Shown here: positions 1 through 64,000 of the stretch, in pieces
How the letters are laid out: each line of letters starts with the position of its first letter
Numbering within the stretch: position 1 is the stretch's first letter
NCBI GenBank assembly: GCA_963764715.1
Contig: CAVXTP010000011.1
Location: 27,979 to 91,978, forward strand
Direction of reading: 5' to 3'
Source of the DNA: an uncultured Acidobacteriota bacterium
Lineage (GTDB): Bacteria; Acidobacteriota; Thermoanaerobaculia; UBA5066; Gp7-AA6
Length of the DNA stretch: 64,000 bases
Made by a program: the position numbers and the translations under genes
The notes under the pieces: model-generated
What the model was told of the DNA's origin: nothing
Database searches by the model: none
What the model saw: only the letters and a program-made list of their open reading frames with translations

Positions 1-686
1 CTGCGGATGCGCTCGTGCATCGCCGGGTCGATCGGCGCGCCGTCCTTGACGTAGCGCTCGTGGTGGGGCCGCCGCGGGTCGTACCGCATGATGTGGACGT
101 GCTGGCGCCCGATCGCGTAGCACCGGAAGTACTCGTCGAAGACGATCTCCTCCTGGAGGGTCATGACGGTCTGCCCCGTCTCCTGGTAGGCGGCGAAGAA
201 CTGCTGCGGGTTCTCCACCCGGTAGACGCTCTTCCAGCCGCCGCCGGAGTAGGGCTTGAAGTAGGCCGGGAAGCCGATGTACTGGAACATCTCGTCCCAC
301 TCGAGCGGGAAGACGAGGTTCGACATCGACTCGGCGGTCGTGTCGGGCGGGTGCTGGTTCGAGGGCAGGATCACCGTCTTCGGCACGGCGACGCCGATGC
401 GGCGGGCCAGGACGTTGTTGAAAAACTTATCGTCCGCCGTCCACCAGAAGGGGTTGTTGACGACGATCGTTCCGTCGGCGACGGCCTTCTTGAGGATGGC
501 CCGGTAGAAGGGGATGTCCTGGCTGATCCGGTCGAGGATCAGGTCGTACCGGCGCGGGCTGTCGAGGCTGATTCCCCCGACGAGGACGGGCTCGGCGACG
601 ACGTCCTGGCCCTCGCGGTTGATGCGCTCGACGAGCGCCAGGGGAAAGGAGCGCTCCTGGCCGAAGAGAATTCCTATGCGTTTCAT
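1..686 (-). CDS. RimK-like ATP-grasp protein (3' end runs off the window)
   Basis: Not in ORF track; manual translation from ATG 686: MKRIGILFGQERSFP...DRISQDIPFYR...VNNPFWWTADDKFF...FPAYFKPYSGGGWKSV, typical of an ATP-grasp/RimK-like family. Confidence 0.8.
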   Translation of the reverse strand, partial: MKRIGILFGQERSFPLALVERINREGQDVVAEPVLVGGISLDSPRRYDLILDRISQDIPFYRAILKKAVADGTIVVNNPFWWTADDKFFNNVLARRIGVAVPKTVILPSNQHPPDTTAESMSNLVFPLEWDEMFQYIGFPAYFKPYSGGGWKSVYRVENPQQFFAAYQETGQTVMTLQEEIVFDEYFRCYAIGRQHVHIMRYDPRRPHHERYVKDGAPIDPAMHERIR

Positions 687-742
687 GTGGGTCCTTCGCT
701 TGTTCTTGATGCCGGGCAGGCCCCGGAGAACCGCGGATTATG

Positions 743-2779
743 TCACGGGGCGGGCGGATTCGAGGGGGCCGCGGGGGGCCCGGGACCCAGCCACCGGGCC
801 ATCCAGGCGAGGTTGCGCTCGGCGAGGTCCCGCACGAGCCGGGGCTCGCGCACGCCGTGGGGCTGGCGGGGATAGGTGACCATCCGGGCGGGGATGCCCC
901 GCCGTTTCAACGCGTTGTAGAACTCGTAGCCCTGCGAGATGGGAACCCGCACGTCGGACTCGCCCTGCTGGATGAGCGACGGCGTCTTCACGCGGCCGAC
1001 GTACGCCATCGGGGAGTGGGCCCAGTACGTCTCGGCGAGCTTCGGCTCCCAGAGCTCGCCGCCGAAGTAGTCGGGAATGAACGAGGGGATGTCCGCAGTG
1101 CCGGTGAACGACAGGAGGTCGGTCACGGGCGCGCCGATCGAGGCGGCCTTGAAGCGGTCGGTCTGCGTCACGATCCACGACGTCATGAACCCGCCGTAGC
1201 TCCAGCCCATCACTCCGAGCCGCTCCGGGTCCGCGATTCCCATGGCGACGACGGCGTCGACCCCGGCCATGAGGTCGCGATAGTCGCCGCCGCCCCAGTC
1301 CTTCTCGTTGGCGCGCCGGAACGCCGTCCCGTAGCCCGACGAGCCCCGCGGGTTCGCGCGCAGCACCGCATAGCCTTCGGCGGCGAAGACCGCGGTCGAG
1401 TACGGGCTCGGCCCGGCGACGTAGGCGAGCTGGAAGACCCCGGCCGGCCCGCCGTGGATGACGAGGAGGAGCGGGCAGCGCTTTCCCGGGACGTACCCGA
1501 CGGGCAGCGTGAGGAGCCCCTCGATCGTCCGGCCTCCGTCTCCCGTCCACGTGATCGCCCGCGTCTCCCCGAACGGGTACTTCGGCATCGCCGCGTTGAC
1601 GCTCGAGAGGCGGACCGGCGCGAACGCCGCGAGCGGGCTCGCCCACGCCTCGGTCGGCTCGGTCGCCGTCTGGCGGACGAACCCGATCCATGCGCCGCGG
1701 GGATCGACGCTCGCGGCGTTGCAGACGGCGCCCGCGGGCGTCAGCGCGCGCAGCGCGCCGGTCGCGACGTCCTGCGCGTAGACGAGCTCGGAAACGTTCT
1801 TCGCCTCGGTGAAATAGATGGTCCGGCCGTCGGCGGACCAGCCGGCGATGTCGGGCGACTCGTCGGGCGAGGCCGGGAGGGTGCGGGAGGGGCCGCCGTC
1901 GAGCGGCGCGAGCCGGATGTTCTCGCGGTGCGGCCAGCGGGGAGGGTCTTCCGTCACGACGTACGCGAGCATGCGGCCGTCCGGCGAGAACCTGGGGGAG
2001 GTCTCGGCCGCGCCCGTCGCGGCGAAGGGCCGCAGCGCTCCGGTGGCGACGTCGACCAAGGAAATGCTGGCGGTCGGCCAGTCGTCGGCGACCGGCCGGG
2101 CCGTGTGCGAGACGGCGATGGTCTTTCCGTCGGGCGACCAGTCGATCGCATCCGGTCCGCCCGGCTGCACGCTCCCCACCGAGAAGCCCGCCGCGAGGAG
2201 CTTGCGGCCCTCGCGCTTGCCCGTCGCGTCGGCCGCGACGCGGATGAGCCAGAGGCGTCCGGGCCGGTCGTCGTCGCCGACCACGCGGGCGTCGTCCCGC
2301 TCCTTCTCGCGCCGCTCGTGGTCCGGGTCGGGCCCCTCGGAGGCGACGTACGCGATCCAGCGCCCATCGGGCGACCAGGCGGCCTCCTTCACGTCGGCCG
2401 GGGCGTCGGTCAGGCGCGTCGCCTCGCCGCCCGAAGCCGGCAGGAGCCAGACGTTGACGGTCTTCTCCCCGCGCTTGGAGAGAAACGCGATCCACTTCCC
2501 GTCGGGCGACCACCGCGGCCGCGTGGCGCTCGACTCGCCGAAAGTGGCCGGCCAGGACTCCCGTCCGTCGGACGTCGCCAGCCAAATGCGCGTCTGGTAC
2601 TCGCTCCGGTCCGGCTCCATGATCGACTCGCGCACGACGAAGGCGGCCCGCCGGCCGTCCGGGGAGATCCGCACGTCGGACACGGGCCGGTACTTGAGCG
2701 TCTCGAGCGGCGTCCAGCGTCCGGGATCGTCCGCGGCGAGCGCGCCGGCCGCGACGAGAAAGAGGAGCGCGGCCCTCAC
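743..2779 (-). CDS. S9 family (prolyl oligopeptidase/dipeptidyl aminopeptidase-like) serine peptidase, secreted
   Basis: GTG start overlapping the corA stop (GTGA); signal peptide; repeated WSPDG beta-propeller motifs; GWSYGG nucleophile, D (GESDVRV) and H (QPHG). Confidence 0.92.
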   Translation of the reverse strand: MRAALLFLVAAGALAADDPGRWTPLETLKYRPVSDVRISPDGRRAAFVVRESIMEPDRSEYQTRIWLATSDGRESWPATFGESSATRPRWSPDGKWIAFLSKRGEKTVNVWLLPASGGEATRLTDAPADVKEAAWSPDGRWIAYVASEGPDPDHERREKERDDARVVGDDDRPGRLWLIRVAADATGKREGRKLLAAGFSVGSVQPGGPDAIDWSPDGKTIAVSHTARPVADDWPTASISLVDVATGALRPFAATGAAETSPRFSPDGRMLAYVVTEDPPRWPHRENIRLAPLDGGPSRTLPASPDESPDIAGWSADGRTIYFTEAKNVSELVYAQDVATGALRALTPAGAVCNAASVDPRGAWIGFVRQTATEPTEAWASPLAAFAPVRLSSVNAAMPKYPFGETRAITWTGDGGRTIEGLLTLPVGYVPGKRCPLLLVIHGGPAGVFQLAYVAGPSPYSTAVFAAEGYAVLRANPRGSSGYGTAFRRANEKDWGGGDYRDLMAGVDAVVAMGIADPERLGVMGWSYGGFMTSWIVTQTDRFKAASIGAPVTDLLSFTGTADIPSFIPDYFGGELWEPKLAETYWAHSPMAYVGRVKTPSLIQQGESDVRVPISQGYEFYNALKRRGIPARMVTYPRQPHGVREPRLVRDLAERNLAWMARWLGPGPPAAPSNPPAP

Positions 2780-3909
2780 AGCCAGCCCCGCTTTCGAAAC
2801 CACACGAGCATGCCGCCGGCGACGACGACGCACACTCCCCAGAAGATCGGGTAGGAGCCTATCCACTGGTTCTCCGGGATGTGCATGTTCATGCCGTAGA
2901 CGCCGGCGAGAAACGTCAGCGGAATGAAGATCGTCCCGATGATCGTGAGCACCTTCATGACCTCGGTCATGCGGTTGGACATGGAGGTCATGTAGGTCTC
3001 GGTGAGGCTCGAGCCCACCTCGCGGTAGGTCTCGATGATGTCCATGATCTGGATGACGTGGTCGTAGACGTCGCGCAGGTAGGTGCGCGTCGTCTCGCTC
3101 ATGCACTCGTGCGGCTCGCGCTGCATCTCGTTGACGACTTCGCGCATCGGCCACATCGCGCGGCGCAGCAGCAGCAGATCCCGCTTGACCGTGTGGACCT
3201 CGTGGATCGTCTCCCGCGTGGGCTGGTCGAGCACGAGGTCCTCGAGCTCCTCGAGGCGGTCGCCGTAGTGCTCGAGCACCGGGAAGCAGTGGTCGACCAT
3301 GGCGTCGATCAGGGCGTAGGCGAGGTAGCTCGCGTCGAGCTCGCGCAGGCGCGAGCCCGGCTTCTCGATGCGCGCGCGGATCGGGTCCCAGATGTCGCCG
3401 GGCGATTCCTGGATGGTGATGACGAGGCCGCGCTCGAGGAACATGCTGATCTGCTCGCTCTCGAGGCGGTCCTCGTTGAGCTGCAGCATGCGCACGATCA
3501 GGAAGAGGTGCGGCGGCCGTTCGCCCTCCGCCGGGTAGGGATCGAGCTTCGGGCGCTGGCCGGTCTGCATCACGTCCTCGATCGCCAGCGGATGGAGGCC
3601 GTACTTGACGGCGAGGGCGCGGATCGCGCCCGGATCGTTCAGGCCGTCGACGTTGATCCAGCGCACCCGGACCCAGGGCTCGCGGCGGCTGCGGATGAAC
3701 TCCTCGAAGTCCGTGACGCGCCGGATCTCGACCTTTTCGGCCGAGTAGTCGATGCACGTGATCGGCACGCGCACCTCCGGGGACGGCATGCTCGCGAGCT
3801 CGTCCACGTCGATGCCCGGCTTCTGTCCCGGGAGCCCGCGGCCGAACCGAATCGGGAGCTCGAGTCCCTCCCCGTCGAGCTCCTCCTCGCCGACGTGCGG
3901 ATAGCTCAT
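2776..3909 (-). CDS. corA: Magnesium/cobalt transporter CorA
   Basis: GLHPLAIEDV, EQISMFL, C-terminal PLTFLAGVYGMN (GMN motif) and two TM helices. Confidence 0.95.
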   Translation of the reverse strand: MSYPHVGEEELDGEGLELPIRFGRGLPGQKPGIDVDELASMPSPEVRVPITCIDYSAEKVEIRRVTDFEEFIRSRREPWVRVRWINVDGLNDPGAIRALAVKYGLHPLAIEDVMQTGQRPKLDPYPAEGERPPHLFLIVRMLQLNEDRLESEQISMFLERGLVITIQESPGDIWDPIRARIEKPGSRLRELDASYLAYALIDAMVDHCFPVLEHYGDRLEELEDLVLDQPTRETIHEVHTVKRDLLLLRRAMWPMREVVNEMQREPHECMSETTRTYLRDVYDHVIQIMDIIETYREVGSSLTETYMTSMSNRMTEVMKVLTIIGTIFIPLTFLAGVYGMNMHIPENQWIGSYPIFWGVCVVVAGGMLVWFRKRGWL

Positions 3910-3995
3910 GTTGCGGGAAGAATACCGCCGCGCCTTTGCAAATGGGGAAGCGGTCTAGCGTCGTCCTCCCGGGCGGGGCGAGGGAACGTTCGGCG

Positions 3996-6125
3996 TCACC
4001 ATATTCGACAGACGTCCTTGCGCACCATCGGGTCGCTCGGCTTGCAGGAGAACGCCGCGGCGAAGGACGCGAGGTTCGACGGCGCTCCGATCGCCCGGAA
4101 CTGCGGCAGCGGGTGCGGGTTGGTGTTCATCAGGAGCTTCGCGAGCTCCGGCCGCACGTGGGCTCCCCAGACGCGGGTCCAGCCCAGGAAGAAGCGCTGG
4201 TCGGCCGAGAAGCCCTCGATCGGCGCCGGCTCGCCGCGGCCGGCGAGCGTGCCGCGGTAGGCGCGGTAGGCGATCGCGAGGCCGCCGAGGTCGGCGATCG
4301 ACTCGCCGAGGACGAGCTTGCCGTTGACGTGCTGGCCCTCGTACTCGTACGCGTCGAATTGGGCCTCGACGCACTTCGCGCGGGCCTCGTAGTTCGCGGC
4401 GTCCTCGGGGGTCCACCAGTCGCTCAGGTTCCCGGACGCGTCGAACTTGCGGCCCTCGTCGTCGAAGCCGTGGGTCAGCTCGTGGCCGATGACGCTGCCC
4501 ATCGCGCCGTAGTTGACGGCGTCGTCGGCCTTCGGGTCGAACAGCGGCGGCTGCAGGATCCCGGCCGGGAAGACGATCTCGTTCAACTGGGCGTCGTAGT
4601 AGGCATTGAGCTCCGGCGGCGTCATCTGCCAGTCCTCGCGGTCGACCGGCCGGCCGATCTTCGAGAGCAGCCGGTGGAACTCGAACTCGCGGGCGCGCTG
4701 GACGTTGAGGACGTACGGCCCGCGGTCGATCGCGAGCGAGGAATAGTCCCTCCAGACGTCGGGGTAACCGATCTTGGGGCGGAAGGTCGCGAGCTTGGCG
4801 ATCGCCTTCTGCCGCGTGGACTCGCCCATCCAGGGAAGCGTCGCCAGGTCGTCGCGCAGCGAGTCGATCAGGTTCCGGACCATCCGGTCGGCCGCGGCCT
4901 TGGCTTCCGGCGGGAAGTGCTCGCGGACGAACGACTTGCCGAGGGCCTGCCCGAGCGCGGCGTCGGTCGAGACCACGCAGCGCTTCCAGCGCACCTCGTT
5001 CTCGGGCGTGCCCTGGAGGGTCTTGCCGAAGAAGTCGAAGTCCGCGTCCACGAAGGCCTTCGAGAGGCTCGGCGCCGCCGCGTTGACGAGCGTCCAGCGC
5101 AGGTACGTCTTCCAGCGGGTGATCGGCGTCGCCCGGATCTCCTTGTTGAAGGCCTCGAAGAACCGGGGCTGGGCGACGTTGACGGCGGCGGGGGCGACTC
5201 CGGCCTGCCGGAAGTAGGCGCTCCACGAGAAATCGGGCGTCAGCGCCACGAGACGGGTGAGGTCCATCCGGTTGTACGTCTTTTCCGAGTCGCGCTGCTC
5301 GACCGGGGTCATCGAGGCCTCGGCGAGGCGGGTCTCGATCGCCATCACCGTCTTTGCGTTCGCGGCGGCGCGCGCCGGGTCGTCGCCGAGGAGCTCGAAC
5401 ATGCGGGCGACGTGGGCGAGGTATTTCTCCCGCATGGCCTTCGACGCGTCGTCGGTCTTCACGTAGTAGTCGCGCTCGGGAAGGCCGAGCCCTCCCTGGG
5501 CCGCGATCGCGATGACCTCGGTGGAGGCCCGCCGGTCCTGTTCCGCCGTGAACTGGAAGACCGCGTTGGCGCCGACGGCCTGGAGCCTGCCGATCTCGGC
5601 CTGGAGATCGGCGGGGGTCGAGATCCCGTCGATGCGGGAGAGCTCGGGCTGGATCGGCCCCGCGCCGGCCGCCTCGATCGCGGCCTCGTCCATGCAGCTC
5701 GCCCAGAAGTCGCCGATCTTGCGCTCGTCCGAGCCCTCGGCGGCGGGGTTCGCAGCGGCCTTCTCGAGGATCGCTCGGAGCCGATCCCGGTTCTGCTCGA
5801 AGAGGATGCTGACGGATCCCCAGTAGGACTGGTCCGGCGGGATCGGATGGGAGGCGAGCCAGCCCCCGTTGCCGAACTGGTTGAGGTCGACGCACGCCGA
5901 GGCGGACCGATCGAGGTCCGCGGGGTCGATGCCCCGGACCGGGCCCGGCGGAGCGGGAGTGGGGGCGGGGGCCTCGGCCACGGGCGTCGGCGCGGCCTTC
6001 GGCGCCGCGGCGGCGGGCGGAGCCGTCGGGGAGGGGGGAGGTGCGGCCGGCGTCGTCGTGCCGCACGCCAGGGCCAGAATCGATGCCGTCGAGATCGCGA
6101 GAATCGACGCGCCCGCTCTCTTCAC
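3996..6125 (-). CDS. M13 (neprilysin-family) zinc metallopeptidase, probable lipoprotein
   Basis: GTG start after GGAGG; lipobox-like LALAC; Pro/Ala linker; NAYY, FPAGILQPP, HELTH, GESIADLGG motifs. Confidence 0.93.
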   Translation of the reverse strand: MKRAGASILAISTASILALACGTTTPAAPPPSPTAPPAAAAPKAAPTPVAEAPAPTPAPPGPVRGIDPADLDRSASACVDLNQFGNGGWLASHPIPPDQSYWGSVSILFEQNRDRLRAILEKAAANPAAEGSDERKIGDFWASCMDEAAIEAAGAGPIQPELSRIDGISTPADLQAEIGRLQAVGANAVFQFTAEQDRRASTEVIAIAAQGGLGLPERDYYVKTDDASKAMREKYLAHVARMFELLGDDPARAAANAKTVMAIETRLAEASMTPVEQRDSEKTYNRMDLTRLVALTPDFSWSAYFRQAGVAPAAVNVAQPRFFEAFNKEIRATPITRWKTYLRWTLVNAAAPSLSKAFVDADFDFFGKTLQGTPENEVRWKRCVVSTDAALGQALGKSFVREHFPPEAKAAADRMVRNLIDSLRDDLATLPWMGESTRQKAIAKLATFRPKIGYPDVWRDYSSLAIDRGPYVLNVQRAREFEFHRLLSKIGRPVDREDWQMTPPELNAYYDAQLNEIVFPAGILQPPLFDPKADDAVNYGAMGSVIGHELTHGFDDEGRKFDASGNLSDWWTPEDAANYEARAKCVEAQFDAYEYEGQHVNGKLVLGESIADLGGLAIAYRAYRGTLAGRGEPAPIEGFSADQRFFLGWTRVWGAHVRPELAKLLMNTNPHPLPQFRAIGAPSNLASFAAAFSCKPSDPMVRKDVCRIW

Positions 6126-6204
6126 GAGTCCTCCTCTTTCCCTTCTTCTTCCTCTGGCGTCCTGCGACGTCCTACGTACCCGGCCCGCTCCAGGTTCATG
6201 CTTC

Positions 6205-6249
6205 GCGTGACGTGGCTCACGCCGTCTCACGCCCCCGTGGCTGTAACCT
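6205..6249 (+). promoter_or_regulatory. CRP-like palindrome plus -10 box (class II-type geometry)
   Basis: GCGTGA-N6-TCACGC at 6205-6222; TAACCT at 6244-6249, 22 nt after the 16-bp core. Confidence 0.5.
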
Positions 6250-6283
6250 CCTTATTTCACACACACCGTCGAGGAGGATCTCC

Positions 6284-7090
6284 ATGCGTCGATTCGTATT
6301 GCTGTTCGTGTCCGCAGCCGTCGTGTTGACGGCGGCCGGTCGGGCCCAGGAACTCGACGCCGCAGACGAGGCGACGGCCGCCCTGCCGCTCGGGCGGGTG
6401 CTCCCCGCCGTGGGCTCCACCGCCGGCGCCGCGGGCTCGTTCTTCAAGACCTCGGTGCAGATCTTCAATCCCGGATTGAACTCGATCTCCGGCCGCTTCG
6501 TCTACCACGCCTCCGGCGCCGCCGGGACCTTCTCGGATCCGGGGATGGACTTCTCGGTCCCCGCGCAGGAGACGCAGACCTGGGACGACATCCTTCCGAC
6601 GATGGGGCTGTCGGGCCTCGGCACTCTCGACATTCTTCTGCCCTCGGCTTCGTCGTCGCCCGCCGTGATCGTGACGCGGGTCTTCAACGACGCCGACGCG
6701 GCCGGCACTGCGGGCTTCACGGAGGAAGCGATCAGCCCCAACGAGACGGGAACCGGCGGGCGCGTGATCACCAACGGGAAATCGGGCTACCTCGTCCTTC
6801 CCGCCGACATGGACCGCTTCCGTTACAACATCGGCCTGCGGACCCTGACCTCCGCGGCGTCCGTGCAGTTCACCGTGCGCGACGCCAACGGGGCGATCAT
6901 CGGCCTCGCGTCGAAGACGATGCCCGCGTCCTCGTTCCTTCAGCAGGAGGCCGGCGCGATGATCGGCATTCCGCTTCCGCCCAACGGGACGATCCGCATC
7001 GTCATCAACGGCGGCGCGACGATCGTCTACGGGGCCACGACCGACAACACCACCAACGACCCCAGCGTCCAGTTCGCCCGATCGTCGTAG
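6284..7090 (+). CDS. Secreted hypothetical protein (VLPAVGSTxGxxGSFFKT-type beta-rich domain)
   Basis: GAGGAG RBS, signal peptide MRRFVLLFVSAAVVL; domain pattern recalled from Thermoanaerobaculia genomes; function unknown. Confidence 0.75.
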   Translation: MRRFVLLFVSAAVVLTAAGRAQELDAADEATAALPLGRVLPAVGSTAGAAGSFFKTSVQIFNPGLNSISGRFVYHASGAAGTFSDPGMDFSVPAQETQTWDDILPTMGLSGLGTLDILLPSASSSPAVIVTRVFNDADAAGTAGFTEEAISPNETGTGGRVITNGKSGYLVLPADMDRFRYNIGLRTLTSAASVQFTVRDANGAIIGLASKTMPASSFLQQEAGAMIGIPLPPNGTIRIVINGGATIVYGATTDNTTNDPSVQFARSS

Positions 7091-7112
7091 CGGGCGTCGC
7101 GGAACGACGAAA

Positions 7113-7136
7113 CGGGGGCGGCCGGCGCCGCCCCCG
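7113..7136. terminator. GC hairpin between convergent genes
   Basis: CGGGGGCGGC...GCCGCCCCCG inverted repeat. Confidence 0.45.
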
Positions 7137-7158
7137 TGAGCTCGAACCGCGGATCGAC

Positions 7159-9663
7159 TTACTGGGGCGTGGCCTGGCCGGCCCCGGACGCGGAGGCCGC
7201 GGCGTAGGTCAGCCGGCCGTTCTCGAGCGACGCGTCGCGCAGCGTCACCGCGAGCGCCTCGGACAGGGTCGTGACCGGGAGGACCTCGATCTGGCCCCGC
7301 ACCGCTTCGGAGAGGTCCTCGAGGTCCGCCTCGTTGTCGCGGGGGATCACGATCGTGCGGATGCCCGCCCGCACGGCCCCGAGGATCTTCTCCTTCAGGC
7401 CGCCGATCGGCAGGACCCGGCCCGAGAGCGTGATCTCGCCGGTCATGGCGACGTCGTTGCGGACGGCGCGGCGCGAGAGCGCCGAGGCGACGGCGGAGGC
7501 CATCGCGAGGCCGGCCGAAGGCCCGTCCTTGGGAATCGCGCCCGCCGGCACGTGGATGTGGATGTCGCGCTCGAAGTCCTTCTCGTCGATCCCGATCAGC
7601 GGCGCGTGGCTCCGGGCGAACGTCCACGCGGCGCGCGCCGACTCCTTCATGACGTCGCCGAGCTGGCCCGTCAGGATGAGCTCGCCCTTGCCGCGCATCA
7701 GCGAGGCCTCCACGAACATGATGTCCCCGCCGGCCGGCGTGTAGTACATGCCGGTCGCGACCCCGATCTGGTCGCCCGGGGCCATCTTCTCGGGGTGCAC
7801 GTGCGGCCGGCCGAGCAGCGGCCGGACGTCCTCGGCCCGGATCTCCGCCTTCTCGATCTCGCGCGCGGCGATCCGGCGCGCGACCTTGCGGGCGAGCTTG
7901 CCGAGCTCGCGCTCGAGCTGGCGCACGCCCGACTCGCGCGTGTAGCTGGAAACGACTTCGCGGATGGCGCCCTCGGTCAGGTCGAGCTGGCCGGGGACGA
8001 GGCCGTTCTCCTCGACCTGGCGCGGGACGAGGTAGCTCTTCGCGATCTGGAGCTTCTCTTCCTCGGTGTAGCCGGCGAAGTTGACGGTCTCCATCCGGTC
8101 GAGCAGCGGGCCCGGGATGTTCTGCACGAAGTTGGCCGTCGCGATGAAGAGGACTTCCGACAGGTCGAAGGGCACGCCCAGGTAGTGGTCCGTGAACGAA
8201 TCGTTCTGCGCCGGGTCGAGCACCTCGAGCAGGGCCGAAGCCGGGTCGCCCTGGTAGGAGACGCCGAGCTTGTCGACCTCGTCGAGGAGGAACACGGGGT
8301 TCTTCGAGCTGGCCTGCTTCATGCCCTGGAGGATGCGGCCCGGCATCGCGCCGATGTACGTGCGCCGGTGGCCGCGGATGTCGGCCTCGTCGCGCGCGCC
8401 GCCGAGCGAGATGCGGACGTATTTGCGGCCCATCGCGCGGGCGATCGACTTGGCGATCGAGGTCTTGCCGACGCCCGGGGGGCCGGCGAAGAGCAGGATC
8501 CGGCCCTTGCCGGAACGCGGCGAGGCATCCTTCGTCTTCTGCGTCGCGGATGGCTCGTCCGCCGTCGCCGCCGCGGTGGCCGGGGTCCCGGCCGAGGCCG
8601 ACGCGGCCGACTTCGCCCGCTCCTCGCCGAGCTGGCGCACGGCCAGGAACTCGAGGATGCGGTCCTTGACGTCCTTCAGGCCGAAGTGGTCCTCGTCGAG
8701 GATCCGGGCGGCCTCGGGCACGTCGAGCTTCTCGTCGCTGCGCGAGTTCCAGGGCAGCTCGGCCACCGTCTCGAGGTAGGTCCGGATGACCTGCGATTCC
8801 ATCGACTCACGGCCGATCCGCGTGAGGCGCTGCCACTCGCGGTCGATTTCCTTGCGGGCGTCGTCGGGAAGGTCGAGCGCGTCGAGCTTCGCGCGCAGCT
8901 CCTTGAGTCCCTCGTCGGACGGGCCGTCGGATTCGCCGAGCTCCTTCTGGATCGCCTTCATCTGCTCGCGCAGGTACATCTCGCGCTGGCGGCTGCCGAT
9001 CTCCTCCTTGACCTTGGACTGGATGTCCTCCTGGGCCGACAGGACGTCGACCTGGCGCTGGACGTGGACGAGGACGCGCCGCAGCCGGTCTTCGACCGAC
9101 AGCGTCTCGAGGAGGACCTGCTTGGCCGCGACGGGAACGTCGAGGTAGCCCGCCACGAGGTCCGCCAGCCGGCCGGGCTCGTCGACTTCGGCGAGGATCT
9201 GCTCGACGGCCTCGTCGGGAAGGCCGAGCTTCTTGCCGAGCTCCGCGGCGCGCTCGCGCGCCTCGCGATGGAGGCCGGCGAACGCCGCGTCGCGCGGATC
9301 GAGCGGCAGCATCTCGTTCGCCTCCTGGACGGTCGCCTCGAGGAAGCCCTGCTTGGTCGGGGCGAGACGCAGGGCGATGCCGCGCGCCTTGCCGTCGAGA
9401 ACGAGACGGATCCCGCCGAGCCCCCGCTGGACCGAGCCGATCGTCGCGATCGTCCCGATCGTGTAGAGGTCGGAGGGGGAGACGGATTCGGACTCGCTGC
9501 GCTGGGCCACGGCGAAGACCCGGTGATCCGGCGAGGCCATGGCCGCCTCGATGGCTCGCAGGGTCCCAGCGCGGCCGGCCGAGATCGGGAAGGTCACGCC
9601 GGGAAAGAGCACGGCGTTCCGCATGGGAACGACCGGAAGCGTCTTCGAGTTATTTTCGGACAT
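7159..9663 (-). CDS. lon: ATP-dependent protease La (Lon)
   Basis: LON N-domain, GPPGVGKT Walker A, LLDEVDK, PKDGPSAG catalytic Ser, IGGLKEK catalytic Lys. Confidence 0.97.
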   Translation of the reverse strand: MSENNSKTLPVVPMRNAVLFPGVTFPISAGRAGTLRAIEAAMASPDHRVFAVAQRSESESVSPSDLYTIGTIATIGSVQRGLGGIRLVLDGKARGIALRLAPTKQGFLEATVQEANEMLPLDPRDAAFAGLHREARERAAELGKKLGLPDEAVEQILAEVDEPGRLADLVAGYLDVPVAAKQVLLETLSVEDRLRRVLVHVQRQVDVLSAQEDIQSKVKEEIGSRQREMYLREQMKAIQKELGESDGPSDEGLKELRAKLDALDLPDDARKEIDREWQRLTRIGRESMESQVIRTYLETVAELPWNSRSDEKLDVPEAARILDEDHFGLKDVKDRILEFLAVRQLGEERAKSAASASAGTPATAAATADEPSATQKTKDASPRSGKGRILLFAGPPGVGKTSIAKSIARAMGRKYVRISLGGARDEADIRGHRRTYIGAMPGRILQGMKQASSKNPVFLLDEVDKLGVSYQGDPASALLEVLDPAQNDSFTDHYLGVPFDLSEVLFIATANFVQNIPGPLLDRMETVNFAGYTEEEKLQIAKSYLVPRQVEENGLVPGQLDLTEGAIREVVSSYTRESGVRQLERELGKLARKVARRIAAREIEKAEIRAEDVRPLLGRPHVHPEKMAPGDQIGVATGMYYTPAGGDIMFVEASLMRGKGELILTGQLGDVMKESARAAWTFARSHAPLIGIDEKDFERDIHIHVPAGAIPKDGPSAGLAMASAVASALSRRAVRNDVAMTGEITLSGRVLPIGGLKEKILGAVRAGIRTIVIPRDNEADLEDLSEAVRGQIEVLPVTTLSEALAVTLRDASLENGRLTYAAASASGAGQATPQ

Positions 9664-9797
9664 TGTGGTCCTTTTTCTCCTTGCCGGTCAGTCGCTTACG
9701 GGCGACGCCGGATCGGGCGCCGGAAATCCTGCATGGACCCCAACCCCCGGCCATGCCCGGCAATTCCAAATACGTGAGTGCCTCCCACGCAGATTCA

Positions 9798-9889
9798 TGG
9801 GGTCAGCCCTGAAAGTCTGAAGTTTCGGTCTAACTTCAAGCGGCACAGTCACTCCCCGCACATACTTCAGATGTGCAGGGCTGACTCCA
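9798..9889. repeat. 92-bp element bounded by 26-bp imperfect inverted repeats (REPIN/MITE-like)
   Basis: TGGGGTCAGCCCTGAAAGTCTGAAGT (9798-9823) versus the reverse complement of 9864-9889, 22/26 identical; lower GC than flanks. Confidence 0.6.
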
Positions 9890-9907
9890 GCCTTCCCCGG
9901 CCTTCTC

Positions 9908-11077
9908 TCAGGGATGCAGGACCGGGACCAGGCGGCGGATGACGGCGATGGAGACGTCGTCGTCGGGGAGGACCGCGCCGCGGAAGGCGCGCGCGCTGAC
10001 GGCGACGGAGTCTGCGAGGGCCTGCGGAGGCAGGGACGCCCCGTGCCGCAGAAGAACCTCGATTCGCGCGTCCCCGAACTCCTCGCCGGCGGCATTGCGC
10101 GCCTCGGAAAGCCCGTCGGAGTGGATGAACAGCGTTTCGCCGGGCTCGATGCGGCCGGTCTCGACCCTCCAGGCGAGCTGCGGCCGGATTCCCAGCGGGT
10201 ACGCGCCCTTCCCGATCCGCGCGCGCACGCCGCCGTCGGCGCCGGCGACGATCGGCTGGGGATGTCCCGCGACCGACCCGGCGAACGAGCCGTCGGGCGA
10301 GAGGAGCAGGTAGACGCACGAGAAGAAGGCCCGGGGGCTGCCGGTGCGGCAGAGGATGCGGTTGAGCGTCGCGAACATGGCCGGCGGCGAGGGATCGACG
10401 TCGAGCTGCGTGCGAAACGCCGCGTGCGCGACGGCCATGACGAGCCCGGCCGCCATTCCGTGGCCCGAGGCGTCCCCGAAGAGCACGGCCAGCCGCCCGT
10501 CCGGCAGCGGGACGAAATCGTAGATGTCGCCGCCGACGGTGTTGGCGATCTCGTTGTGGGCGCCCGCCGCGAACGCCGGGGTCTGCGGCATCTCCTTCGG
10601 AATCAGGCTCGCCTGGAGGTCGCGCGCGAGCTCGAGCTCGTCGCGAAAGTTGATCTTGTCGACGAGCTCCATCCCGAGCAGCAGGCCGAGCAGCACCGTG
10701 GACGCGAACAGGAAGGTGCTGTCGAAGTCGACCGTGTAGGACGTCGTCCGACGCACGCCGTTCTCGAGCTTCGTGTCGCTGCGGTGGAAGTTCGGGCCGC
10801 ACATCGACATCACCAGGCACAGCAGGACGACGAGGAACACCACCCGCCGCGCGGGAGCGAGCCGTTTCGCGAGGCCGAACAGGACGCTGTTGGTCGTGTG
10901 GAGGAACCGGCGGACCCGGCCGCGGCCGCCGGCCGGAGCCGGACGCGCCGCGTCTTCGGCGGTCAGCATCTCCTGGGCGAGCCGCCACTCGCGCGAGTAG
11001 AGGCCGGTCAGGTCCTCCCGGCCGACGGCGGAGAACGTCCCGCGGAGCAGCTCGACCCAGTCGTGTCGCGACGGCAC
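9908..11077 (-). CDS. PP2C/SpoIIE-family (RsbU-like) membrane serine phosphatase
   Basis: ELELARDLQ, VGGDIYDF, GDASGHG, HSDGLSEA, DDVS motifs; two TM segments. Confidence 0.92.
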   Translation of the reverse strand: MPSRHDWVELLRGTFSAVGREDLTGLYSREWRLAQEMLTAEDAARPAPAGGRGRVRRFLHTTNSVLFGLAKRLAPARRVVFLVVLLCLVMSMCGPNFHRSDTKLENGVRRTTSYTVDFDSTFLFASTVLLGLLLGMELVDKINFRDELELARDLQASLIPKEMPQTPAFAAGAHNEIANTVGGDIYDFVPLPDGRLAVLFGDASGHGMAAGLVMAVAHAAFRTQLDVDPSPPAMFATLNRILCRTGSPRAFFSCVYLLLSPDGSFAGSVAGHPQPIVAGADGGVRARIGKGAYPLGIRPQLAWRVETGRIEPGETLFIHSDGLSEARNAAGEEFGDARIEVLLRHGASLPPQALADSVAVSARAFRGAVLPDDDVSIAVIRRLVPVLHP

Positions 11078-11234
11078 TTCCGGAGCATACGCAGGCAGGC
11101 CCCTCCGGGATCCGGGCGGGAGCGAGGCCCCTCGGGCATGTTCGGTGCTCGGCCGCCCGGTCAGACGGCCAAGTCGTTGAGATGCAGCGCTTTCCCGGCA
11201 GACGGACGGCCGACCGCGGACGGCGGCTGCGGGA

Positions 11235-11504
11235 TTACAGGCCGAGCAGCGCCAGGTCGTCGAGCAGGTTCGCCAGCCGGGGGTGCGCGGCGAGCTCGCG
11301 GTAGAGCCAACCGTGCCGGTCGCGCAGGTCCTTCAACCCGGCGCGCAGCGCCTCGCCGTCCCGGGCGGCGGCCGCCGAGCGCAGCTTCTCGATCGCGGCA
11401 CGGCCCTCGTCGTCGATCCGGCCCCCGACCTGCGCGTGGAGCGAATCGAACGACTCGTGCACGCGGGCGGCGTGCTCGTCGTCGTCGCGAGGCTTGTCGA
11501 CCAT
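11235..11504 (-). CDS. Small helical hypothetical protein (89 aa)
   Basis: ATG 11504 downstream of a TAATCT -10-like box; typical codon bias; fills the intergenic gap. Confidence 0.65.
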   Translation of the reverse strand: MVDKPRDDDEHAARVHESFDSLHAQVGGRIDDEGRAAIEKLRSAAAARDGEALRAGLKDLRDRHGWLYRELAAHPRLANLLDDLALLGL

Positions 11505-11518
11505 CGGAGTCGAGATTA

Positions 11519-12295
11519 TCAGAGAAGCGCCGGCAGGTCGGCGAGCGAGGCGAGGATCGCGTCGGGCGAGACCGGCGAGCGGCCGAGGTCGCCCTCGCGG
11601 TACTTCCCGGTGCGCACCAGGATTCCCCGCATGCCCGCCGACTGCGCTCCGCCGACGTCCGACTCGAGGTCGTCGCCGACGACCGCCGCCTCCGGCGCCG
11701 GAACGCCCGTCGAGGCGAGCGCGGCCTCGAAGAAGGCGCGCGAGGGCTTGCCGGCGAGAAGCGCGGCCTTGCCGGACGCGTGCTCGAGCGCCGCGGCGAA
11801 GGGACCGGAATCCAGCATGAGCCCGCCCTCGGCCTGCCAGTACCGGTTGCGCGCGAGCGTCACGAGCTCCGCCCCGTCGAGCAGCAGGCGGAACGCGCGG
11901 TTGAGGCGCTCGTACGTCATCCCCTCGCCGAGGTCCCCGAGAACGACGGCGTCCGCCCCCGCCTCGACCGGCGTGATCCCCTCGAAGTCCTCGAGGAGCG
12001 CCGGGCGGACCAGGAAGTGGCAGCGCGTCCAGCCGCGCGCGAGAAGGAGCGACCGCGCGGCGCGCGGCCCGGTGAAGAGCCGGTCGGCCGCAATGTCGAG
12101 CCCCATCCGCGCGAGCTCGCGCCGCAGGACCGCGCGCGGCCGGCTCGTCGCATTGGTGACGAACCGGCACGCGATGCCACGGCGCTCGGCGGCGGCGAGG
12201 GCGTCGGCGGCGCCCGGAATGAGCGCGCCGGACTGGAACACCGTTCCCTCCAGATCGAGGAGGAGCGCCCTCGTTCCGGCGAGGGGCGAGCTCAT
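11519..12295 (-). CDS. HAD-superfamily subfamily IIA hydrolase (LHPP/TIGR01458-like)
   Basis: LLDLEGTV, FVTN, GKPS, VGDDLESDVGGA, LVRTGKY motifs; ATGA overlap with upstream gene. Confidence 0.9.
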   Translation of the reverse strand: MSSPLAGTRALLLDLEGTVFQSGALIPGAADALAAAERRGIACRFVTNATSRPRAVLRRELARMGLDIAADRLFTGPRAARSLLLARGWTRCHFLVRPALLEDFEGITPVEAGADAVVLGDLGEGMTYERLNRAFRLLLDGAELVTLARNRYWQAEGGLMLDSGPFAAALEHASGKAALLAGKPSRAFFEAALASTGVPAPEAAVVGDDLESDVGGAQSAGMRGILVRTGKYREGDLGRSPVSPDAILASLADLPALL

Positions 12296-13191
12296 CGCGC
12301 CGCGCCGGAGCCGGCCATGCGCTCGTAGAGCGTGAGGAGCGCCTGCGTGCCGTCCTCGCCGCGGCCCTGCGCCTCGAGGGCCGAGAGGAGCTGGTGCGCG
12401 AGGGCCGTGCCGGGCAGCGGCACCCCGTTCGCGCGGGCCGTCGCGAGGACGATCGCGAGGTCCTTCTGCTGGTGCTTGATCGCGAAGGCCGGGGCGAAGT
12501 CGCGCCCGATCATCTTCTGGCCGAGCACGTCGAGCATCCAGGAGCTCGCGGCCCCTCCCATCAGCGCCGCGTGGAGCGACTCGAGCGGCAGGCCCGCCTT
12601 CGCCGCGAAGGCCATTCCCTCGGCGACCGCCACGAGCGTGTTCGCGACGACGATCTGGTTCGTGGCCTTGCCGAGCTGGCCGGCGCCGGACGGACCGAGG
12701 TGCGTGATCCGCTTGCCCATGGCCCGGAGCGCGGGACGCGCCGTCTCGAGCGCCGCGGCATCGCCGCCGACGAAGAAGGTCAGCGTCCCCTCGATCGCGC
12801 CCTTCTGTCCGCCGGAGACCGGCGCGTCGACGAACGCGATCCCGGCCCCGGCGAGCCGCTCGGCGATCGAGCGCGCGGCGCCGGCCGCGATCGTCGAGCA
12901 GTCGACGACGACGGCGCCCCGCGCGGCGCCATGGATGGTGCCGTGCTCGCCGAGGTGGACCGACTCGACCTCGGGGGAGTCCGGCAGGCAGGAGACGACG
13001 ACGTCGGACGCCTTCCCGACCTCTTCGGCGCTCGCGGCCGGGCGCACGCCCGGGCCGAGCTCGGCCGCCAGGGCGGCGGCTTTCGAGGCCGTCCGCGTGA
13101 AGACCGTGAGGGGGAAGCCCGCCTTCGCGAGGTTGCGGGCCATGGGGGCGCCCATCGTTCCGAGTCCGATGAAACCCACGCGTGGCGTCAT
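12292..13191 (-). CDS. NAD(P)-dependent 3-hydroxyisobutyrate/tartronate-semialdehyde reductase family oxidoreductase
   Basis: GFIGLGTMG, DAPVSGG, catalytic KxxNQ. Confidence 0.92.
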   Translation of the reverse strand: MTPRVGFIGLGTMGAPMARNLAKAGFPLTVFTRTASKAAALAAELGPGVRPAASAEEVGKASDVVVSCLPDSPEVESVHLGEHGTIHGAARGAVVVDCSTIAAGAARSIAERLAGAGIAFVDAPVSGGQKGAIEGTLTFFVGGDAAALETARPALRAMGKRITHLGPSGAGQLGKATNQIVVANTLVAVAEGMAFAAKAGLPLESLHAALMGGAASSWMLDVLGQKMIGRDFAPAFAIKHQQKDLAIVLATARANGVPLPGTALAHQLLSALEAQGRGEDGTQALLTLYERMAGSGAAR

Positions 13192-13252
13192 GGGCGAGAC
13201 CTCCGGCGCGCGATTGTACGGGGCGTCCCGCGTCCGCCGGGCCGACCGGGTG

Positions 13253-13274
13253 TATATTGGTACCATGGTAACAA
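13253..13274 (+). promoter_or_regulatory. -10 box and overlapping 18-bp palindromic operator
   Basis: TATATT at 13253-13258; TTGGTACCATGGTAACAA (13257-13274) matches its reverse complement at 16/18 positions and spans the ATG. Confidence 0.55.
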
Positions 13275-13555
13275 GACGCGGCCATCCCGCCCGCCCGGCC
13301 TCGCGGCTGCTCGTCGAGCGCGTGCAGACCGGGGTCCGCCTCGAGAAGCGCATCCTCAAGGTCCTCAAGGCCCTCGCGGAGCTCAGAGACCTGTCGCTCG
13401 GCGACCTGCTCGAGGGCATCTGCCTCCATGCCTTCGAGGGCAAGGCGCCCTTCTCCGAGGAGACGCGGCGGAAGATCGCCGAGCTCAAGAAGATCTACGG
13501 GCTCGACCTCGACGCGGGCGCGAGCCATCTGCTGCGGGAGAAGGGGGAGAGTTGA
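13265..13555 (+). CDS. Small conserved protein, probable ribbon-helix-helix DNA-binding protein
   Basis: ERVQTGVRLEKRILKVLKALAE...SLGDLLEGICLHAF has an RHH-like strand-helix-helix pattern. Confidence 0.7.
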   Translation: MVTRRGHPARPASRLLVERVQTGVRLEKRILKVLKALAELRDLSLGDLLEGICLHAFEGKAPFSEETRRKIAELKKIYGLDLDAGASHLLREKGES

Positions 13556-13559
13556 GCCG

Positions 13560-13898
13560 ATGACGCGCGCGTTCCGCCGGGCCTTCGCGGTATTTCACTG
13601 GACGCTCGCAATCGTCGTCGCGGTCGAGAGCGTGCGGACCGTGTTCCGCGCGCTCCAGGGGCACCCGAACCACGCCCTGCTTCTGCTCGCCTCCGTCGAG
13701 GCGGTCGGGGCCGGGTTGTTTCTCGTCCCGCGCACGCTCCGCCTCGGGGCGGGAGCGATGCTGGCGACGTTCGCGATCGCCTTCCTCGTGCACGCTCCCC
13801 GCGGAGAGGCCAACCTGGCGCTCCTCGTCTACGCCGCCGGCACCGTTCTCGTGGTCCTGCATCACCGCGCCCTCGCCGCCGGGAGCGCCGCGGCATAG
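13560..13898 (+). CDS. Small four-TM membrane protein (DoxX-like)
   Basis: Hydrophobic helices; EAVGAGLFLVPRT motif. Confidence 0.7.
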   Translation: MTRAFRRAFAVFHWTLAIVVAVESVRTVFRALQGHPNHALLLLASVEAVGAGLFLVPRTLRLGAGAMLATFAIAFLVHAPRGEANLALLVYAAGTVLVVLHHRALAAGSAAA

Positions 13899-13918
13899 GA
13901 TCGGCCGAGGAGGCGGGC

Positions 13919-14356
13919 ATGACCGAAGTCGTCGTCCGCGAAGCGGGCGGGCGGTACGCGCAGTGGATCGAAACCGGCGGGCACGTCCTCGCGGCCGACG
14001 AGTCGCTCGCGGCGGGCGGGACCGACTCCGGGCCGGATCCCTACGCGCTCCTCCTCGCGGCGCTCGGCGCCTGCACGTCGATCACGCTGCGCATGTACGC
14101 GGACCGGAAGGGGTGGCCGCTGACGGGGATCACGGTCCGCCTGACCCAGCAGAAGGTCTACGCGCCCGACTGCGCCGAGTGCGAGACGCGGGACGACAGC
14201 CGGATCGACCGGATCGAGCGGGAGATCGAGCTCTCGGGACCCCTGTCGGAGGAGCAGCGGCGGCGCATGCTCGAGATCGCCGACCGGTGTCCGGTGCACC
14301 GGACGCTCATGAACCCGAAGCAGATCGTGACCCGTCTCGCCGGGGAGGCGTCATGA
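13919..14356 (+). CDS. OsmC/Ohr family protein
   Basis: GPDPYALLLAALGACT and RCPVHRTL two-Cys motifs. Confidence 0.92.
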   Translation: MTEVVVREAGGRYAQWIETGGHVLAADESLAAGGTDSGPDPYALLLAALGACTSITLRMYADRKGWPLTGITVRLTQQKVYAPDCAECETRDDSRIDRIEREIELSGPLSEEQRRRMLEIADRCPVHRTLMNPKQIVTRLAGEAS

Positions 14357-15384
14357 AACGCCTCGCCGCGGCTCTCCTTCTCGTGGTCCTCCCGGCCGCG
14401 CGCCTGACGGCCCACGACACCGACGTCACTCGGACCGCGCGCGCGTTCCTCGCGCTCCTGCGGCCCGGGCTCAAGACGGACTGCGCGCTGCCGCTCGAGG
14501 GCGAGGAACGCACGCGCTGGAGCTACCTGCCCGGAGAGCGGCGCGGAGTCACGCTGGGGCAACTCAATCCATCCGAGCGCGCCGCCGCCATGGAGATGCT
14601 CCGCGCGAGCCTCTCGGCGCGAGGCTACGAGAAGACGGAGGGCGTGATCGTCCTCGAGGGCATCCTGCGCGAGACGCAGACCTTCGCCTTCGGCCGCGAT
14701 CCCGACCGCTACTACCTGACGGTCTTCGGCGTCCCCTCGGACGACCGTCCGTGGGCCTGGCGCTTCGAGGGCCATCACGTCTCGCTCCACTTCTCGTCGG
14801 CGTCGGGCCGCGTGGTCTCGGAAACGCCGGCCTTCTTCGGCGCCAATCCCGCGCGGGTCGCCTCGGGACCGCACGCGGGCCTTCGCGTCCTGGGACCCGA
14901 GGAGGACGTCGCGCGGAAGCTTCTCGCGAGCCTCGACGCGCGGCAGCGCGCGGCCGCGGTCATCTCGGCGAAGGCTCCCGCAGACATCCTGTTCGGTCCC
15001 GGGCGAAAGTCGGTGCCCGACCCGGAAGGTCTGGCGGCCGCGGAGATGTCTCCCGCGCAGCGCCAGGTGCTGATGGAGCTCGTAGCGCTCTACACCGGCA
15101 ACCTCGCCGAAGACGTCGCGCGCGCCCAGACGGAACGGATCGCGAAGGCCGGCGTCGAGTCGATCCGCTTCGCCTGGGCCGGGGGCACCGGCGCGGGCGA
15201 GGGCCACTACTACCGCGTGCAGGGCCCGACGTTCATCATCGAGTACGACAACACCCAGGACCACGCGAACCACGTGCACAGCGTCTTCCGGGATCTCCAG
15301 AACGACTTCGGCGGCGATCTCCTGCGCTCGCACTACGCGCGCGACCACGCCTCCGCCGTCGCCGGAAACGCGCGTTTACCCTGA
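14353..15384 (+). CDS. DUF3500-family secreted protein
   Basis: Signal peptide; WRFEGHHVSL, YYRVQGPTFIIEYDNTQ..ANHVHSV motifs. Confidence 0.85.
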   Translation: MKRLAAALLLVVLPAARLTAHDTDVTRTARAFLALLRPGLKTDCALPLEGEERTRWSYLPGERRGVTLGQLNPSERAAAMEMLRASLSARGYEKTEGVIVLEGILRETQTFAFGRDPDRYYLTVFGVPSDDRPWAWRFEGHHVSLHFSSASGRVVSETPAFFGANPARVASGPHAGLRVLGPEEDVARKLLASLDARQRAAAVISAKAPADILFGPGRKSVPDPEGLAAAEMSPAQRQVLMELVALYTGNLAEDVARAQTERIAKAGVESIRFAWAGGTGAGEGHYYRVQGPTFIIEYDNTQDHANHVHSVFRDLQNDFGGDLLRSHYARDHASAVAGNARLP

Positions 15385-15444
15385 ACCGCGGCCCCGGAAG
15401 TTTCCGCTTACCCTGCTTACTGCGTACTGCTTACCGGCCCACGC

Positions 15445-16200
15445 TCACCGCGTCTCGATCCCCCGCAGGTGCGGCTCGAGCGCCGCGTCCTGGATTCCGC
15501 GCAGCGCCTCCAGTCCCTTCTTCGCCAGCGCCAGGAGCTCATGGAGCTGCGCGTCGGTGAAGGGACGCCGCTCGGCCGTCCCCTGGATCTCGACGAACGC
15601 GCCCGAGGCCGTTCCGACGACGTTGCAATCGACGTCGGCCTCCGCGTCCTCGGCGTACGCGAGGTCGAGGACCGCCTGGCCGGCGCAGATTCCGACGGAG
15701 ACCGCCGCCACCGTCTCGCGCAGCGGCCAGCGCGGGATCTTCTGCTCGCGGCAGAGCTTCGCGAGCGCCATCGCCAGGGCCACGCAGGCCCCCGTGATCC
15801 CGGCGCAGCGGGTCCCGCCGTCCGCCTGCAGGACGTCGCAGTCGAGCGTGATCGTGCGCTCGCCGAGCCCGCGCAGCTCCGTGACGCTGCGGAGCGAGCG
15901 CCCGATCAGGCGCTGGATCTCGAGCGTGCGCCCGCCCTGCTTTCCGACGGCCGCTTCCCGCGCCGAGCGCGTGTGCGTGGCCCGCGGGAGCATGCCGTAC
16001 TCGGCCGTGACCCAGCCGCTGCCGCTGCCCTTCAGGAACGGCGGCACGCGGTCCTCGACCGACGCCGCGCAGAGGACGCGCGTGTCGCCGAGCGTGATCA
16101 GCGCGGATCCTTCGGCGTGCCGGGCGGCGCCCGTCTCGATCGCGACGGGCCGCAGCCTGTCCGGCGCGCGGCCGTCGGGGCGCGGCGTCGCCGGGCTCAC
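15445..16200 (-). CDS. rph: Ribonuclease PH
   Basis: [37 protein letters not shown]; GTG start overlapping the upstream stop. Confidence 0.95.
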
Positions 16201-16854
16201 GGCGTCGCCTCGGGCGTCGGCGCGCCGGCCGCCGATTCGGCGTCCGGCGGGGCGACGATGGTCTTCAGGAAGAGAAGCGGCCGGGTCAGGTCCACGTGGC
16301 CTCCCAGGGTCTCGGCGGGCTCGCCGTTGACGAGGATTCTCACACGGGACGTCTCGGCCACGTTCTGGAGCGTCGAGTCGACGAGGGCGCCGACGATCGT
16401 CAGCTCTTCGTCGGAGCCGAACGTGAGGCCCGAGTCGACCGCGAGGTCGAGCACGGCCTCGCCCTCCTGCAGGAGAAAGGCGTTGCGCAGCTGCATCTTC
16501 GGCGGGATGACGCCGATGAGGCCCTCCCGCGTCGGCCCCTTCTGGAGCTCGGCGAAGATCGTCTGAAGGAACGCGGCGGCGCCGGCCGGGCTTCGGCACG
16601 TCCCGCTCCTCGGCGTGCAGGAGCATGCCGTCCTGGTCCGGGAAGTAGAGCGTGACGCGGACGGTCTCGACGGCCGGCGGCGCGGTCACGCCCGGAGCGG
16701 GGGTGACGATCGGGGCGGGAGCGGGCGTCACGCGCAGGAACGGCCGGGGCACCCGCCGGGAGAGGCTCGCGAGATCGCCGCGGTTGGCGAGGATCAGGGC
16801 CGCGACGGCGGCCGCGAGGACCGCGAGCAGGATCGCCGCCGCGCGCCGGCTCAT
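16197..16854 (-). CDS. GerMN domain protein (apparent 1-nt frameshift near 16589)
   Basis: N-terminal TM, VTLYFP, ELQKGP, C-terminal [19 protein letters not shown]; halves in different frames across a C-run. Confidence 0.8.
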
Positions 16855-18430
16855 CGGGCTTTCGAGCGCGGGGCCCGGGCGGTCGGGGAGGGCGAGGGCC
16901 GCGGCGTCGGCGGCTCGGCGGGGGGCATCGCCCGGATCGCGGACGGAAGCCGCTTGCCGTAGAAGCGCGCCACCGCGCGGGCCACCGCGTCGGCCACGGT
17001 CTGCTGGAACTCGGGGCTCTTCAGGCTCTTCTCCTCCGCGGGGTTGGAGATGAACGCGACCTCGAGGAGGATCGCGGGCATCGTCGCGCCGACGAGGACG
17101 CGGAAGGGCGCCTGCTTGATGCCCCGGTTGGCGGTGTCGGTGACGGCGTTCATCTCGACCTGGATCGCCTCGGCGATCTCGCTCGACTCCTTGAGGTGCG
17201 CGCTCTGCGCCAGGTCCCAGAGGACGAAGTCGAGGTCGGGGTTGCCGGTCTCGGCCGCGGGCCCGCCGGGCCGCCGTTGGATTCGTTCTCGCGGCTGGCG
17301 ACTTCCTGCGCGAGCTTGTCCGAGGCCTCGAGCGACAGGTAGTAGGTCTCGGAGCCCTGGGCCGAGGCCGAGCGCGACGAGTTGGCGTGGATCGAGAGGA
17401 AGAGGTCCGCCTTCTCGTGGTTCGCGATCGACGTGCGGTCGTCGAGCGGCAGCAGGAGGTCGGAGTCCCGGGTCAGGACCGTGCGGCAGGCGATCGCCTT
17501 CGGGAGCGTCGCGACGATGCGCTTGGCGATCTCGAGGGTGGCGTCCTTTTCGAAGAGCCCGCCCGGCCCGATCGCCCCGGTCTCGGTGCCCCCGTGCCCC
17601 GGATCGACCACGATCGTCACCTGCGGGCCGACGGCCGCGACCGGCGCCGCCGACTCCGCCGTCGCCGGCAGCGGCGGCGCGATGCGGCGCCCGACCTCGA
17701 CGACGAGACGATCGGGCGACGTCAGCGGATACGTGCGGGCCGAGAGACCCGGCTCCCGGAAGTCGATCAGCGCGAGGTCGCCCGAGAACCGCACCGACGC
17801 GACGAGCGGGTCGTCGTACTTCTTTTCGGGAAACGGCGGGTCGATCTTCGTGTCGGCGAACCGGACCTGGAGGCCCTTGTCGGAGAGCGCGGTCGACGTC
17901 TGGGCCGCGTCCGAGAGCCGGAGCACGACCTGCGTCGTCGGCTCGACGTGGACGACGGCGACCTCGATCGACAGGGGAGGCGGGCCGGCGGGCGAGAGCG
18001 TCCACGTCTTCTTCGCGGCGTCCCACGACGCCGGCCGCCCCGGCGAGCGGGAAGAGGACCTTCTCGAAGAAGTCCGCGGGCGCGTAGAGCGCGCCCGCGA
18101 CGAGGCGCGCGGGCCCCGAGATGGCGACGATCCGCTTGTCGACCGGGACCTGCGCCGTGCCGGGCCCGAGCAGCACCTGGTGCCCGGCGCCCGTGATCGT
18201 CAGCACGCCCGTGGCGGGGTCCGAGGAGACCGTCAGGCCGAGAGCGCGGGCGGCGTCGGACACGACGAACTCCCGGCCGCCGAGCATGCCGACGGGGCGG
18301 CTCTCGCCCTTCCAGACGAGGGTCGCGCGCTCTTCGGCGGAGGCCGGAGCGGCGAGAGCCGCGAGAAGGACGGCGAGGGCCGCGGCGAGCGCCCAGGGCG
18401 CCGGGAGGCGGCGGTCTCTCGACCGAAGAT
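16851..18430 (-). CDS. N-acetylmuramoyl-L-alanine amidase (Amidase_3); frameshifts near 18030 and 17265; start uncertain
   Basis: [26 protein letters not shown] motifs spread over two frames; signal-like [19 protein letters not shown] upstream without an in-frame canonical start. Confidence 0.85.
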
Positions 18431-18525
18431 GGGCCCGTTTAAGGATACGAAGAAGAGGGTAGCACGGCGTCGGCGGGCGCCGCCCTCGCGGGTGCTGGAG
18501 CGCCTGCTCGCCTCGTCGGCGCCTC

Positions 18526-18942
18526 TCACGCGAGCCAGGATTTCAGCGTCGCGCTCGGGACGAGGCCCGGCTGCTGGAACGCGAGGCGGCCTCCGCGGAA
18601 GACGGCGAAGTTCGGGATGCCGCGCACGTCGTAGCGCGCCGCGATCTCGGGGTGGGCTTCGGTGTCGACCTTGAGGACCAGGGCCCGGCCGGCCATGTCG
18701 GCCGCTGTCTTCGCGACTTCGGGCGCCGCCATCTTGCACGGTCCGCACCACTCCGCCCAGAAGTCGACGAGCACGGGGACGCGGGCCTTCTCGGTGACCT
18801 CGCGGAAGATCTCCTCGTCGGCGTCGATGGGGCGCGCGACCGGGGAGATCGGCGTCTTGCAGCTCCCGCAGCGCCCCGCCTCGGCCAGCCGCTCGGCCGG
18901 GGACCGGTTCTTCTTTCCGCAGGCGGGGCAGGTCAGGATCAT
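18526..18942 (-). CDS. trxC: Thioredoxin 2 type (N-terminal Zn-finger)
   Basis: CPAC...CGSC zinc site plus WCGPC active site. Confidence 0.9.
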   Translation of the reverse strand: MILTCPACGKKNRSPAERLAEAGRCGSCKTPISPVARPIDADEEIFREVTEKARVPVLVDFWAEWCGPCKMAAPEVAKTAADMAGRALVLKVDTEAHPEIAARYDVRGIPNFAVFRGGRLAFQQPGLVPSATLKSWLA

Positions 18943-18970
18943 CGTCAGGGCCGCGGGGCCGTCGTCCCGG

Positions 18971-19795
18971 CTATTTCAGGCGCTCCTTCAGGAACGCGAT
19001 CGTCTTCGGCCACGCCTCGCGCGTCGCCTTGAGGTTCGCCCCGTCGCGCCCCGCCTGGTCGCGAAGGAACCCGTGCCCGGCGCCCGGGTAGATGTGGGGC
19101 TCGTAGGTCTTGCCGAGCTTCTTCATCTCGGCCTCGGCCGGGGGGATCGTGGCGTTCACGCGCTCGTCGTCGCCGCCGTAGTGGCCGAGCACCGGAGCCT
19201 TGATCGCGGCGAGCACGGGAGCGTCGGGCGAGGTGCCGTAGAAGACGACGGCCGCGTCGAGCGCGGGCTGCGCCCCGGCGTAGGCGAAGCTCTTCCCCCC
19301 GCCCCAGCAGAATCCGAGGGTCGCGAGCTTTCCGTTGCCCGCCGGGATCTTGAGCGCCCAGTCGCGCACGGCGTTCAGGCGCTTGTTCGCCTCGTCCGGC
19401 GAGATCCCGCGCACGAGCGCGACGACGTCGTCGCGGCTCGCGACCGAGTCGGTGCCGCCGCCGTTGGGGCCGAGGCCCGAGACCATGTCGGGCGCCACGG
19501 CGATGAAGCCCTCCTTCGCGAGCTGGTCCGCGACGCCGCGGAGCCAGTCCGTCAGGCCGAAGACCTCCTGGATCACGATGACGACGCCGGCCTTGTCCTT
19601 GCGCTCGGGGTAGGAGATCCAGGTCTTCAGCGCCGGCCCGCCGGGGTTCGGCACGTCGACGTACTCGCCGTGCCGCGGCGAGGAGTCGAGGGCGGCCTTC
19701 GCCTGCTCGGCCGCCGGCGGCAGCGAGGCGTCGCGGGCGGGCGGGGATGCGGTCTGGGCGAGAAGGAGCGAAGCGAGGAGCAGGGCGCTGAGCAT
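18971..19795 (-). CDS. Dienelactone hydrolase family protein, secreted
   Basis: GFCWGG nucleophile, GGDDERV, AGHGF; signal peptide; GGAGG RBS. Confidence 0.9.
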   Translation of the reverse strand: MLSALLLASLLLAQTASPPARDASLPPAAEQAKAALDSSPRHGEYVDVPNPGGPALKTWISYPERKDKAGVVIVIQEVFGLTDWLRGVADQLAKEGFIAVAPDMVSGLGPNGGGTDSVASRDDVVALVRGISPDEANKRLNAVRDWALKIPAGNGKLATLGFCWGGGKSFAYAGAQPALDAAVVFYGTSPDAPVLAAIKAPVLGHYGGDDERVNATIPPAEAEMKKLGKTYEPHIYPGAGHGFLRDQAGRDGANLKATREAWPKTIAFLKERLK

Positions 19796-19827
19796 CTCGG
19801 GACCTCCTGTTGCCGGACGCCGGGATT

Positions 19828-20661
19828 CTAGCCGGTGCGGGAACTCCGCGTGCGGCGCCGGACCCCGCGCGGCTGGCAGGTCTCGCACGCGAACATCCGC
19901 CGCGCCGAGAGCGGGAACTCGCGGATCGGCGTCGCGCAGCGGCGGCAGAACTGCGCCTGGTACACGTAGAAGGAATCGTCCCCGGGCCCGCGTCCCGAAA
20001 GCGGGTGCGCGGGCTCCCGCGCGGCGACGGTGCGGACGCGCGCCTGGACGACCCCGCGCCGCATGAGGCGGCGGACCGTCCGCCACAGCGCGTCCCACTC
20101 GTCCGGCGTGACGCGCCCGCTCGCGCGGAGCGGATGGATGCCCGTCAGGTACAGCGCCTCGTTGCGGTAGATGTTCCCGACTCCCGACAGCACGCGCTGG
20201 TCGAGGAGGGCGTCGCCGATCGCGCGCTTCGGGCGGCGCTGGAGCTCGCCCCACACGCGGTCCGGGTCGAAGTCGCTCCGCAGCGGGTCCGGGCCCAGGC
20301 GCGCGAGCAGGGCGCGCCGCGCGAACTCGGGCATCAGCTCGCAGGTGGGCGGGCCGATGAGGTCCGTCGTGACCGCCCTCGTCGCGAGGCGCATCCGGAC
20401 CGTCGGCCGCGGCTCCGGCGCCTCGCCCCGATACCGGTAGAACCAGCCCGCCATCCCCAGGTGCACGTGGACGACGAGGCCGCCGCTCCAGTGGTGGAAG
20501 AGGTGCTTGCCGAACGCCTCCGCGCGGCGGAACTGGCGTCCGTCGAGCCGTTTCGCCTCCCGCGAGAAGCGGCCCTGCGGCGAGGCCACGGCGGGCCGCC
20601 TCCCGCCGAAGTCGCGGTTGTGGAGCCGGGCCAGGCGGTGGATCGTGTTGCCCTCGGGCAT
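19828..20661 (-). CDS. Fpg/Nei family DNA glycosylase
   Basis: N-terminal MPEG, GKHL, HLGM, LLDQ..GVGNIY (H2TH), C-terminal CxxC...CxxCQ zinc finger. Confidence 0.93.
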   Translation of the reverse strand: MPEGNTIHRLARLHNRDFGGRRPAVASPQGRFSREAKRLDGRQFRRAEAFGKHLFHHWSGGLVVHVHLGMAGWFYRYRGEAPEPRPTVRMRLATRAVTTDLIGPPTCELMPEFARRALLARLGPDPLRSDFDPDRVWGELQRRPKRAIGDALLDQRVLSGVGNIYRNEALYLTGIHPLRASGRVTPDEWDALWRTVRRLMRRGVVQARVRTVAAREPAHPLSGRGPGDDSFYVYQAQFCRRCATPIREFPLSARRMFACETCQPRGVRRRTRSSRTG

Positions 20662-20722
20662 ACCCGGACTCTAATGCGATCGACCCGCGTCCGTCGCCCC
20701 GCCTTTGGAGTAGGTTGACGGC

Positions 20723-22906
20723 ATGAAACCGGGCCCCCGCCGTCTCCTCCGGATCCTCGCCGCGGTCGCGGCCGTCCTCGTCCTGCTCCTTCTGGCGCTG
20801 CCGTTTCTCGTGCCGCTCGACGCCGTCCGCGCGAAGGTCGTCGCCGCGGCCGAGTCCGCCCTCCACCGGAAGGTCGAGATCGGGAAGATGCGGCTCCAGA
20901 TCTTCTCGGGCGTCGGCGCCGGCGTCGAGAAGGTCGCGGTGCGCAACACGGACGGCTGGGAGAGCCCGACGCTCCTCTCGGCCGACGCGGCTTCGATCAA
21001 GGTCGCCTTCTGGCCGCTCCTCTCGCGCCGCGTCGAGGTCCGGCGGATCGTGCTCGAGGGCGTGACCCTGACGATCGAGCGGTCGCCCTCGGGGGCCCTG
21101 AACGTCGACGACTTCCTTTCCGCGGGCTCGCGGGACAGCGCGCCCGCTTCGCAGACCGCGGCCGCGGCGCTCCTCGTTTCGCGGATCGACATCGCGCGGG
21201 GCCGGGCCGCCTTCGTCGACCGCAAGGTCGCGCCGGGCCGTACGGTCACGACCTCGCTCGACGACCTGACGGGACGGATCGTCGACGTGTCCCCGTCGAT
21301 GCCCGCGCGCTTCGACCTTTCGGCGCGCTTCCTCGCCGACGCGGGACGCAATCTCTCGCTCCAGGGAACCCTCGGCCCGCTTCCGACGAGCGGTCCCGTC
21401 GGGCAGGCCCCGCTGAAGACCACCTTCGCCGCGAAGGACCTCGCTCTCGGTCGGCTCGCGCCGTACGTCGCGGCCTTCGCCGCGTCGGATCCGGGGAAGT
21501 TCTCGATCAGCGGCACCGCGGACGGCGCCCCGCTCGGCGCGCTCGCGATCGCGGGCAAGTTCGCGCTCGTTCCGGCCGCGCCGGCGTCCCGCATTCCGCC
21601 GGCCGACGGCACCTTCGCGATCGCGTTCGACTGGGAACGCGGCACGCTCGGGCTCTCGAACACCCTGATCTCGGCGGCGAACCTGCCGCTCCGGATCGAG
21701 GGGCGCGTCGAGGGCCTGCGCAAGGAGCCGCGCGTCGACCTGCGGATCGCGACACCCGGCGACGTTTCGATCGACAGCGTCACGGGGCTGCCGGGGATCG
21801 CCGGAACGCTTCCGGCCGGAGTCAAGCTCGCCGGGCGCCTCCGGCTCGAGGCGCAGGTCCGGGGGACGGCCGCCGATCTCGAGACGGAGGCCTCCGTCGA
21901 CGCCGCGCCCTTCGCCGTCACCTCCGGCGGAAAGCCGCTCCTCGGGGCCGCCTCCGCACGGGCCACGCTCGCCTCGCGCGGGAAGGCGCCGATGTCGGGC
22001 CGGATCACGGTCCCCTCGGGCAGCGTGCGCAACGTCCCGTTCGAGAAGCTGGCCGCCGACTGGACCTGGAACGAGGGCGCGCTCACGCTCGTTCCTTCGG
22101 CGACCGTCTACGGCGGGACGCTCTCGGCGCGCATCGAGTCCGACTTCGCGCACCCGAACTCCGATTCGCACCTGTCCTTCGAGGTCCGTGGCGTCGAAGC
22201 AAAGCCGCTCGTGGAGTCGGCGACTTCGCTTCGGGACGTCGTCTCGGGGCGGCTCGAAGGCAAGCTCGCGATCGCGAGCCGCGGTCTCGGGTGGGAGGCG
22301 ATCTCGAAGACGGGCCGTGGGGACGGGCGCATCGCGGTCGCGGACGCGGATCTGCGCACCGTGCAGCTGATGCCGGAGGTCGCCCGCTCGCTTTCGGCCG
22401 TCGGAAAGGTCGCCGGCTTCCAGGTTCCGGCGAGCCTCGAGTCCACGAAGTTCTCGACGCTCGAGACGTCGCTTCGGCTGGCGGACGGCCGCGTCGCGAC
22501 GCCCGACCTGAAGCTCTCGGGCCGCGACGTCGCCGCGACGGCCGACGGCTCGATCGGCCTCGACCGGACGATCGCGTACCAGGGCCGCATCGTTCTCGGC
22601 CCGGCCGTCGTGAAGAGCCTCGGCGGCGCCGGCCGGTACCTCGCGGACTCCGAGGGGAAGCTCGCCCTTCCGTTTCGCGCCTCCGGCCCCGTCTCCTCGC
22701 CGAAGGTCACGATCGACGAGAGCATCGTCCTCGACCTCGGCCGCCGCGTGCTCGCCCGCCAGGCCGGGGAGAAGCTCGGCGGAACGGCCGGACAGGTGCT
22801 CGGAAACGTTCTCGACAGCGGCGACGGCAAGGCCGCGAATCCCGCGGACCTGCTCCAGCAGTTTCTCAAACCTCCGCCGGCCACGCCGACGCCTCGACCC
22901 AGATAA
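20723..22906 (+). CDS. AsmA family protein
   Basis: N-terminal TM anchor, AsmA N-terminal pattern, beta-rich body, C-terminal LPFRASGPVSSPKV. Confidence 0.85.
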   Translation: MKPGPRRLLRILAAVAAVLVLLLLALPFLVPLDAVRAKVVAAAESALHRKVEIGKMRLQIFSGVGAGVEKVAVRNTDGWESPTLLSADAASIKVAFWPLLSRRVEVRRIVLEGVTLTIERSPSGALNVDDFLSAGSRDSAPASQTAAAALLVSRIDIARGRAAFVDRKVAPGRTVTTSLDDLTGRIVDVSPSMPARFDLSARFLADAGRNLSLQGTLGPLPTSGPVGQAPLKTTFAAKDLALGRLAPYVAAFAASDPGKFSISGTADGAPLGALAIAGKFALVPAAPASRIPPADGTFAIAFDWERGTLGLSNTLISAANLPLRIEGRVEGLRKEPRVDLRIATPGDVSIDSVTGLPGIAGTLPAGVKLAGRLRLEAQVRGTAADLETEASVDAAPFAVTSGGKPLLGAASARATLASRGKAPMSGRITVPSGSVRNVPFEKLAADWTWNEGALTLVPSATVYGGTLSARIESDFAHPNSDSHLSFEVRGVEAKPLVESATSLRDVVSGRLEGKLAIASRGLGWEAISKTGRGDGRIAVADADLRTVQLMPEVARSLSAVGKVAGFQVPASLESTKFSTLETSLRLADGRVATPDLKLSGRDVAATADGSIGLDRTIAYQGRIVLGPAVVKSLGGAGRYLADSEGKLALPFRASGPVSSPKVTIDESIVLDLGRRVLARQAGEKLGGTAGQVLGNVLDSGDGKAANPADLLQQFLKPPPATPTPRPR

Positions 22907-22917
22907 GGAGGATTCCC

Positions 22918-23628
22918 ATGCGCACGCGTCTCGTCCTCGCCCTCGTTCTTCTTTCCTCCGCGTCGGTCTCCTACGCCCAGATCGACCTGGGAAAGATCTT
23001 CAAGTCCGACTCGAAGTCGAATCTCTCCAACGGCGACATCGTCGCGGGCCTGAAGGAGGCGCTCGAGGTCGGCACGACCAACACGGTCGACCTGACCGGA
23101 AAGGTCGACGGCTACTTCGCCAATGCCGCGATCAAGATCCTCCTGCCCTCGCAGCTCCAGAGCGTCGAGCAGGGCCTGCGGATGATCGGCCAGGGCCAGA
23201 AGGTCGACGAGCTCGTCCTCGGGATGAACCGCGCGGCGGAGAAGGCGGCGCCCGCGGCGAAGGACATCTTCTGGGGCGCCATCAAGGGGATGTCGTTCGA
23301 CGACGCGCGCCAGATCCTCGCGGGAGGGGACACGGCCGCGACGGAGTACTTCCGCGCGAAGACGAGCGACACGCTCACGGCGGCGTTCCGTCCGGTCGTC
23401 GACGACACGATGAAGCAGGTCGGCGTCGTTCAGCAGTACGATCAGCTCGTCGGCGCGTACAAGTCGGTTCCGTTCGCGTCGAGCCTTCCGGCCGTCGACA
23501 TCCAGGCCTACGTCGTCGGCAAGGCCCTCGACGGCCTCTTCCTGGTGCTCGGCGAACAGGAGAAGAAGATCCGGACGAACCCGTCCGCGCAGGTCACCGA
23601 CCTGCTCAAAAAGGTCTTCGGAAAGTAG
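22918..23628 (+). CDS. DUF4197 domain protein
   Basis: GLKEALEVG, MNRAAEKA, ATEYFR, KALDGLF..EEKKIRTNP motifs; signal peptide. Confidence 0.9.
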   Translation: MRTRLVLALVLLSSASVSYAQIDLGKIFKSDSKSNLSNGDIVAGLKEALEVGTTNTVDLTGKVDGYFANAAIKILLPSQLQSVEQGLRMIGQGQKVDELVLGMNRAAEKAAPAAKDIFWGAIKGMSFDDARQILAGGDTAATEYFRAKTSDTLTAAFRPVVDDTMKQVGVVQQYDQLVGAYKSVPFASSLPAVDIQAYVVGKALDGLFLVLGEQEKKIRTNPSAQVTDLLKKVFGK

Positions 23629-23708
23629 GGGCGGCGTCACCGCCGCGCTGCGCAGGGCGTTCCCTCATTGCCGGGGGTTTGCCTTCGTTGGCCGGGTCGC
23701 GGCCGCCC
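23625..23708 (+). repeat. GTAG-type REP-associated dispersed repeat, copy 1
   Basis: Begins GTAGGGGCGGCG; highly similar to the reverse complement of 28431-28512 (shared CCGGGGGTTTGCCTTCGTTGGCCGGGT). Confidence 0.8.
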
Positions 23709-23724
23709 GGTTTTCGGGCGGGTT

Positions 23725-25350
23725 CTACGCCGACCCCGCCGTTTCCGCCGGTGTCGCGGGCGCGGGGAGCGCCGGCGCGGTCGCGCCGCCGACCTCCTTG
23801 CGCCAGGCCTCGAGGCCGCCCTTCAACGCCCAGGCCTGGAAGCCCATGCTCCGCAGCTTCTCCGCGACCCGGACGCTCGTGGCGTCGTTCGGGCAGGTGC
23901 AGTAGGCGACGATCGGCTGCTCGCGCGGGCGCCGGACGGCCCAGGCCTCGACCTCGTCCGGCGGCACGCGCACGTCCCCCGGAATTCCGGCCGGGTCCTT
24001 CTCGTAGCTCGAACGCGACCGGACGTCGAGAATCAGGGGAAGCTCGTCGGTCGCCCTCCAGGGCAGCAGGTCCCGGGGCTCGATCGTCGGCGTCCCAACG
24101 GCGACGACCTTTCCGGAACGCAGCAGGTCCGCGGCGCTGCTCACCCGCTCCTCGGCGAGCGTCTCGCGGGCCACGCGTGCGGCGTACCGCCCCGCCAGCG
24201 GAGTGGCCGAAATGCCGTGCAGGACGACCGAGACGGTCACGACGACGCCGACGATCGCGAGGATCGTCTGGGCGCCGGGCAGCTTCGCCTGCACGACGAG
24301 CAGCGCGAGGAGCAGCGACGCCAGCCCGCGCGGACCGAACCAGGCGATGAAGGCGCGGGCGCTGCCGGAGACCGAGGCGTTGCGGAGCACGATCGCGACC
24401 GCCGCCGGCCGCGCGACGAAGAGCGTGACCGCCGCGAGCGCGAGGGTCGCGGGCAGCGGCACCGTGCCGACGAGCGTGGAGAGCACGGCGCCGAAGAGGA
24501 TGAAGGCGAAGAGCATGATCATCTCGGACGTCGCGTCGCCGTACTCGAGGAAGCAGTCGCAGAGCCGCAGGTCGAGCGCGGCAATGGCGGCTCCGGCCGC
24601 GAAGGCGGCGAGGAACCCGTCGCCCCCGACGGCGACGGCCGCCGTGTACGTCGCGAAGACGAGGCCCAGGCCGTAGAGCGACTGGTACTCCCGCCGGATG
24701 CCGAACCGCCGGTCCATCCGGGACATGATCCAGGCCCCCGCGGCGCCGATCCCGAAACCGAGGGCGGGGCCGAGCACCAGGAGCTTCCCGAGGACCATCG
24801 CCCACTCCCCGGCGCTCGAGGCCTCGGCCCGGACGACGGCGATCGTGATGAGAACGATCGGCAGCACGACGATGTCGTTCGTCGCCGCCTCGGTCGTCAG
24901 CGACTGGCGCACGGCGCCCGGGATCCGCTTGTCGCGGACGACGTCCCGGACCACGACCGGGTCGGTCGAGGAGAGGATCGCGCCGACGAGGATCGAGGAC
25001 GCGAGGCCGAGGCCGAGGAGGAAGTGCGCGCCGGCGGCGACGAGAACGAGCGTCAGCAGCGTGCCCGGCCCGAGCACCAGCGAGGGGACGAGCCACTCCC
25101 GGGACGACCGGTCGAACTTCATCCTCACCGCGTCGAGAAAGAGGACGAGCGCCAGGGTGACGGTCGCCACCGCCTCGAGCGTGCGGGAGTCGGGCTCGGT
25201 CGAGATGACGCCCCGGCTCCCGAGCAGGAACCCGAGGCCCAGGAAGATCATCGGGAACGACAGGGGCGCCCGCGAGACGAACCCCTCGGAGAGTCCGGCG
25301 AAGATGAGCACGAACGCCGCAAGCCCCAGGATCGTCAGCAGATCGGGCAC
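23725..25350 (-). CDS. CPA1 (NhaP-type) cation:proton antiporter with C-terminal rhodanese domain
   Basis: SSTDPVV, TEAATND, WFGPRG motifs; C-terminal LDVRS...YCTCPNDATS...LKGGLEAW. Confidence 0.88.
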   Translation of the reverse strand: MPDLLTILGLAAFVLIFAGLSEGFVSRAPLSFPMIFLGLGFLLGSRGVISTEPDSRTLEAVATVTLALVLFLDAVRMKFDRSSREWLVPSLVLGPGTLLTLVLVAAGAHFLLGLGLASSILVGAILSSTDPVVVRDVVRDKRIPGAVRQSLTTEAATNDIVVLPIVLITIAVVRAEASSAGEWAMVLGKLLVLGPALGFGIGAAGAWIMSRMDRRFGIRREYQSLYGLGLVFATYTAAVAVGGDGFLAAFAAGAAIAALDLRLCDCFLEYGDATSEMIMLFAFILFGAVLSTLVGTVPLPATLALAAVTLFVARPAAVAIVLRNASVSGSARAFIAWFGPRGLASLLLALLVVQAKLPGAQTILAIVGVVVTVSVVLHGISATPLAGRYAARVARETLAEERVSSAADLLRSGKVVAVGTPTIEPRDLLPWRATDELPLILDVRSRSSYEKDPAGIPGDVRVPPDEVEAWAVRRPREQPIVAYCTCPNDATSVRVAEKLRSMGFQAWALKGGLEAWRKEVGGATAPALPAPATPAETAGSA

Positions 25351-25451
25351 GGCCCCGGATTCTATGGCGGCGGTCCGCGCAAACCCGGGAGGCCGCTTTA
25401 CGTATCCACTCGCAACGGCCGGGCGGAGCCCTGTCGAATCAGGAGGAAGCC

Positions 25452-27497
25452 TTGAAATCCGCTCGCTGGACTCTCGGAATCGCGGCCGTCTCGCTCGCCG
25501 GCGCCCTGGGCGCCTCTCCGGCCGGGGACGATCTGCCCCCGCCCGCCCGGTCGCTCGCCGTCGCCGACATGGACCCGAAGGCCGAGGCCTGCACCGACTT
25601 CTACCAGTATGCCGTCGGGGGATGGCTCGAGAAGAACCCGATCCCCTCGGACCGTCCGCGGTGGGGCACGTTCGACGAGCTCCGGCAGCGCAACCTCGAC
25701 AGCCTCCGGAAGATCCTCGAGGGGCTCGCGGCGGACAAGTCCTCGCCGGCCGGATCCGACGAGCGGAAGCTCGGAGACTTCTACGGCGCCTGCATGGACG
25801 AGGCCGCGATCGAGGCCTCGGGCATCCGCCCGATCGAGCCGGAGCTCGCCCGGATCGCCGCGATCAAGAACCTCCCGGCGCTGCGCGAGGAGATCGCCCG
25901 GCTCCAGACGATCGGCGTGAACGTCCTCTTCCAGTTCGGATCCGAGGAGGACCGCAAGGACTCCTCGAAGGTCATCGCCGCGGCCCTGCAGGGCGGGCTC
26001 GGGATGCCGGACCGGGACTACTACACGAAGACCGACGCCAAGTCGGAGGAGCTGCGTGCGAAGTACGTCGCGCACGTGCAGAAGATGCTGACGCTCGGCG
26101 GCGCCCCGGCCGACGCCGCGGCCGCCGACGCGAAGTCGATCATGGTGCTCGAGACGAAGCTCGCCGAGGCGTCGCAGACCAGGGTCGACCTGCGGAACCC
26201 CGACAAGACCTACCACCCGATGACCGTCGCGGCCTTCGCGAAGGAGTCGCCGAACTACGCCTGGCCCGCCTACTTCTCGGAGCAGAAGCTGCCGTCCGGC
26301 ACGGAGGTCAACGTCTGGCAGCCGTCCTTCTTCCAGGCCACGGACAAGCTCCTGACCTCGGTTCCGCTCCCGACCTGGAAGACGTATCTCCGCTGGCAGC
26401 TGCTTGCGGCGGCGGCCCCGACGCTGACGAAGGCGTTCGTGGACGAGGATTTCGCCTTCAACGGCAAGACCCTCGCGGGAACGCCCGAGATCCAGCCGCG
26501 CTGGAAGCGCTGCGTCGCGGCGACCGACAACGCGATGGGGATGGCCCTCGGCCGCGTCTACGTCAAGGAGTACTTCCCGCCGGCAGCGAAGAAGCGTGCC
26601 GACGAGCTCGTCAAGAACCTCCTCGCCGCCCTGAACGACGACCTGAAGACGCTGACCTGGATGGGCGAGTCGACGAAGAAGGCGGCGGCGGCGAAGGTCG
26701 CGGCCTTCCTGCCGCGCATCGGATACCCCAACCAGTGGCGCGACTACTCGAGCCTCTCGATCTCGCGCGCGTCCTACGCCGCCAACGTCGAGGCCGCGAC
26801 GCGGTTCGAGTGGAAGCGGGACCTCGCCAAGATCGGCAAGCCCACCGACGTCAACGACTGGGGAATGACTCCGGCGACCGTGAACGCGTCGTACAACCCG
26901 GCGAAGAACGCGCTCACGTTCCCGGCCGGCATCCTTCAGCCCCCGTTCTTCTACCCGGAGGGCGACGACGCCATCAACTACGGCTCGATCGGCGGAGTGA
27001 TCGGCCACGAGATCACGCACGGCTTCGACAACTCGGGCCGCAAGTTCGACGCGAAGGGCAACCAGGTCGACTGGTGGACCGAGGCCGACGCGAAGGCCTT
27101 CGAGGAGCGCGCGAAGTGCATCATCCAGCAGTTCGACGGCTACTACGTCGAGCCGGACCTCCACCAGAACGGCGAGCTCGTGCAGGGCGAGTCGATCGCG
27201 GACCTGGGCGGTCTGACGATCGCGCACCGCGCGTTCCGGATGAGCCTCCAGGGCAAGCCCGAGCCGGCCCCGATCGACGGGTTCACGGCCGACCAGCGCT
27301 TCTTCCTGGCGTGGGCGCGCATCTGGGCCTCGAACAACCGCCCCGAGTTCGCGCGGCTTCTCGTCCAGACCAACGAGCACCCGCTCGGCAAGTACCGCGC
27401 GGTCGGGACCATCGTCAACATGACGGAGTTCGCGAAGGCGTTCTCCTGCTCGGCCGGCGCGCCGATGGTGAAAGAGGCCGCCTGTCAAATCTGGTAG
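25452..27497 (+). CDS. M13 (neprilysin-family) zinc metallopeptidase, secreted
   Basis: AGGAGG RBS, TTG start, HEITH, NASY, GESIADLGG; paralogue of 3996-6125. Confidence 0.93.
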   Translation: MKSARWTLGIAAVSLAGALGASPAGDDLPPPARSLAVADMDPKAEACTDFYQYAVGGWLEKNPIPSDRPRWGTFDELRQRNLDSLRKILEGLAADKSSPAGSDERKLGDFYGACMDEAAIEASGIRPIEPELARIAAIKNLPALREEIARLQTIGVNVLFQFGSEEDRKDSSKVIAAALQGGLGMPDRDYYTKTDAKSEELRAKYVAHVQKMLTLGGAPADAAAADAKSIMVLETKLAEASQTRVDLRNPDKTYHPMTVAAFAKESPNYAWPAYFSEQKLPSGTEVNVWQPSFFQATDKLLTSVPLPTWKTYLRWQLLAAAAPTLTKAFVDEDFAFNGKTLAGTPEIQPRWKRCVAATDNAMGMALGRVYVKEYFPPAAKKRADELVKNLLAALNDDLKTLTWMGESTKKAAAAKVAAFLPRIGYPNQWRDYSSLSISRASYAANVEAATRFEWKRDLAKIGKPTDVNDWGMTPATVNASYNPAKNALTFPAGILQPPFFYPEGDDAINYGSIGGVIGHEITHGFDNSGRKFDAKGNQVDWWTEADAKAFEERAKCIIQQFDGYYVEPDLHQNGELVQGESIADLGGLTIAHRAFRMSLQGKPEPAPIDGFTADQRFFLAWARIWASNNRPEFARLLVQTNEHPLGKYRAVGTIVNMTEFAKAFSCSAGAPMVKEAACQIW

Positions 27498-27571
27498 CCC
27501 GGCGGGGGAGCCGGGCGATTCGCCAAACTGCGACCCCGAGATAGCTCCCGCGACGGCTCTAGAATCTCCTC

Positions 27572-28357
27572 GTGGCTCGCCTTCCCGCCCTGTTCGTCTC
27601 GCACGGCTCGCCGATGATCGCGCTCGAGGACGACCCGTGGGGGCGGGCGCTCCGGGCCTTCGCGGCGAAGCTTCCCAGGCCGCGCGCCGTCGTCGTCGTG
27701 TCCGGTCACTTCGAGGCGCCGGGCCCAGTCCGCGTGACGGCGTCGCCGGCGCCCGAGACGATCCATGATTTCGGCGGGTTCCCCGCGGAGCTCTACGAGA
27801 TCCGGTATCCGGCCCGGGGCGACCCGGGACTGGCGGCACTGACGGTTCGGCTGCTCGACGAATCCGGTTTTCAGGCCAAGCTCGATTCCGAGCGCGGGCT
27901 GGACCACGGCGCGTGGGTGCCGCTGCGCTCCCTCTATCCGGATGCGGACGTGCCCGTCGTCGAGATCTCGCAGCCGCTCCGCCGCCAGCCCGAGGACGCT
28001 CTCCGGATGGGCGCGGCCCTCTCGCGCCTGCGCGACCAGGGCGTGCTGCTGCTCGGCACGGGCGGCATCGTTCACAACCTGCGCGAGGTCGACTTCGAGG
28101 ACCGCGCGGACCGCGTCGCGGGCTGGGCGCGCGAGTTCGACGCGTGGGTCGCCGAACGCCTCGAGGCCATGGATTCGGCCGGGATCGCGTCCTACCGCAC
28201 GGCCGCGCCGCACGCCGAGCGCGCGGTCCCCACGCCCGAGCACTTCGATCCGATCTTCGTCGTGCTCGGCTCGTCGATCGCCGGCGAGCGCGTGACGACG
28301 ATCCACGAGGGCTTCCGCTACGGGACGCTCTCGATGCGGAGCTTCGCGGTCGGGTAG
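27572..28357 (+). CDS. Class III extradiol dioxygenase (LigB/DODA/YgiD-like)
   Basis: FVSHGSP, TIHDFGGFP, GLDHGAWVP, VHNL, PTPEHF motifs. Confidence 0.92.
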   Translation: MARLPALFVSHGSPMIALEDDPWGRALRAFAAKLPRPRAVVVVSGHFEAPGPVRVTASPAPETIHDFGGFPAELYEIRYPARGDPGLAALTVRLLDESGFQAKLDSERGLDHGAWVPLRSLYPDADVPVVEISQPLRRQPEDALRMGAALSRLRDQGVLLLGTGGIVHNLREVDFEDRADRVAGWAREFDAWVAERLEAMDSAGIASYRTAAPHAERAVPTPEHFDPIFVVLGSSIAGERVTTIHEGFRYGTLSMRSFAVG

Positions 28358-28382
28358 CGCATCGTCGATCCGGGTTCCGGCC

Positions 28383-28512
28383 GTAGGGGCGGGGCTCGTC
28401 CCCGCCCTTTGAGAGCGCGATGCGCAGGAAGGGCGGCCGCCACCCGGCCAACGAAGGCAAACCCCCGGAGTAGGGAACGCCGTGCGCCGCACGGCGGTAA
28501 CGCCGCCCCGAC
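28383..28512. repeat. Composite REP element: 25-bp GTAG REP plus inverted copy 2 of the dispersed repeat
   Basis: GTAGGGGCGGGGCTCGTCCCCGCCC at 28383-28407; 28431-28512 is the reverse complement of the 23625-23708 unit; lies between convergent genes. Confidence 0.8.
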
Positions 28513-28552
28513 GACCTTGAACGCTCGGGCTCGGCGGAGCGAGACCGCGCGC

Positions 28553-28774
28553 CTAGGCTTTTTTCGAAGGCATCAGCGTCAGCACCAGGCCCAGGACGCC
28601 GAGGCCCGCCGCCACCCAGCGGGCGGTTTCCCAGCCTTCCTTCTTCGAGCGCTCGCTCGACGAGAAAACCTGCTTGATGCCGCCTTCGACCGAGTCGTAG
28701 CCGGCGCGCTGGCTCGAGGCCAGCACGAACCCCACGAGACCCAGGACGAGCAGAGCGATGCCTATGCGTTTCAT
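28553..28774 (-). CDS. Small two-TM membrane protein
   Basis: GAGG RBS; MKRIGIALLVLGLVGFVLA...WVAAGLGVLGLVLTLM. Confidence 0.7.
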   Translation of the reverse strand: MKRIGIALLVLGLVGFVLASSQRAGYDSVEGGIKQVFSSSERSKKEGWETARWVAAGLGVLGLVLTLMPSKKA

Positions 28775-28880
28775 GGGGACCTCACTGAGCAAGGACGATA
28801 CCAACTCCGGTCCGGATCTCCGCCGGTCCCCGCGAAAGAAGGACCCCCTCTCCCCGGATTCGGGGAGAGAGGGCTCGCCG

Positions 28881-30065
28881 TCACAGCGAGTTGAGGAAGG
28901 CGTACAGGAGCGTCTTCTGCCAGCCCGGCAGCGCGGCGAAGCGGTCGCGCGCCTTCTTGCCCTGGCCGTCGTGCGCCAGGATGGCCTGCGCGTAGGTCGT
29001 CGCCCGGCCGTCGTGGAGGAAGCGCGTGACCTTGCGCAGGCCCCAGAGCGGCGCGGTGCGCATGAGCCTGCCCGTGGCGTTGTTCTGCGTGATCCCGTCG
29101 CCGAGCGCGCCCATGTCGTGAAGCAGGAAGTCCGACCAGGGGTGGTAGAGGACCTTGTTCAGCGCCGGGACCGGGTTCGCTCCCGTCCGGATGACCGAGC
29201 GGTGGCAGCCGACGCAGCCGACGCCCCGGAAGACGAGCTCGCCCGCGGCGGCGGATGCCGTGACCGGGCCGCGCGGCGGGGGGGCGAGAAACGTCATGAA
29301 GTCCGCGAATGCGGCGACGCCGCTGCCGTCGTCGTTGAGCCCGGGCGCCGGGTTGCAGGACAGCGAGTCGCAGTCGCCGCCGGGGCAGTTCTCGTCCGGG
29401 AACTGCGGGCTCGTCACGCCCATTTCGTTGACGTAAGCGTCTCCCGAGAACTGGAACAGGGTGGGGTTCTGGGCCTTCCAGCCGAACTTGCCGACCGCGT
29501 TCTTTCCGGTCGAGATGTCGGGCACGACCGAGACCTTCCCCGCGATCCCGTCCGGGTTCAGGAGCTCCTCGGCCCGGATCGCGTAGAAGGTCAGGTCGGG
29601 CGTGGCGTCGACGAGCCCGAGGCCGAAGAGCGGCGTGGTGCGCCGGTCGGCGAAGATCGTAGCGCCGGCGGGGACGAGCTCCGCCAGGTACTCGCAGTCG
29701 CCCGAGACGCCGATGCCGTTCTTCTGGATGAGCGAGCCGCCGAGCTCCGGCATTCCGTCGAAGCGCCCGTCGGGGCCGATGCGGCCGAAGCGCGTCTCGA
29801 GGATCTCGCTGCCGCCGCCGGCGGCGGGCGCGAGATGACACGTTCCGCAGGAGACGTCGTTGAACGCGGGGCCGAGGCCCTGCTCCGGGGTTTCCACCTC
29901 GTTGAATTCGTCGAGGCCGGCGTCGAAGCGCTCGAGCTCGTCGCTCGAGAGCCCCGCGAGGGGCTGGCCGAAGTCGGGAGGCGGCGCGAGCGCGGGAGTC
30001 AGGGCGAGCGAACCTCCGATGACGAGAGAGGCGAGACCCGTCCGAAACGAAACTTTCGAGCCCAT
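28881..30065 (-). CDS. Di-heme oxidoreductase (DHOR-like) cytochrome c, secreted
   Basis: GLGPAFNDVSCGTCH, GKFGWKA, GCVGCH, SDFLLHDMG, RTAPLWG, LHDGRA. Confidence 0.88.
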   Translation of the reverse strand: MGSKVSFRTGLASLVIGGSLALTPALAPPPDFGQPLAGLSSDELERFDAGLDEFNEVETPEQGLGPAFNDVSCGTCHLAPAAGGGSEILETRFGRIGPDGRFDGMPELGGSLIQKNGIGVSGDCEYLAELVPAGATIFADRRTTPLFGLGLVDATPDLTFYAIRAEELLNPDGIAGKVSVVPDISTGKNAVGKFGWKAQNPTLFQFSGDAYVNEMGVTSPQFPDENCPGGDCDSLSCNPAPGLNDDGSGVAAFADFMTFLAPPPRGPVTASAAAGELVFRGVGCVGCHRSVIRTGANPVPALNKVLYHPWSDFLLHDMGALGDGITQNNATGRLMRTAPLWGLRKVTRFLHDGRATTYAQAILAHDGQGKKARDRFAALPGWQKTLLYAFLNSL

Positions 30066-30328
30066 GGGCTCTCCTTTCGTTCGGCTCTCGGATTGGGCGG
30101 GCTGACCTCAGCCCGGAATACGGGAGTCTTGCAGCGAGACTAGGAGCGGCGGCACGGTCTCCACAATTGGCCGCGGGTTCAAAGAAGGGCCAGTACTGGA
30201 TGCGGGCGGAGGGGTGTTCCGAGGGGCGGGGGAGGGTCAGGCGAGGTCAGTGCCGCCGGACCGGCCCCCGGGGCAGCACCGGGAGAGGACATCATCTGTC
30301 CGACCCCCGGCCGCACTCTGGAGTCGAG

Positions 30329-30652
30329 ATGGAACGGGACGCCGAGACTGGCCGACTCCTCGCGCCGCCCAACTGGTGCCGGCAGCGCTGGTGCCGTGAG
30401 GACGCGGGCGCCGAGCACCGGCCGGGCGACGGCTGCACGTGCGACCCGCACGGCCGCGCGGCGGGGCTCGAGGACGAGCCGCGCCTGACCATTCTCAAGG
30501 CGCATGCCTCGCGCCTTCCGGCTTTCGCGTGCCGCGCCTGCGGCCGCGCGTCGAAGCGGATGGTCGAGTACCCCGCCCTCTATTTCCGCTGCGAGCCCTG
30601 CGCCGCGGAAGACCGGTGGCCGGGCTCCGGCGGCCGAGCCGCGCGCGGCTGA
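30329..30652 (+). CDS. Small Cys-rich hypothetical protein (possible Zn-binding)
   Basis: GGAG RBS; 8 Cys including CRAC and CEPC. Confidence 0.55.
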   Translation: MERDAETGRLLAPPNWCRQRWCREDAGAEHRPGDGCTCDPHGRAAGLEDEPRLTILKAHASRLPAFACRACGRASKRMVEYPALYFRCEPCAAEDRWPGSGGRAARG

Positions 30653-30710
30653 CTCGCGTTCGATAGGCTTTCGGAGTCCGCCGGTGACCCGGGCGGGGAA
30701 GGAGCAGCCG

Positions 30711-31214
30711 ATGACCCAGGATCTCTCGACCCTCCGCAACTTCTTCGCCTTTGGCCGATGGGCGAACCGGAAGACCCTCGAATCGGCCGCCGTCCTGACG
30801 CCCGACGAGTACGCGCGTCCGGTCGGCGGCAGCTTCGGCTCGGTCCGGGGAACGCTCGTGCACATCTATGGCGCCGACTGGGTCTGGCTCGAGCGATTTC
30901 ACGGACGCTCGCCGCGAGGCATGCCCGCGGGCGACGAGGCCCTCCCGCTCGAGGACCTCGCGCGCAAGTGGAGCGAGGTCGAGGCGGAACAGGACGCGTA
31001 CGTCGCGACGCTCACGCAGGAGCGTCTGGCGGAGCCTCTGTCCTACGTCGCGTTTTCGGGAGACGCCTTCACGCGCCGGCTCGGCGACGCGCTGCTGCAT
31101 CTGGCGAACCACGGCACGTACCATCGCGGCCAGGTGGCGACGCTCCTGCGCCAGCTCGGCCACAAGCCGATCTCGACGGACTTCCTCCGCTACGTCGACG
31201 CGCTCGAGGCCTGA
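30711..31214 (+). CDS. DinB family protein
   Basis: GSFGSVRGTLVH and NHGTYHRGQ metal-binding His motifs. Confidence 0.92.
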   Translation: MTQDLSTLRNFFAFGRWANRKTLESAAVLTPDEYARPVGGSFGSVRGTLVHIYGADWVWLERFHGRSPRGMPAGDEALPLEDLARKWSEVEAEQDAYVATLTQERLAEPLSYVAFSGDAFTRRLGDALLHLANHGTYHRGQVATLLRQLGHKPISTDFLRYVDALEA

Positions 31215-31226
31215 GCCGCTCGGGGG

Positions 31227-32312
31227 CTAGGACGCCGGGACGCGGGGCCTGGCCGCCTCGAGCACCGTGATCGTGTCGGATTCGCGCTGGAGGACGTTGG
31301 CGCCGTAGCCCTGCTTCGTCAGGAACTTGAAGTCGACCTCCTGGTACGGAACGTTCGTCGGCAGCCGTTCCTTGCGGTAGACCCAGGTCTCGACGGTGTT
31401 GTTGGACGAGTCGAGCGCGGTCTTGCCGGGGCCGGAGAACCCGGCGGCCGTCGTGGCCTGCTTCCCCGAGGTCGAGCTCCCGGAGGCGCTGCCCCGGCGC
31501 TGGGCGTTCTTCGCGTCCTGCGAGCCGACGGTCGAGAGGCCGTCCGAAATGCTCGCGTCCTCTCCGGTTCGCAGGGGCTTGCGCGCCGCGTACGTCGGCG
31601 GGCCGAGGAGGACGAAGACCATGCCCCGGTCGGTCAGGCTGCCTTTCTGCTCCGCGTCGAGCGCGAGGTTGGCGTCGGCGAAGGCCGCGCGCCTCTCGAA
31701 CTCGGCGTGGTAGGTCCGGCCGTCGATCTCGGGCAGCGTCTTGCGGGCTTCCCAGAATTTCTCGACGAAGTCGGCGCGGGAGTTGCCGTCCTTCAGGCTC
31801 GCCCAGGTCTTCTTCTCGTCGTTCGTCATGATCCATTTCACGGGGCCGTCTCCCCAGAACTGGTCGACGACTTCGCCTGCGCCGGGCGGCGGCTGAAACG
31901 CCTTGTAGGCGTTGGCGAAGGAGGGGGCCCGGTCGGGATCGCCCGCGGCCGCCTTCTGGGCCTTCTCGAAGGCCGACACCGCCTTCTTCGAGTACACGGC
32001 CGAGTCGATCGAGGCCGCGGGCTGCAGCTTCAGGAAGGCGCCGAACTGCTCGACGGCCTTGTCCGACTGGCCGATGTTCGCGTCGCAGACCCCGCGATAG
32101 AAGGCGAGCGGGGCCTCGAGCTGTTTCTTCACCGCCTCCTGGCCGGGCTTGTTCGCCTCGGCCTCGAGGGCGTCGAGCGTCCTCAAGGCGTCCGCCCAGG
32201 AGCCGGCCTTGACCTCCTCCTTGGCCTTGCCGAAGAGCTCGGGAATCGACTGGGCAGCGAGTCCGGACGCGGCGGCGGCGAGGCCGGCCGCGAGAAGCAG
32301 GCTTTTGAGCAT
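31227..32312 (-). CDS. GWxTD domain-containing protein with N-terminal TPR-like region
   Basis: Signal peptide; VKWIMTNDEK, FVEKFW, ERRAAFAD, GSLTDRGMVFVLLGPP, ETWVY. Confidence 0.85.
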   Translation of the reverse strand: MLKSLLLAAGLAAAASGLAAQSIPELFGKAKEEVKAGSWADALRTLDALEAEANKPGQEAVKKQLEAPLAFYRGVCDANIGQSDKAVEQFGAFLKLQPAASIDSAVYSKKAVSAFEKAQKAAAGDPDRAPSFANAYKAFQPPPGAGEVVDQFWGDGPVKWIMTNDEKKTWASLKDGNSRADFVEKFWEARKTLPEIDGRTYHAEFERRAAFADANLALDAEQKGSLTDRGMVFVLLGPPTYAARKPLRTGEDASISDGLSTVGSQDAKNAQRRGSASGSSTSGKQATTAAGFSGPGKTALDSSNNTVETWVYRKERLPTNVPYQEVDFKFLTKQGYGANVLQRESDTITVLEAARPRVPAS

Positions 32313-32334
32313 CGGATCCCCCGGAGAAGGGATT

Positions 32335-32677
32335 CTATGCCGGCGGCCGAACGATCCCCTTCGCCGCTTCGAGCGTGTGGACGGTGTCGGATTCCCGCTG
32401 CAGGACGTTCGAGCCGTAGCCATTTTTCGTGACGAACTGGAAGTCGACCTGCTGGGAGGGGGCGCCCTTCGGGAGGGGGCGCTTAGAGCTGCTTCCCGAC
32501 CGCCTCCTGGCCGGGCTTGTTCGCCTCGGCCTCCAGCGCGTCGAGGGTCTTTGACGCGTCCGCCCACGCGGCCGACTTGATCTCCTGCTTGGCCCGGGCG
32601 AAGAGCTCGGGAATTGTCTGGGCGTGGCCGACCGACGCGAAGAGAAGAACGGCGGCCGCGAACGCTGTTCGGTTCAT
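32335..32677 (-). pseudogene. Internally deleted GWxTD paralogue
   Basis: N-terminus (…QTIPELF…KQL*) joined out of frame to the C-terminal LPKGAPSQQVDFQFVTKNGYGSNVLQRESDTVHTLEAAK; central domain missing. Confidence 0.85.
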
Positions 32678-32696
32678 GTCGGTCGACGTCCTCTCC

Positions 32697-33806
32697 TCAG
32701 GAGCTCCCGGTCTTCGCCTTCGCGGCGTCGAGAGTGTTGATGGTGTCGGACTCCCGCTGCAGAACGTTGGCGCCGTAGCCCTTCTTCGTCAGGAACTGGA
32801 AGTCGACCTGCTGGTAGGGGACCTTCTTCGGAAGCTGCTCGCGGCGGTAGTGCCAGACCTCCATCTTGTCGTCGCCGGACGCGGCGGCCTTCTTCGTCGG
32901 GGCGCTGTGCTGGGCGTTGGCGCGCGCGAGCTGGGAGGAGGTCGCGGCGCGGCCGCCGCGCGCCTGGGCCGCGGCGTGCGTCTGCCGCTCGGTGGTCTCG
33001 ACGTCGTGGCTGGTGACGGTGGACAGGCCGCCGTCGTCGGAGGCGTCGTCGCCGACGCGGAGCGGCTTGCGCCCGGCGTAGGTCGGCGGGCCGAGCAGGA
33101 TGAAGACCATGCCGCGATCGGTCAGGCTGCCGCGCTGCTCGTCCTCCTCGCCGAGGTTCACGTCGGCGAACGCGACGCGGCGCTCGAACTCCTGGCGGTA
33201 CGTGCGGCCGTCGGAGCCCGGCAGGGACTGTCGGGCGGCCCAGAACTGCACGACGAAGTCGGTGCGCGCGTTCGCGTCTCCCATCGACGGCCAGGCCTCG
33301 CGCTCCTCTTCCGTCATGATCCACTTGACCGGGCCCTCGCCCCAGTACTGATCGGCGGGGTCGCGGTCCTTTGCGTCGGCCGGCGGCTGGAACTCCTTGT
33401 AGGCCTCGGCGAGGGAGGGCGCGCGGGCGGCGGCGGCCTTCTGCGCCTTCTCGAAGGCGGCGACGGCCTTCTTCGAGTAGGTGGCCTTGTCGATCTCGGC
33501 GCCCGGCTGAAGCTTCAGGAACGCGCCGAACTGCGCGATCGCCTCGTCGGACCGGCCGAGATTGGCGTCGCAGACGCCCCGGTAGAAGGCGAGCGGCCCC
33601 TCGAGCTGCTTCCGGACCGCCTCGTTGCCCGGTTTCCCGGACTCGGCGTCCAGGGCGTCGAGCGTCTTCGTCGCGTCGGCCCAGGCGCCCGCCTTGACCT
33701 GCTCCTTCAATTTTCCGAACAGCTCCGGAATGGTCTGCGCCGATACCGATGCCGACGACGCCGCCGCGAAAAGCAGAACGGCGAGGCTCCGAACGATCTT
33801 CTTCAT
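32697..33806 (-). CDS. GWxTD domain-containing protein with N-terminal TPR-like region
   Basis: MKKIVRSLAVLL signal; GSLTDRGMVFILLGPP; close paralogue of 31227-32312. Confidence 0.85.
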   Translation of the reverse strand: MKKIVRSLAVLLFAAASSASVSAQTIPELFGKLKEQVKAGAWADATKTLDALDAESGKPGNEAVRKQLEGPLAFYRGVCDANLGRSDEAIAQFGAFLKLQPGAEIDKATYSKKAVAAFEKAQKAAAARAPSLAEAYKEFQPPADAKDRDPADQYWGEGPVKWIMTEEEREAWPSMGDANARTDFVVQFWAARQSLPGSDGRTYRQEFERRVAFADVNLGEEDEQRGSLTDRGMVFILLGPPTYAGRKPLRVGDDASDDGGLSTVTSHDVETTERQTHAAAQARGGRAATSSQLARANAQHSAPTKKAAASGDDKMEVWHYRREQLPKKVPYQQVDFQFLTKKGYGANVLQRESDTINTLDAAKAKTGSS

Positions 33807-33868
33807 GACGGCTCCCGCGGGGCGATTTCTCCCCGGCACGAGAGCAAGTTCCCGCGTGCGAAAGATCG

Positions 33869-34813
33869 TTACGGGGACTTGCGGTTCTGGACGAACTGCC
33901 AGCCGAAACGGCCTTTGATGCAGAGGTGCCCGTGAGTGACGTCGTTGTCCAGCGGAGAGGTCACCCGGACGATCGCGTTGTCCTGGACGCGCAGCTCGAG
34001 CGTGCATCCCACGCCGCAGTAGGGGCAGATGGTGTCCGTCACGGTCTGCTTCGATTCGTCCCATCGCCCGGCCTGCCGCAGGTCGTGCTCGCTCTTGAAC
34101 ATCAGGGCGCCGGTCGGGCAGACGCCGATGCAGTTGCCGCAGTAGACGCAGGCGGATCCGGGCAGCGGGGTCGCGAGCTCGGTCGAGATGCGGGCGTCGA
34201 AGCCGCGGCCCGCGACGGCGATCGCGAAGGTGTTCTGCGCCTCGACGCCGCAGGCCTGGACGCACTTGTAGCAGAGGATGCATCGGGCGTAATCGCGCAC
34301 GTAGAGGTCGTTGTCGATCTTGACCGGCTGGGCGACGGTGGCTGCGGAGCCGGGCGGCGCGGCATGGTGGTGCCCCGGCAGGGCGGCGTCGCGCTCTCCC
34401 GCCTTCGCCGGCGCCGAGGGGGGACCGTAGCGCTCGGGCACGCAGCCGTAGCGCTCCATCCAGCGGCGCACGTCGTCGGAGGCATACGCGAGGTCGACCG
34501 AGGAGGCGAGGAACTCCAGGACGACGCGCCGAGAGAGGCGCACGCGCTCGCTGTCGGTCTTGACGGCCATCTTCGGCTCGACCGGGCGCGAGCACGCCGG
34601 AACGAGGACGCGCGAGCCTTCGACCTCGACGACGCAAACGCGGCAGACGTTGACCGGCGTCAGGTTCTCGAGATAGCAGAGCGTCGGCGTGTCGATGCCC
34701 CGGGAGCGGCAGGCCTCGAGGATCGTCGTCCCCCGCGGGACCGTGACGGGCGCGCCGTCGATCGTCAGCTCGACCGGGTGCGTCGGGTCGAGGCGCCGGT
34801 CCGCCGGGATCAT
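33869..34813 (-). CDS. Fe-S subunit of NAD-linked formate dehydrogenase (2Fe-2S, 2x4Fe-4S and the molybdopterin-enzyme 4Fe-4S module)
   Basis: PTLCY..CRVCVV..VPAC; CILCYKCVQAC; CVYCGNCIGVCPTGAL; TICPYCGVGC...LCIKGRFG. Confidence 0.9.
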   Translation of the reverse strand: MIPADRRLDPTHPVELTIDGAPVTVPRGTTILEACRSRGIDTPTLCYLENLTPVNVCRVCVVEVEGSRVLVPACSRPVEPKMAVKTDSERVRLSRRVVLEFLASSVDLAYASDDVRRWMERYGCVPERYGPPSAPAKAGERDAALPGHHHAAPPGSAATVAQPVKIDNDLYVRDYARCILCYKCVQACGVEAQNTFAIAVAGRGFDARISTELATPLPGSACVYCGNCIGVCPTGALMFKSEHDLRQAGRWDESKQTVTDTICPYCGVGCTLELRVQDNAIVRVTSPLDNDVTHGHLCIKGRFGWQFVQNRKSP

Positions 34814-36667
34814 GGCTTCGCGCTCCCGAAGAGGCCGAGCCTGGCGATCGCCGACTGGATGGCGCCGGAGGCCGTCTGCCCGAGGCCGCAGATCGAGGCG
34901 TCCTTCATGGCGCGGGCCATGTCCTCGAGAAGCGCGACTTCCGTCGCGATCGAGCCGAGCGGGCGGCCGGAGGCGATCCGCGTGACGAGCTCCTCCTGGC
35001 GTTCCGTGCCGACCCGGCAGGGGACGCACTGGCCGCACGATTCGTCGCGGAAGAACGCGGCGATGCGCCGGACGGCGTCGGCGAGGTCCGCGCGCTCGTC
35101 GAAGACCATGACGACGCCCGAGCCGAGGGAGGCACCGATCGCCCGCGTGCCTTCGAAGGTCAGGGGCGTGTCGAGCGCCTCGGGCCCGACGAAGGACCCG
35201 GCCGCTCCGCCCAGGAGCACGGCGCGAAGGGCCCGGCCGCCGGGGACGCCGCCCGCCTCGTCGAGGAGCTGCCGGAGCGTTGCGCCGAACTCGACCTCGT
35301 AGACGCCGGGCCGCGCGAGATGGCCCGACAGGCAGAAGAGCTTCGGCCCGGTGGACTGGCCCGAGCCGATCGCCGCGAACGCCGCGCCGCCCTCGAGAAC
35401 GATCGGCAGAACGCACGCCAGGGTCTCGACGTTGTTGATCACCGTCGGCTTTCCGAAGAGGCCCTTCTCGACCGGAAAGGGCGGCTTGTTCCTCGGCTCG
35501 CCGCGGAAGCCCTCGATCGAGTTGAAGAGGGCGGTCTCCTCGCCGCAGATGTAGGCCCCGGCGCCGCGGCGGACCTCGAGGTCGAAGCGAAACGGGCGGC
35601 CGGCGACGGAATCTCCGAGAAGCCTTGCGCGGCGGGCCGCCGCGATCGCCGCCTCGACGACGCTCGATCGCCAGCGGGTACTCGCCGCGGACGTAGACGT
35701 AGCCGTGCTCGCAGCCCGTCGCAAAGGCGACGATCGTCATCGCCTCGACGACGGCGAACGGGTCCTCCTCCATGAGGACGCGGTCCTTGAAGGTGCCGGG
35801 CTCCGACTCGTCGGCGTTGCAGACGAGGAAGTGGGGCCTCGCCGGCTGCTTCGCCACGGCGTCCCACTTGCGGCCCGCGGGAAAGGCCGCGCCGCCGCGG
35901 CCGACGAGCTTCGACTCGAGCGCTTCGCGGATGACGCCCTCGGGGCCGAGCGCGAATGCCCGCTCGAGCGCCGCGTACCCGCCCTGCGCGCGATACTCCT
36001 CGAGGCTTCCCGGGTCGATGCGCCCGACGCGGCGCAGGAGACGGAGTTTGCCGTGCCGCGCGTCGAGCGTCTGCGGGGCGGACTGGGATCCGTTACCTCC
36101 CGCGTTGCTCCGGGCCCCGGTCGTAGGGGCGGGGCTCGTCCCCGCCCAGCCCGTCGCCGGAGCCACGACGTAGTCTCTTGTTCCCTCGCCCGCGTTCTGA
36201 ACCAGCACCGCCGGCGCGCGCTCGCAGAGCCCGAGGCACGGCGACGTGCGGAAGGCGCCCTCGGGCAGTCGCGTCTTTGCCTCGGCGCACAGCTCCTTCG
36301 CCCCCTTCAGCCGGCAGGCGAGGTCGTCGCAGACGTGGACGATCGTCTTCGGCTGCGGCTCGACCGAGAACATCGCGTAGAAGGTCGCGACTCCCCACGC
36401 CTCCGCCGGAGCGACCGACAGCCGCTGGCAGACGTAGTTCAGCGCGCCGGGCGAGATCCAGCCAACGCGCGAGTGCGCCGCCCAGAGAGCGGGCAACAGA
36501 AGATGCCGCTTCGCGCGTAGCGCGTCGCCGCCCATGGCGAGGTGCCCGTCGAGCTCCGGCCGCCGCGCGCCGCCTTCCCATCCCGAGGCCGGCGGGCCGA
36601 GGGCCGCGTCGACCGCCGCGCGCTCCTCCTCCGAGGCGGCGGCATCGGGGATGAGGTGAAGGTCCAC
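34810..36667 (-). CDS. NuoE/NuoF-like fused diaphorase subunit (FdsG/FdsB-like); 1-nt frameshift near 35660
   Basis: VCDDLAC, CLGLC (2Fe-2S); GRGGAAFP, NADESEPGTFKDR, GAYICGEETAL, ESCGQCVPCRVG, SICGLG. Confidence 0.9.
36123..36147 (+). repeat. 25-bp GTAG REP inside a coding sequence
   Basis: Identical to 28383-28407; lies in the NuoE-NuoF linker. Confidence 0.8.
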
Positions 36668-36712
36668 TCCGACTAGTCTAGATGAAGCGGGCCGGGGCCG
36701 CCGAGGCGCCGG

Positions 36713-38182
36713 CTAGGGCTTCTTCACCTCGCTCCGGGCCTTTTCGCGCGCGGCGTCCCGCTCCTTCTGCTGTTCGACGACGAGCTGGTAGGCCAGGTAG
36801 TACTTGTAGATGTTGCTGACGTAGGTCACGGTCTCGCGGCCGATCTTCTCGGACGCGATCAGCTCGACGTTGTTGAACCAGACGTTGGGGTTGAGCCCCC
36901 GTTCCTTCGCGATCCTGCGGAGCTGCGCGATCCGTCCGGGCCCGGCGTTGTACGACGCGAACGTGAAGAGCCCCTTGTTGAGCGCGTCCATCGGCTCGTT
37001 GCCGTAGTACTTGTCGAGCATGAAGCGGACGTACTTGACCCCGGCGTGGATGTTGGGGTCGATCTCGTGGATGTCGCCGACTTTCAGCTCCGCGCCGGTC
37101 GCCGGCATCACTTGCATCACGCCGACGGCGCCGACGGCGCTCTTGGCGTTCTGGTCGAGGCGCGACTCCTGGTAGCCCTGGGCGGCCATCAGGAGGGTGT
37201 CCATGTCGTACTCGGTGCAGTACTTGCGAAAGAGCGCGAGGGCGCCGTTGAACTTGGCGCGTTCCTCCGCGGAGGTCGCGCTCTTCGCGTACTTCGTGCT
37301 CTTCAGGTATTTGGCGAGGAGCTGGTTGCGTGTCGAGGAGCCTTCCGGGTAGCGCGCGAGGAACGCGTCGAGCGCCTTCTTCAGCTCCGGGCTGTTCTTG
37401 CGGATCATCCAGCCGAACTGCCCGCCGGTCCGAACCGCGGCGCCCGGGTTGAGCGTGATTTTCGTGAAGACCTGCTTCCAGAATCGCGCCCGTGTGTCGT
37501 CGACGATGGTCGCGGGGACGAGGCCGGCGTTGACCATCTCCAGGATGTCCTCGGCCTCCAGGTTGTCGGGCGCGAAACGGACCCGGACGGGCGGCTTCCC
37601 GGCCTTCTTGAGCTCGGCGTTGAGCGTCTGGATGCTTTCGTCGTAGGACGAGCCCTTCCGGATGTACACCTCGCGTCCCGAAAGATCCTGGGGCGCGCCG
37701 ACCGGGGCCTCTCCGGGCGCCGTCACCGCGATCTCGGAGACGCTGGTCGATGTCGGAGCCGAAAAGTCGACCTCCTTCAATCGATCCGGCGTGATCGTGA
37801 TGTACCCCATCGCGATGTCACCCCGGCCGTCGCGAACGTCGGCAAGCAGGTCTCCCCGGGCATCGGGCCGAAACATGACGTGGACACGGACGTGGCCCTT
37901 CTTGAGATGCTTGTTCAGGTCGTCCTCGAAGAGCTTGAAGGCGTCGTAGGCGATTCCGCGCGGCTGCCCCTTGTCGACGAAGTAGAGGGTCTTGGAATAG
38001 GGCACGACGACCCGGATCCTCCGGCGCCCGGCCCCGACCATGCCGTCGAGGTCGCCCTTCCACGTGTCCTCGGCGTATTTCTGGAGGGCGGCGTCCGAGG
38101 GTGATTGCTGCGCGACGGCAGGGGAGGAAGCCAGGAGGAGGGCGGCGCCGAGGAGAGAGATCTGACGGCTTGAGTAGAGCAT
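36713..38182 (-). CDS. MltF-like lytic transglycosylase (SBP_bac_3 plus SLT domain)
   Basis: Substrate-binding-type N-domain; AQGYQES, GAVGVMQVMP, ASYNAGPG, GRETVTYV. Confidence 0.88.
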   Translation of the reverse strand: MLYSSRQISLLGAALLLASSPAVAQQSPSDAALQKYAEDTWKGDLDGMVGAGRRRIRVVVPYSKTLYFVDKGQPRGIAYDAFKLFEDDLNKHLKKGHVRVHVMFRPDARGDLLADVRDGRGDIAMGYITITPDRLKEVDFSAPTSTSVSEIAVTAPGEAPVGAPQDLSGREVYIRKGSSYDESIQTLNAELKKAGKPPVRVRFAPDNLEAEDILEMVNAGLVPATIVDDTRARFWKQVFTKITLNPGAAVRTGGQFGWMIRKNSPELKKALDAFLARYPEGSSTRNQLLAKYLKSTKYAKSATSAEERAKFNGALALFRKYCTEYDMDTLLMAAQGYQESRLDQNAKSAVGAVGVMQVMPATGAELKVGDIHEIDPNIHAGVKYVRFMLDKYYGNEPMDALNKGLFTFASYNAGPGRIAQLRRIAKERGLNPNVWFNNVELIASEKIGRETVTYVSNIYKYYLAYQLVVEQQKERDAAREKARSEVKKP

Positions 38183-38192
38183 CCCTCCGATT

Positions 38193-40100
38193 CTATTCGC
38201 GGGCGGCCGCAGGCTCCAGCTTCTCGACGCGGATCGCCGTGGCCTTGAACTCCGCGGTGCCGGACTTGGGGTCCGTCGCGTCGATCGTGAGCAGGTTCGT
38301 GGCGACGTCGTCCTGAAAGTGGAGGGTCATGAAGGCGAGCCCGGGCCGCAGCGTCGAGTCGTAGCGGGCGGGCACGTCGACCGCGCCGCGGCGCGAGACC
38401 GCCCGGACGAGCTCGCCGTCCGCGACGCCGAGGCGCGCTCCGTCCTCGGGAGCGATGTCGAGCGATTCTCCGCGGCGAAGCGGCGACGTGTAGCCCGCCG
38501 TCTGCACGCCGGTGTTATACGAGTCCAGGCGTCGGCCCGTGGTCAGGCGGATCGGGAACTCCTCGGAGAGCTTGTCGACCGGCGGATCGTGCTCGACGGC
38601 GTGGAACGGGGCCCGCGGCCCCTCGACGGGATCCGCCCAGAGGCGCCCGTGAAGGAACGGGCTGCCGGGGTGCGACTCGTCGGGGCACGGCCACGCGATT
38701 CCCTTCAAGTCCTCGAGTCGCCGGTAGCTCATCCCGCCGTGCCACGCCGACAGCGAGCGCAGCTCGTCCCAGACCGTTTCGGCGTGGGCCGTCCCGAGCT
38801 CCGCGCCGAGGCGCCGGCCGAGCTCGACGAGGATGGCGAGGTCGGGCCGCGCGTCGCCCGGCGGTTCGAGGGCTTTGCGCACCCGCTGGACGCGGCGCTC
38901 GCTCGAAGTGACCGTGCCGTCGTCCTCGCACCAGGAGGCCGCGGCCGGCAGGACGACGTGGGCGATCTCCGCCGACTTCGTGAGGAACATGTCCTGGCAG
39001 AGGATGAAGTCGAGGCGCGAGAGCAGCTCGATCGCCCGGGTCTGGTCGGCCTCAGACTGCACGGGGTTCTCGCCCAGCACGTAGAGCGCATGAAGTTTGC
39101 CGTGCTCCATCGCCTCGAACATCTGCGACAGATGCCAGCCGTTTTTCGAAGGGATCTTCGCCTTCCAGGCCCGCTCGAACTTCGCGCGGTGCTCGGGGTT
39201 CTCGACGTCCTGGCCACCCGGCAGCTTGTTCGGCAGCGCGCCCATGTCCCCGCCGCCCTGGACGTTGTTCTGGCCGCGCAGGGGGCAGAGTCCCGACCCC
39301 CACCGGCCGACGTGGCCGGTCAGGAGCGCCAGGTTGATGAGGGCGAAGACGTTGTCGACGGCGTTGTGGTGCTCCGTGATCCCGAGCGTCCAGCAGAGCT
39401 GCGCCTTGCCCGCCTTCGCGTAGGCGTGCGCGACGTCCCGGATCGCGGCCGCCGGCACGCCCGTCTCTTTCTCGGCGTACGCCAGCGTGTACTTCTCGAC
39501 GCACGCGCGGTAGGCGTCGAACCCCTCCGTGGCGCGGCCGATGAACTCCCGGTTCTCGAGGCCCGCCGCGAGGATCTCGCGGCCCATGGCGTTGGCGAGC
39601 GCGATGTCCGAGCCGACGTCGAGGCCGAGCCACGTGTCCGCCCACTGCGCCGAGACCGTGCGCCGCGGGTCGACCACGACCAGACGGGCGCCGTTGCGCA
39701 CGCCCTGGAGGACGTGGTGGAAGTAGATCGGATGCGCTTCGCGCGCATTCGATCCCCACAGGAAGATGAAGTCGGCCTCCTCCGCCTCCCGGTAGGAGCT
39801 CGTCCCGCCCCCCGCTCCGAACACCGTCGTCAGACCGACGACGCTGGGAGCGTGTCAGGTGCGGTTGCAGCTGTCGATGTTGTTCGAGCCGAGGGCGACG
39901 CGGGCGAACTTCTCGGCGAGATAGTTCACCTCGTTGGTCGCCTTCGAGCACGAGAAGAGGCCGATCGCCTCTCCGCCGTGCGCGTCGCGAACCCGGCGGA
40001 GGCCCTCGGCGGCCCGGTCGAGGGCCTCGTCCCAGGACGCCTTCCGGAGCTTTCCGCCATCGCGAACCATCGGCTCGGTCAACCGCGTATACGGCTTCAT
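38193..40100 (-). CDS. Formate dehydrogenase catalytic Mo/W subunit, selenocysteine-containing (Sec at TGA 39855-39857)
   Basis: NNIDSCNRT-U-HAPSVVGL aligns with FdhF R-x-U-H; LRGQNNVQG; the two ORF-track fragments are in frame across one TGA; SECIS present. Confidence 0.92.
39825..39843 (-). promoter_or_regulatory. Bacterial SECIS element
   Basis: CGUCGUC-GGUCU-GACGACG hairpin starting 11 nt after the UGA; loop and spacing match E. coli fdhF SECIS as recalled. Confidence 0.88.
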
Positions 40101-40204
40101 TCCGCCTCCCGCGCCGGGAGTCCTCCCGGCGCGGTCCCAGAGTAATCCCGGGAAGGACGCCGGGGCAAACGCCGCGGCATCGCGCCCGGCCCGACGGCCG
40201 CCGC

Positions 40205-41554
40205 TCAGCCCGCGAGGGCCTCGACGCTCTCGCGAAAGACGCGGGTGTGGAGGTCGACGTCTTCGGCCGTCGTCTCGGGGCAGATCAGGGCCATGTTGTG
40301 GAACGGCGTCATGAGGATGCCGCGGTTCAGCGCCGCCAGGTGCATGTACCGGTCGAGCTCCGGGTCGATCGACGCCGCGGCCTCCGAACCGTTGCGGGGC
40401 GGCTGCTCCCGGAACCAGTACTCGGCGCGGCAACCGAGCCGGGCCACGTGCCACGGGAGCCCGCGCTCGGCGATGACGCCCTGGACGCCGTCGGCGAAGC
40501 GGCGCGCGAGCGGGATCGTGCGCGCGTACGCCGCCTCCGTCAGGACGTGCTCGAGCGTGGCGCGCATGGCGGCGAGCGAGAGGGCGTTGCCGGCGAGCGT
40601 GCCGCCGATCCCGCCCGTGTCCGACTCGTCGGCGCGGATCGATTCCTCGAGCCGCCGCGCGATCTCCGCGGTGACGCCGTAGACCGAGGCCGGCACGCCG
40701 CCCGCGATCGGCTTGCCGATCGTCAGCATGTCCGGCGCGAGGCCGAGCGTCCCGGTCATGCCGCCCGGGCCGGCCGAGATCGTGTGCGTCTCGTCGAGGA
40801 CGAGGAGCGTCCCGGCGCGCCGCGTCGCCTCGCGCAGGGCCGCGTGGAAGCCCGGCTCCGGGTGAACGATGCCGATGTTGGTCAGCGCAGGCTCGGCGAG
40901 CACGCACGCGACGTCTCCGTGCGCGAGCGCCGCCTCGAGCGCGGGAACGTCGTTGAACTCGACGACGCGCGTCGTCTCGAGCGGATCGACGGGCGGGCCG
41001 ATGTTCCCGGCGCGGCTGTGCGGCATTCCGCCGGACAGCGTGATGAACGTCTCGTCGACGGTCCCGTGGTAGCAGCCGTTGAAGACCAGGATTTTCGGGC
41101 GGCCGGTCAGGTGCCGGGCGAGCCGGATCGCGAAGCGGTTGGCGTCGGTCGCCGTCAGCGCCGCCTGCCAGAAGGGCAGGCCGAAACGCCGGGCGAGCTC
41201 CTCGCCGAGCCAGATCGCGTCCTCGGTCGGCAGCATGAACGTCATCCCGCGCCGCGCCTGCGCGGCCACGGCCTCGACCGTCGCGGGCGGGGCGTGGCCC
41301 GTCATCGCTCCGGTGTCCCCGAGGCAGAGGTCGAGGTATTGGTGCCCGTCGACGTCGGTGAAGTGCGCCCCCGACGCCTCGGCGACGAAGATCGGAAAGG
41401 GGCCCGCCCACCGCACCATCCAGTGCATCGGGACGCCCGCGAGCCAGTGGTCGCGGGCCCGCTCCGCGAGCCGCCGGGAGCGCGGCCTCGCGGCGGCGAA
41501 GCGTTCCTCCTCGCGCGCCAGGGCGGCCCGGAGGCGTCCGCGGTCGGGGAACAT
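40205..41554 (-). CDS. Class III PLP aminotransferase (glutamate-1-semialdehyde aminomutase-like, unknown substrate)
   Basis: DVDGHQYLD, YHG, EPALTN, LDETHT, TIGKPIAGG, GGTLAGN. Confidence 0.88.
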   Translation of the reverse strand: MFPDRGRLRAALAREEERFAAARPRSRRLAERARDHWLAGVPMHWMVRWAGPFPIFVAEASGAHFTDVDGHQYLDLCLGDTGAMTGHAPPATVEAVAAQARRGMTFMLPTEDAIWLGEELARRFGLPFWQAALTATDANRFAIRLARHLTGRPKILVFNGCYHGTVDETFITLSGGMPHSRAGNIGPPVDPLETTRVVEFNDVPALEAALAHGDVACVLAEPALTNIGIVHPEPGFHAALREATRRAGTLLVLDETHTISAGPGGMTGTLGLAPDMLTIGKPIAGGVPASVYGVTAEIARRLEESIRADESDTGGIGGTLAGNALSLAAMRATLEHVLTEAAYARTIPLARRFADGVQGVIAERGLPWHVARLGCRAEYWFREQPPRNGSEAAASIDPELDRYMHLAALNRGILMTPFHNMALICPETTAEDVDLHTRVFRESVEALAG

Positions 41555-41648
41555 GCGCCGGAGTATACGGAGCGCGTCGCCCGCCCCGGCTGCGTCTTGC
41601 GCTATCGTTCGGTCACGCCGAAGCCTTCCGGGGACCGTGGGAGGACCA

Positions 41649-41759
41649 ATGAAGCGGATCGTGCTCGCGGGAGGGCTCGCCGGGATCGCCGTCTTCGATT
41701 CGGCCGGAGACCGGCCCGCCGCCGGGCTCCTCGTGGCCGGGGTCCTCCGGTTGAAGTAG
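41649..41759 (+). pseudogene. 36-codon ORF, possible remnant of a membrane protein or a small protein
   Basis: Strong GGGAGG RBS; MKRIVLAGGLAGIAVF...GLLVAGVLRLK. Confidence 0.35.
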
Positions 41760-41828
41760 CCCCGTGAACGGACCGCGGGCGGCGTGGGGTCGGGTGGGCC
41801 CGTGACGACCTGGACGAGCGGCGGGGGG

Positions 41829-43919
41829 ATGCGCTCGGGGACGCCGACGGGGCGGTTCTCGGTCAAGCGCCTCCGGTCCGCCATCGCGCTCGGGCGCGCC
41901 TCGATCCGGGGCCGCGATCTCTTCGTCGCCAGCATCCCCGTGACGGCGTCGATCTTTCTGGCCGCCTACCTGTTCGTGCGGGGGCAGGAGGCGGAGCGGC
42001 GTCTTTTCGAGCAGAAGGCGCAGCTCCTGAGGGCGGCGATGGTCGAGCGGCTCTCGCAGCCCCTCGAGAGCATCACCGCGCTCTCGCGGTTCATGGAGGT
42101 GTCGGGCAGCGTCAACCGCCAGCAGTTCCGGCTGCTCTCGGCCCCGATGCTGGGGCGACACCGGTCGGTTTACGCGTTCGAGTGGCTTCCCTTCGTCCGC
42201 GAGGAGCATCGGGCGGACGTCGAGGCCGAGGCGCGCGCCGCGGGGCTCACCGACTACCGCATCTGGGAGACGGCGCCGGACGGCTCCCGGCGCGAGGCGT
42301 CGCCCCGGCCGTTCTACGTCCCGATCCAGTTCATGGAGCCGCCGGGCGCGGGAGCGCTCGGCTTCGACGTCACGTCGGAACCGGTCCGGCGCGCGATCGC
42401 GGAAAAGGCGAGGGACCGGGGCGAGATCGCGGCCACGCAGCCATTCCAGCTCGTGGAGGACACGGGGAAGGACACGTCGCCCGCCGTCGCGCTGTATGCG
42501 CCGGTGTATGCCGAAGGCGATCCCGCGACGGTCGCCGAGCGCCGCGCGGCGCTCACGGGCTTCGCCCTGGTGATCTTCCGCGTCGCGCCGCTGATGGAGT
42601 CCGCGGCCTCGCAGGCGGACGGGCGGGACATCGCCTACATCCTCCGGGACGCCGGCGCCCCGAGCTCGCCGACCCTCGCGGAACGGCCGCTGCGCTGGTC
42701 GCTGCTTCCGCGCCGCGAAGGCTTCGAGCAGAAGTTCGATTACGAGTTCGTCGACCGCAAGTGGGTGCTCGAGGCGGTCCCGCTTCCCGGGCGCTTCGAG
42801 CCTTCCTGGCGAGGCCCCATCGCCGCCGCGGTGATCGGCTTCCTGACGGGCGTGATCGGGCTCGCCCTGTGGGTCGCGCTGCGCCTGATCCTTCGCCTCA
42901 AGCGCCAGCGCGAGAAGGTCGGCCCGTACCGGCTCGTCCGCCGGCTCGGCCGGGGGGCGATGGGAGTGGTCTGGGAGGCCAGGCACGCCCTGCTCCGGCG
43001 GCCGACGGCGGTCAAGCTGCTCGCTCCCGGGACCGAGGGGGAGCGGGCGCTCGCGCGCTTCGAGCGCGAGGTCCAGCTGACGGCCGGCCTGACGCACCCG
43101 AGCACGATCGCCATCTACGACTACGGCCGCACCGCCGACGGCGTCTTCTATTACGCGATGGAGCTCCTGCGCGGCATCAACCTGCAGCAGCTGGTGTCGT
43201 TCGACGGTCCGCTGGTGCCGGGCCGCGTGGTGCACCTGTTGCGGCAGGCCTGCGGGGCGCTGTCCGAGGCGCACGCGGCCGGCCTGATCCACCGGGACAT
43301 CAAGCCGGCGAACCTGATGGCCTGCATCTACGGCGGGATCCCCGACTTCCTGAAGGTCCTCGACTTCGGCCTCGTCAAGGCGATCGGCGCCGGAGACGGG
43401 GCGTTGCCCGAAGGCGGGGCGGGCGACGAGGGGGATGCGTCGCTGTCGCAGGACGGCTCGCTGCTGGGCACGCCGCTCTACATGGCCCCCGAAGGAATGA
43501 GCGATCCGACGGGCGTCGACGCGCGCGCCGACATCTTCGCCCTGGGGGCGGTCGGTTATTTCCTGCTGACGGGGAAGGCGCCGTTTCCGGGCCGCACGGC
43601 GATCGAGGTCTTCAAGCTCGAGCGGCACGGGCCGCCGATCCCCCTGGCGAAGGCGGCGCCGGTCGCGGTGCCGGAGGCCCTCGACGCGACCATCGGCCGC
43701 TGCCTGTCCTTCGACCGCGGCCTCCGGCCGCCCTCCGCGGAAGCGCTCGATGCCCTCCTCGAGGGCTGCGCGGTCGCACCGCCCTGGACGCTCTCCCAGG
43801 CGCGGGCCTGGTGGCATGACCGGGGGGAAGCCGCCCTGGACGCGACCCGGCCGGGTCCCGACGAGCGGGAGAGCGGGCAGGCGGTGTTCCCGGCGACGGC
43901 GAGCGGTAGCCAGGGCTGA
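41829..43919 (+). CDS. CHASE-domain sensor fused to a Hanks-type Ser/Thr kinase (start uncertain)
   Basis: TM-CHASE (FEWLP, ALGFDV, ARDRG..ATQPFQLV)-TM; LGRGAMG, AVK, IHRDIKPAN, DFG, GTPLYMAPE. Confidence 0.85.
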   Translation: MRSGTPTGRFSVKRLRSAIALGRASIRGRDLFVASIPVTASIFLAAYLFVRGQEAERRLFEQKAQLLRAAMVERLSQPLESITALSRFMEVSGSVNRQQFRLLSAPMLGRHRSVYAFEWLPFVREEHRADVEAEARAAGLTDYRIWETAPDGSRREASPRPFYVPIQFMEPPGAGALGFDVTSEPVRRAIAEKARDRGEIAATQPFQLVEDTGKDTSPAVALYAPVYAEGDPATVAERRAALTGFALVIFRVAPLMESAASQADGRDIAYILRDAGAPSSPTLAERPLRWSLLPRREGFEQKFDYEFVDRKWVLEAVPLPGRFEPSWRGPIAAAVIGFLTGVIGLALWVALRLILRLKRQREKVGPYRLVRRLGRGAMGVVWEARHALLRRPTAVKLLAPGTEGERALARFEREVQLTAGLTHPSTIAIYDYGRTADGVFYYAMELLRGINLQQLVSFDGPLVPGRVVHLLRQACGALSEAHAAGLIHRDIKPANLMACIYGGIPDFLKVLDFGLVKAIGAGDGALPEGGAGDEGDASLSQDGSLLGTPLYMAPEGMSDPTGVDARADIFALGAVGYFLLTGKAPFPGRTAIEVFKLERHGPPIPLAKAAPVAVPEALDATIGRCLSFDRGLRPPSAEALDALLEGCAVAPPWTLSQARAWWHDRGEAALDATRPGPDERESGQAVFPATASGSQG

Positions 43920-43972
43920 CTTCTCCGCCGGCGCCCGCGATAGCATAGCGGCCAATCCAAGCGAGGTCCGAC

Positions 43973-44296
43973 ATGCTGAACATGGAAGCCGCCTTCGACC
44001 GCATCGGATCGGCGCTGAAGGAGCGGGGCTACGCCCTCAAGAAGGACGAGCGGCCCGCCGACGCCCCCGGCGATCGCATCGTCGTCTTTCAATCGCCCGA
44101 CATGCATGTCCGGGTCCGCTGGCACGGCAAGCCCCGCATGCTGACGCTCCAGGTTCAGGTCGACGGCGAGTGGGTCGAGTTCGCGCGCCGCAATTTCGGC
44201 CCCGCCGGCCTCGAGGAGACCTCGGTCGACGCGCTCGTGCGCGCCGTGCGCAACGAGGTCGCGGAGACCTCGACCGACTCGGACGCCGCCTCGTAA
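43973..44296 (+). CDS. Hypothetical protein
   Basis: GAGG RBS, typical codon usage, fills the gap. Confidence 0.65.
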   Translation: MLNMEAAFDRIGSALKERGYALKKDERPADAPGDRIVVFQSPDMHVRVRWHGKPRMLTLQVQVDGEWVEFARRNFGPAGLEETSVDALVRAVRNEVAETSTDSDAAS

Positions 44297-44320
44297 GCGG
44301 GAGTCTCGCCCGCCCGGATC

Positions 44321-44841
44321 TCAGCGCTCGACGACGTACTCGAGCCGCACGATCCCCGACGCTTTGAAAACCCGGCTTCCCGTCAGCTTCAGCTTCGTTC
44401 GGACGGCGCGCCCCGGGAGGACGGGGATCCCGCCTCCGAGAAGCACCGGGACCATCGCCAGCTCGACCGAGTCGACGAGCCCGAGGTCGAGGAGGCTCGC
44501 AAAGAGCGAGCCCCGCCGAAGAGCCAGATGTCCTTGCCCGGCTCCGCCTTGAGCCGCGAGACGTTTTCCGCGAGCCCCGCTTCGCCGAGGACCGTCACGC
44601 CGGGATGGTTCGCGGGGGAGAGCGTCCGCGAGACCACGACCGTCTTCTTTCCGGGGGTCGTTTCCCGACCGACCGCCACGGCCAGGTCGAACGTCCGGCG
44701 GCCCATCAGGAGCGTGTCGAAGCGCGCGAACATCTCCTCGAAGTCGACCTCGGGATCCTGAACGATCCAGTCGTACTCGCCCTGCGGCCCGGCGATGTAG
44801 CCGTCGAGGCTGGTGGCGACCTGGTAGCAGAGTCTTCGCAT
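44321..44841 (-). CDS. Dihydrofolate reductase/RibD C-terminal family protein; 1-nt frameshift near 44512
   Basis: SLDGYIA, LMGRRTF, KDIWLFGG then (shifted) SLFASLLDLGLVD..PVLLGGGIP..SGIVRLEY. Confidence 0.88.
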
Positions 44842-44864
44842 GGCGGCCTCCGCTCGCTCCGAGT

Positions 44865-46124
44865 CTAGCTCCGGCCGGGGGGCGCGGTCAGCGGCTCGAC
44901 GAGCGCGAGCTTCCGCCGGAGGAAGCGGCGCTCGCGGTCGTTCGTCACGAGCTCGAGGGCGCGCCGGCAGGCGGCGGCGGCTTCGGATCGGCGGCCGAGC
45001 CGCGCCAGGAGCTCCGCCCGCGCCGCGGGCAGCAGGTGGTACGCCGCGAGCTCGCCGCCGCGGTCGAGGGCGTCGAGCCGGCGCAGTCCCTCCTCGGGCC
45101 CGAAGGCCTCGGCGACGGCGACCGCGTGGTTCAGGGCGATGACGGGGGAGGGATGGCGCGCCAGGAGCTCGCGGTAGAGCTCCGCGATCTGGGGCCAGTC
45201 CGTCTCGTCCGCGCGCGCGGCCTCCGCGTGGACGGCCGCGATCGCGGCCTGGAGCGCGTAGAAGCCGGGACCGCCGCGCTCGAGGGCCGACCGGGTCAGC
45301 GCGACGCCTTCCCGGATCGCCTCCCGGTCCCAGAGGCCGCGATCCTGGTCCTCGAGCAGGACGATCTCGCCCGAGTCCGAAAACCGCGCCGCCCGCCGCG
45401 AGTCGTGGAGGAGCATCAGCGCGAGGAGGGCGCTCGCCTCCGTCGACGCCGGCATGAGCTCCGCGACGAGCCGGGCGAGTCGGATCGCCTCCGCGCAGAG
45501 CGCGTCGCGCCGGAGCTCCTCGCCCGACGTGGCGGCGTAGCTCTCGTTGAAGACGAGGTAGAGCGTCCGCAGCACGGCGTCGAGCCTCTCCGGCAGGTCC
45601 TCGTCCGCGGGAACGCGGTAGGGAATGCCGGCGCCGCGGATCTTCGCCTTGGCGCGCACCAGGCGCTGCGCCATCGTCGGCGCCGGCACGAGGAACGCGC
45701 GTGCGATCTCCTCGGTCGTGAGCCCGCCGAGCGTCCGGAGCGTCAGGGCGATCTGCGCCTCGACGGCGAGCGCGGGGTGGCAGCAGGTGAAGATCAGGCG
45801 GAGGCGGTCGTCCTCCGGCCGTCCGCCCGGGCCGTCGGCGAACTGCGGCGGGGCGTCCTCCTCGAGCGCGGCCCATCGGGCGAGCTCCTCGCGCTTCTCC
45901 CGGAACCGGGCGTCGCGCCGCAGGCGGTCGATCGCCTTGTGCCGGGCGGTCGAGACGAGCCAGGCCCGGGGATTCTGCGGAACGCCGCCCCCCGGCCATC
46001 GCTCGAGCGCCGCGGCGAAGGCGTCGTGCATGACCTCCTCGGCGAGGTCGAAGTCGCCGACGAGCCGGATGAGGGTCGCGAGGATGCGGCCCGACTCGGC
46101 GCGGTAGAGGTTCTCGATCGACAT
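44865..46124 (-). CDS. ECF sigma factor with C-terminal extension (DUF6596/TPR; ECF42-like)
   Basis: [43 protein letters not shown]; adjacent DGPF gene. Confidence 0.9.
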
Positions 46125-46172
46125 GGAATCGCCCCGGCGACGCGACGGCCGCCGGGGCGGCGGTCGCCCGGC

Positions 46173-46523
46173 CTAGGGCATCTCCATCACGGGACGGATC
46201 TCGATCGAGCCCATCCTCGCGCCCGGGATGCGGGCCGCGAGCGACGTGGCCTCGTCGAGATCGCGGGCCTTCACGACGTAGTAGCCGCCGAGCTGCTCCC
46301 GGGTCTCGGCGAACGGGCCGTCGGTCGACACCGTCTTTCCGTTGCGGACCTGGATCGTGGTCGCGGTGCCGGTCGGCTCCAGACCGTCCCCCGCGACGTA
46401 GTGCCCGCTCTTGCGGATCTGGTCGGTGAAGGTCATGTATTCCTGGTAGAGCTCGACCCGGCCCTTCTCGTCGAGCGAGGTCCAGTCGGACTCCTTCGTG
46501 TAGATCAGAAGCATGTAGCGCAT
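46173..46523 (-). CDS. YciI/DGPF family protein
   Basis: TDGPFAETREQLGGYY, IEIRP. Confidence 0.92.
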   Translation of the reverse strand: MRYMLLIYTKESDWTSLDEKGRVELYQEYMTFTDQIRKSGHYVAGDGLEPTGTATTIQVRNGKTVSTDGPFAETREQLGGYYVVKARDLDEATSLAARIPGARMGSIEIRPVMEMP

Positions 46524-46594
46524 GGTTCGTCCCCTTTCCTACTCTAGTCGAACGGGGACGTTCGGAATCGACAGGTCCCGGGCGGGACCGTCGC

Positions 46595-48121
46595 TCAGAT
46601 GGACGTTTCGCGGTCGAGGACGGCAATGGCCTCGTCGTAGATGCGGTCGGCTTCCTCGGGGCTCCCGCCGATCGCCGTGAGCCCGACTTTCCCGTACTGG
46701 GAGATGGCGCCGATCATGTGGAAGAGCGCCCCGGTTTCGCTGCCGTGGCTGTAGTGCAGCCGGTGAAACGTCATGATGTCGATCAGGTCCTCCGGGGTGA
46801 GGCCCCGGTAGGCGTCGGACCGCAGGTTGTCGGTCGAGCGGTAGAACCGGTGGCGCCCCGTCGGCGACACGAAGTTCCCGGATTCCGGATCGAGCCGCCC
46901 GCCCGTCAGGAACTGCAGGGCGAGGAACGGGTGGGTCGTTCCGCCGATGCGGAGGTTGATCTCGAGGGCGTAGGGCTCCCACGCCGAGGCTCCGGCCGCG
47001 CGGCCGACGAAGAAGTCGACGCCGAGACGGCTCACGACGCCGCGACGGGAGAGGACGCCGCCGACCGCGCGGGCCGCGTTCTGGATCGCCCGCCGGTACG
47101 GCTCGGCGGCCGGGAACCGGCATCCCTGGTAGACGTGCCCCGACGCTCCGCCGAGGAGCTGATCGTGGCTCGAGATGAGGACGACTTCGCCCGCCGGATC
47201 GATGCGGAGCTGGACGCTCGGCGACGCGGACTCCGGATACTCGAGGAGCTCCTCGGCGATGCCTCCCATGCTCGCGAACTTCCGGCGATACGCCTCGGGG
47301 GTTTCCGTCGGGACCGCGAAGGCGAGGCGGTCGAGCGCGTCGCGCAGGGGCGCGCGGCCCGGTTCCTGCGGGAAGGAGAAGACGGCGTTGCCCTCGCCCG
47401 AAAAGCTCTCGTCGAGCTTCACGACGGCGCGCCGCAGGCCCGGTCGGCGCTGTCGCAGCTCCTCGAGGGCCCCGACGAGATCGTCCTCGGAGCGAAGGTC
47501 CTCGGAGCCCTCGGGCAGCGCCACGCCGGCCTCGCGGAAGACCTTCCGGCTCCCCGATTTCGTCCCGAGGTGGGACAGGGCGGGGTCGACGCCGTTCAGC
47601 GGAATGCCGAGAAGGACGGCGAGCTTGCGCTCGAGCGGTGTGGAGTTGAAGACCGTCATGAACGCCCGGCTCTGATCCACGATTCCGTACCGGATCCTCT
47701 GAATCAGCCGCGGCCGCTCGAGGACCTTCTCCGTCAGCGAGCGCGGCGACGAGTCGTAGGCGCACAGGAGCGTCAGCCGGGCGCGGGCGTGGCTCGCCGG
47801 GATCCCCGCGAGGAGGTGAAAGTAGTACTCGAGGATCAGGGGATGGATCGGCTGGGACGTGACGTAGACCATCCGCGCCTGGGGATTGCGCAGGCGGATG
47901 AGGAGAAACAGGAGCCGCTCCTCGTAGAAGCTGGCGCCGTCGAGCTTGCTGAGCTCCGACTGGTCGAGCGTGAGCGAGGGAATGACGACCGAGGTGTAAG
48001 GCTCCTCCTCGCGGGCGGAGAGCGCGTTCCAGAGGTCGCGCAGGCGCGGCTTGAGGCGCTCGAACGCCGCGATCTCGTCGCTAAGGGAGAGATCGCCCGG
48101 GAACGGCGGCTTTGGAATCAC
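46595..48121 (-). CDS. PGM1-related ATP-grasp peptide ligase-like protein (start uncertain; alternative ATG 48169)
   Basis: VVIPSL, YEERLLF, GTKSGSR, KLDESFSGEGNA, SPSVQ, YQGCRFPA, EINLRIGGTTHP. Confidence 0.8.
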   Translation of the reverse strand: MIPKPPFPGDLSLSDEIAAFERLKPRLRDLWNALSAREEEPYTSVVIPSLTLDQSELSKLDGASFYEERLLFLLIRLRNPQARMVYVTSQPIHPLILEYYFHLLAGIPASHARARLTLLCAYDSSPRSLTEKVLERPRLIQRIRYGIVDQSRAFMTVFNSTPLERKLAVLLGIPLNGVDPALSHLGTKSGSRKVFREAGVALPEGSEDLRSEDDLVGALEELRQRRPGLRRAVVKLDESFSGEGNAVFSFPQEPGRAPLRDALDRLAFAVPTETPEAYRRKFASMGGIAEELLEYPESASPSVQLRIDPAGEVVLISSHDQLLGGASGHVYQGCRFPAAEPYRRAIQNAARAVGGVLSRRGVVSRLGVDFFVGRAAGASAWEPYALEINLRIGGTTHPFLALQFLTGGRLDPESGNFVSPTGRHRFYRSTDNLRSDAYRGLTPEDLIDIMTFHRLHYSHGSETGALFHMIGAISQYGKVGLTAIGGSPEEADRIYDEAIAVLDRETSI

Positions 48122-48986
48122 CCGTGGATTCTGGTTCCGCGCCCTCACGGGCGATTGATGCCGATGCATCAGGTCGTGGTGTCGGGAGTGATCGGGCCTC
48201 GACGCGCCGCTGGCGATCGCTGACCGCCCGGTCCCGGCCGCCGGCCTTTCCCGCGTAGAGCGCGAGGTCCGCACGCTGAAAGAGCGTGTCGGACTCCTCG
48301 CCGCGGGTCGTCGCGACGCCGACCGTGACCGAGACGGTTCGCTCGACGCCGCCGACGCGGAGCGGCTTGCGGCGCAGCCCGCCGATCAGCGCGTCGGCCT
48401 GCCGCCGGGCCGCCGCGTCGTCCGCCCCCCGAAGGAGGAGGGCGAATTCGTCGCCTCCCCAGCGCGCCGCGACGTCGTCCTCGCGCTTGCACTGGCGGAG
48501 GACGTCGGCCACGTGCCGCAGCGCCGCGTCGCCGGCGGCGTGGCCGTGCGTGTCGTTGATCGACTTGAGCTCGTCGACGTCGATCAGGAGGAGCGCCAGC
48601 GGCTCGCTGTAGCGGACGGAGTGCTCGACGGCGCGCCGGTACCGCTCGAGAAACGCGCGGCCGTTGGCGAGCCGGGTCAGGCCGTCGTGCTCGGCGAGGT
48701 CCCGGTAGAGATCGCGGCCGGCGCGATACCGGTCGGCCCGGCGTCCGACGATCCAACCCGCGGCCCCGAACGCCGCGCAGGACCCGAGGAGCTGGTAGCC
48801 GTAGAAGAACTCGTTCCGGACGAGCTCGGCGGGAACGTCCCGGACGCCGCCCAGGACCCGGATCGCGAGCGCCCCGGCGGGAGCGGCGAGGCCGAGGGCT
48901 ACGCCGAGGAGGGCGTAGGCCCAGGCCGCCGGCATCCGCGGCGCGCGGCCCCCGTTCGGGGGCGGGCTCGGTCCTGAGCCCGGCAT
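48081..48986 (-). CDS. Membrane-anchored GGDEF diguanylate cyclase
   Basis: Two TM; HDGLTRLAN, DVDELKSINDTHGHAAGD, RxxD I-site, RWGGDEF; ATG 1 nt after the cytochrome stop; true 3' end uncertain. Confidence 0.88.
   Translation of the reverse strand: MPGSGPSPPPNGGRAPRMPAAWAYALLGVALGLAAPAGALAIRVLGGVRDVPAELVRNEFFYGYQLLGSCAAFGAAGWIVGRRADRYRAGRDLYRDLAEHDGLTRLANGRAFLERYRRAVEHSVRYSEPLALLLIDVDELKSINDTHGHAAGDAALRHVADVLRQCKREDDVAARWGGDEFALLLRGADDAAARRQADALIGGLRRKPLRVGGVERTVSVTVGVATTRGEESDTLFQRADLALYAGKAGGRDRAVSDRQRRVEARSLPTPRPDASASIAREGAEPESTGDSKAAVPGRSLP
48156..48171. promoter_or_regulatory. TGATG-N6-CATCA palindrome (putative activator site)
   Basis: TGATGCCGATGCATCA; 22 nt upstream of CAGAAT -10-like box on the minus strand. 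Confidence 0.55.
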
Positions 48987-48987
48987 C

Positions 48988-50253
48988 TCACGGCTCCCGG
49001 CGCCGATCGAGGTCGCGGATCTTGACGACGAGCGCCACGATCGCGAGGAGGATGAGCCCGAGCGAACCGAAGAGGCCCTTGCGCCGGAACTCACGCTCGG
49101 AGTGGATCCTGGCCGCCGCGGCGGACGCCGTGCGCGTCACGGCGAGGCCTCCGTCCACGGCCTTCTTCACGGCCGCGGGATCGAAGAGGTGAACGTCGGC
49201 GCGCGCCTTGGTCAGCGCCTCGTCGGCGTGGGAGAGCTCGAACTGGACGCGCGAGACCTCCATGCCGGCCTCGGCCTCGACCTTGAGGAGGGCCTTGGCG
49301 GCCGCCGTGTCGTCGCGCAGCCGGCGCAAGTCGGCGTACATCGCCGCCGCGGCCTGCGCGCCCTTCGTGCCGGCCTCGTGGCAGGAGGAGCACTTGCTGG
49401 CGGAGCCGTCGGCGAGGAACTCGTCGGTCGGGTGAACGATCGCGTGGTTCTCGTGGCAGGTCACGCATCCCGGCAGGTCGAGCTCCGCGAACGCCTTCTG
49501 GTGCGGGCTCGCCTTGAACTGGTCGGCGAAGATCGAGTGGCAGGTGCCGCAGACGTTGGCGACCGAGCCCACGTTGGGCGGAGCGGCGCCGTGGTTGCCG
49601 TGGCAGGAGTTGCAGGTCGGGGCGGAGAGGTCGCCCTTCTTCGTCAGCATCTCGAAGTGCACGCTCTCCTTGTACTTCGCGTACACGTCCGACGGGAGCT
49701 TGTGCGCGGCCATCAGGCCGGCGTCGCCGTGGCAGTGGTTGCAGGTCTCGGCCATGCGCGTCGGATAGACCGGCGAGCGTGCGTCCTTCACCGGCAGGAC
49801 GCCGTGCGCCCCATGGCAGCTGACGCAGGTCGCCACCTTCTCGTCGCCCGCCGCGAGCTTCTTGCCGTGGCCGCTCGTGCGGTACTCGACGAGCTGGTCG
49901 ACCCGCAGGCTGGGGTTGTACTGCTTCATCCGGGCGGCGTCGCCGTGGCAGTCCCCGCAGAGGCCCGGGATCTCCCGCGGCGAGGGCTTCCCCCGGAATC
50001 CCTTGCGGCGGTCGTGCGCCGCGTCCTGGTCCTCGGCCTTCGGGTCTCCGCCGTGGCAGCTGGCGCAGGTGAATCCGGTGCGCGCGTGGAGATCGTCCGC
50101 GAACGCCTTCGCCGGAGGCGTCAGGCGGGCGTCGTCGAGCGCGAGGTGGCAGTCCACGCACGTGGAGGAAGCCGGCGCGGGCTCCGGGGGAACGCCGCGC
50201 GCCGGGGCCGCCCAGAGCACGCCCGCGATCGCGGCGGCGGCGAGGGTCTTCAC
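48988..50253 (-). CDS. Nonaheme cytochrome c with C-terminal membrane anchor
   Basis: GTG start overlapping the cytochrome b stop; signal peptide; 9 CxxCH; C-terminal TM. Confidence 0.92.
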
Positions 50254-51350
50254 GGTGCGGCCTTTCCGTGGGGCAGCAGAGCGAGCACCGTCAGGACCAG
50301 GGCCCCGATCAGCGAGAGGACGGCCGCCGCGTTCCACAGCCGGGACGGCCGGCCGCGGGCGGCGCCGCGGTCGAGGAGCGGCACCGCGATGAGCAGCACG
50401 GCGAGCACGGAGAAGAACAGCACGCCGAGCGTCTCGCCGGGGATGCCGGCGATCTCGGCAGGCAGGTACTTGAGGGCCTGGAACATCCAGAGGAAGTACC
50501 ACTCGGGCCGGATTCCGGCCGGTGCGGACGAGAAGGGATCGGCCTTGCGTCCGAGCTCCCACGGGAGGAACGCGGCGAGCGCCGCGAGGAGGCCCACGGC
50601 CGTCAGCCATCCGATCGCGTCCCGGAGGAGGAAGTCCGGAACGAAGCGCATCGTCGGCTTCGGGCCCTGCTTCTCGATCGACGGGGGCACGCTCATGCCC
50701 TTCTGCTGCACGAGAAGAAGGTGCAGGCCGAGGATGGCGGTCGTGATCGCCGGAAGGATCGCGACGTGGATGCCGTAGAACCGCGAGAGCGTCGCGCCCG
50801 TGACGTCGGAGCCCCCGCGGAGGATCCGCGAGAGCAGCGGGCCGATGGCCGGAATCTGCGCCGGCACGTCCGTGCCGACCTTCGTCGCGAAGTAAGAGAG
50901 CTCGTTCCACGGCAGAAGGTAGCCGGAGAACCCGAATCCGAGCGCGAGGAACAGCAGCACCACGCCGGAGATCCAGGTCAATTCCCGCGGCGCCCGGTAC
51001 GCCTTCAGGAAGAAGACCGAGATGAGGTGCAGGACCACGGCGCCCACGAACAGGTTGGCGGCCCAGGAGTGGATCGACCGGATCAGCCAGCCGAACGGAA
51101 CTTCCGCCATGATGTACTGGACGCTCTCGAAGGCCTCCGCGGCGCTCGGCCGGTAATAGAGGAGCAGCAGGATCCCGGTCGCCACCTGCACGGAAAAGAG
51201 AAAGAGCGCCATCCCGCCGAGGTAGTAGAAGACCGAATACCGGTGGATCGGGACTTGCTTCTTCGCCGCGAGGTGGGCGAAGTCCTCCCAGCCGAGACGA
51301 TCCCGGACCCACGCCGCGAGCGAGTGGCCGGCGGGGGCGGCCGTCGTCAG
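50250..51350 (-). CDS. Cytochrome b of a Rieske/b complex (fused b6 plus subunit IV type); apparent CTG start
   Basis: [31 protein letters not shown] motifs. Confidence 0.92.
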
Positions 51351-51799
51351 CTCCGTCGAAGGACGATCTTGTCGCCCCTCACGTTCACGTCGATCTTGGT
51401 CAGCGGCCGCGGCGGCGGCCCGGAGACGTTGGTCCCGTTGGTGTCGTAGACCCCGTCGTGGCAGGCGCACCAGATGTCGCTGCGTGCGGCGCGGTACTGG
51501 ACCGTGCAGGCCAGATGCGTGCAGGTCCCCGAGAGGGCCTTGAGCTCGCCCGCCGCAGTGCGAAAGACGAGGACCGGCTTGCCGCCGAACGGAACGATCC
51601 GCCCGCTGTTCGCCGGGATGTCCGATGGCTTGATGTCGAGGTCGACTTCCGAGAGCGACGGCTCCGAGGTGCGCGGCGGAACCACGTATCGCAGCACGGG
51701 ATAGAGAAACGAGAGCATCGTCGCTCCGACGCTCCCGCCGAGGAGGTACGCGATCCACCGCCGCCGGGAGTCGTCTTCGACCGTCTCGACTTCTTCCAG
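51347..51799 (-). CDS. Rieske [2Fe-2S] protein; apparent CTG start
   Basis: Tat-like SRRRW plus TM; CTHLAC and CACH; GPPPRPL; GGAGG just before CTG 51799. Confidence 0.92.
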
Positions 51800-51844
51800 G
51801 GGACCTCCGTGGCGCGAGATTAGACGATGCCTCTGCCCGGTTCC

Positions 51845-51860
51845 TGATGCAATCTCATCA
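51845..51860. promoter_or_regulatory. TGATG-N6-CATCA palindrome (putative activator site)
   Basis: TGATGCAATCTCATCA; 22 nt upstream of TAATCT -10 box (51822-51817) of the Rieske operon. Confidence 0.6.
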
Positions 51861-51894
51861 TGGTCCGACGTTAGATTACGCTGTCCCATCGGGC

Positions 51895-52989
51895 GTGGAC
51901 GAAGAAAATCTCTTTCCGGGACTGCGGGCCTACCTCCGGGAGCGGTTCGGGGCGGAGGCGGGAGAGGCACGGATCGAGCCCCTCGCCGTCCGCGCGGGCG
52001 GCATCAAGGAAGGAGGCTACGGTATCCCGCACCGCGTCTCCTGGGACGGCGCGTCGGGGCCCCGGACGCTGGTGCTCGAGACCGTCCGGCCGGGCCCTTT
52101 CGGGCACGAGGACCCGAGCGACCGCGCGGGCATCCTCCTGCGCGCCTCCGAGGACTACGGCACGCTCGAGCGGCACGTGCGGGCCGTGGACGTCGGCGCG
52201 TTCCGCGGGAGCGGTCCCGCCCTCAGCCTCGGCGGCTGCGGCGAGTTCTTCATCCTCACGGAGTTCGCCGAAGGGGAGCCCTACGCCGTCGACTTCGACC
52301 GGATCGCGCGCCGAGGCAGCCTCGAGGAGCTCGACGGCGCGCGGGCCCGGACGCTCGCCGACTATCTGGCGGCGATCCATCGGGACCCGGTCCGGCATCC
52401 GAGCTGGTATCGGCGGCGGCTGCGCGAGCTCGTCGGCTCGGGCGAATGCATCGCCGGCATCGCCGACTCGTATCCGCTCCCGTTCGGGTTCATCGACGCC
52501 GGTCTCCTCCGCGAGGTCGAGACGCTCGCTCTCGGATGGCGATACCGGCTCCGGGACCGGGCGGATCGCCTTCGGACGATCCACGGCGACTTCCACCCCT
52601 GGAACATCCACTTCGCCTCGGGCGTGGATTTCCGGGTCCTCGACCGCAGCCGCGGCCCCTTCGGCGATCCGGCGGACGACGTGGCCTCGCTCGCGATCAA
52701 CTATCTCTTCTTCGCCCTGCGCACGGCGGGCGACTTCCGCGGCCCGTTCGCCGAGCTCTTCCGCATTTTCTGGGACCGCTACGCGGACGCGTCGCGGGAC
52801 GCGTCCCTGCCCGAGATGATCGCGCCCCACTTCGCGTTTCGGGCCCTCGTGCTCGCCAACCCGGTCTGGTACCCCCGGGAATCGGAGGACGTGCGGCGCC
52901 GGCTCTTCCGCTTCATCCTGTCGGTTCTCGAAGCCGAGCGGTTCGACGTCGAGCGGATCCCCGCGCTGTTTGAGCGGTCCTGGCCGTGA
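51895..52989 (+). CDS. APH/choline-kinase-like phosphotransferase
   Basis: HGDFHPWNI catalytic loop, LDRSRG..GDPADDV. Confidence 0.8.
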   Translation: MDEENLFPGLRAYLRERFGAEAGEARIEPLAVRAGGIKEGGYGIPHRVSWDGASGPRTLVLETVRPGPFGHEDPSDRAGILLRASEDYGTLERHVRAVDVGAFRGSGPALSLGGCGEFFILTEFAEGEPYAVDFDRIARRGSLEELDGARARTLADYLAAIHRDPVRHPSWYRRRLRELVGSGECIAGIADSYPLPFGFIDAGLLREVETLALGWRYRLRDRADRLRTIHGDFHPWNIHFASGVDFRVLDRSRGPFGDPADDVASLAINYLFFALRTAGDFRGPFAELFRIFWDRYADASRDASLPEMIAPHFAFRALVLANPVWYPRESEDVRRRLFRFILSVLEAERFDVERIPALFERSWP

Positions 52990-53519
52990 GCTGGGCCGTC
53001 TGGATCACCGGGCCGCCGGCTTCGGGAAAGACGACCGTGGCCCGGGAGGTCCTGCGGCGGCTCGCGAAGGCCGGCTCGAGAGCCGTATGGCTCGAATCGG
53101 ACGCGCTGCGCCGGATCCTCACGCCCCGGGCGGACTACTCGCCCGCGGGGCGGGACCGCTTCTATGGCGTGCTCGCCGACCTCGCCGCCCTGCTGTGCCA
53201 CCAGGGCTTCGACGTCCTCGTCGACGCCACGGCCCCGCGCCGGAAACACCGCCGCCGGCTGCGCGAGCGCGTCCCGGATTTCCTCGAGGTGCTCGTCGAC
53301 GCGCCGGCCCGCGTGCGCGAGGCGCGGGACCCCAAGGGCCTCTATCGACGCGCCCGCGCGGGACGCGCTCCGAACCTTCCCGGAGCGACCTCGGCCTACG
53401 AGGCGCCGGAGGAGCCGGACCTCGTCCTGTCCGGCACCGCGGATCCGGAGAAAAACGCGGGCCGGGTTGTCCGGCTTCTTCGAAAACGGAATCTGCTGGC
53501 GCCGGCCGTCGCGAAATGA
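52986..53519 (+). CDS. Adenylyl-sulfate-kinase-like P-loop kinase
   Basis: WITGPPASGKTT, RDPKGLY, YEAPEEPD; GTGA overlap. Confidence 0.82.
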   Translation: MSWAVWITGPPASGKTTVAREVLRRLAKAGSRAVWLESDALRRILTPRADYSPAGRDRFYGVLADLAALLCHQGFDVLVDATAPRRKHRRRLRERVPDFLEVLVDAPARVREARDPKGLYRRARAGRAPNLPGATSAYEAPEEPDLVLSGTADPEKNAGRVVRLLRKRNLLAPAVAK

Positions 53520-53588
53520 TGCATCGATCTCATGACAGGCACAGGCATTCGGGTACATCGTAGGGACGTTCAAGGCAAGGAGGAAACC

Positions 53589-54053
53589 ATGAACCTCATT
53601 CGTTACGAGCCGACGACGTTCCCGATGTTCCGCGAGATGGAAGAGGTGTCGGATCGTCTGAATCGGCTGTTCGGCGGACGGATTCGGCCCAACGGCGGCA
53701 AGGAGTCGCTGACGGTGACGGACTGGACGCCGCTGGTCGACATTCAGGAGTCCGACAACGAGTACCTGATCAAGGCCGAGCTCCCCGAGGTCCGGAAGGA
53801 AGACGTCAAAGTGACCGTCGAAAACGGGGTGCTCACCCTTCAGGGAGAGCGCAAGCAGGAGAAGGAAGAGAAGGGGAAGAAATTCCACCGGATCGAGCGC
53901 TCCTACGGCGTCTTCCTGAGGACGTTCACGGTTCCGCTGGATGCGGAGGAGACGAAGGTGGCGGCCGACTTCAAAGACGGCATCCTTCGGGTACACCTGC
54001 CCAAGGCCGAAAAGCCGCGGCCCAAGGCCATCGAAGTGAAGGTCGCTTCGTAG
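53589..54053 (+). CDS. Hsp20/alpha-crystallin small heat-shock protein
   Basis: AAGGAGG RBS; WTPLVDI, AELPEV, ERSYG, FKDGILRVHLPK. Confidence 0.95.
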   Translation: MNLIRYEPTTFPMFREMEEVSDRLNRLFGGRIRPNGGKESLTVTDWTPLVDIQESDNEYLIKAELPEVRKEDVKVTVENGVLTLQGERKQEKEEKGKKFHRIERSYGVFLRTFTVPLDAEETKVAADFKDGILRVHLPKAEKPRPKAIEVKVAS

Positions 54054-54095
54054 TCCTCCTCACGGCGGAACGGCGCCGCGGCTGCGGCGCACTCC

Positions 54096-54126
54096 AGCGG
54101 CCGGCGACTTCGCCGGCCGCTTTCTT
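54096..54126 (+). terminator. Rho-independent terminator
   Basis: AGCGGCCGGCG-ACTT-CGCCGGCCGCT followed by a T-rich run, between convergent genes. Confidence 0.75.
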
Positions 54127-54135
54127 GTTCCCGGG

Positions 54136-55584
54136 CTACTTGCTCAGGCCGAGGTCCGCGAGGATCTTGGGCTGCTCTTCCTCGAGGGCGAGGACCTGGT
54201 GGCAGGCCTCGCAGTCGTCCGTGATGACCTTGCCGTCGGCGCTCTTGTGCTTTCCGTCGTGGCACCGGAAGCAGCCCAGGAAGTCCTCGTGCCCGATGTT
54301 GTTGGGATGGCTGCCCCACGTCACGCCCATCTCGGGAAAGATGTTCCGCAGGTAGATGGCCTTGACCTTTTCGGCGGCCGTCTCGACCGCCGGCCGGTCG
54401 TTCTGGAAGACCGACGGGTACTTGGTCCGATAAAAGTCGCCGAGCGCGGCGGGGATCTTCTGGGACGCCGTGGCGCGGTCGGGGTAGGTGGCCTTCAGGG
54501 CCGCGACGGCCTCGCGCTTGACGAAGGGCAGCTTCGTGCTGATGCGGCCCTCGGTCATGGCCTTGTCGACGGCCCGGTCCGGCATGTCGAAGGCGTGGGT
54601 TGGCCGATTGTGGCAGTCCATGCAATCCATCTTGCGGCGCTCGGCGTTGGCGAGCTGGTCGGTCGTCAGCTTCGTGTCGCTCGAGACGTACTCGACCTTC
54701 TTGCCCGCGTCGTCGACGTAGGTCACGAGCGGGATGACCTGGCGGCGCCCGTCGGTCGACACGTATTCGATGCGCTCGGCGTCCGAGAGGTGCCGGCCGT
54801 GAATCCCGACGAGCCCCTCGGCCGTTCGCCCGCCGATCTTGAGGAGAAGGACGCTCGTCGAGGGCGTGTTCTTCTCGTCGTCGGCGTACTTGGTCCGGAC
54901 GAGGAACTTGTCACCCGTGAACTTCTGCGGCCAGTGACAGTGCTCGCAGGTGTCGCGGGCGGGCCGCAGGTCGTGCACGGGAGAGGGGATCGGCTTGGAG
55001 TAGGTCTTCAAGGCCACGGCGAAGACCTGCCGCACGCCCGAGATCTTGGCCTTGACGAACCATGGAGCTCCGGGCCCGATGTGGCACTCGACGCAGGACA
55101 CCCGCGAATGGGGAGAGTCGACGTAGGCGGCGTACTCCGGCTCCATGACCGTGTGGCAGGTCTGGCCGCAGAACTGGGCCGAGTCCATGTACTCGACGCC
55201 CTTGTAGGACGCGGCGCCCATGATGGCGAAGTTGGCGAACGTCAGGAGGCCGACAAGTATGACGGCCCGCCGCAGGAACGGGCTCCGGAGGTCGACCTTG
55301 GGGTACTCGGCCGGCAGCTCCCCCTTCGCGCGGAGCTTGCGGAAACGCATCCAGATCCCGATCGGAATCAGCACCAGGCCGAGGGCGAAAATCCCCGGCA
55401 GAATCAGGAAGAACACGATGCCGGTGTAGGGATGGACCGGCCGCGCCTGCACGATGAGGTAGATCCAGAACGCGATCAGCGTGACCGCCGCGCTCGTCGT
55501 GAGCACGACGCCGGCCTCCGTGATTCGATTCTGGCCGAGATAGACGGCCGTGCGAACGCGGGGACGTTCCGTGAAGCGGCTCAT
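54136..55584 (-). CDS. ImcH-like NapC/NirT-family inner-membrane multiheme cytochrome c (5 CxxCH plus 1 CX3CH)
   Basis: Three N-terminal TM; FCGQTCH, CVECHIGPGA, LRPARDTCEHCHWP, MDCMDCHNRPTH, GCFRCHDGKH match Geobacter ImcH as recalled. Confidence 0.88.
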   Translation of the reverse strand: MSRFTERPRVRTAVYLGQNRITEAGVVLTTSAAVTLIAFWIYLIVQARPVHPYTGIVFFLILPGIFALGLVLIPIGIWMRFRKLRAKGELPAEYPKVDLRSPFLRRAVILVGLLTFANFAIMGAASYKGVEYMDSAQFCGQTCHTVMEPEYAAYVDSPHSRVSCVECHIGPGAPWFVKAKISGVRQVFAVALKTYSKPIPSPVHDLRPARDTCEHCHWPQKFTGDKFLVRTKYADDEKNTPSTSVLLLKIGGRTAEGLVGIHGRHLSDAERIEYVSTDGRRQVIPLVTYVDDAGKKVEYVSSDTKLTTDQLANAERRKMDCMDCHNRPTHAFDMPDRAVDKAMTEGRISTKLPFVKREAVAALKATYPDRATASQKIPAALGDFYRTKYPSVFQNDRPAVETAAEKVKAIYLRNIFPEMGVTWGSHPNNIGHEDFLGCFRCHDGKHKSADGKVITDDCEACHQVLALEEEQPKILADLGLSK

Positions 55585-55618
55585 GTCGCGGGATCTCCTT
55601 TGTCGGCTGGCAGCGAGC

Positions 55619-58426
55619 TTACCGGTACACGAAGAGCGTCGCAAACAGCATCAGCGCGATCAGGGCGAGGCCGATCCCCAGGGCGGTGAAGCCCAGGCGC
55701 CGCCAGTGACGGCTGGTCGAGGGCGGGGGCGCCGGCATCATGAGGCGCTCGAGTTCGCCGCTTTCGACGAGCTGCTCGTACTCCCGCGGGCGGTCCTTCT
55801 TGAGCTCCTCGAGCGGAACGCCCTGCGTGAAGATCACCGTGTCGATCGGGAACTTCTCCGGACGGAAGTGGGTGTTGAAGAAGTGGATGCTGAAGATGAA
55901 GCACACCGCCAGCAACGCTTCGTCGCTGTGGATGGTGGTGGCGACGTTCACCATCCAGCCCGGCATCACGCGGGTGAAGATGGTCGGAAACCACAGGATC
56001 AGCCCGGTCAGGCCGATGACCGCGACCCCCCAGAACACGGCGAAGTAGTCGAACTTCTCCCAGTACGTCCAGCGGCCGTACCGGGGGCGCGGCCCTTTCT
56101 TGACGAACCACTTGAGGGAGCCCACGAACTCCCGCCAGTCCTGGCCGTTGAACATCATGCTGTCCGGGCCGAAGATGAACCTGCGCCAGCCCTTGCCGTC
56201 GCGCCTCTTCTGCCGGACGAGGTCGAAGATGTGGAGGCCGAAGTAGGTGAAGGTCGCGACCGCGCAGATGCGATGAATGTAGCCGGCGGCCTGGAAACCG
56301 CCGAGGAGCTTCGCCAGCAGCTTGGCCCAGGGCGCGTAGGAGAACTTCAACAGCATGCCGGTCAGCGCCAGTCCGAGGAAGCTCGCGATCACCGTGAGGT
56401 GAAGGTTGCGCTGGTAGGCCGTGAAGCGGCGGACGTAGACGCCGGGCGCCTCGCCGGCTTCGAGGGGGGCCGTCCGGGGCTCCTTCAGCGAGCGCCGAAG
56501 CCACAGGGCCGTGTGCGTTCCCGCCAGCGCGAGCGTGCCCACGAGAAGCGTCGTCATGCCCCAGAACGTGTAGAAGAGGAACGGATAGCGCTTGGGGTCG
56601 TGGTGGGTGGCGTGCGTCAGGTAGCCGGCGAACTGCCGGTGCGAGCCGCGGTGGCACTTGCCGCACGTCTGGACGATGTTGGTCCGGGAGAGGTGCGAAC
56701 GCTGATCGGTCACCGGCAGGATGTCGTGCGACCCGTGGCAGTCGTAGCATTTCGCCGTCGTCAAATATCCGAGCTTCGAAACCTTTCCGTGGAAGGTGTC
56801 GAAGTACGTCTCGGCGATCTGCTCGTGGCAGCGGCCGCACTGGTCCATGATGTGGAGGCGGAAGTTGGAGAGGTCCGTGCGCTGGATGCTGTGTGCGGAA
56901 TGGCAGTCGCTGCACACCGGCAGTTTCTTCGAGGTGCGGGTGACGCTCGGGGAATGGACGCTTTCGGTGAACAGCTCGTAGATGCCCCGGTGGCACTTCG
57001 AGCACGTGCGCGCGACGTTGGCCGGGTTCACCGTGGACCGGGGGTCGGCGGCCGGCAGCTCCCCGTGGGCGCTGTGGCAGTCCGCGCAGTTGGCGGTGAC
57101 CGTCAGCCCCGCCTGCATCAGCCCCTTGCCGTGAATGCTCTCGAGGTAGTTCTCGACGATCTGCCGCTGGGCCCCCTTGTAACGCACGGCGGCCTTCTGT
57201 CCCGTCCGGTGGCAGTTAGCGCAGAGGGCGGGCACGTTGCGGGAGAACGTCGGCGAGTTGGAATCGCTCTTGCCGAGGGTCCCGTGGGCGCTGTGGCAGT
57301 CGCCGCACGCCGGGGCGTCCGGGTTTCCCCGCGCGACGAGCTGTCCGTGCGTGCTCTGCCGGTACTGGTCCACGACCTCCGCGTGACAGATCGAGCAGTC
57401 GACTTTGGCGACCATCGCGCGGCAGGGCCGCGTGGCGTCGGCCGGGTCGCCGCCCGTGTGGCACTGCACGCAGGCGATCCGGGCGTGGCGCGAGTGAGCG
57501 AGCTCGTCCTTGTCGGTGAAGAGCGAGACCGTTCCGGCGTTCCGGGCGGCCTTGATGTTCGGGTCCCCGTGGCAGCGCAGGCAGTCCTGGTCGGCCATGC
57601 CCTGGGAGTAGAAGACCTTGCGCACCTTGTGCGGCGAGTGGCAATCCACGCAGGCCGGGATCAGGTGCGGCTGTTTCTCCCAGAGCTCGCCGCGAATGAC
57701 CTTGCGATGGACGGCCTCGATCTGGGCGTGGCAGTGCGTGCAGGTCTTCGAGATGTTCTGCTTGGCGATCGAGGAGCGCGGGTCGGTGTGGGGCAGCACG
57801 AAGTGCGCCGTATGGCAGCTCGTGCAGACGGCCGTCACGGTCAGGCCGCGCTTGAAGAGGCCTTCGCCGTGGATGCTGTCCATGTAGTTTTCGAGGATGT
57901 TGGTCTGGGGAATCTGCCGCGTCAGGCTGACCGTCGTGCCTTCGCGATGGCAGCTGCCGCAGAGGCGCGGGACCTCCATGATGGAGACCGGGGAACCGGG
58001 GCTCGAGGGACGCTGGACGCGGTGCGTGCCGTGGCACGTCTTGCAGCCGGGAGCGGAAGCATCGCCGGCCGCGGCCTTCCGGCCGTGCACGCTCTCGACG
58101 AACTGCTTCTGCTCGTCCGTGTGGCAGGACCCGCAGTCGACCTTCGCCAGCTTGTCCGGGTGGGGAAGCTCCTTCACGTCGCCGTGGCACGAGGTGCAGT
58201 CGAGGTCGGCATGGGGCGAGGCCTTCAAGGCCGCGGCGTCGAAGTTCGGGGCCTCGCCCGCCTTTCGCTTGCCCGCGCGCGGCCCGGGCTCGTGGCATGC
58301 GGCGCAATCTTCGGAGGTCGGCGCGGCGGCCTCCTGGCCGGAGAGGACCGGGGCGAGCGCCAGAACGGCGAGGGTCAGGAGAAGAGCAAGGGCCCTGGGC
58401 ACCGCCCTTCCGCCGGGGGGGGTCAT
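55619..58426 (-). CDS. CbcL-like cytochrome c/b fusion with 19 CxxCH motifs
   Basis: Signal peptide, 19 CxxCH, FdnI/HydC-like cytochrome b domain (TYWEKFDYFAVFWG, IHSDEALLA, HFFNTHFRPEKFP). Confidence 0.9.
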   Translation of the reverse strand: MTPPGGRAVPRALALLLTLAVLALAPVLSGQEAAAPTSEDCAACHEPGPRAGKRKAGEAPNFDAAALKASPHADLDCTSCHGDVKELPHPDKLAKVDCGSCHTDEQKQFVESVHGRKAAAGDASAPGCKTCHGTHRVQRPSSPGSPVSIMEVPRLCGSCHREGTTVSLTRQIPQTNILENYMDSIHGEGLFKRGLTVTAVCTSCHTAHFVLPHTDPRSSIAKQNISKTCTHCHAQIEAVHRKVIRGELWEKQPHLIPACVDCHSPHKVRKVFYSQGMADQDCLRCHGDPNIKAARNAGTVSLFTDKDELAHSRHARIACVQCHTGGDPADATRPCRAMVAKVDCSICHAEVVDQYRQSTHGQLVARGNPDAPACGDCHSAHGTLGKSDSNSPTFSRNVPALCANCHRTGQKAAVRYKGAQRQIVENYLESIHGKGLMQAGLTVTANCADCHSAHGELPAADPRSTVNPANVARTCSKCHRGIYELFTESVHSPSVTRTSKKLPVCSDCHSAHSIQRTDLSNFRLHIMDQCGRCHEQIAETYFDTFHGKVSKLGYLTTAKCYDCHGSHDILPVTDQRSHLSRTNIVQTCGKCHRGSHRQFAGYLTHATHHDPKRYPFLFYTFWGMTTLLVGTLALAGTHTALWLRRSLKEPRTAPLEAGEAPGVYVRRFTAYQRNLHLTVIASFLGLALTGMLLKFSYAPWAKLLAKLLGGFQAAGYIHRICAVATFTYFGLHIFDLVRQKRRDGKGWRRFIFGPDSMMFNGQDWREFVGSLKWFVKKGPRPRYGRWTYWEKFDYFAVFWGVAVIGLTGLILWFPTIFTRVMPGWMVNVATTIHSDEALLAVCFIFSIHFFNTHFRPEKFPIDTVIFTQGVPLEELKKDRPREYEQLVESGELERLMMPAPPPSTSRHWRRLGFTALGIGLALIALMLFATLFVYR

Positions 58427-60648
58427 CCTTCGGGCTCGTTTTCACCGGTCGGCCCGCCCGGTTCATTCTCCGCGCCGCGCTCGCGGAGGCGCTCGAGCTC
58501 GATCGGATGCTCTTCCTCCATCTCGCGCTCGGTCAGCATCCCCGTCAGCCAGGCCATGTTCATCGGGTAGGCGTCGGGGTTGAAGACGACGTAGTAGAGG
58601 TGCCAGACGAGAATGGCGAGCGTGGCGAGCCAGGCCTCGTAAAAGTGGATGACGCGGGCGACGTCGTAGCCGAGCTTGGTCAGGAGGCCGATGAACGTGT
58701 TGTCGAACCACATGACCGTGCCCGTGACGGCCATCACCGCCGTGCCCCAGACGAGCGCCCAGTACTCGCTCTTCTCGATGTAGCTGAACCGGTCGAACCG
58801 CGGCTTCTCGGCGGAGAGCCCCGTGTTGTACTTCAGCACGGCGACCGCGTCGCGAAGGTCCTGGCCGCTCCACCAGATGTCGCGCAGGAACTGGCGTCCC
58901 CGCGGCGTCAGCGTGAGATAGGCGACGTGGTAGACGCTCGAGGCCACCATGAAGACTGCCGAGATCCGATGAACGAGGCTCCGGACGTCGAACGCGGTCG
59001 GGGAGAAGCGGCGCAGGGCGAGGACCCACCAGGCGTCGGGGTAGCGCAGCATGAACCCGGTGACGACGAGCAGGACGAAGCTCACCATGAGGGTCCCGTG
59101 CTGGAGACGCTCGCCGAGCGTCATCCGGAGGTAGAGCCCGCGGCCGGCGGGCGGCTCGACGATCTCGCCCCGACGGACCTGCATGTGAGTCTTCGACTTT
59201 CGGAGGAAGTCGAGGAGGTTGTGAAGGAGCATTCCGCCGACGACGGCGACGATGAGAATCAGGTACAGCGTCGCGATCCAGTAGAGCAGCGGCTGCTCCT
59301 GCGCCGTCGCGGCGACGTGGATCTTGGCTTTCGCGAACCGCTCGTTGGCCCCCGGATGGCAGCCCGAGGCGCCGCAGGTCCTGGCCAGGTTGGCCGGGCT
59401 GATCCGGGAAGCCGGGTCCGAGGAGGGGAGGATGTCGTGCGTGCCGTGGCAGCTGGCGCAGTTGGCCACTTCGAGGACTCCGCCGCGGGCCGCGAGGCCG
59501 TGGTAGCTGTCGGCGAACGTCTGCGTCCGGTCCCGGGGAAGGTCCCACTTTTCCGTGACCTTCAGCGAAGTGTGGCACGGCGAGCAGACCCGGGCCGAAA
59601 CGTTGGCGGCCGAGACGGGGGAGCGCGGGTCCTTGGTTGAAAGGATGCCGTGCTCGCCGTGGCAGTCGGTGCACGCGGGGGCGTCCTGGTTTCCCTTCCG
59701 GATCGCCACACCGTGGACGCTCGCGTCGTACTCGCGGCTCTGCACCTCGTGGCAGCGCGCGCACACCTGCTCCACGCGCATCTTGTTGACCTTCGAGGCG
59801 GAGTCGAACCCGTAGCGCATGTCGTGCGCGCCGTGGCAGTCGATGCAGGTGGGCGCCTTGGCGTTCCCGCGGGCCAGGGCGGCCCCGTGGACGCTGTGCT
59901 CGAAAGACTCGATGAACCCGGACGTCGAAGCGCCGTTCTCGCGGACGGCCTTGTCCCCCACGTGGCAGGAGACGCAGAGGCGCTCCTGGGCGAGCTTCAA
60001 GGCCCCGGGCTCGGCGCCGGAACCGGCCGTGACCTGCGTGCGGTGGCAGTCGACGCACGTCGGGGCCTTCGGCTTTCCGGCGAGAAGGCCCTTGCCGTGC
60101 TCCGACGCGAGGAAACGGGTCTTCACCTGCCCGTGACACGTCCCGCACTCGGCGGCCTGGCGGACGGGAGCGAATCGGAATGCGGCGTCCTTGACGGCGA
60201 CCACGTCATGGCTGCCGTGACAGGCCTTGCAGGACGTCTCGGCCTTGCCCTGGCCCGCGGCCGCCCGCGCGATCCCCGGATGAAAGGCATGCGACTTGCC
60301 GGCCGCGTCGTGGCAGGTGGCGCAGTCGACGGGCTTCAGCTTCTCCTTGTGCGGAAAGTCCGACTTCGCGAGGTCGGCATGGCAGTCGACGCAGGAAACC
60401 CCGGCCTGGCCATGGACGGACGCGGCGAACTTCTTCTCCGCCACGAAAACGCTCCGGCCGTCGGCGCGTTTCGCCTCGGCGTCCCCGTGGCAGGCCTGGC
60501 AGTCCTCGTTCGCGGGAGCCGGGGCCGGCGCGGCGGAAGAGACGGATGCCGCCAGGAGGAGCGCGGCGGCGAAGAGGGCGGGGGCGAGAGAAAACCGGCC
60601 CCTGGGCCCGCCGTTCGAGGGCGGATCGCCCCGGGGCCGGTCGAACAT
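58423..60648 (-). CDS. Multiheme cytochrome c/cytochrome b fusion (12 CxxCH plus 1 CX4CH)
   Basis: TAATG overlap; ERLQH, VHR, FSYIEKSEYWALVWG, IHFYEAWLA..VWH cytochrome b domain. Confidence 0.9.
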   Translation of the reverse strand: MFDRPRGDPPSNGGPRGRFSLAPALFAAALLLAASVSSAAPAPAPANEDCQACHGDAEAKRADGRSVFVAEKKFAASVHGQAGVSCVDCHADLAKSDFPHKEKLKPVDCATCHDAAGKSHAFHPGIARAAAGQGKAETSCKACHGSHDVVAVKDAAFRFAPVRQAAECGTCHGQVKTRFLASEHGKGLLAGKPKAPTCVDCHRTQVTAGSGAEPGALKLAQERLCVSCHVGDKAVRENGASTSGFIESFEHSVHGAALARGNAKAPTCIDCHGAHDMRYGFDSASKVNKMRVEQVCARCHEVQSREYDASVHGVAIRKGNQDAPACTDCHGEHGILSTKDPRSPVSAANVSARVCSPCHTSLKVTEKWDLPRDRTQTFADSYHGLAARGGVLEVANCASCHGTHDILPSSDPASRISPANLARTCGASGCHPGANERFAKAKIHVAATAQEQPLLYWIATLYLILIVAVVGGMLLHNLLDFLRKSKTHMQVRRGEIVEPPAGRGLYLRMTLGERLQHGTLMVSFVLLVVTGFMLRYPDAWWVLALRRFSPTAFDVRSLVHRISAVFMVASSVYHVAYLTLTPRGRQFLRDIWWSGQDLRDAVAVLKYNTGLSAEKPRFDRFSYIEKSEYWALVWGTAVMAVTGTVMWFDNTFIGLLTKLGYDVARVIHFYEAWLATLAILVWHLYYVVFNPDAYPMNMAWLTGMLTEREMEEEHPIELERLRERGAENEPGGPTGENEPEG

Positions 60649-60935
60649 TACTTCTTCTCGGCCGGGTATTCCTTGAGCCAGGCGACGTCGACTTCCGTGG
60701 CCTTGCGGCTGGCCTTCTGATCGACCAGCCACTTTCCACGGTCGTTGTAGGTCGCCGCCCCCTTCTTCGGCATCTTCTCGCCATGGCAGTAGAGGCAGTT
60801 CTCGGCGGGGAAGCCGAGCTCCTTGGCCTTCTTCTGCATCGGCATGGTCGCCGACGAGGGGACGCTCAGGGCGATCCAGCCGCTCCACGCAATAACGACG
60901 ACCGCCAGTGCGGAGCGCAAACTCGTTCTTTTCAC
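60648..60935 (-). CDS. Small monoheme cytochrome c
   Basis: Signal peptide, CLYCH, Lys-rich; GGAGG RBS. Confidence 0.85.
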   Translation of the reverse strand: MKRTSLRSALAVVVIAWSGWIALSVPSSATMPMQKKAKELGFPAENCLYCHGEKMPKKGAATYNDRGKWLVDQKASRKATEVDVAWLKEYPAEKK

Positions 60936-60968
60936 AGTCGGGCCTCCTTCCTTTCGGGGGTGACGGGT

Positions 60969-61256
60969 CTACTTCTTCGGGTAGTCCTTCAGCCATGCGC
61001 CGTCGACGGCCTTGGCGCCCTTCTTGTCCTTCTCGGCGATGAGCCACTTGCCGACGTCGTTGGGCTCGTGCATCCCGGCGTCCTTCTTGGGCAGCTTGTC
61101 GACGTGGCAGTACTGGCAGTTCTTGGCGTCGACGCCCGCGGCCTTCGCCTGCTTCTGGATGTCGAGCGTGGCGGTCGAAACGGCGCTGAACGCCATCCAC
61201 CCGCACCACACGAGCAGGGTCACCATCGATCCGAGACGGGAGCCGGTCTTCGACAT
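60969..61256 (-). CDS. Small monoheme cytochrome c (tandem paralogue)
   Basis: Signal peptide, CQYCH; AAGGAGG RBS; shares NDxGKWL and WLKxYP with its neighbour. Confidence 0.85.
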   Translation of the reverse strand: MSKTGSRLGSMVTLLVWCGWMAFSAVSTATLDIQKQAKAAGVDAKNCQYCHVDKLPKKDAGMHEPNDVGKWLIAEKDKKGAKAVDGAWLKDYPKK

Positions 61257-61296
61257 GGGGTTTCCTCCTTGACCAGATTCTATGGGGTCGGGGCGC

Positions 61297-61473
61297 TCAC
61301 GGGCGCCAGTGCAGTCCGACGTAGTAGCGATTGGCGTCGTAGTTCGCGAGAGGGCCCGCCTGGTCGAATGCCACGCGTTCCTCGTACTGGTCGAGGTTCC
61401 ATTCGAGCGTCAGCCCGAGGTTGTGGATGAAGAAGAACTCGGCCAGCGCCCGGGCGCGGTTGAAGGTGAAGGA
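61297..61473 (-). CDS. C-terminal fragment of a probable outer-membrane beta-barrel, truncated at the junction
   Basis: Not in ORF track; SFTFNRARALAEFFFIHNLGLTLEWNLDQYEE...NYDANRYYVGLHWRP* with alternating aromatic/hydrophobic strands. Confidence 0.6.
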   Translation of the reverse strand, partial: SFTFNRARALAEFFFIHNLGLTLEWNLDQYEERVAFDQAGPLANYDANRYYVGLHWRP

Positions 61474-61476
61474 TCA
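61472..61476. other. Abrupt high-GC to low-GC junction (probable chimera or contig join)
   Basis: Composition switches at GATC 61472-61475; an in-frame stop appears in the barrel frame immediately past it. Confidence 0.85.
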
Positions 61477-61624
61477 AAATGTTTACGCTTATCATTTTGT
61501 CGGGAAATTATTGGAAGCCATAGTCCTGAAAAATCACGCAACGCTGGTGGCGGCAATTAACCCGGGAACACAGAATTTGGAAGCTTTCCTTTTGAACTTC
61601 CTTCCAAATAAAGGCAGCAATTGA
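61475..61624 (+). CDS. 3' fragment of an unidentified gene from the AT-rich segment
   Basis: Open frame QNVYAYHFVGKLLEAIVLK...NKGSN* with no native start. Confidence 0.35.
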   Translation, partial: QNVYAYHFVGKLLEAIVLKNHATLVAAINPGTQNLEAFLLNFLPNKGSN

Positions 61625-61955
61625 TAAAATAAGATTTTCAACCGGTTAAAAAATGATTCCTGCCGCTAGGTAATTCCCATTCCGGAATAAATTTCCGTGT
61701 GCTATTCTCTGCGTGGATTCCGTTTGTAGTTTTCGCTATCCTATTCATCTTACCCCTAACTTCTGAGAATCTGCGACTAAGAAAAGTGCGCCATCGAATA
61801 TCTTAAAACTCAAACTGGTTTAGATCTGATTCATAATTCCGGATCCACCGCAGGTCTCCGGTATCGGTTTATCAATGAGTCAGGCTTCAATTATGAGAAA
61901 CTGAAAAAAATAAATTTTAAACATATTAATTATACCCATAAATCAGCATTATTTT

Positions 61956-62698
61956 ATGAAAAAGAAAACAATCGCCGCCAATTTATATTCCTGTGTTTCT
62001 CCAATGAATTGCCTGCGTAAGAAATCAACCAGGTTACTTGATTTGATTTTTCTCATCCTGCCATGCACATTATTCAGTCAAACCCTGGATGATTTCAGAA
62101 CAGCAGCAAGCAGCAACGGCGTGAATCTAATTCCATTCACTGATCTCAGAAAAGATGCCACTTCAATTGCTGATGATGTGCAACGCAGGAAAGATGATGC
62201 AAAATCGTATGATTATGACCTTTTAGCGAGCCAGAAAAACAATATGCTAAAGGAGATCAAAAAGATAATGATGACATTGCCTCGGATCATGAAGAGACAG
62301 AAGATTTTAAAAACAGACATCCGGATGGAAATACATCTTCTTTTGATGGCGAAATTGATAAAGAAAAAGGATATATCCGGGTATAATGATAAAATAAAAG
62401 ATTTGAATGATAAATTGGGAAGGCAGTAGAAGTATATGACCGTCGGCTACAACGCCCGCGCAGGGTTGCGGGAATATTTTCAAAAAGCGTCGATCAATTA
62501 TCTGATGTAAAATCCAACCCGGATAAATATCTGGGAAGCAGTCCCTCCGAAGAAGACAGAAATAAACTGCAGGAATATGTAAGGGTAATTGAAGATCAGA
62601 TTCAATCCAACATGAAGACCCACCAGGATCAGGAAGACGGCGCCAGGAAAAGGAAAGCTGATTTTGAAAACCTCATCAAAACAACAGAATACAAGTGA
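61956..62698 (+). CDS. Secreted helical/coiled-coil hypothetical protein with several frameshifts
   Basis: Signal-like ...CTLFSQ; charged helical sequence continues in shifted frames to ...FENLIKTTEYK*. Confidence 0.55.
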
Positions 62699-62725
62699 AG
62701 AATTGACCAGTAAATTTGACAAGAT

Positions 62726-62753
62726 GTCAAGTCCATGAAATGATGGACTTGAC
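62726..62753. terminator. Hairpin between convergent genes
   Basis: GTCAAGTCCAT-N6-ATGGACTTGAC. Confidence 0.5.
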
Positions 62754-62866
62754 CTGGACTTGACCCCTTAGAGTTAAGTCAGCGATAAGGCAGAATGTAT
62801 AGAGAGGGCAATTACGTTTTAATACAAAACCAATGGCAAGACAACGAGATTCCTGTTTGTCAGTAT

Positions 62867-63484
62867 TCAAAAACCATTATAAGTAAATACTGTCCGTATA
62901 TAATGAATTTTAGAAGTGTCCACCCCAAAATCCTTATACAGTCCCCCTACGATCGAGTTGATTGCATAATTTGCTTCGAGCGCTTGAATCTGTTCTGTAT
63001 GTATTTCTATTGTATCGCCGCCTAATGTTAATGAGGTTGCTGTAGGGAAAGCTACATTAAAGTGCAGGGGCAGAAAGTTGTCTATTAAGACCAGCCTTTT
63101 AGTAGACGGACTATAAGAATAGGTGTCAAGTCCTACCTCCATACGTTAAATAGGTTGAATCCGTCTTAAATAAAAAGGTTGCCCAGTTTATGGTAATCAG
63201 TTGGCTAGTTTGATAAGTATACACGCCAATATCCTAGATAACTTGACCGTTTGGGAAAAGATTTCCCACTTATAGCCTGTAAGTTTGCAAAAATCCGTTG
63301 TACAGGGAGGCGGAGGAGGCGGAGGAGGTGGAGAAGAAGTAGTCGATGATTTGCTGCAGCTAAAACCCGCCGTAAAAATAAAAAATGTCAGAAATACTAA
63401 CTTGATTACTTCTCTCTTCCTGCAAATGTTCAGGATCGAGCATGAACCCAAAAGCGGCCTGGTCATTTTAATTTGTTTTTTCAT
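62867..63484 (-). CDS. Bacteroidota-style lipoprotein with a poly-Pro linker, frameshifted
   Basis: FIFTAGFS-C-SKSS lipobox-like, P9 tract; continues into ORF 62867-63142. Confidence 0.55.
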
Positions 63485-63613
63485 TTTGGCTATTCGGGTA
63501 AGTCATCCCCTAAACAAACCTTTGCCTTAACAACCGGTTAACTTAGGCGACATGACATTTATCCAATTTATTTTCTCTTATTTTATAATGAATTTAACTC
63601 CGGTATGATCGAA

Positions 63614-63638
63614 AAAAAATACCGATTAATAGGTAGTC
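63614..63638. promoter_or_regulatory. NarL/LuxR-type 7-2-7 inverted site, copy 1
   Basis: AAAAAATACCGATTAATAGGTAGTC. Confidence 0.45.
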
Positions 63639-63860
63639 GTGTTTTTGTAAATCTTTTGTGCGACACTGACCCCCACCGACCCATAAGTTGGAAAAGGAGG
63701 GGTAACAATAAAAGTTGTCCAGGTGGCATCAATATATTGTTGTACATAGCTTACCGGTCTTTACAGAAATAGGAATACGTATCTGCTGCGGAAAAGTTGT
63801 AATTTCAGCAACAGGGACTGGCGAATGTATTTTAATAAAACTAACGGGAATTTCCCTTAT

Positions 63861-63885
63861 AAAAAATACCGATTTATAGGTAGTC
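63861..63885. promoter_or_regulatory. NarL/LuxR-type 7-2-7 inverted site, copy 2
   Basis: AAAAAATACCGATTTATAGGTAGTC, 24/25 identical to copy 1. Confidence 0.45.
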
Positions 63886-64000
63886 ATCATTCTGATAGAT
63901 CGGGGTAATCCATGTTATGGAATGCCGTGTATCCTGAAAAAAGATGGTATATGGAGCAAAATAAATTCAATCTGGAATTGAGCAAAATTTTAGCCGGGTT

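Follow-up and report, generated by a model that had tools for sequence, protein, structure and literature searches.

The window, by which we mean the whole stretch of 64,000 nucleotides analysed here, carries together with a second contig of the same genome, that of a soil acidobacterium, the genes for an Mtr-type electron wire and for four quinone-linked exits; the parts are known and, judged from the sequences, their combination is new. A function in extracellular electron transfer (EET) is well supported, and we lean towards the reading that the locus encodes a complete envelope-spanning electron-export system in which parallel modules are matched to the acceptor by their yield. Directly observed for this reading are the genes, their order, their family features and the barrel fold. 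The full locus, including the recovered upstream part, holds 69 c-hemes in the order mtrC-mtrA-mtrB-like gene, two monohemes, 13-heme c/b fusion, 19-heme c/b fusion, ImcH and Rieske-cytochrome b-nonaheme, in a genome of the Thermoanaerobaculia. The features are as follows (window positions unless contig C18 is named).

C18:2847-4922, MtrC-like decaheme gene
C18:1799-2794, MtrA-like decaheme gene
G000:C18:3-1790, barrel gene, first 596 codons
61473..64000, no strand, foreign low-GC tail (assembly chimera), outside the locus
61297..61472, minus strand, MtrB-like barrel gene, 3' end (last 57 codons), joins C18
60969..61256, minus strand, monoheme cytochrome c 1, 95 aa, signal peptide, Lys-rich
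60648..60935, minus strand, monoheme cytochrome c 2, paralog of monoheme 1 (47% identical)
58423..60648, minus strand, 13-heme c / cytochrome b fusion, 741 aa, 5 TM helices
55619..58426, minus strand, 19-heme c / cytochrome b fusion, 935 aa, 6 TM helices
54136..55584, minus strand, ImcH-family quinol dehydrogenase, six-heme, NapC/NirT-like, 482 aa, 3 TM
54096..54121, plus strand, 11-pair GC hairpin, terminator-like, between the converging hsp20 and imcH genes
51847..54053, plus strand, insert of three opposite-strand genes, outside the module
53532-54053, plus strand, Hsp20 gene of the insert
52986-53519, plus strand, APS-kinase-like gene of the insert
51847-52989, plus strand, phosphotransferase-like gene of the insert
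51347..51799, minus strand, Rieske [2Fe-2S] protein, probable CTG start, second box CACHDGVY
50250..51350, minus strand, unsplit cytochrome b, 7 hydrophobic segments, His93/107/194/209, PEWY
48988..50253, minus strand, nonaheme cytochrome c, 9 CxxCH, signal peptide, C-terminal membrane anchor (TM)

All 49 c-heme motifs that a first-pass annotation had counted in the window are present where it had placed them, and every one lies on the minus strand. When each protein was shuffled 1000 times, CxxCH occurred 0.00-0.10 times on average and 0-3 times at most, against 1-19 observed. The intergenic gaps of the upper run measure -4 to ~40 bp, and this overlap or near contact of the genes fits co-expression rather than transcriptional switching. 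No sigma-70 promoter was found at the locus. Between the upper run and the Rieske/b/nonaheme block lie 2336 bp holding the three opposite-strand genes, a place where relatives have hsp20 alone (G013, G068) or nothing (G017, G223 and others).

Contig C11 ends with the window, whose last 2.5 kb form a low-GC chimeric tail interrupting the barrel gene. GC drops from ~69% to ~39% at 61473. The sibling genome G023 matches up to 61472 and then continues into the barrel gene, two independent public contigs (X2 record 16 and X4 record 32) diverge exactly at 61472 and run on, and 61526-63500 has essentially zero read cover in 4 of 4 runs, indicating that the tail is foreign. The missing barrel part was found at the start of contig C18 from the same genome, in its first 1790 bases, with a 4-base overlap. 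The true upstream sequence, whose recovery the first-pass annotation had called for, supplies the remainder of the barrel and the MtrC-like and MtrA-like decahemes; the mtrC/mtrA/barrel adjacency spans the C11/C18 break in the host genome and is unbroken in relatives. The acidobacterial host proposed at that stage was also borne out, the nearest named homologs being from Thermoanaerobaculia.

The MtrC-like protein scores 468.5 bits with TIGR03507 (cut-off 209.3) and also matches PF22113, and the MtrA-like protein has 10 heme motifs and scores 185.4 bits with TIGR03508, against a cut-off of 192.2. Their genes lie directly upstream of the barrel in 60 of 60 barrel loci examined. Searches of Pfam and NCBIfam at E 0.01 with two partial barrel proteins gave zero matches, and a 107-sequence barrel profile did not recover MtrB from PDB sequences at E 1. 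The full-length ortholog of G013 (86% identical) was modelled with 26 strands (pLDDT 80); Foldseek placed MtrB (6R2Q_B) on top with E 8.8e-14 and TM 0.63, and VIA-align gave MtrB a Z of 22.4 (550 aligned, rmsd 4.4), the runner-up reaching 14.4. Judged by this modelled fold, the upstream gene encodes a beta-barrel, as had been supposed at first pass, and the barrel is of the MtrB type, in a family to which the sequence models are blind. The conduit resembles Shewanella oneidensis MtrCAB (PDB 6R2Q) in gene order, the two decahemes, a barrel of ~650 aa and the barrel fold; it differs in a barrel identity of 12%, in an MtrC-like protein without lipobox and in the co-encoded quinol exits. A lipobox pattern occurs in 0 of 65 MtrC-like ORFs, whose starts were chosen heuristically and some of which are incomplete, and a secretin search returned GspD-type matches below threshold only. 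MtrC of Shewanella is a lipoprotein.

The lipobox count, the 69 c-hemes in a single locus and the NosZ and oxidases encoded elsewhere in the genome would fit hemes that stay in the envelope, serving as a periplasmic electron store or feeding soluble periplasmic reductases, with MtrC non-lipidated and unexposed. We regard this as distinctly improbable, since the 26-strand MtrB-like barrel is always co-encoded and purified MtrC binds MtrAB tightly unaided (PMC8415449). Moreover, a consistently linked periplasmic terminal reductase, which the first-pass annotation had named as evidence against its proposal, was not found, a molybdoenzyme occurring in 2 of 158 loci and NosZ- or NrfA-like ORFs in 0 of 158. 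The molybdoenzyme of the window (38193-40100, 9 kb away) was rejected as a linked reductase: it has no signal peptide and is selenocysteine-formate-dehydrogenase-like.

ImcH has been defined by three N-terminal TM helices, an atypical CX3CH and 5-9 CxxCH (PMC6295460), and the protein encoded at 54136-55584 has three N-terminal TM helices, then CX3CH, then 5 CxxCH. The heme-1/quinol-site residues of G. sulfurreducens ImcH are E127, H137, K173, Q179 and Y188 (10.1101/2023.05.03.539133); matched via this published numbering, and not through an alignment holding the Geobacter sequence, they correspond at a constant +7 offset to D134, H144, K180, Q186 and Y195, with E127 as Asp. The H, K and Q residues are kept in 38 of 38 aligned homologs. 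The heme spacing (25,49,108,117,20) compares with 24,49,106,117,20,(38) in GSU3259 and with 24,49,109,117,20 in the six-heme Geothrix ImcH, and the seventh (exit) heme of the Geobacter protein is lacking here. A PDB sequence search returned NrfH as the sole match. The ImcH assignment made at first pass is supported by these published feature tests (TM/heme layout, residues, spacing).

In proteins of the CbcL/MtrH/MtoC family, a b domain of FdnI type with six TM is joined to a multiheme c domain carrying 3-23 motifs. The 19-heme protein has 19 motifs, six TM and PF01292 above cut-off, and its spacing is within 5-7 residues, summed over 18 gaps, of the listed 19-heme members OGU58019 and WP_105502606. 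CbcL carries one histidine each in TM1, TM2 and TM3 and two in TM5 (10.1101/2021.04.15.440034), and the 19-heme protein has H638, H676, H718, H833 and H848 plus a sixth, H732, invariant in 74/74. On sequence grounds, both ImcH and the 19-heme protein of CbcL/MtrH type fall within families already catalogued. The 13-heme protein has 12 CxxCH and one CX4CH (several relatives have 13 canonical motifs), five TM segments instead of six, and a chain that ends 316 residues past the last heme, against 347-369; no 12- or 13-motif member was found in Table S2, read by eye. Its TM histidines H476, H517, H560, H574, H668 and H683 are kept in 36-37 of 37. The b domain aligns to FdnI (1KQF_C, E 3.2e-11), whose four heme ligands align with b-domain histidines, and profile-matches the 19-heme b domain at 31% identity; a PDB sequence search with the 13-heme protein gave zero matches. 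The two fusions form deep sister clades in a midpoint-rooted tree of 87 of 157 b domains after 72% clustering, none of them from characterised members. From these alignments and the tree, the 13-heme protein is classed as a sister subfamily of CbcL/MtrH. Two CbcL-like proteins had been annotated at first pass: the 19-heme one stands, and the 13-heme one has the histidine pattern but neither six TM nor a place in the same clade.

A few listed CbcL/MtrH/MtoC members likewise have five TM. A CbcBA reading of either fusion, or a split form (11-heme c with a separate b), was discarded on TM number and histidine pattern, as CbcBA has a separate four-TM CbcB with three histidines, the fourth coming from the CbcA anchor (10.1101/2021.04.15.440034), whereas the fused proteins have five or six TM and two histidines in TM5. 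A complex prediction pairing ImcH and the 19-heme protein's membrane-proximal part scored 0.00 and bears neither way. The monohemes belong to an unnamed family in which a conserved Met/His distal ligand is absent; a low-confidence model (pLDDT 59.9) gave zero Foldseek matches, and the ESM Atlas returned just unnamed Acidobacteriota clusters. A likeness to the Cyc2 heme domain was considered and is unsupported.

Over its last four heme gaps, the 19-heme protein differs by a summed 1 from MtrH/MtoC and by 17 from Geobacter CbcL, the comparison with CbcL being one of motif spacings. Such membrane-proximal spacing would fit a reversible or mainly inward flow, in which reduced humics, Fe(II) or a cathode would donate through MtrC/A, the c/b fusions would reduce menaquinone at the cytoplasmic face, the direction in which FdnI conserves energy, the Rieske/b complex would reoxidise it towards O2 or N2O, and ImcH would export under anoxia. 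MtoC is found in Fe(II) oxidisers and Zhong and Shi saw no feature that tells direction (PMC6295460); the host has O2 and N2O reductases, and the Rieske block would gain a downhill role. We hold both the inward direction and these details to be unlikely, though deserving of weight, as ImcH is reported exclusively from Fe(III) reducers (PMC6295460) and stands beside c/b fusion and conduit in 14 of 14 loci, and as an outer MtrC-type decaheme is typical of reducers.

The Rieske, b and nonaheme genes overlap by 4 bp, and the Rieske boxes, the four heme-b histidines, PEWY and a co-encoded c subunit, the nonaheme protein, are all present. The heme ci cysteine of b6-type complexes is absent, with an aromatic residue in its place here and in the homolog motifs counted, and the best NCBIfam scores in the block (cytochrome b6, ExtP) are under cut-off. 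A Rieske centre has a higher potential than bis-His multihemes, which would make its electron delivery to the conduit an uphill step unless the acceptor is strongly oxidising. The block is absent from 6 of 15 own-family loci and is split off by the insert in the host. G113 provides a counter-instance to the scarcity of linked reductases, with a Mo-enzyme gene directly after the Rieske/b/multiheme block beside the conduit.

Under the export reading that we prefer, several inner-membrane modules would work in parallel, each able to oxidise menaquinol; c-heme arms of 19, 13, 9 and 6 hemes, and maybe the small monohemes as connectors, would carry the electrons to the MtrA-like decaheme inside the MtrB-like barrel. 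From there they would pass to the MtrC-like decaheme, the presumed reductase for humic matter, an electrode or minerals of Fe(III)/Mn(IV). By comparison with characterised homologs, quinol oxidation by ImcH would take place at the periplasmic face and leave the proton gradient unspent; both c/b fusions, because their hemes are of FdnI type, would oxidise quinol at the cytoplasmic face and spend the gradient to reach low-potential acceptors, and the Rieske/b complex would operate a Q cycle, for which a high-potential acceptor is needed. With such differences in module chemistry, H+/e- yields would differ and the cell could match yield to acceptor. Gating of the modules by potential, by analogy with Geobacter, is possible but somewhat doubtful. 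We find it quite unlikely that four co-expressed modules of graded yield act as a reversible switchboard on one non-lipidated conduit, selected by potential at the protein level, with export to minerals or humics under anoxia and import for O2/N2O respiration, and with the additional TM1/TM3 histidine pair, invariant across the two c/b subfamilies, binding a third, cytoplasmic-side heme b that gates the diode behaviour of CbcL. The six-histidine b domain offers a concrete, testable idea for the gating of CbcL-type proteins.

The barrel family is matched in 165 of 301 Thermoanaerobaculia-class genomes, which are kin and thus non-independent, and 140 matches are strong among the matches listed; ImcH also occurs in 122 of these 140 genomes, in at least 43 within 10 kb. 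The contiguous order mtrC-mtrA-barrel-monohemes-c/b-ImcH is seen in G023, G013, G016, G017, G019 and L041/L042, and the four-module stack in seven genomes of one family, the modules mixing and matching. Outside the host's order, downstream-biased 20 kb windows held ImcH in 1 of 34 loci examined and a c/b fusion in 0 of 34. Four relatives in which no ImcH match was found (G006, G009, G024 and G258) have a NapC/NirT tetraheme (PF03264 above cut-off) behind the barrel, replacing ImcH, indicating that the slot is filled by alternative quinol dehydrogenases. No c/b fusion beside the conduit was seen without ImcH (14/14 loci), which, with the overlapping genes and an ImcH devoid of the exit heme, would suit one membrane supercomplex of ImcH and the fusions (e.g. 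a quinone loop with N-side and P-side sites) instead of parallel exits. We judge such an assembly highly improbable: either fusion is sometimes missing or split and gene order varies, ImcH is absent within 10 kb in 57 of 78 loci of the 19-heme gene, and Geobacter single-module mutants work alone.

For Rhodoferax, an Mtr cluster with several quinol oxidases is already in print (PMC6295460). The Rhodoferax ferrireducens mtrABC-mtrH-2x cymA and the MtoAB-MtoC-MtoD clusters (PMC6295460) resemble the present locus in combining a conduit of Mtr type with several cytochromes that interact with quinol, including one from the CbcL/MtrH family; here, in contrast, ImcH stands in CymA's place, beside 13- and 19-heme c/b fusions, a Rieske/b/nonaheme block and a barrel missed by MtrB HMMs. 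With this precedent and the 19-heme protein type catalogued in 2018, the layout is a lineage variant. The survey did not find mtrAB adjoining imcH (PMC6295460). Geobacter sulfurreducens ImcH (GSU3259) and CbcL (GSU0274) belong to the same protein families as here; there the genes are dispersed, the conduits are Pcc/Ext, and ImcH has 7 hemes and CbcL 9. Potential gating has been shown in Geobacter only, where ImcH serves high-potential minerals and is required for acceptors above -0.1 V, CbcL serves low-potential ones, and V205 and F525 are gating residues of CbcL; a CbcBA-type protein is absent here. Geobacter Cbc3 (CbcVWX, GSU1648-1650) is a predicted Rieske/b/multiheme complex.

The same mtrC-mtrA-mtrB order is described for Acidobacteriia group 5 (PMC8805035) and the peat Acidobacteriota EET2 (10.64898/2026.05.27.727921), both Bryobacterales, unlike the Thermoanaerobaculia host. 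Group 5 is said to have no nearby inner-membrane quinone oxidoreductase (PMC8805035), and the main text of the EET2 preprint (10.64898/2026.05.27.727921) does not mention ImcH, CbcL, Rieske or Thermoanaerobaculia. In Desulfuromonas acetexigens, which possesses an Mtr conduit, homologs of ImcH and CbcL are expressed on electrodes (PMC12133095); consecutive accession numbers suggest that these two genes are adjacent, and no statement that they adjoin mtrCAB was found in that paper. In the literature searched, with subscription journals and preprint supplements outside it, we found no description of imcH or such a stack beside mtrCAB. The first-pass view of an undescribed layout holds to that extent, and is qualified by the multi-oxidase Mtr cluster already in print (PMC6295460). 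The locus physically links ImcH/CbcL-family exits to an Mtr-type conduit, a pairing called absent by 2018 and 2022 surveys, and provides a transferable unit in which the sharing of one conduit by potential-dependent quinol exits can be tested.

The host has genes for the futalosine menaquinone pathway and cytochrome c maturation, and also encodes heme-copper oxidases, cytochrome bd, ACIII, NosZ and two more Rieske/b complexes, indicating that it is no dedicated metal reducer. Since the barrel family escapes the Pfam/NCBIfam MtrB models yet is widespread, EET in the Thermoanaerobaculia of soils and sediments is probably undercounted by HMM screens. For Thermoanaerobaculum aquaticum, a cultured member of the class, both iron reduction and genes for MtrC and MtrA are cited (PMC9671151).

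The six minus-strand heme proteins proposed in the first-pass annotation were all recovered with their counts of 9, 6, 19, 13, 1 and 1 motifs, 49 in total, including two non-canonical ones (CX3CH in the six-heme protein and CX4CH in the 13-heme protein); shuffled versions of these proteins, used as a chance control, gave at most 3 motifs. The electron-transfer locus is real, and it exceeds its first-described extent. The window coincides with the end of its contig, and this end is an assembly artefact. GC content is 69% before 61473 and 39% from there on, the sole such stretch across 26 contigs at 5 kb resolution, and the sequence past this point has essentially no cover in 4 runs. The sibling genome G023 matches up to 61472 and then runs into the barrel gene; a pair of public contigs, drawn from separate samples, likewise matches up to 61472 and extends beyond it; and C18, another contig of the same genome, starts precisely at the break with an overlap of 4 bases. 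The foreign tail itself (61473-64000, 39% GC) carries frameshifted ORFs and is chimerically joined to the contig. C18 supplies the true upstream sequence that had been recommended for recovery, namely the rest of the barrel and MtrC- and MtrA-like decahemes. The restored order is mtrC, mtrA, mtrB-like, two monohemes, 13-heme c/b, 19-heme c/b, imcH, a three-gene insert on the opposite strand, Rieske, cytochrome b and nonaheme, with 69 c-hemes; the named homologs are from Thermoanaerobaculia. Two genes of the Rieske block probably use CTG starts:

51347-51799, minus strand, Rieske gene, with ATG or TTG at the same position in relatives
50250-51350, minus strand, cytochrome b gene, with an overlap between its start and the stop of the Rieske gene in many relatives

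The cytochrome b contains all four heme ligands and PEWY, and lacks the cysteine at the heme-ci site.

The upstream OmcA/MtrC-family decaheme scored 468.5 bits with TIGR03507 (cut-off 209.3), and the MtrA/DmsE-like decaheme fell below its cut-off (185.4 versus 192.2 bits). The 653-residue barrel had no match in Pfam or NCBIfam. We therefore relied on structure: the intact ortholog from the relative G013 (86% identical), folded with 107 sequences, gave a model of 26 strands (pLDDT 80), the strand number of MtrB, and two programs agree on Shewanella MtrB as the closest structure (12% identity), bearing out the earlier assignment of this gene as a beta-barrel. Shewanella MtrC is a lipobox-bearing lipoprotein; a lipobox was found in none of 65 MtrC-like ORFs, with starts chosen heuristically and some ORFs incomplete. 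Purified MtrC associates with MtrAB unaided (PMC8415449). Immediately 5' of mtrC, two paralogous Cys-rich proteins of ~155-190 aa (L119:4919-6017, on C18) have no Pfam/NCBIfam match and are present in 18 fetched loci; they are possibly metal-binding regulators or accessory factors.

All parts except the monohemes act like known families. ImcH agrees with its family in topology, CX3CH, heme spacing and published heme-1/quinol-site residues (10.1101/2023.05.03.539133), and has six hemes, as does the form listed for Geothrix. Two proteins had been called CbcL-like. This holds for the 19-heme protein, whose heme spacing and six TM helices agree with the 19-heme entries for CbcL/MtrH/MtoC in a table published in 2018 (PMC6295460 Table S2), and to which no fewer than 599 stretches across the genome collection are related. 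It holds in part for the 13-heme protein, which shares the His pattern of CbcL/MtrH/MtoC but has five TM helices and forms a separate clade (midpoint-rooted b-domain tree, 87 of 157 domains kept after 72% clustering); no similar entry was noticed by eye in that table. The last heme gaps, a weak fingerprint based on motif spacings only, liken the 13-heme protein to Geobacter CbcL and the 19-heme protein to MtrH/MtoC. Four b-domain histidines of these fusions align with the heme ligands of FdnI, and two more lie, in the predicted topology, where TM1 and TM3 reach the cytoplasmic side, conserved in 74/74 (19-heme) and 36-37/37 (13-heme) sequences. We infer that this pair may bind a third heme b; five histidines were noted in CbcL by Joshi and colleagues (10.1101/2021.04.15.440034).

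Of 301 genomes of the class, 165 match the barrel profile at E 1e-5 (140 listed matches strong or partial strong, the remainder weak) and 171 match ImcH, both tallies including one unpublished genome (G202), which underlies none of the other claims. ImcH is present in 122 of the 140 genomes with a strong barrel match and lies within 10 kb of the barrel in at least 43, ImcH positions being entered for 74 of the listed matches. In 60 of these 140 barrel loci, sampled with a preference for long contigs (~5 kb upstream, 12 kb downstream), mtrC and mtrA were always found (60/60), and the modules behind this conduit mix and match. The host family (15 loci) has ImcH in 11, the 13-heme type in 8, the 19-heme type or its split form in 9, Rieske/b in 9 and all four in 4. 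Among 11 loci from other families of the order, 4 have ImcH and 3 split c/b; among the 34 from the rest of the class, 1 has ImcH and 2 have Rieske/b. The genomes counted are kin, and the counts are descriptive. The full stack was seen in seven genomes (including the host, G023 and G013), all from a single family. An Fe-S/NrfD-triheme module takes the place of the Rieske block in two genomes, and four genus members without an ImcH match carry a NapC/NirT tetraheme behind the barrel, directly after mtrB-like and a monoheme (L129:7699-8403, also L133, L135 and L136). The three-gene insert is recent here, because the Rieske gene trails the upstream module within ~250 bp in G017, G223, L041, L042, L073, L084, L094 and L109 (judged by length, L041 and L042 are the same contigs as G095 and G064). 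Among the best 78 loci of 19-heme gene neighbourhoods, 6 hold all four inner-membrane modules; 4 of these 6 are not placed in Acidobacteriota (Ignavibacteria, Zixibacteria) and have no copy of this barrel inside 10 kb.

The conduit has a conserved slot behind it, occupied by interchangeable quinone-linked cytochromes. By analogy with Geobacter, ImcH would release protons outside and give a higher yield, and CbcL would serve lower potentials at lower yield, shutting itself off above about -0.1 V despite constitutive expression; a co-transcribed stack would fit protein-level gating by potential. A Rieske centre has a higher potential than bis-His multihemes. Simple export of electrons is opposed by the MtrC-like proteins without lipobox, by the FdnI-type domain, energy-conserving in the inward direction, and by the host's further chains: heme-copper oxidases, bd, ACIII and NosZ, plus two more Rieske/b complexes. 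A consistent link to a periplasmic terminal reductase, named beforehand as evidence against extracellular transfer, was not seen (Mo enzyme in 2/158 loci, NosZ and NrfA-like in 0/158).

The CbcL/MtrH family spans 3-23 hemes and is frequently beside mtrAB, a Rhodoferax cluster combines two cymA with mtrH, and the PMC6295460 survey, source of both statements, reports no mtrAB adjoining imcH. Acidobacteriia mtrCAB has a tetraheme behind mtrB, with no inner-membrane oxidoreductase recognised (PMC8805035); the NapC/NirT tetraheme may be the one called periplasmic there. A Mtr-like conduit is expressed in peat Bryobacterales (10.64898/2026.05.27.727921), and T. aquaticum has MtrC and MtrA (PMC9671151). 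Further literature drawn on comprises PMC12133095, PMC13591261, PMC9129911, PMC7399161, PMC9386147, PMC6137239 and 10.1101/2022.08.31.506072. We found no published account of imcH or a four-module stack beside mtrCAB, although the supplements of 10.64898/2026.05.27.727921, outside the search, may show related clusters. What is new is the combination of parts, a class-wide conduit invisible to HMMs, an MtrC predicted to be non-lipidated and a six-histidine b domain.

Other redox genes were observed in the host. The window holds NuoF- and NuoG-like genes (33872-35724) and, at 38193-40100 on the minus strand, a formate-dehydrogenase-alpha-like Mo enzyme without signal peptide, whose in-frame TGA at the active-site position is probably selenocysteine. 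Contigs C4, C20, C22 and C12 (L124, L125, L126 and L127) carry ACIII adjoining a heme-copper oxidase gene, the two additional Rieske/b complexes (clade II nosZ accompanies one of them) and an Fe-S/NrfD-triheme module. A second large multiheme cluster (L120:6688-14828, on C6), repeat-rich, with >40 motifs and frameshifted in the assembly, is accompanied by a ferredoxin-reductase-like gene and one for a small b-type membrane protein, followed by a probable barrel gene. Three more uncharacterised multihemes (L121:12825-14810, L122:7313-9685 and L123:7014-9725) have 9, 8 and 5 motifs, with TPR repeats in two.
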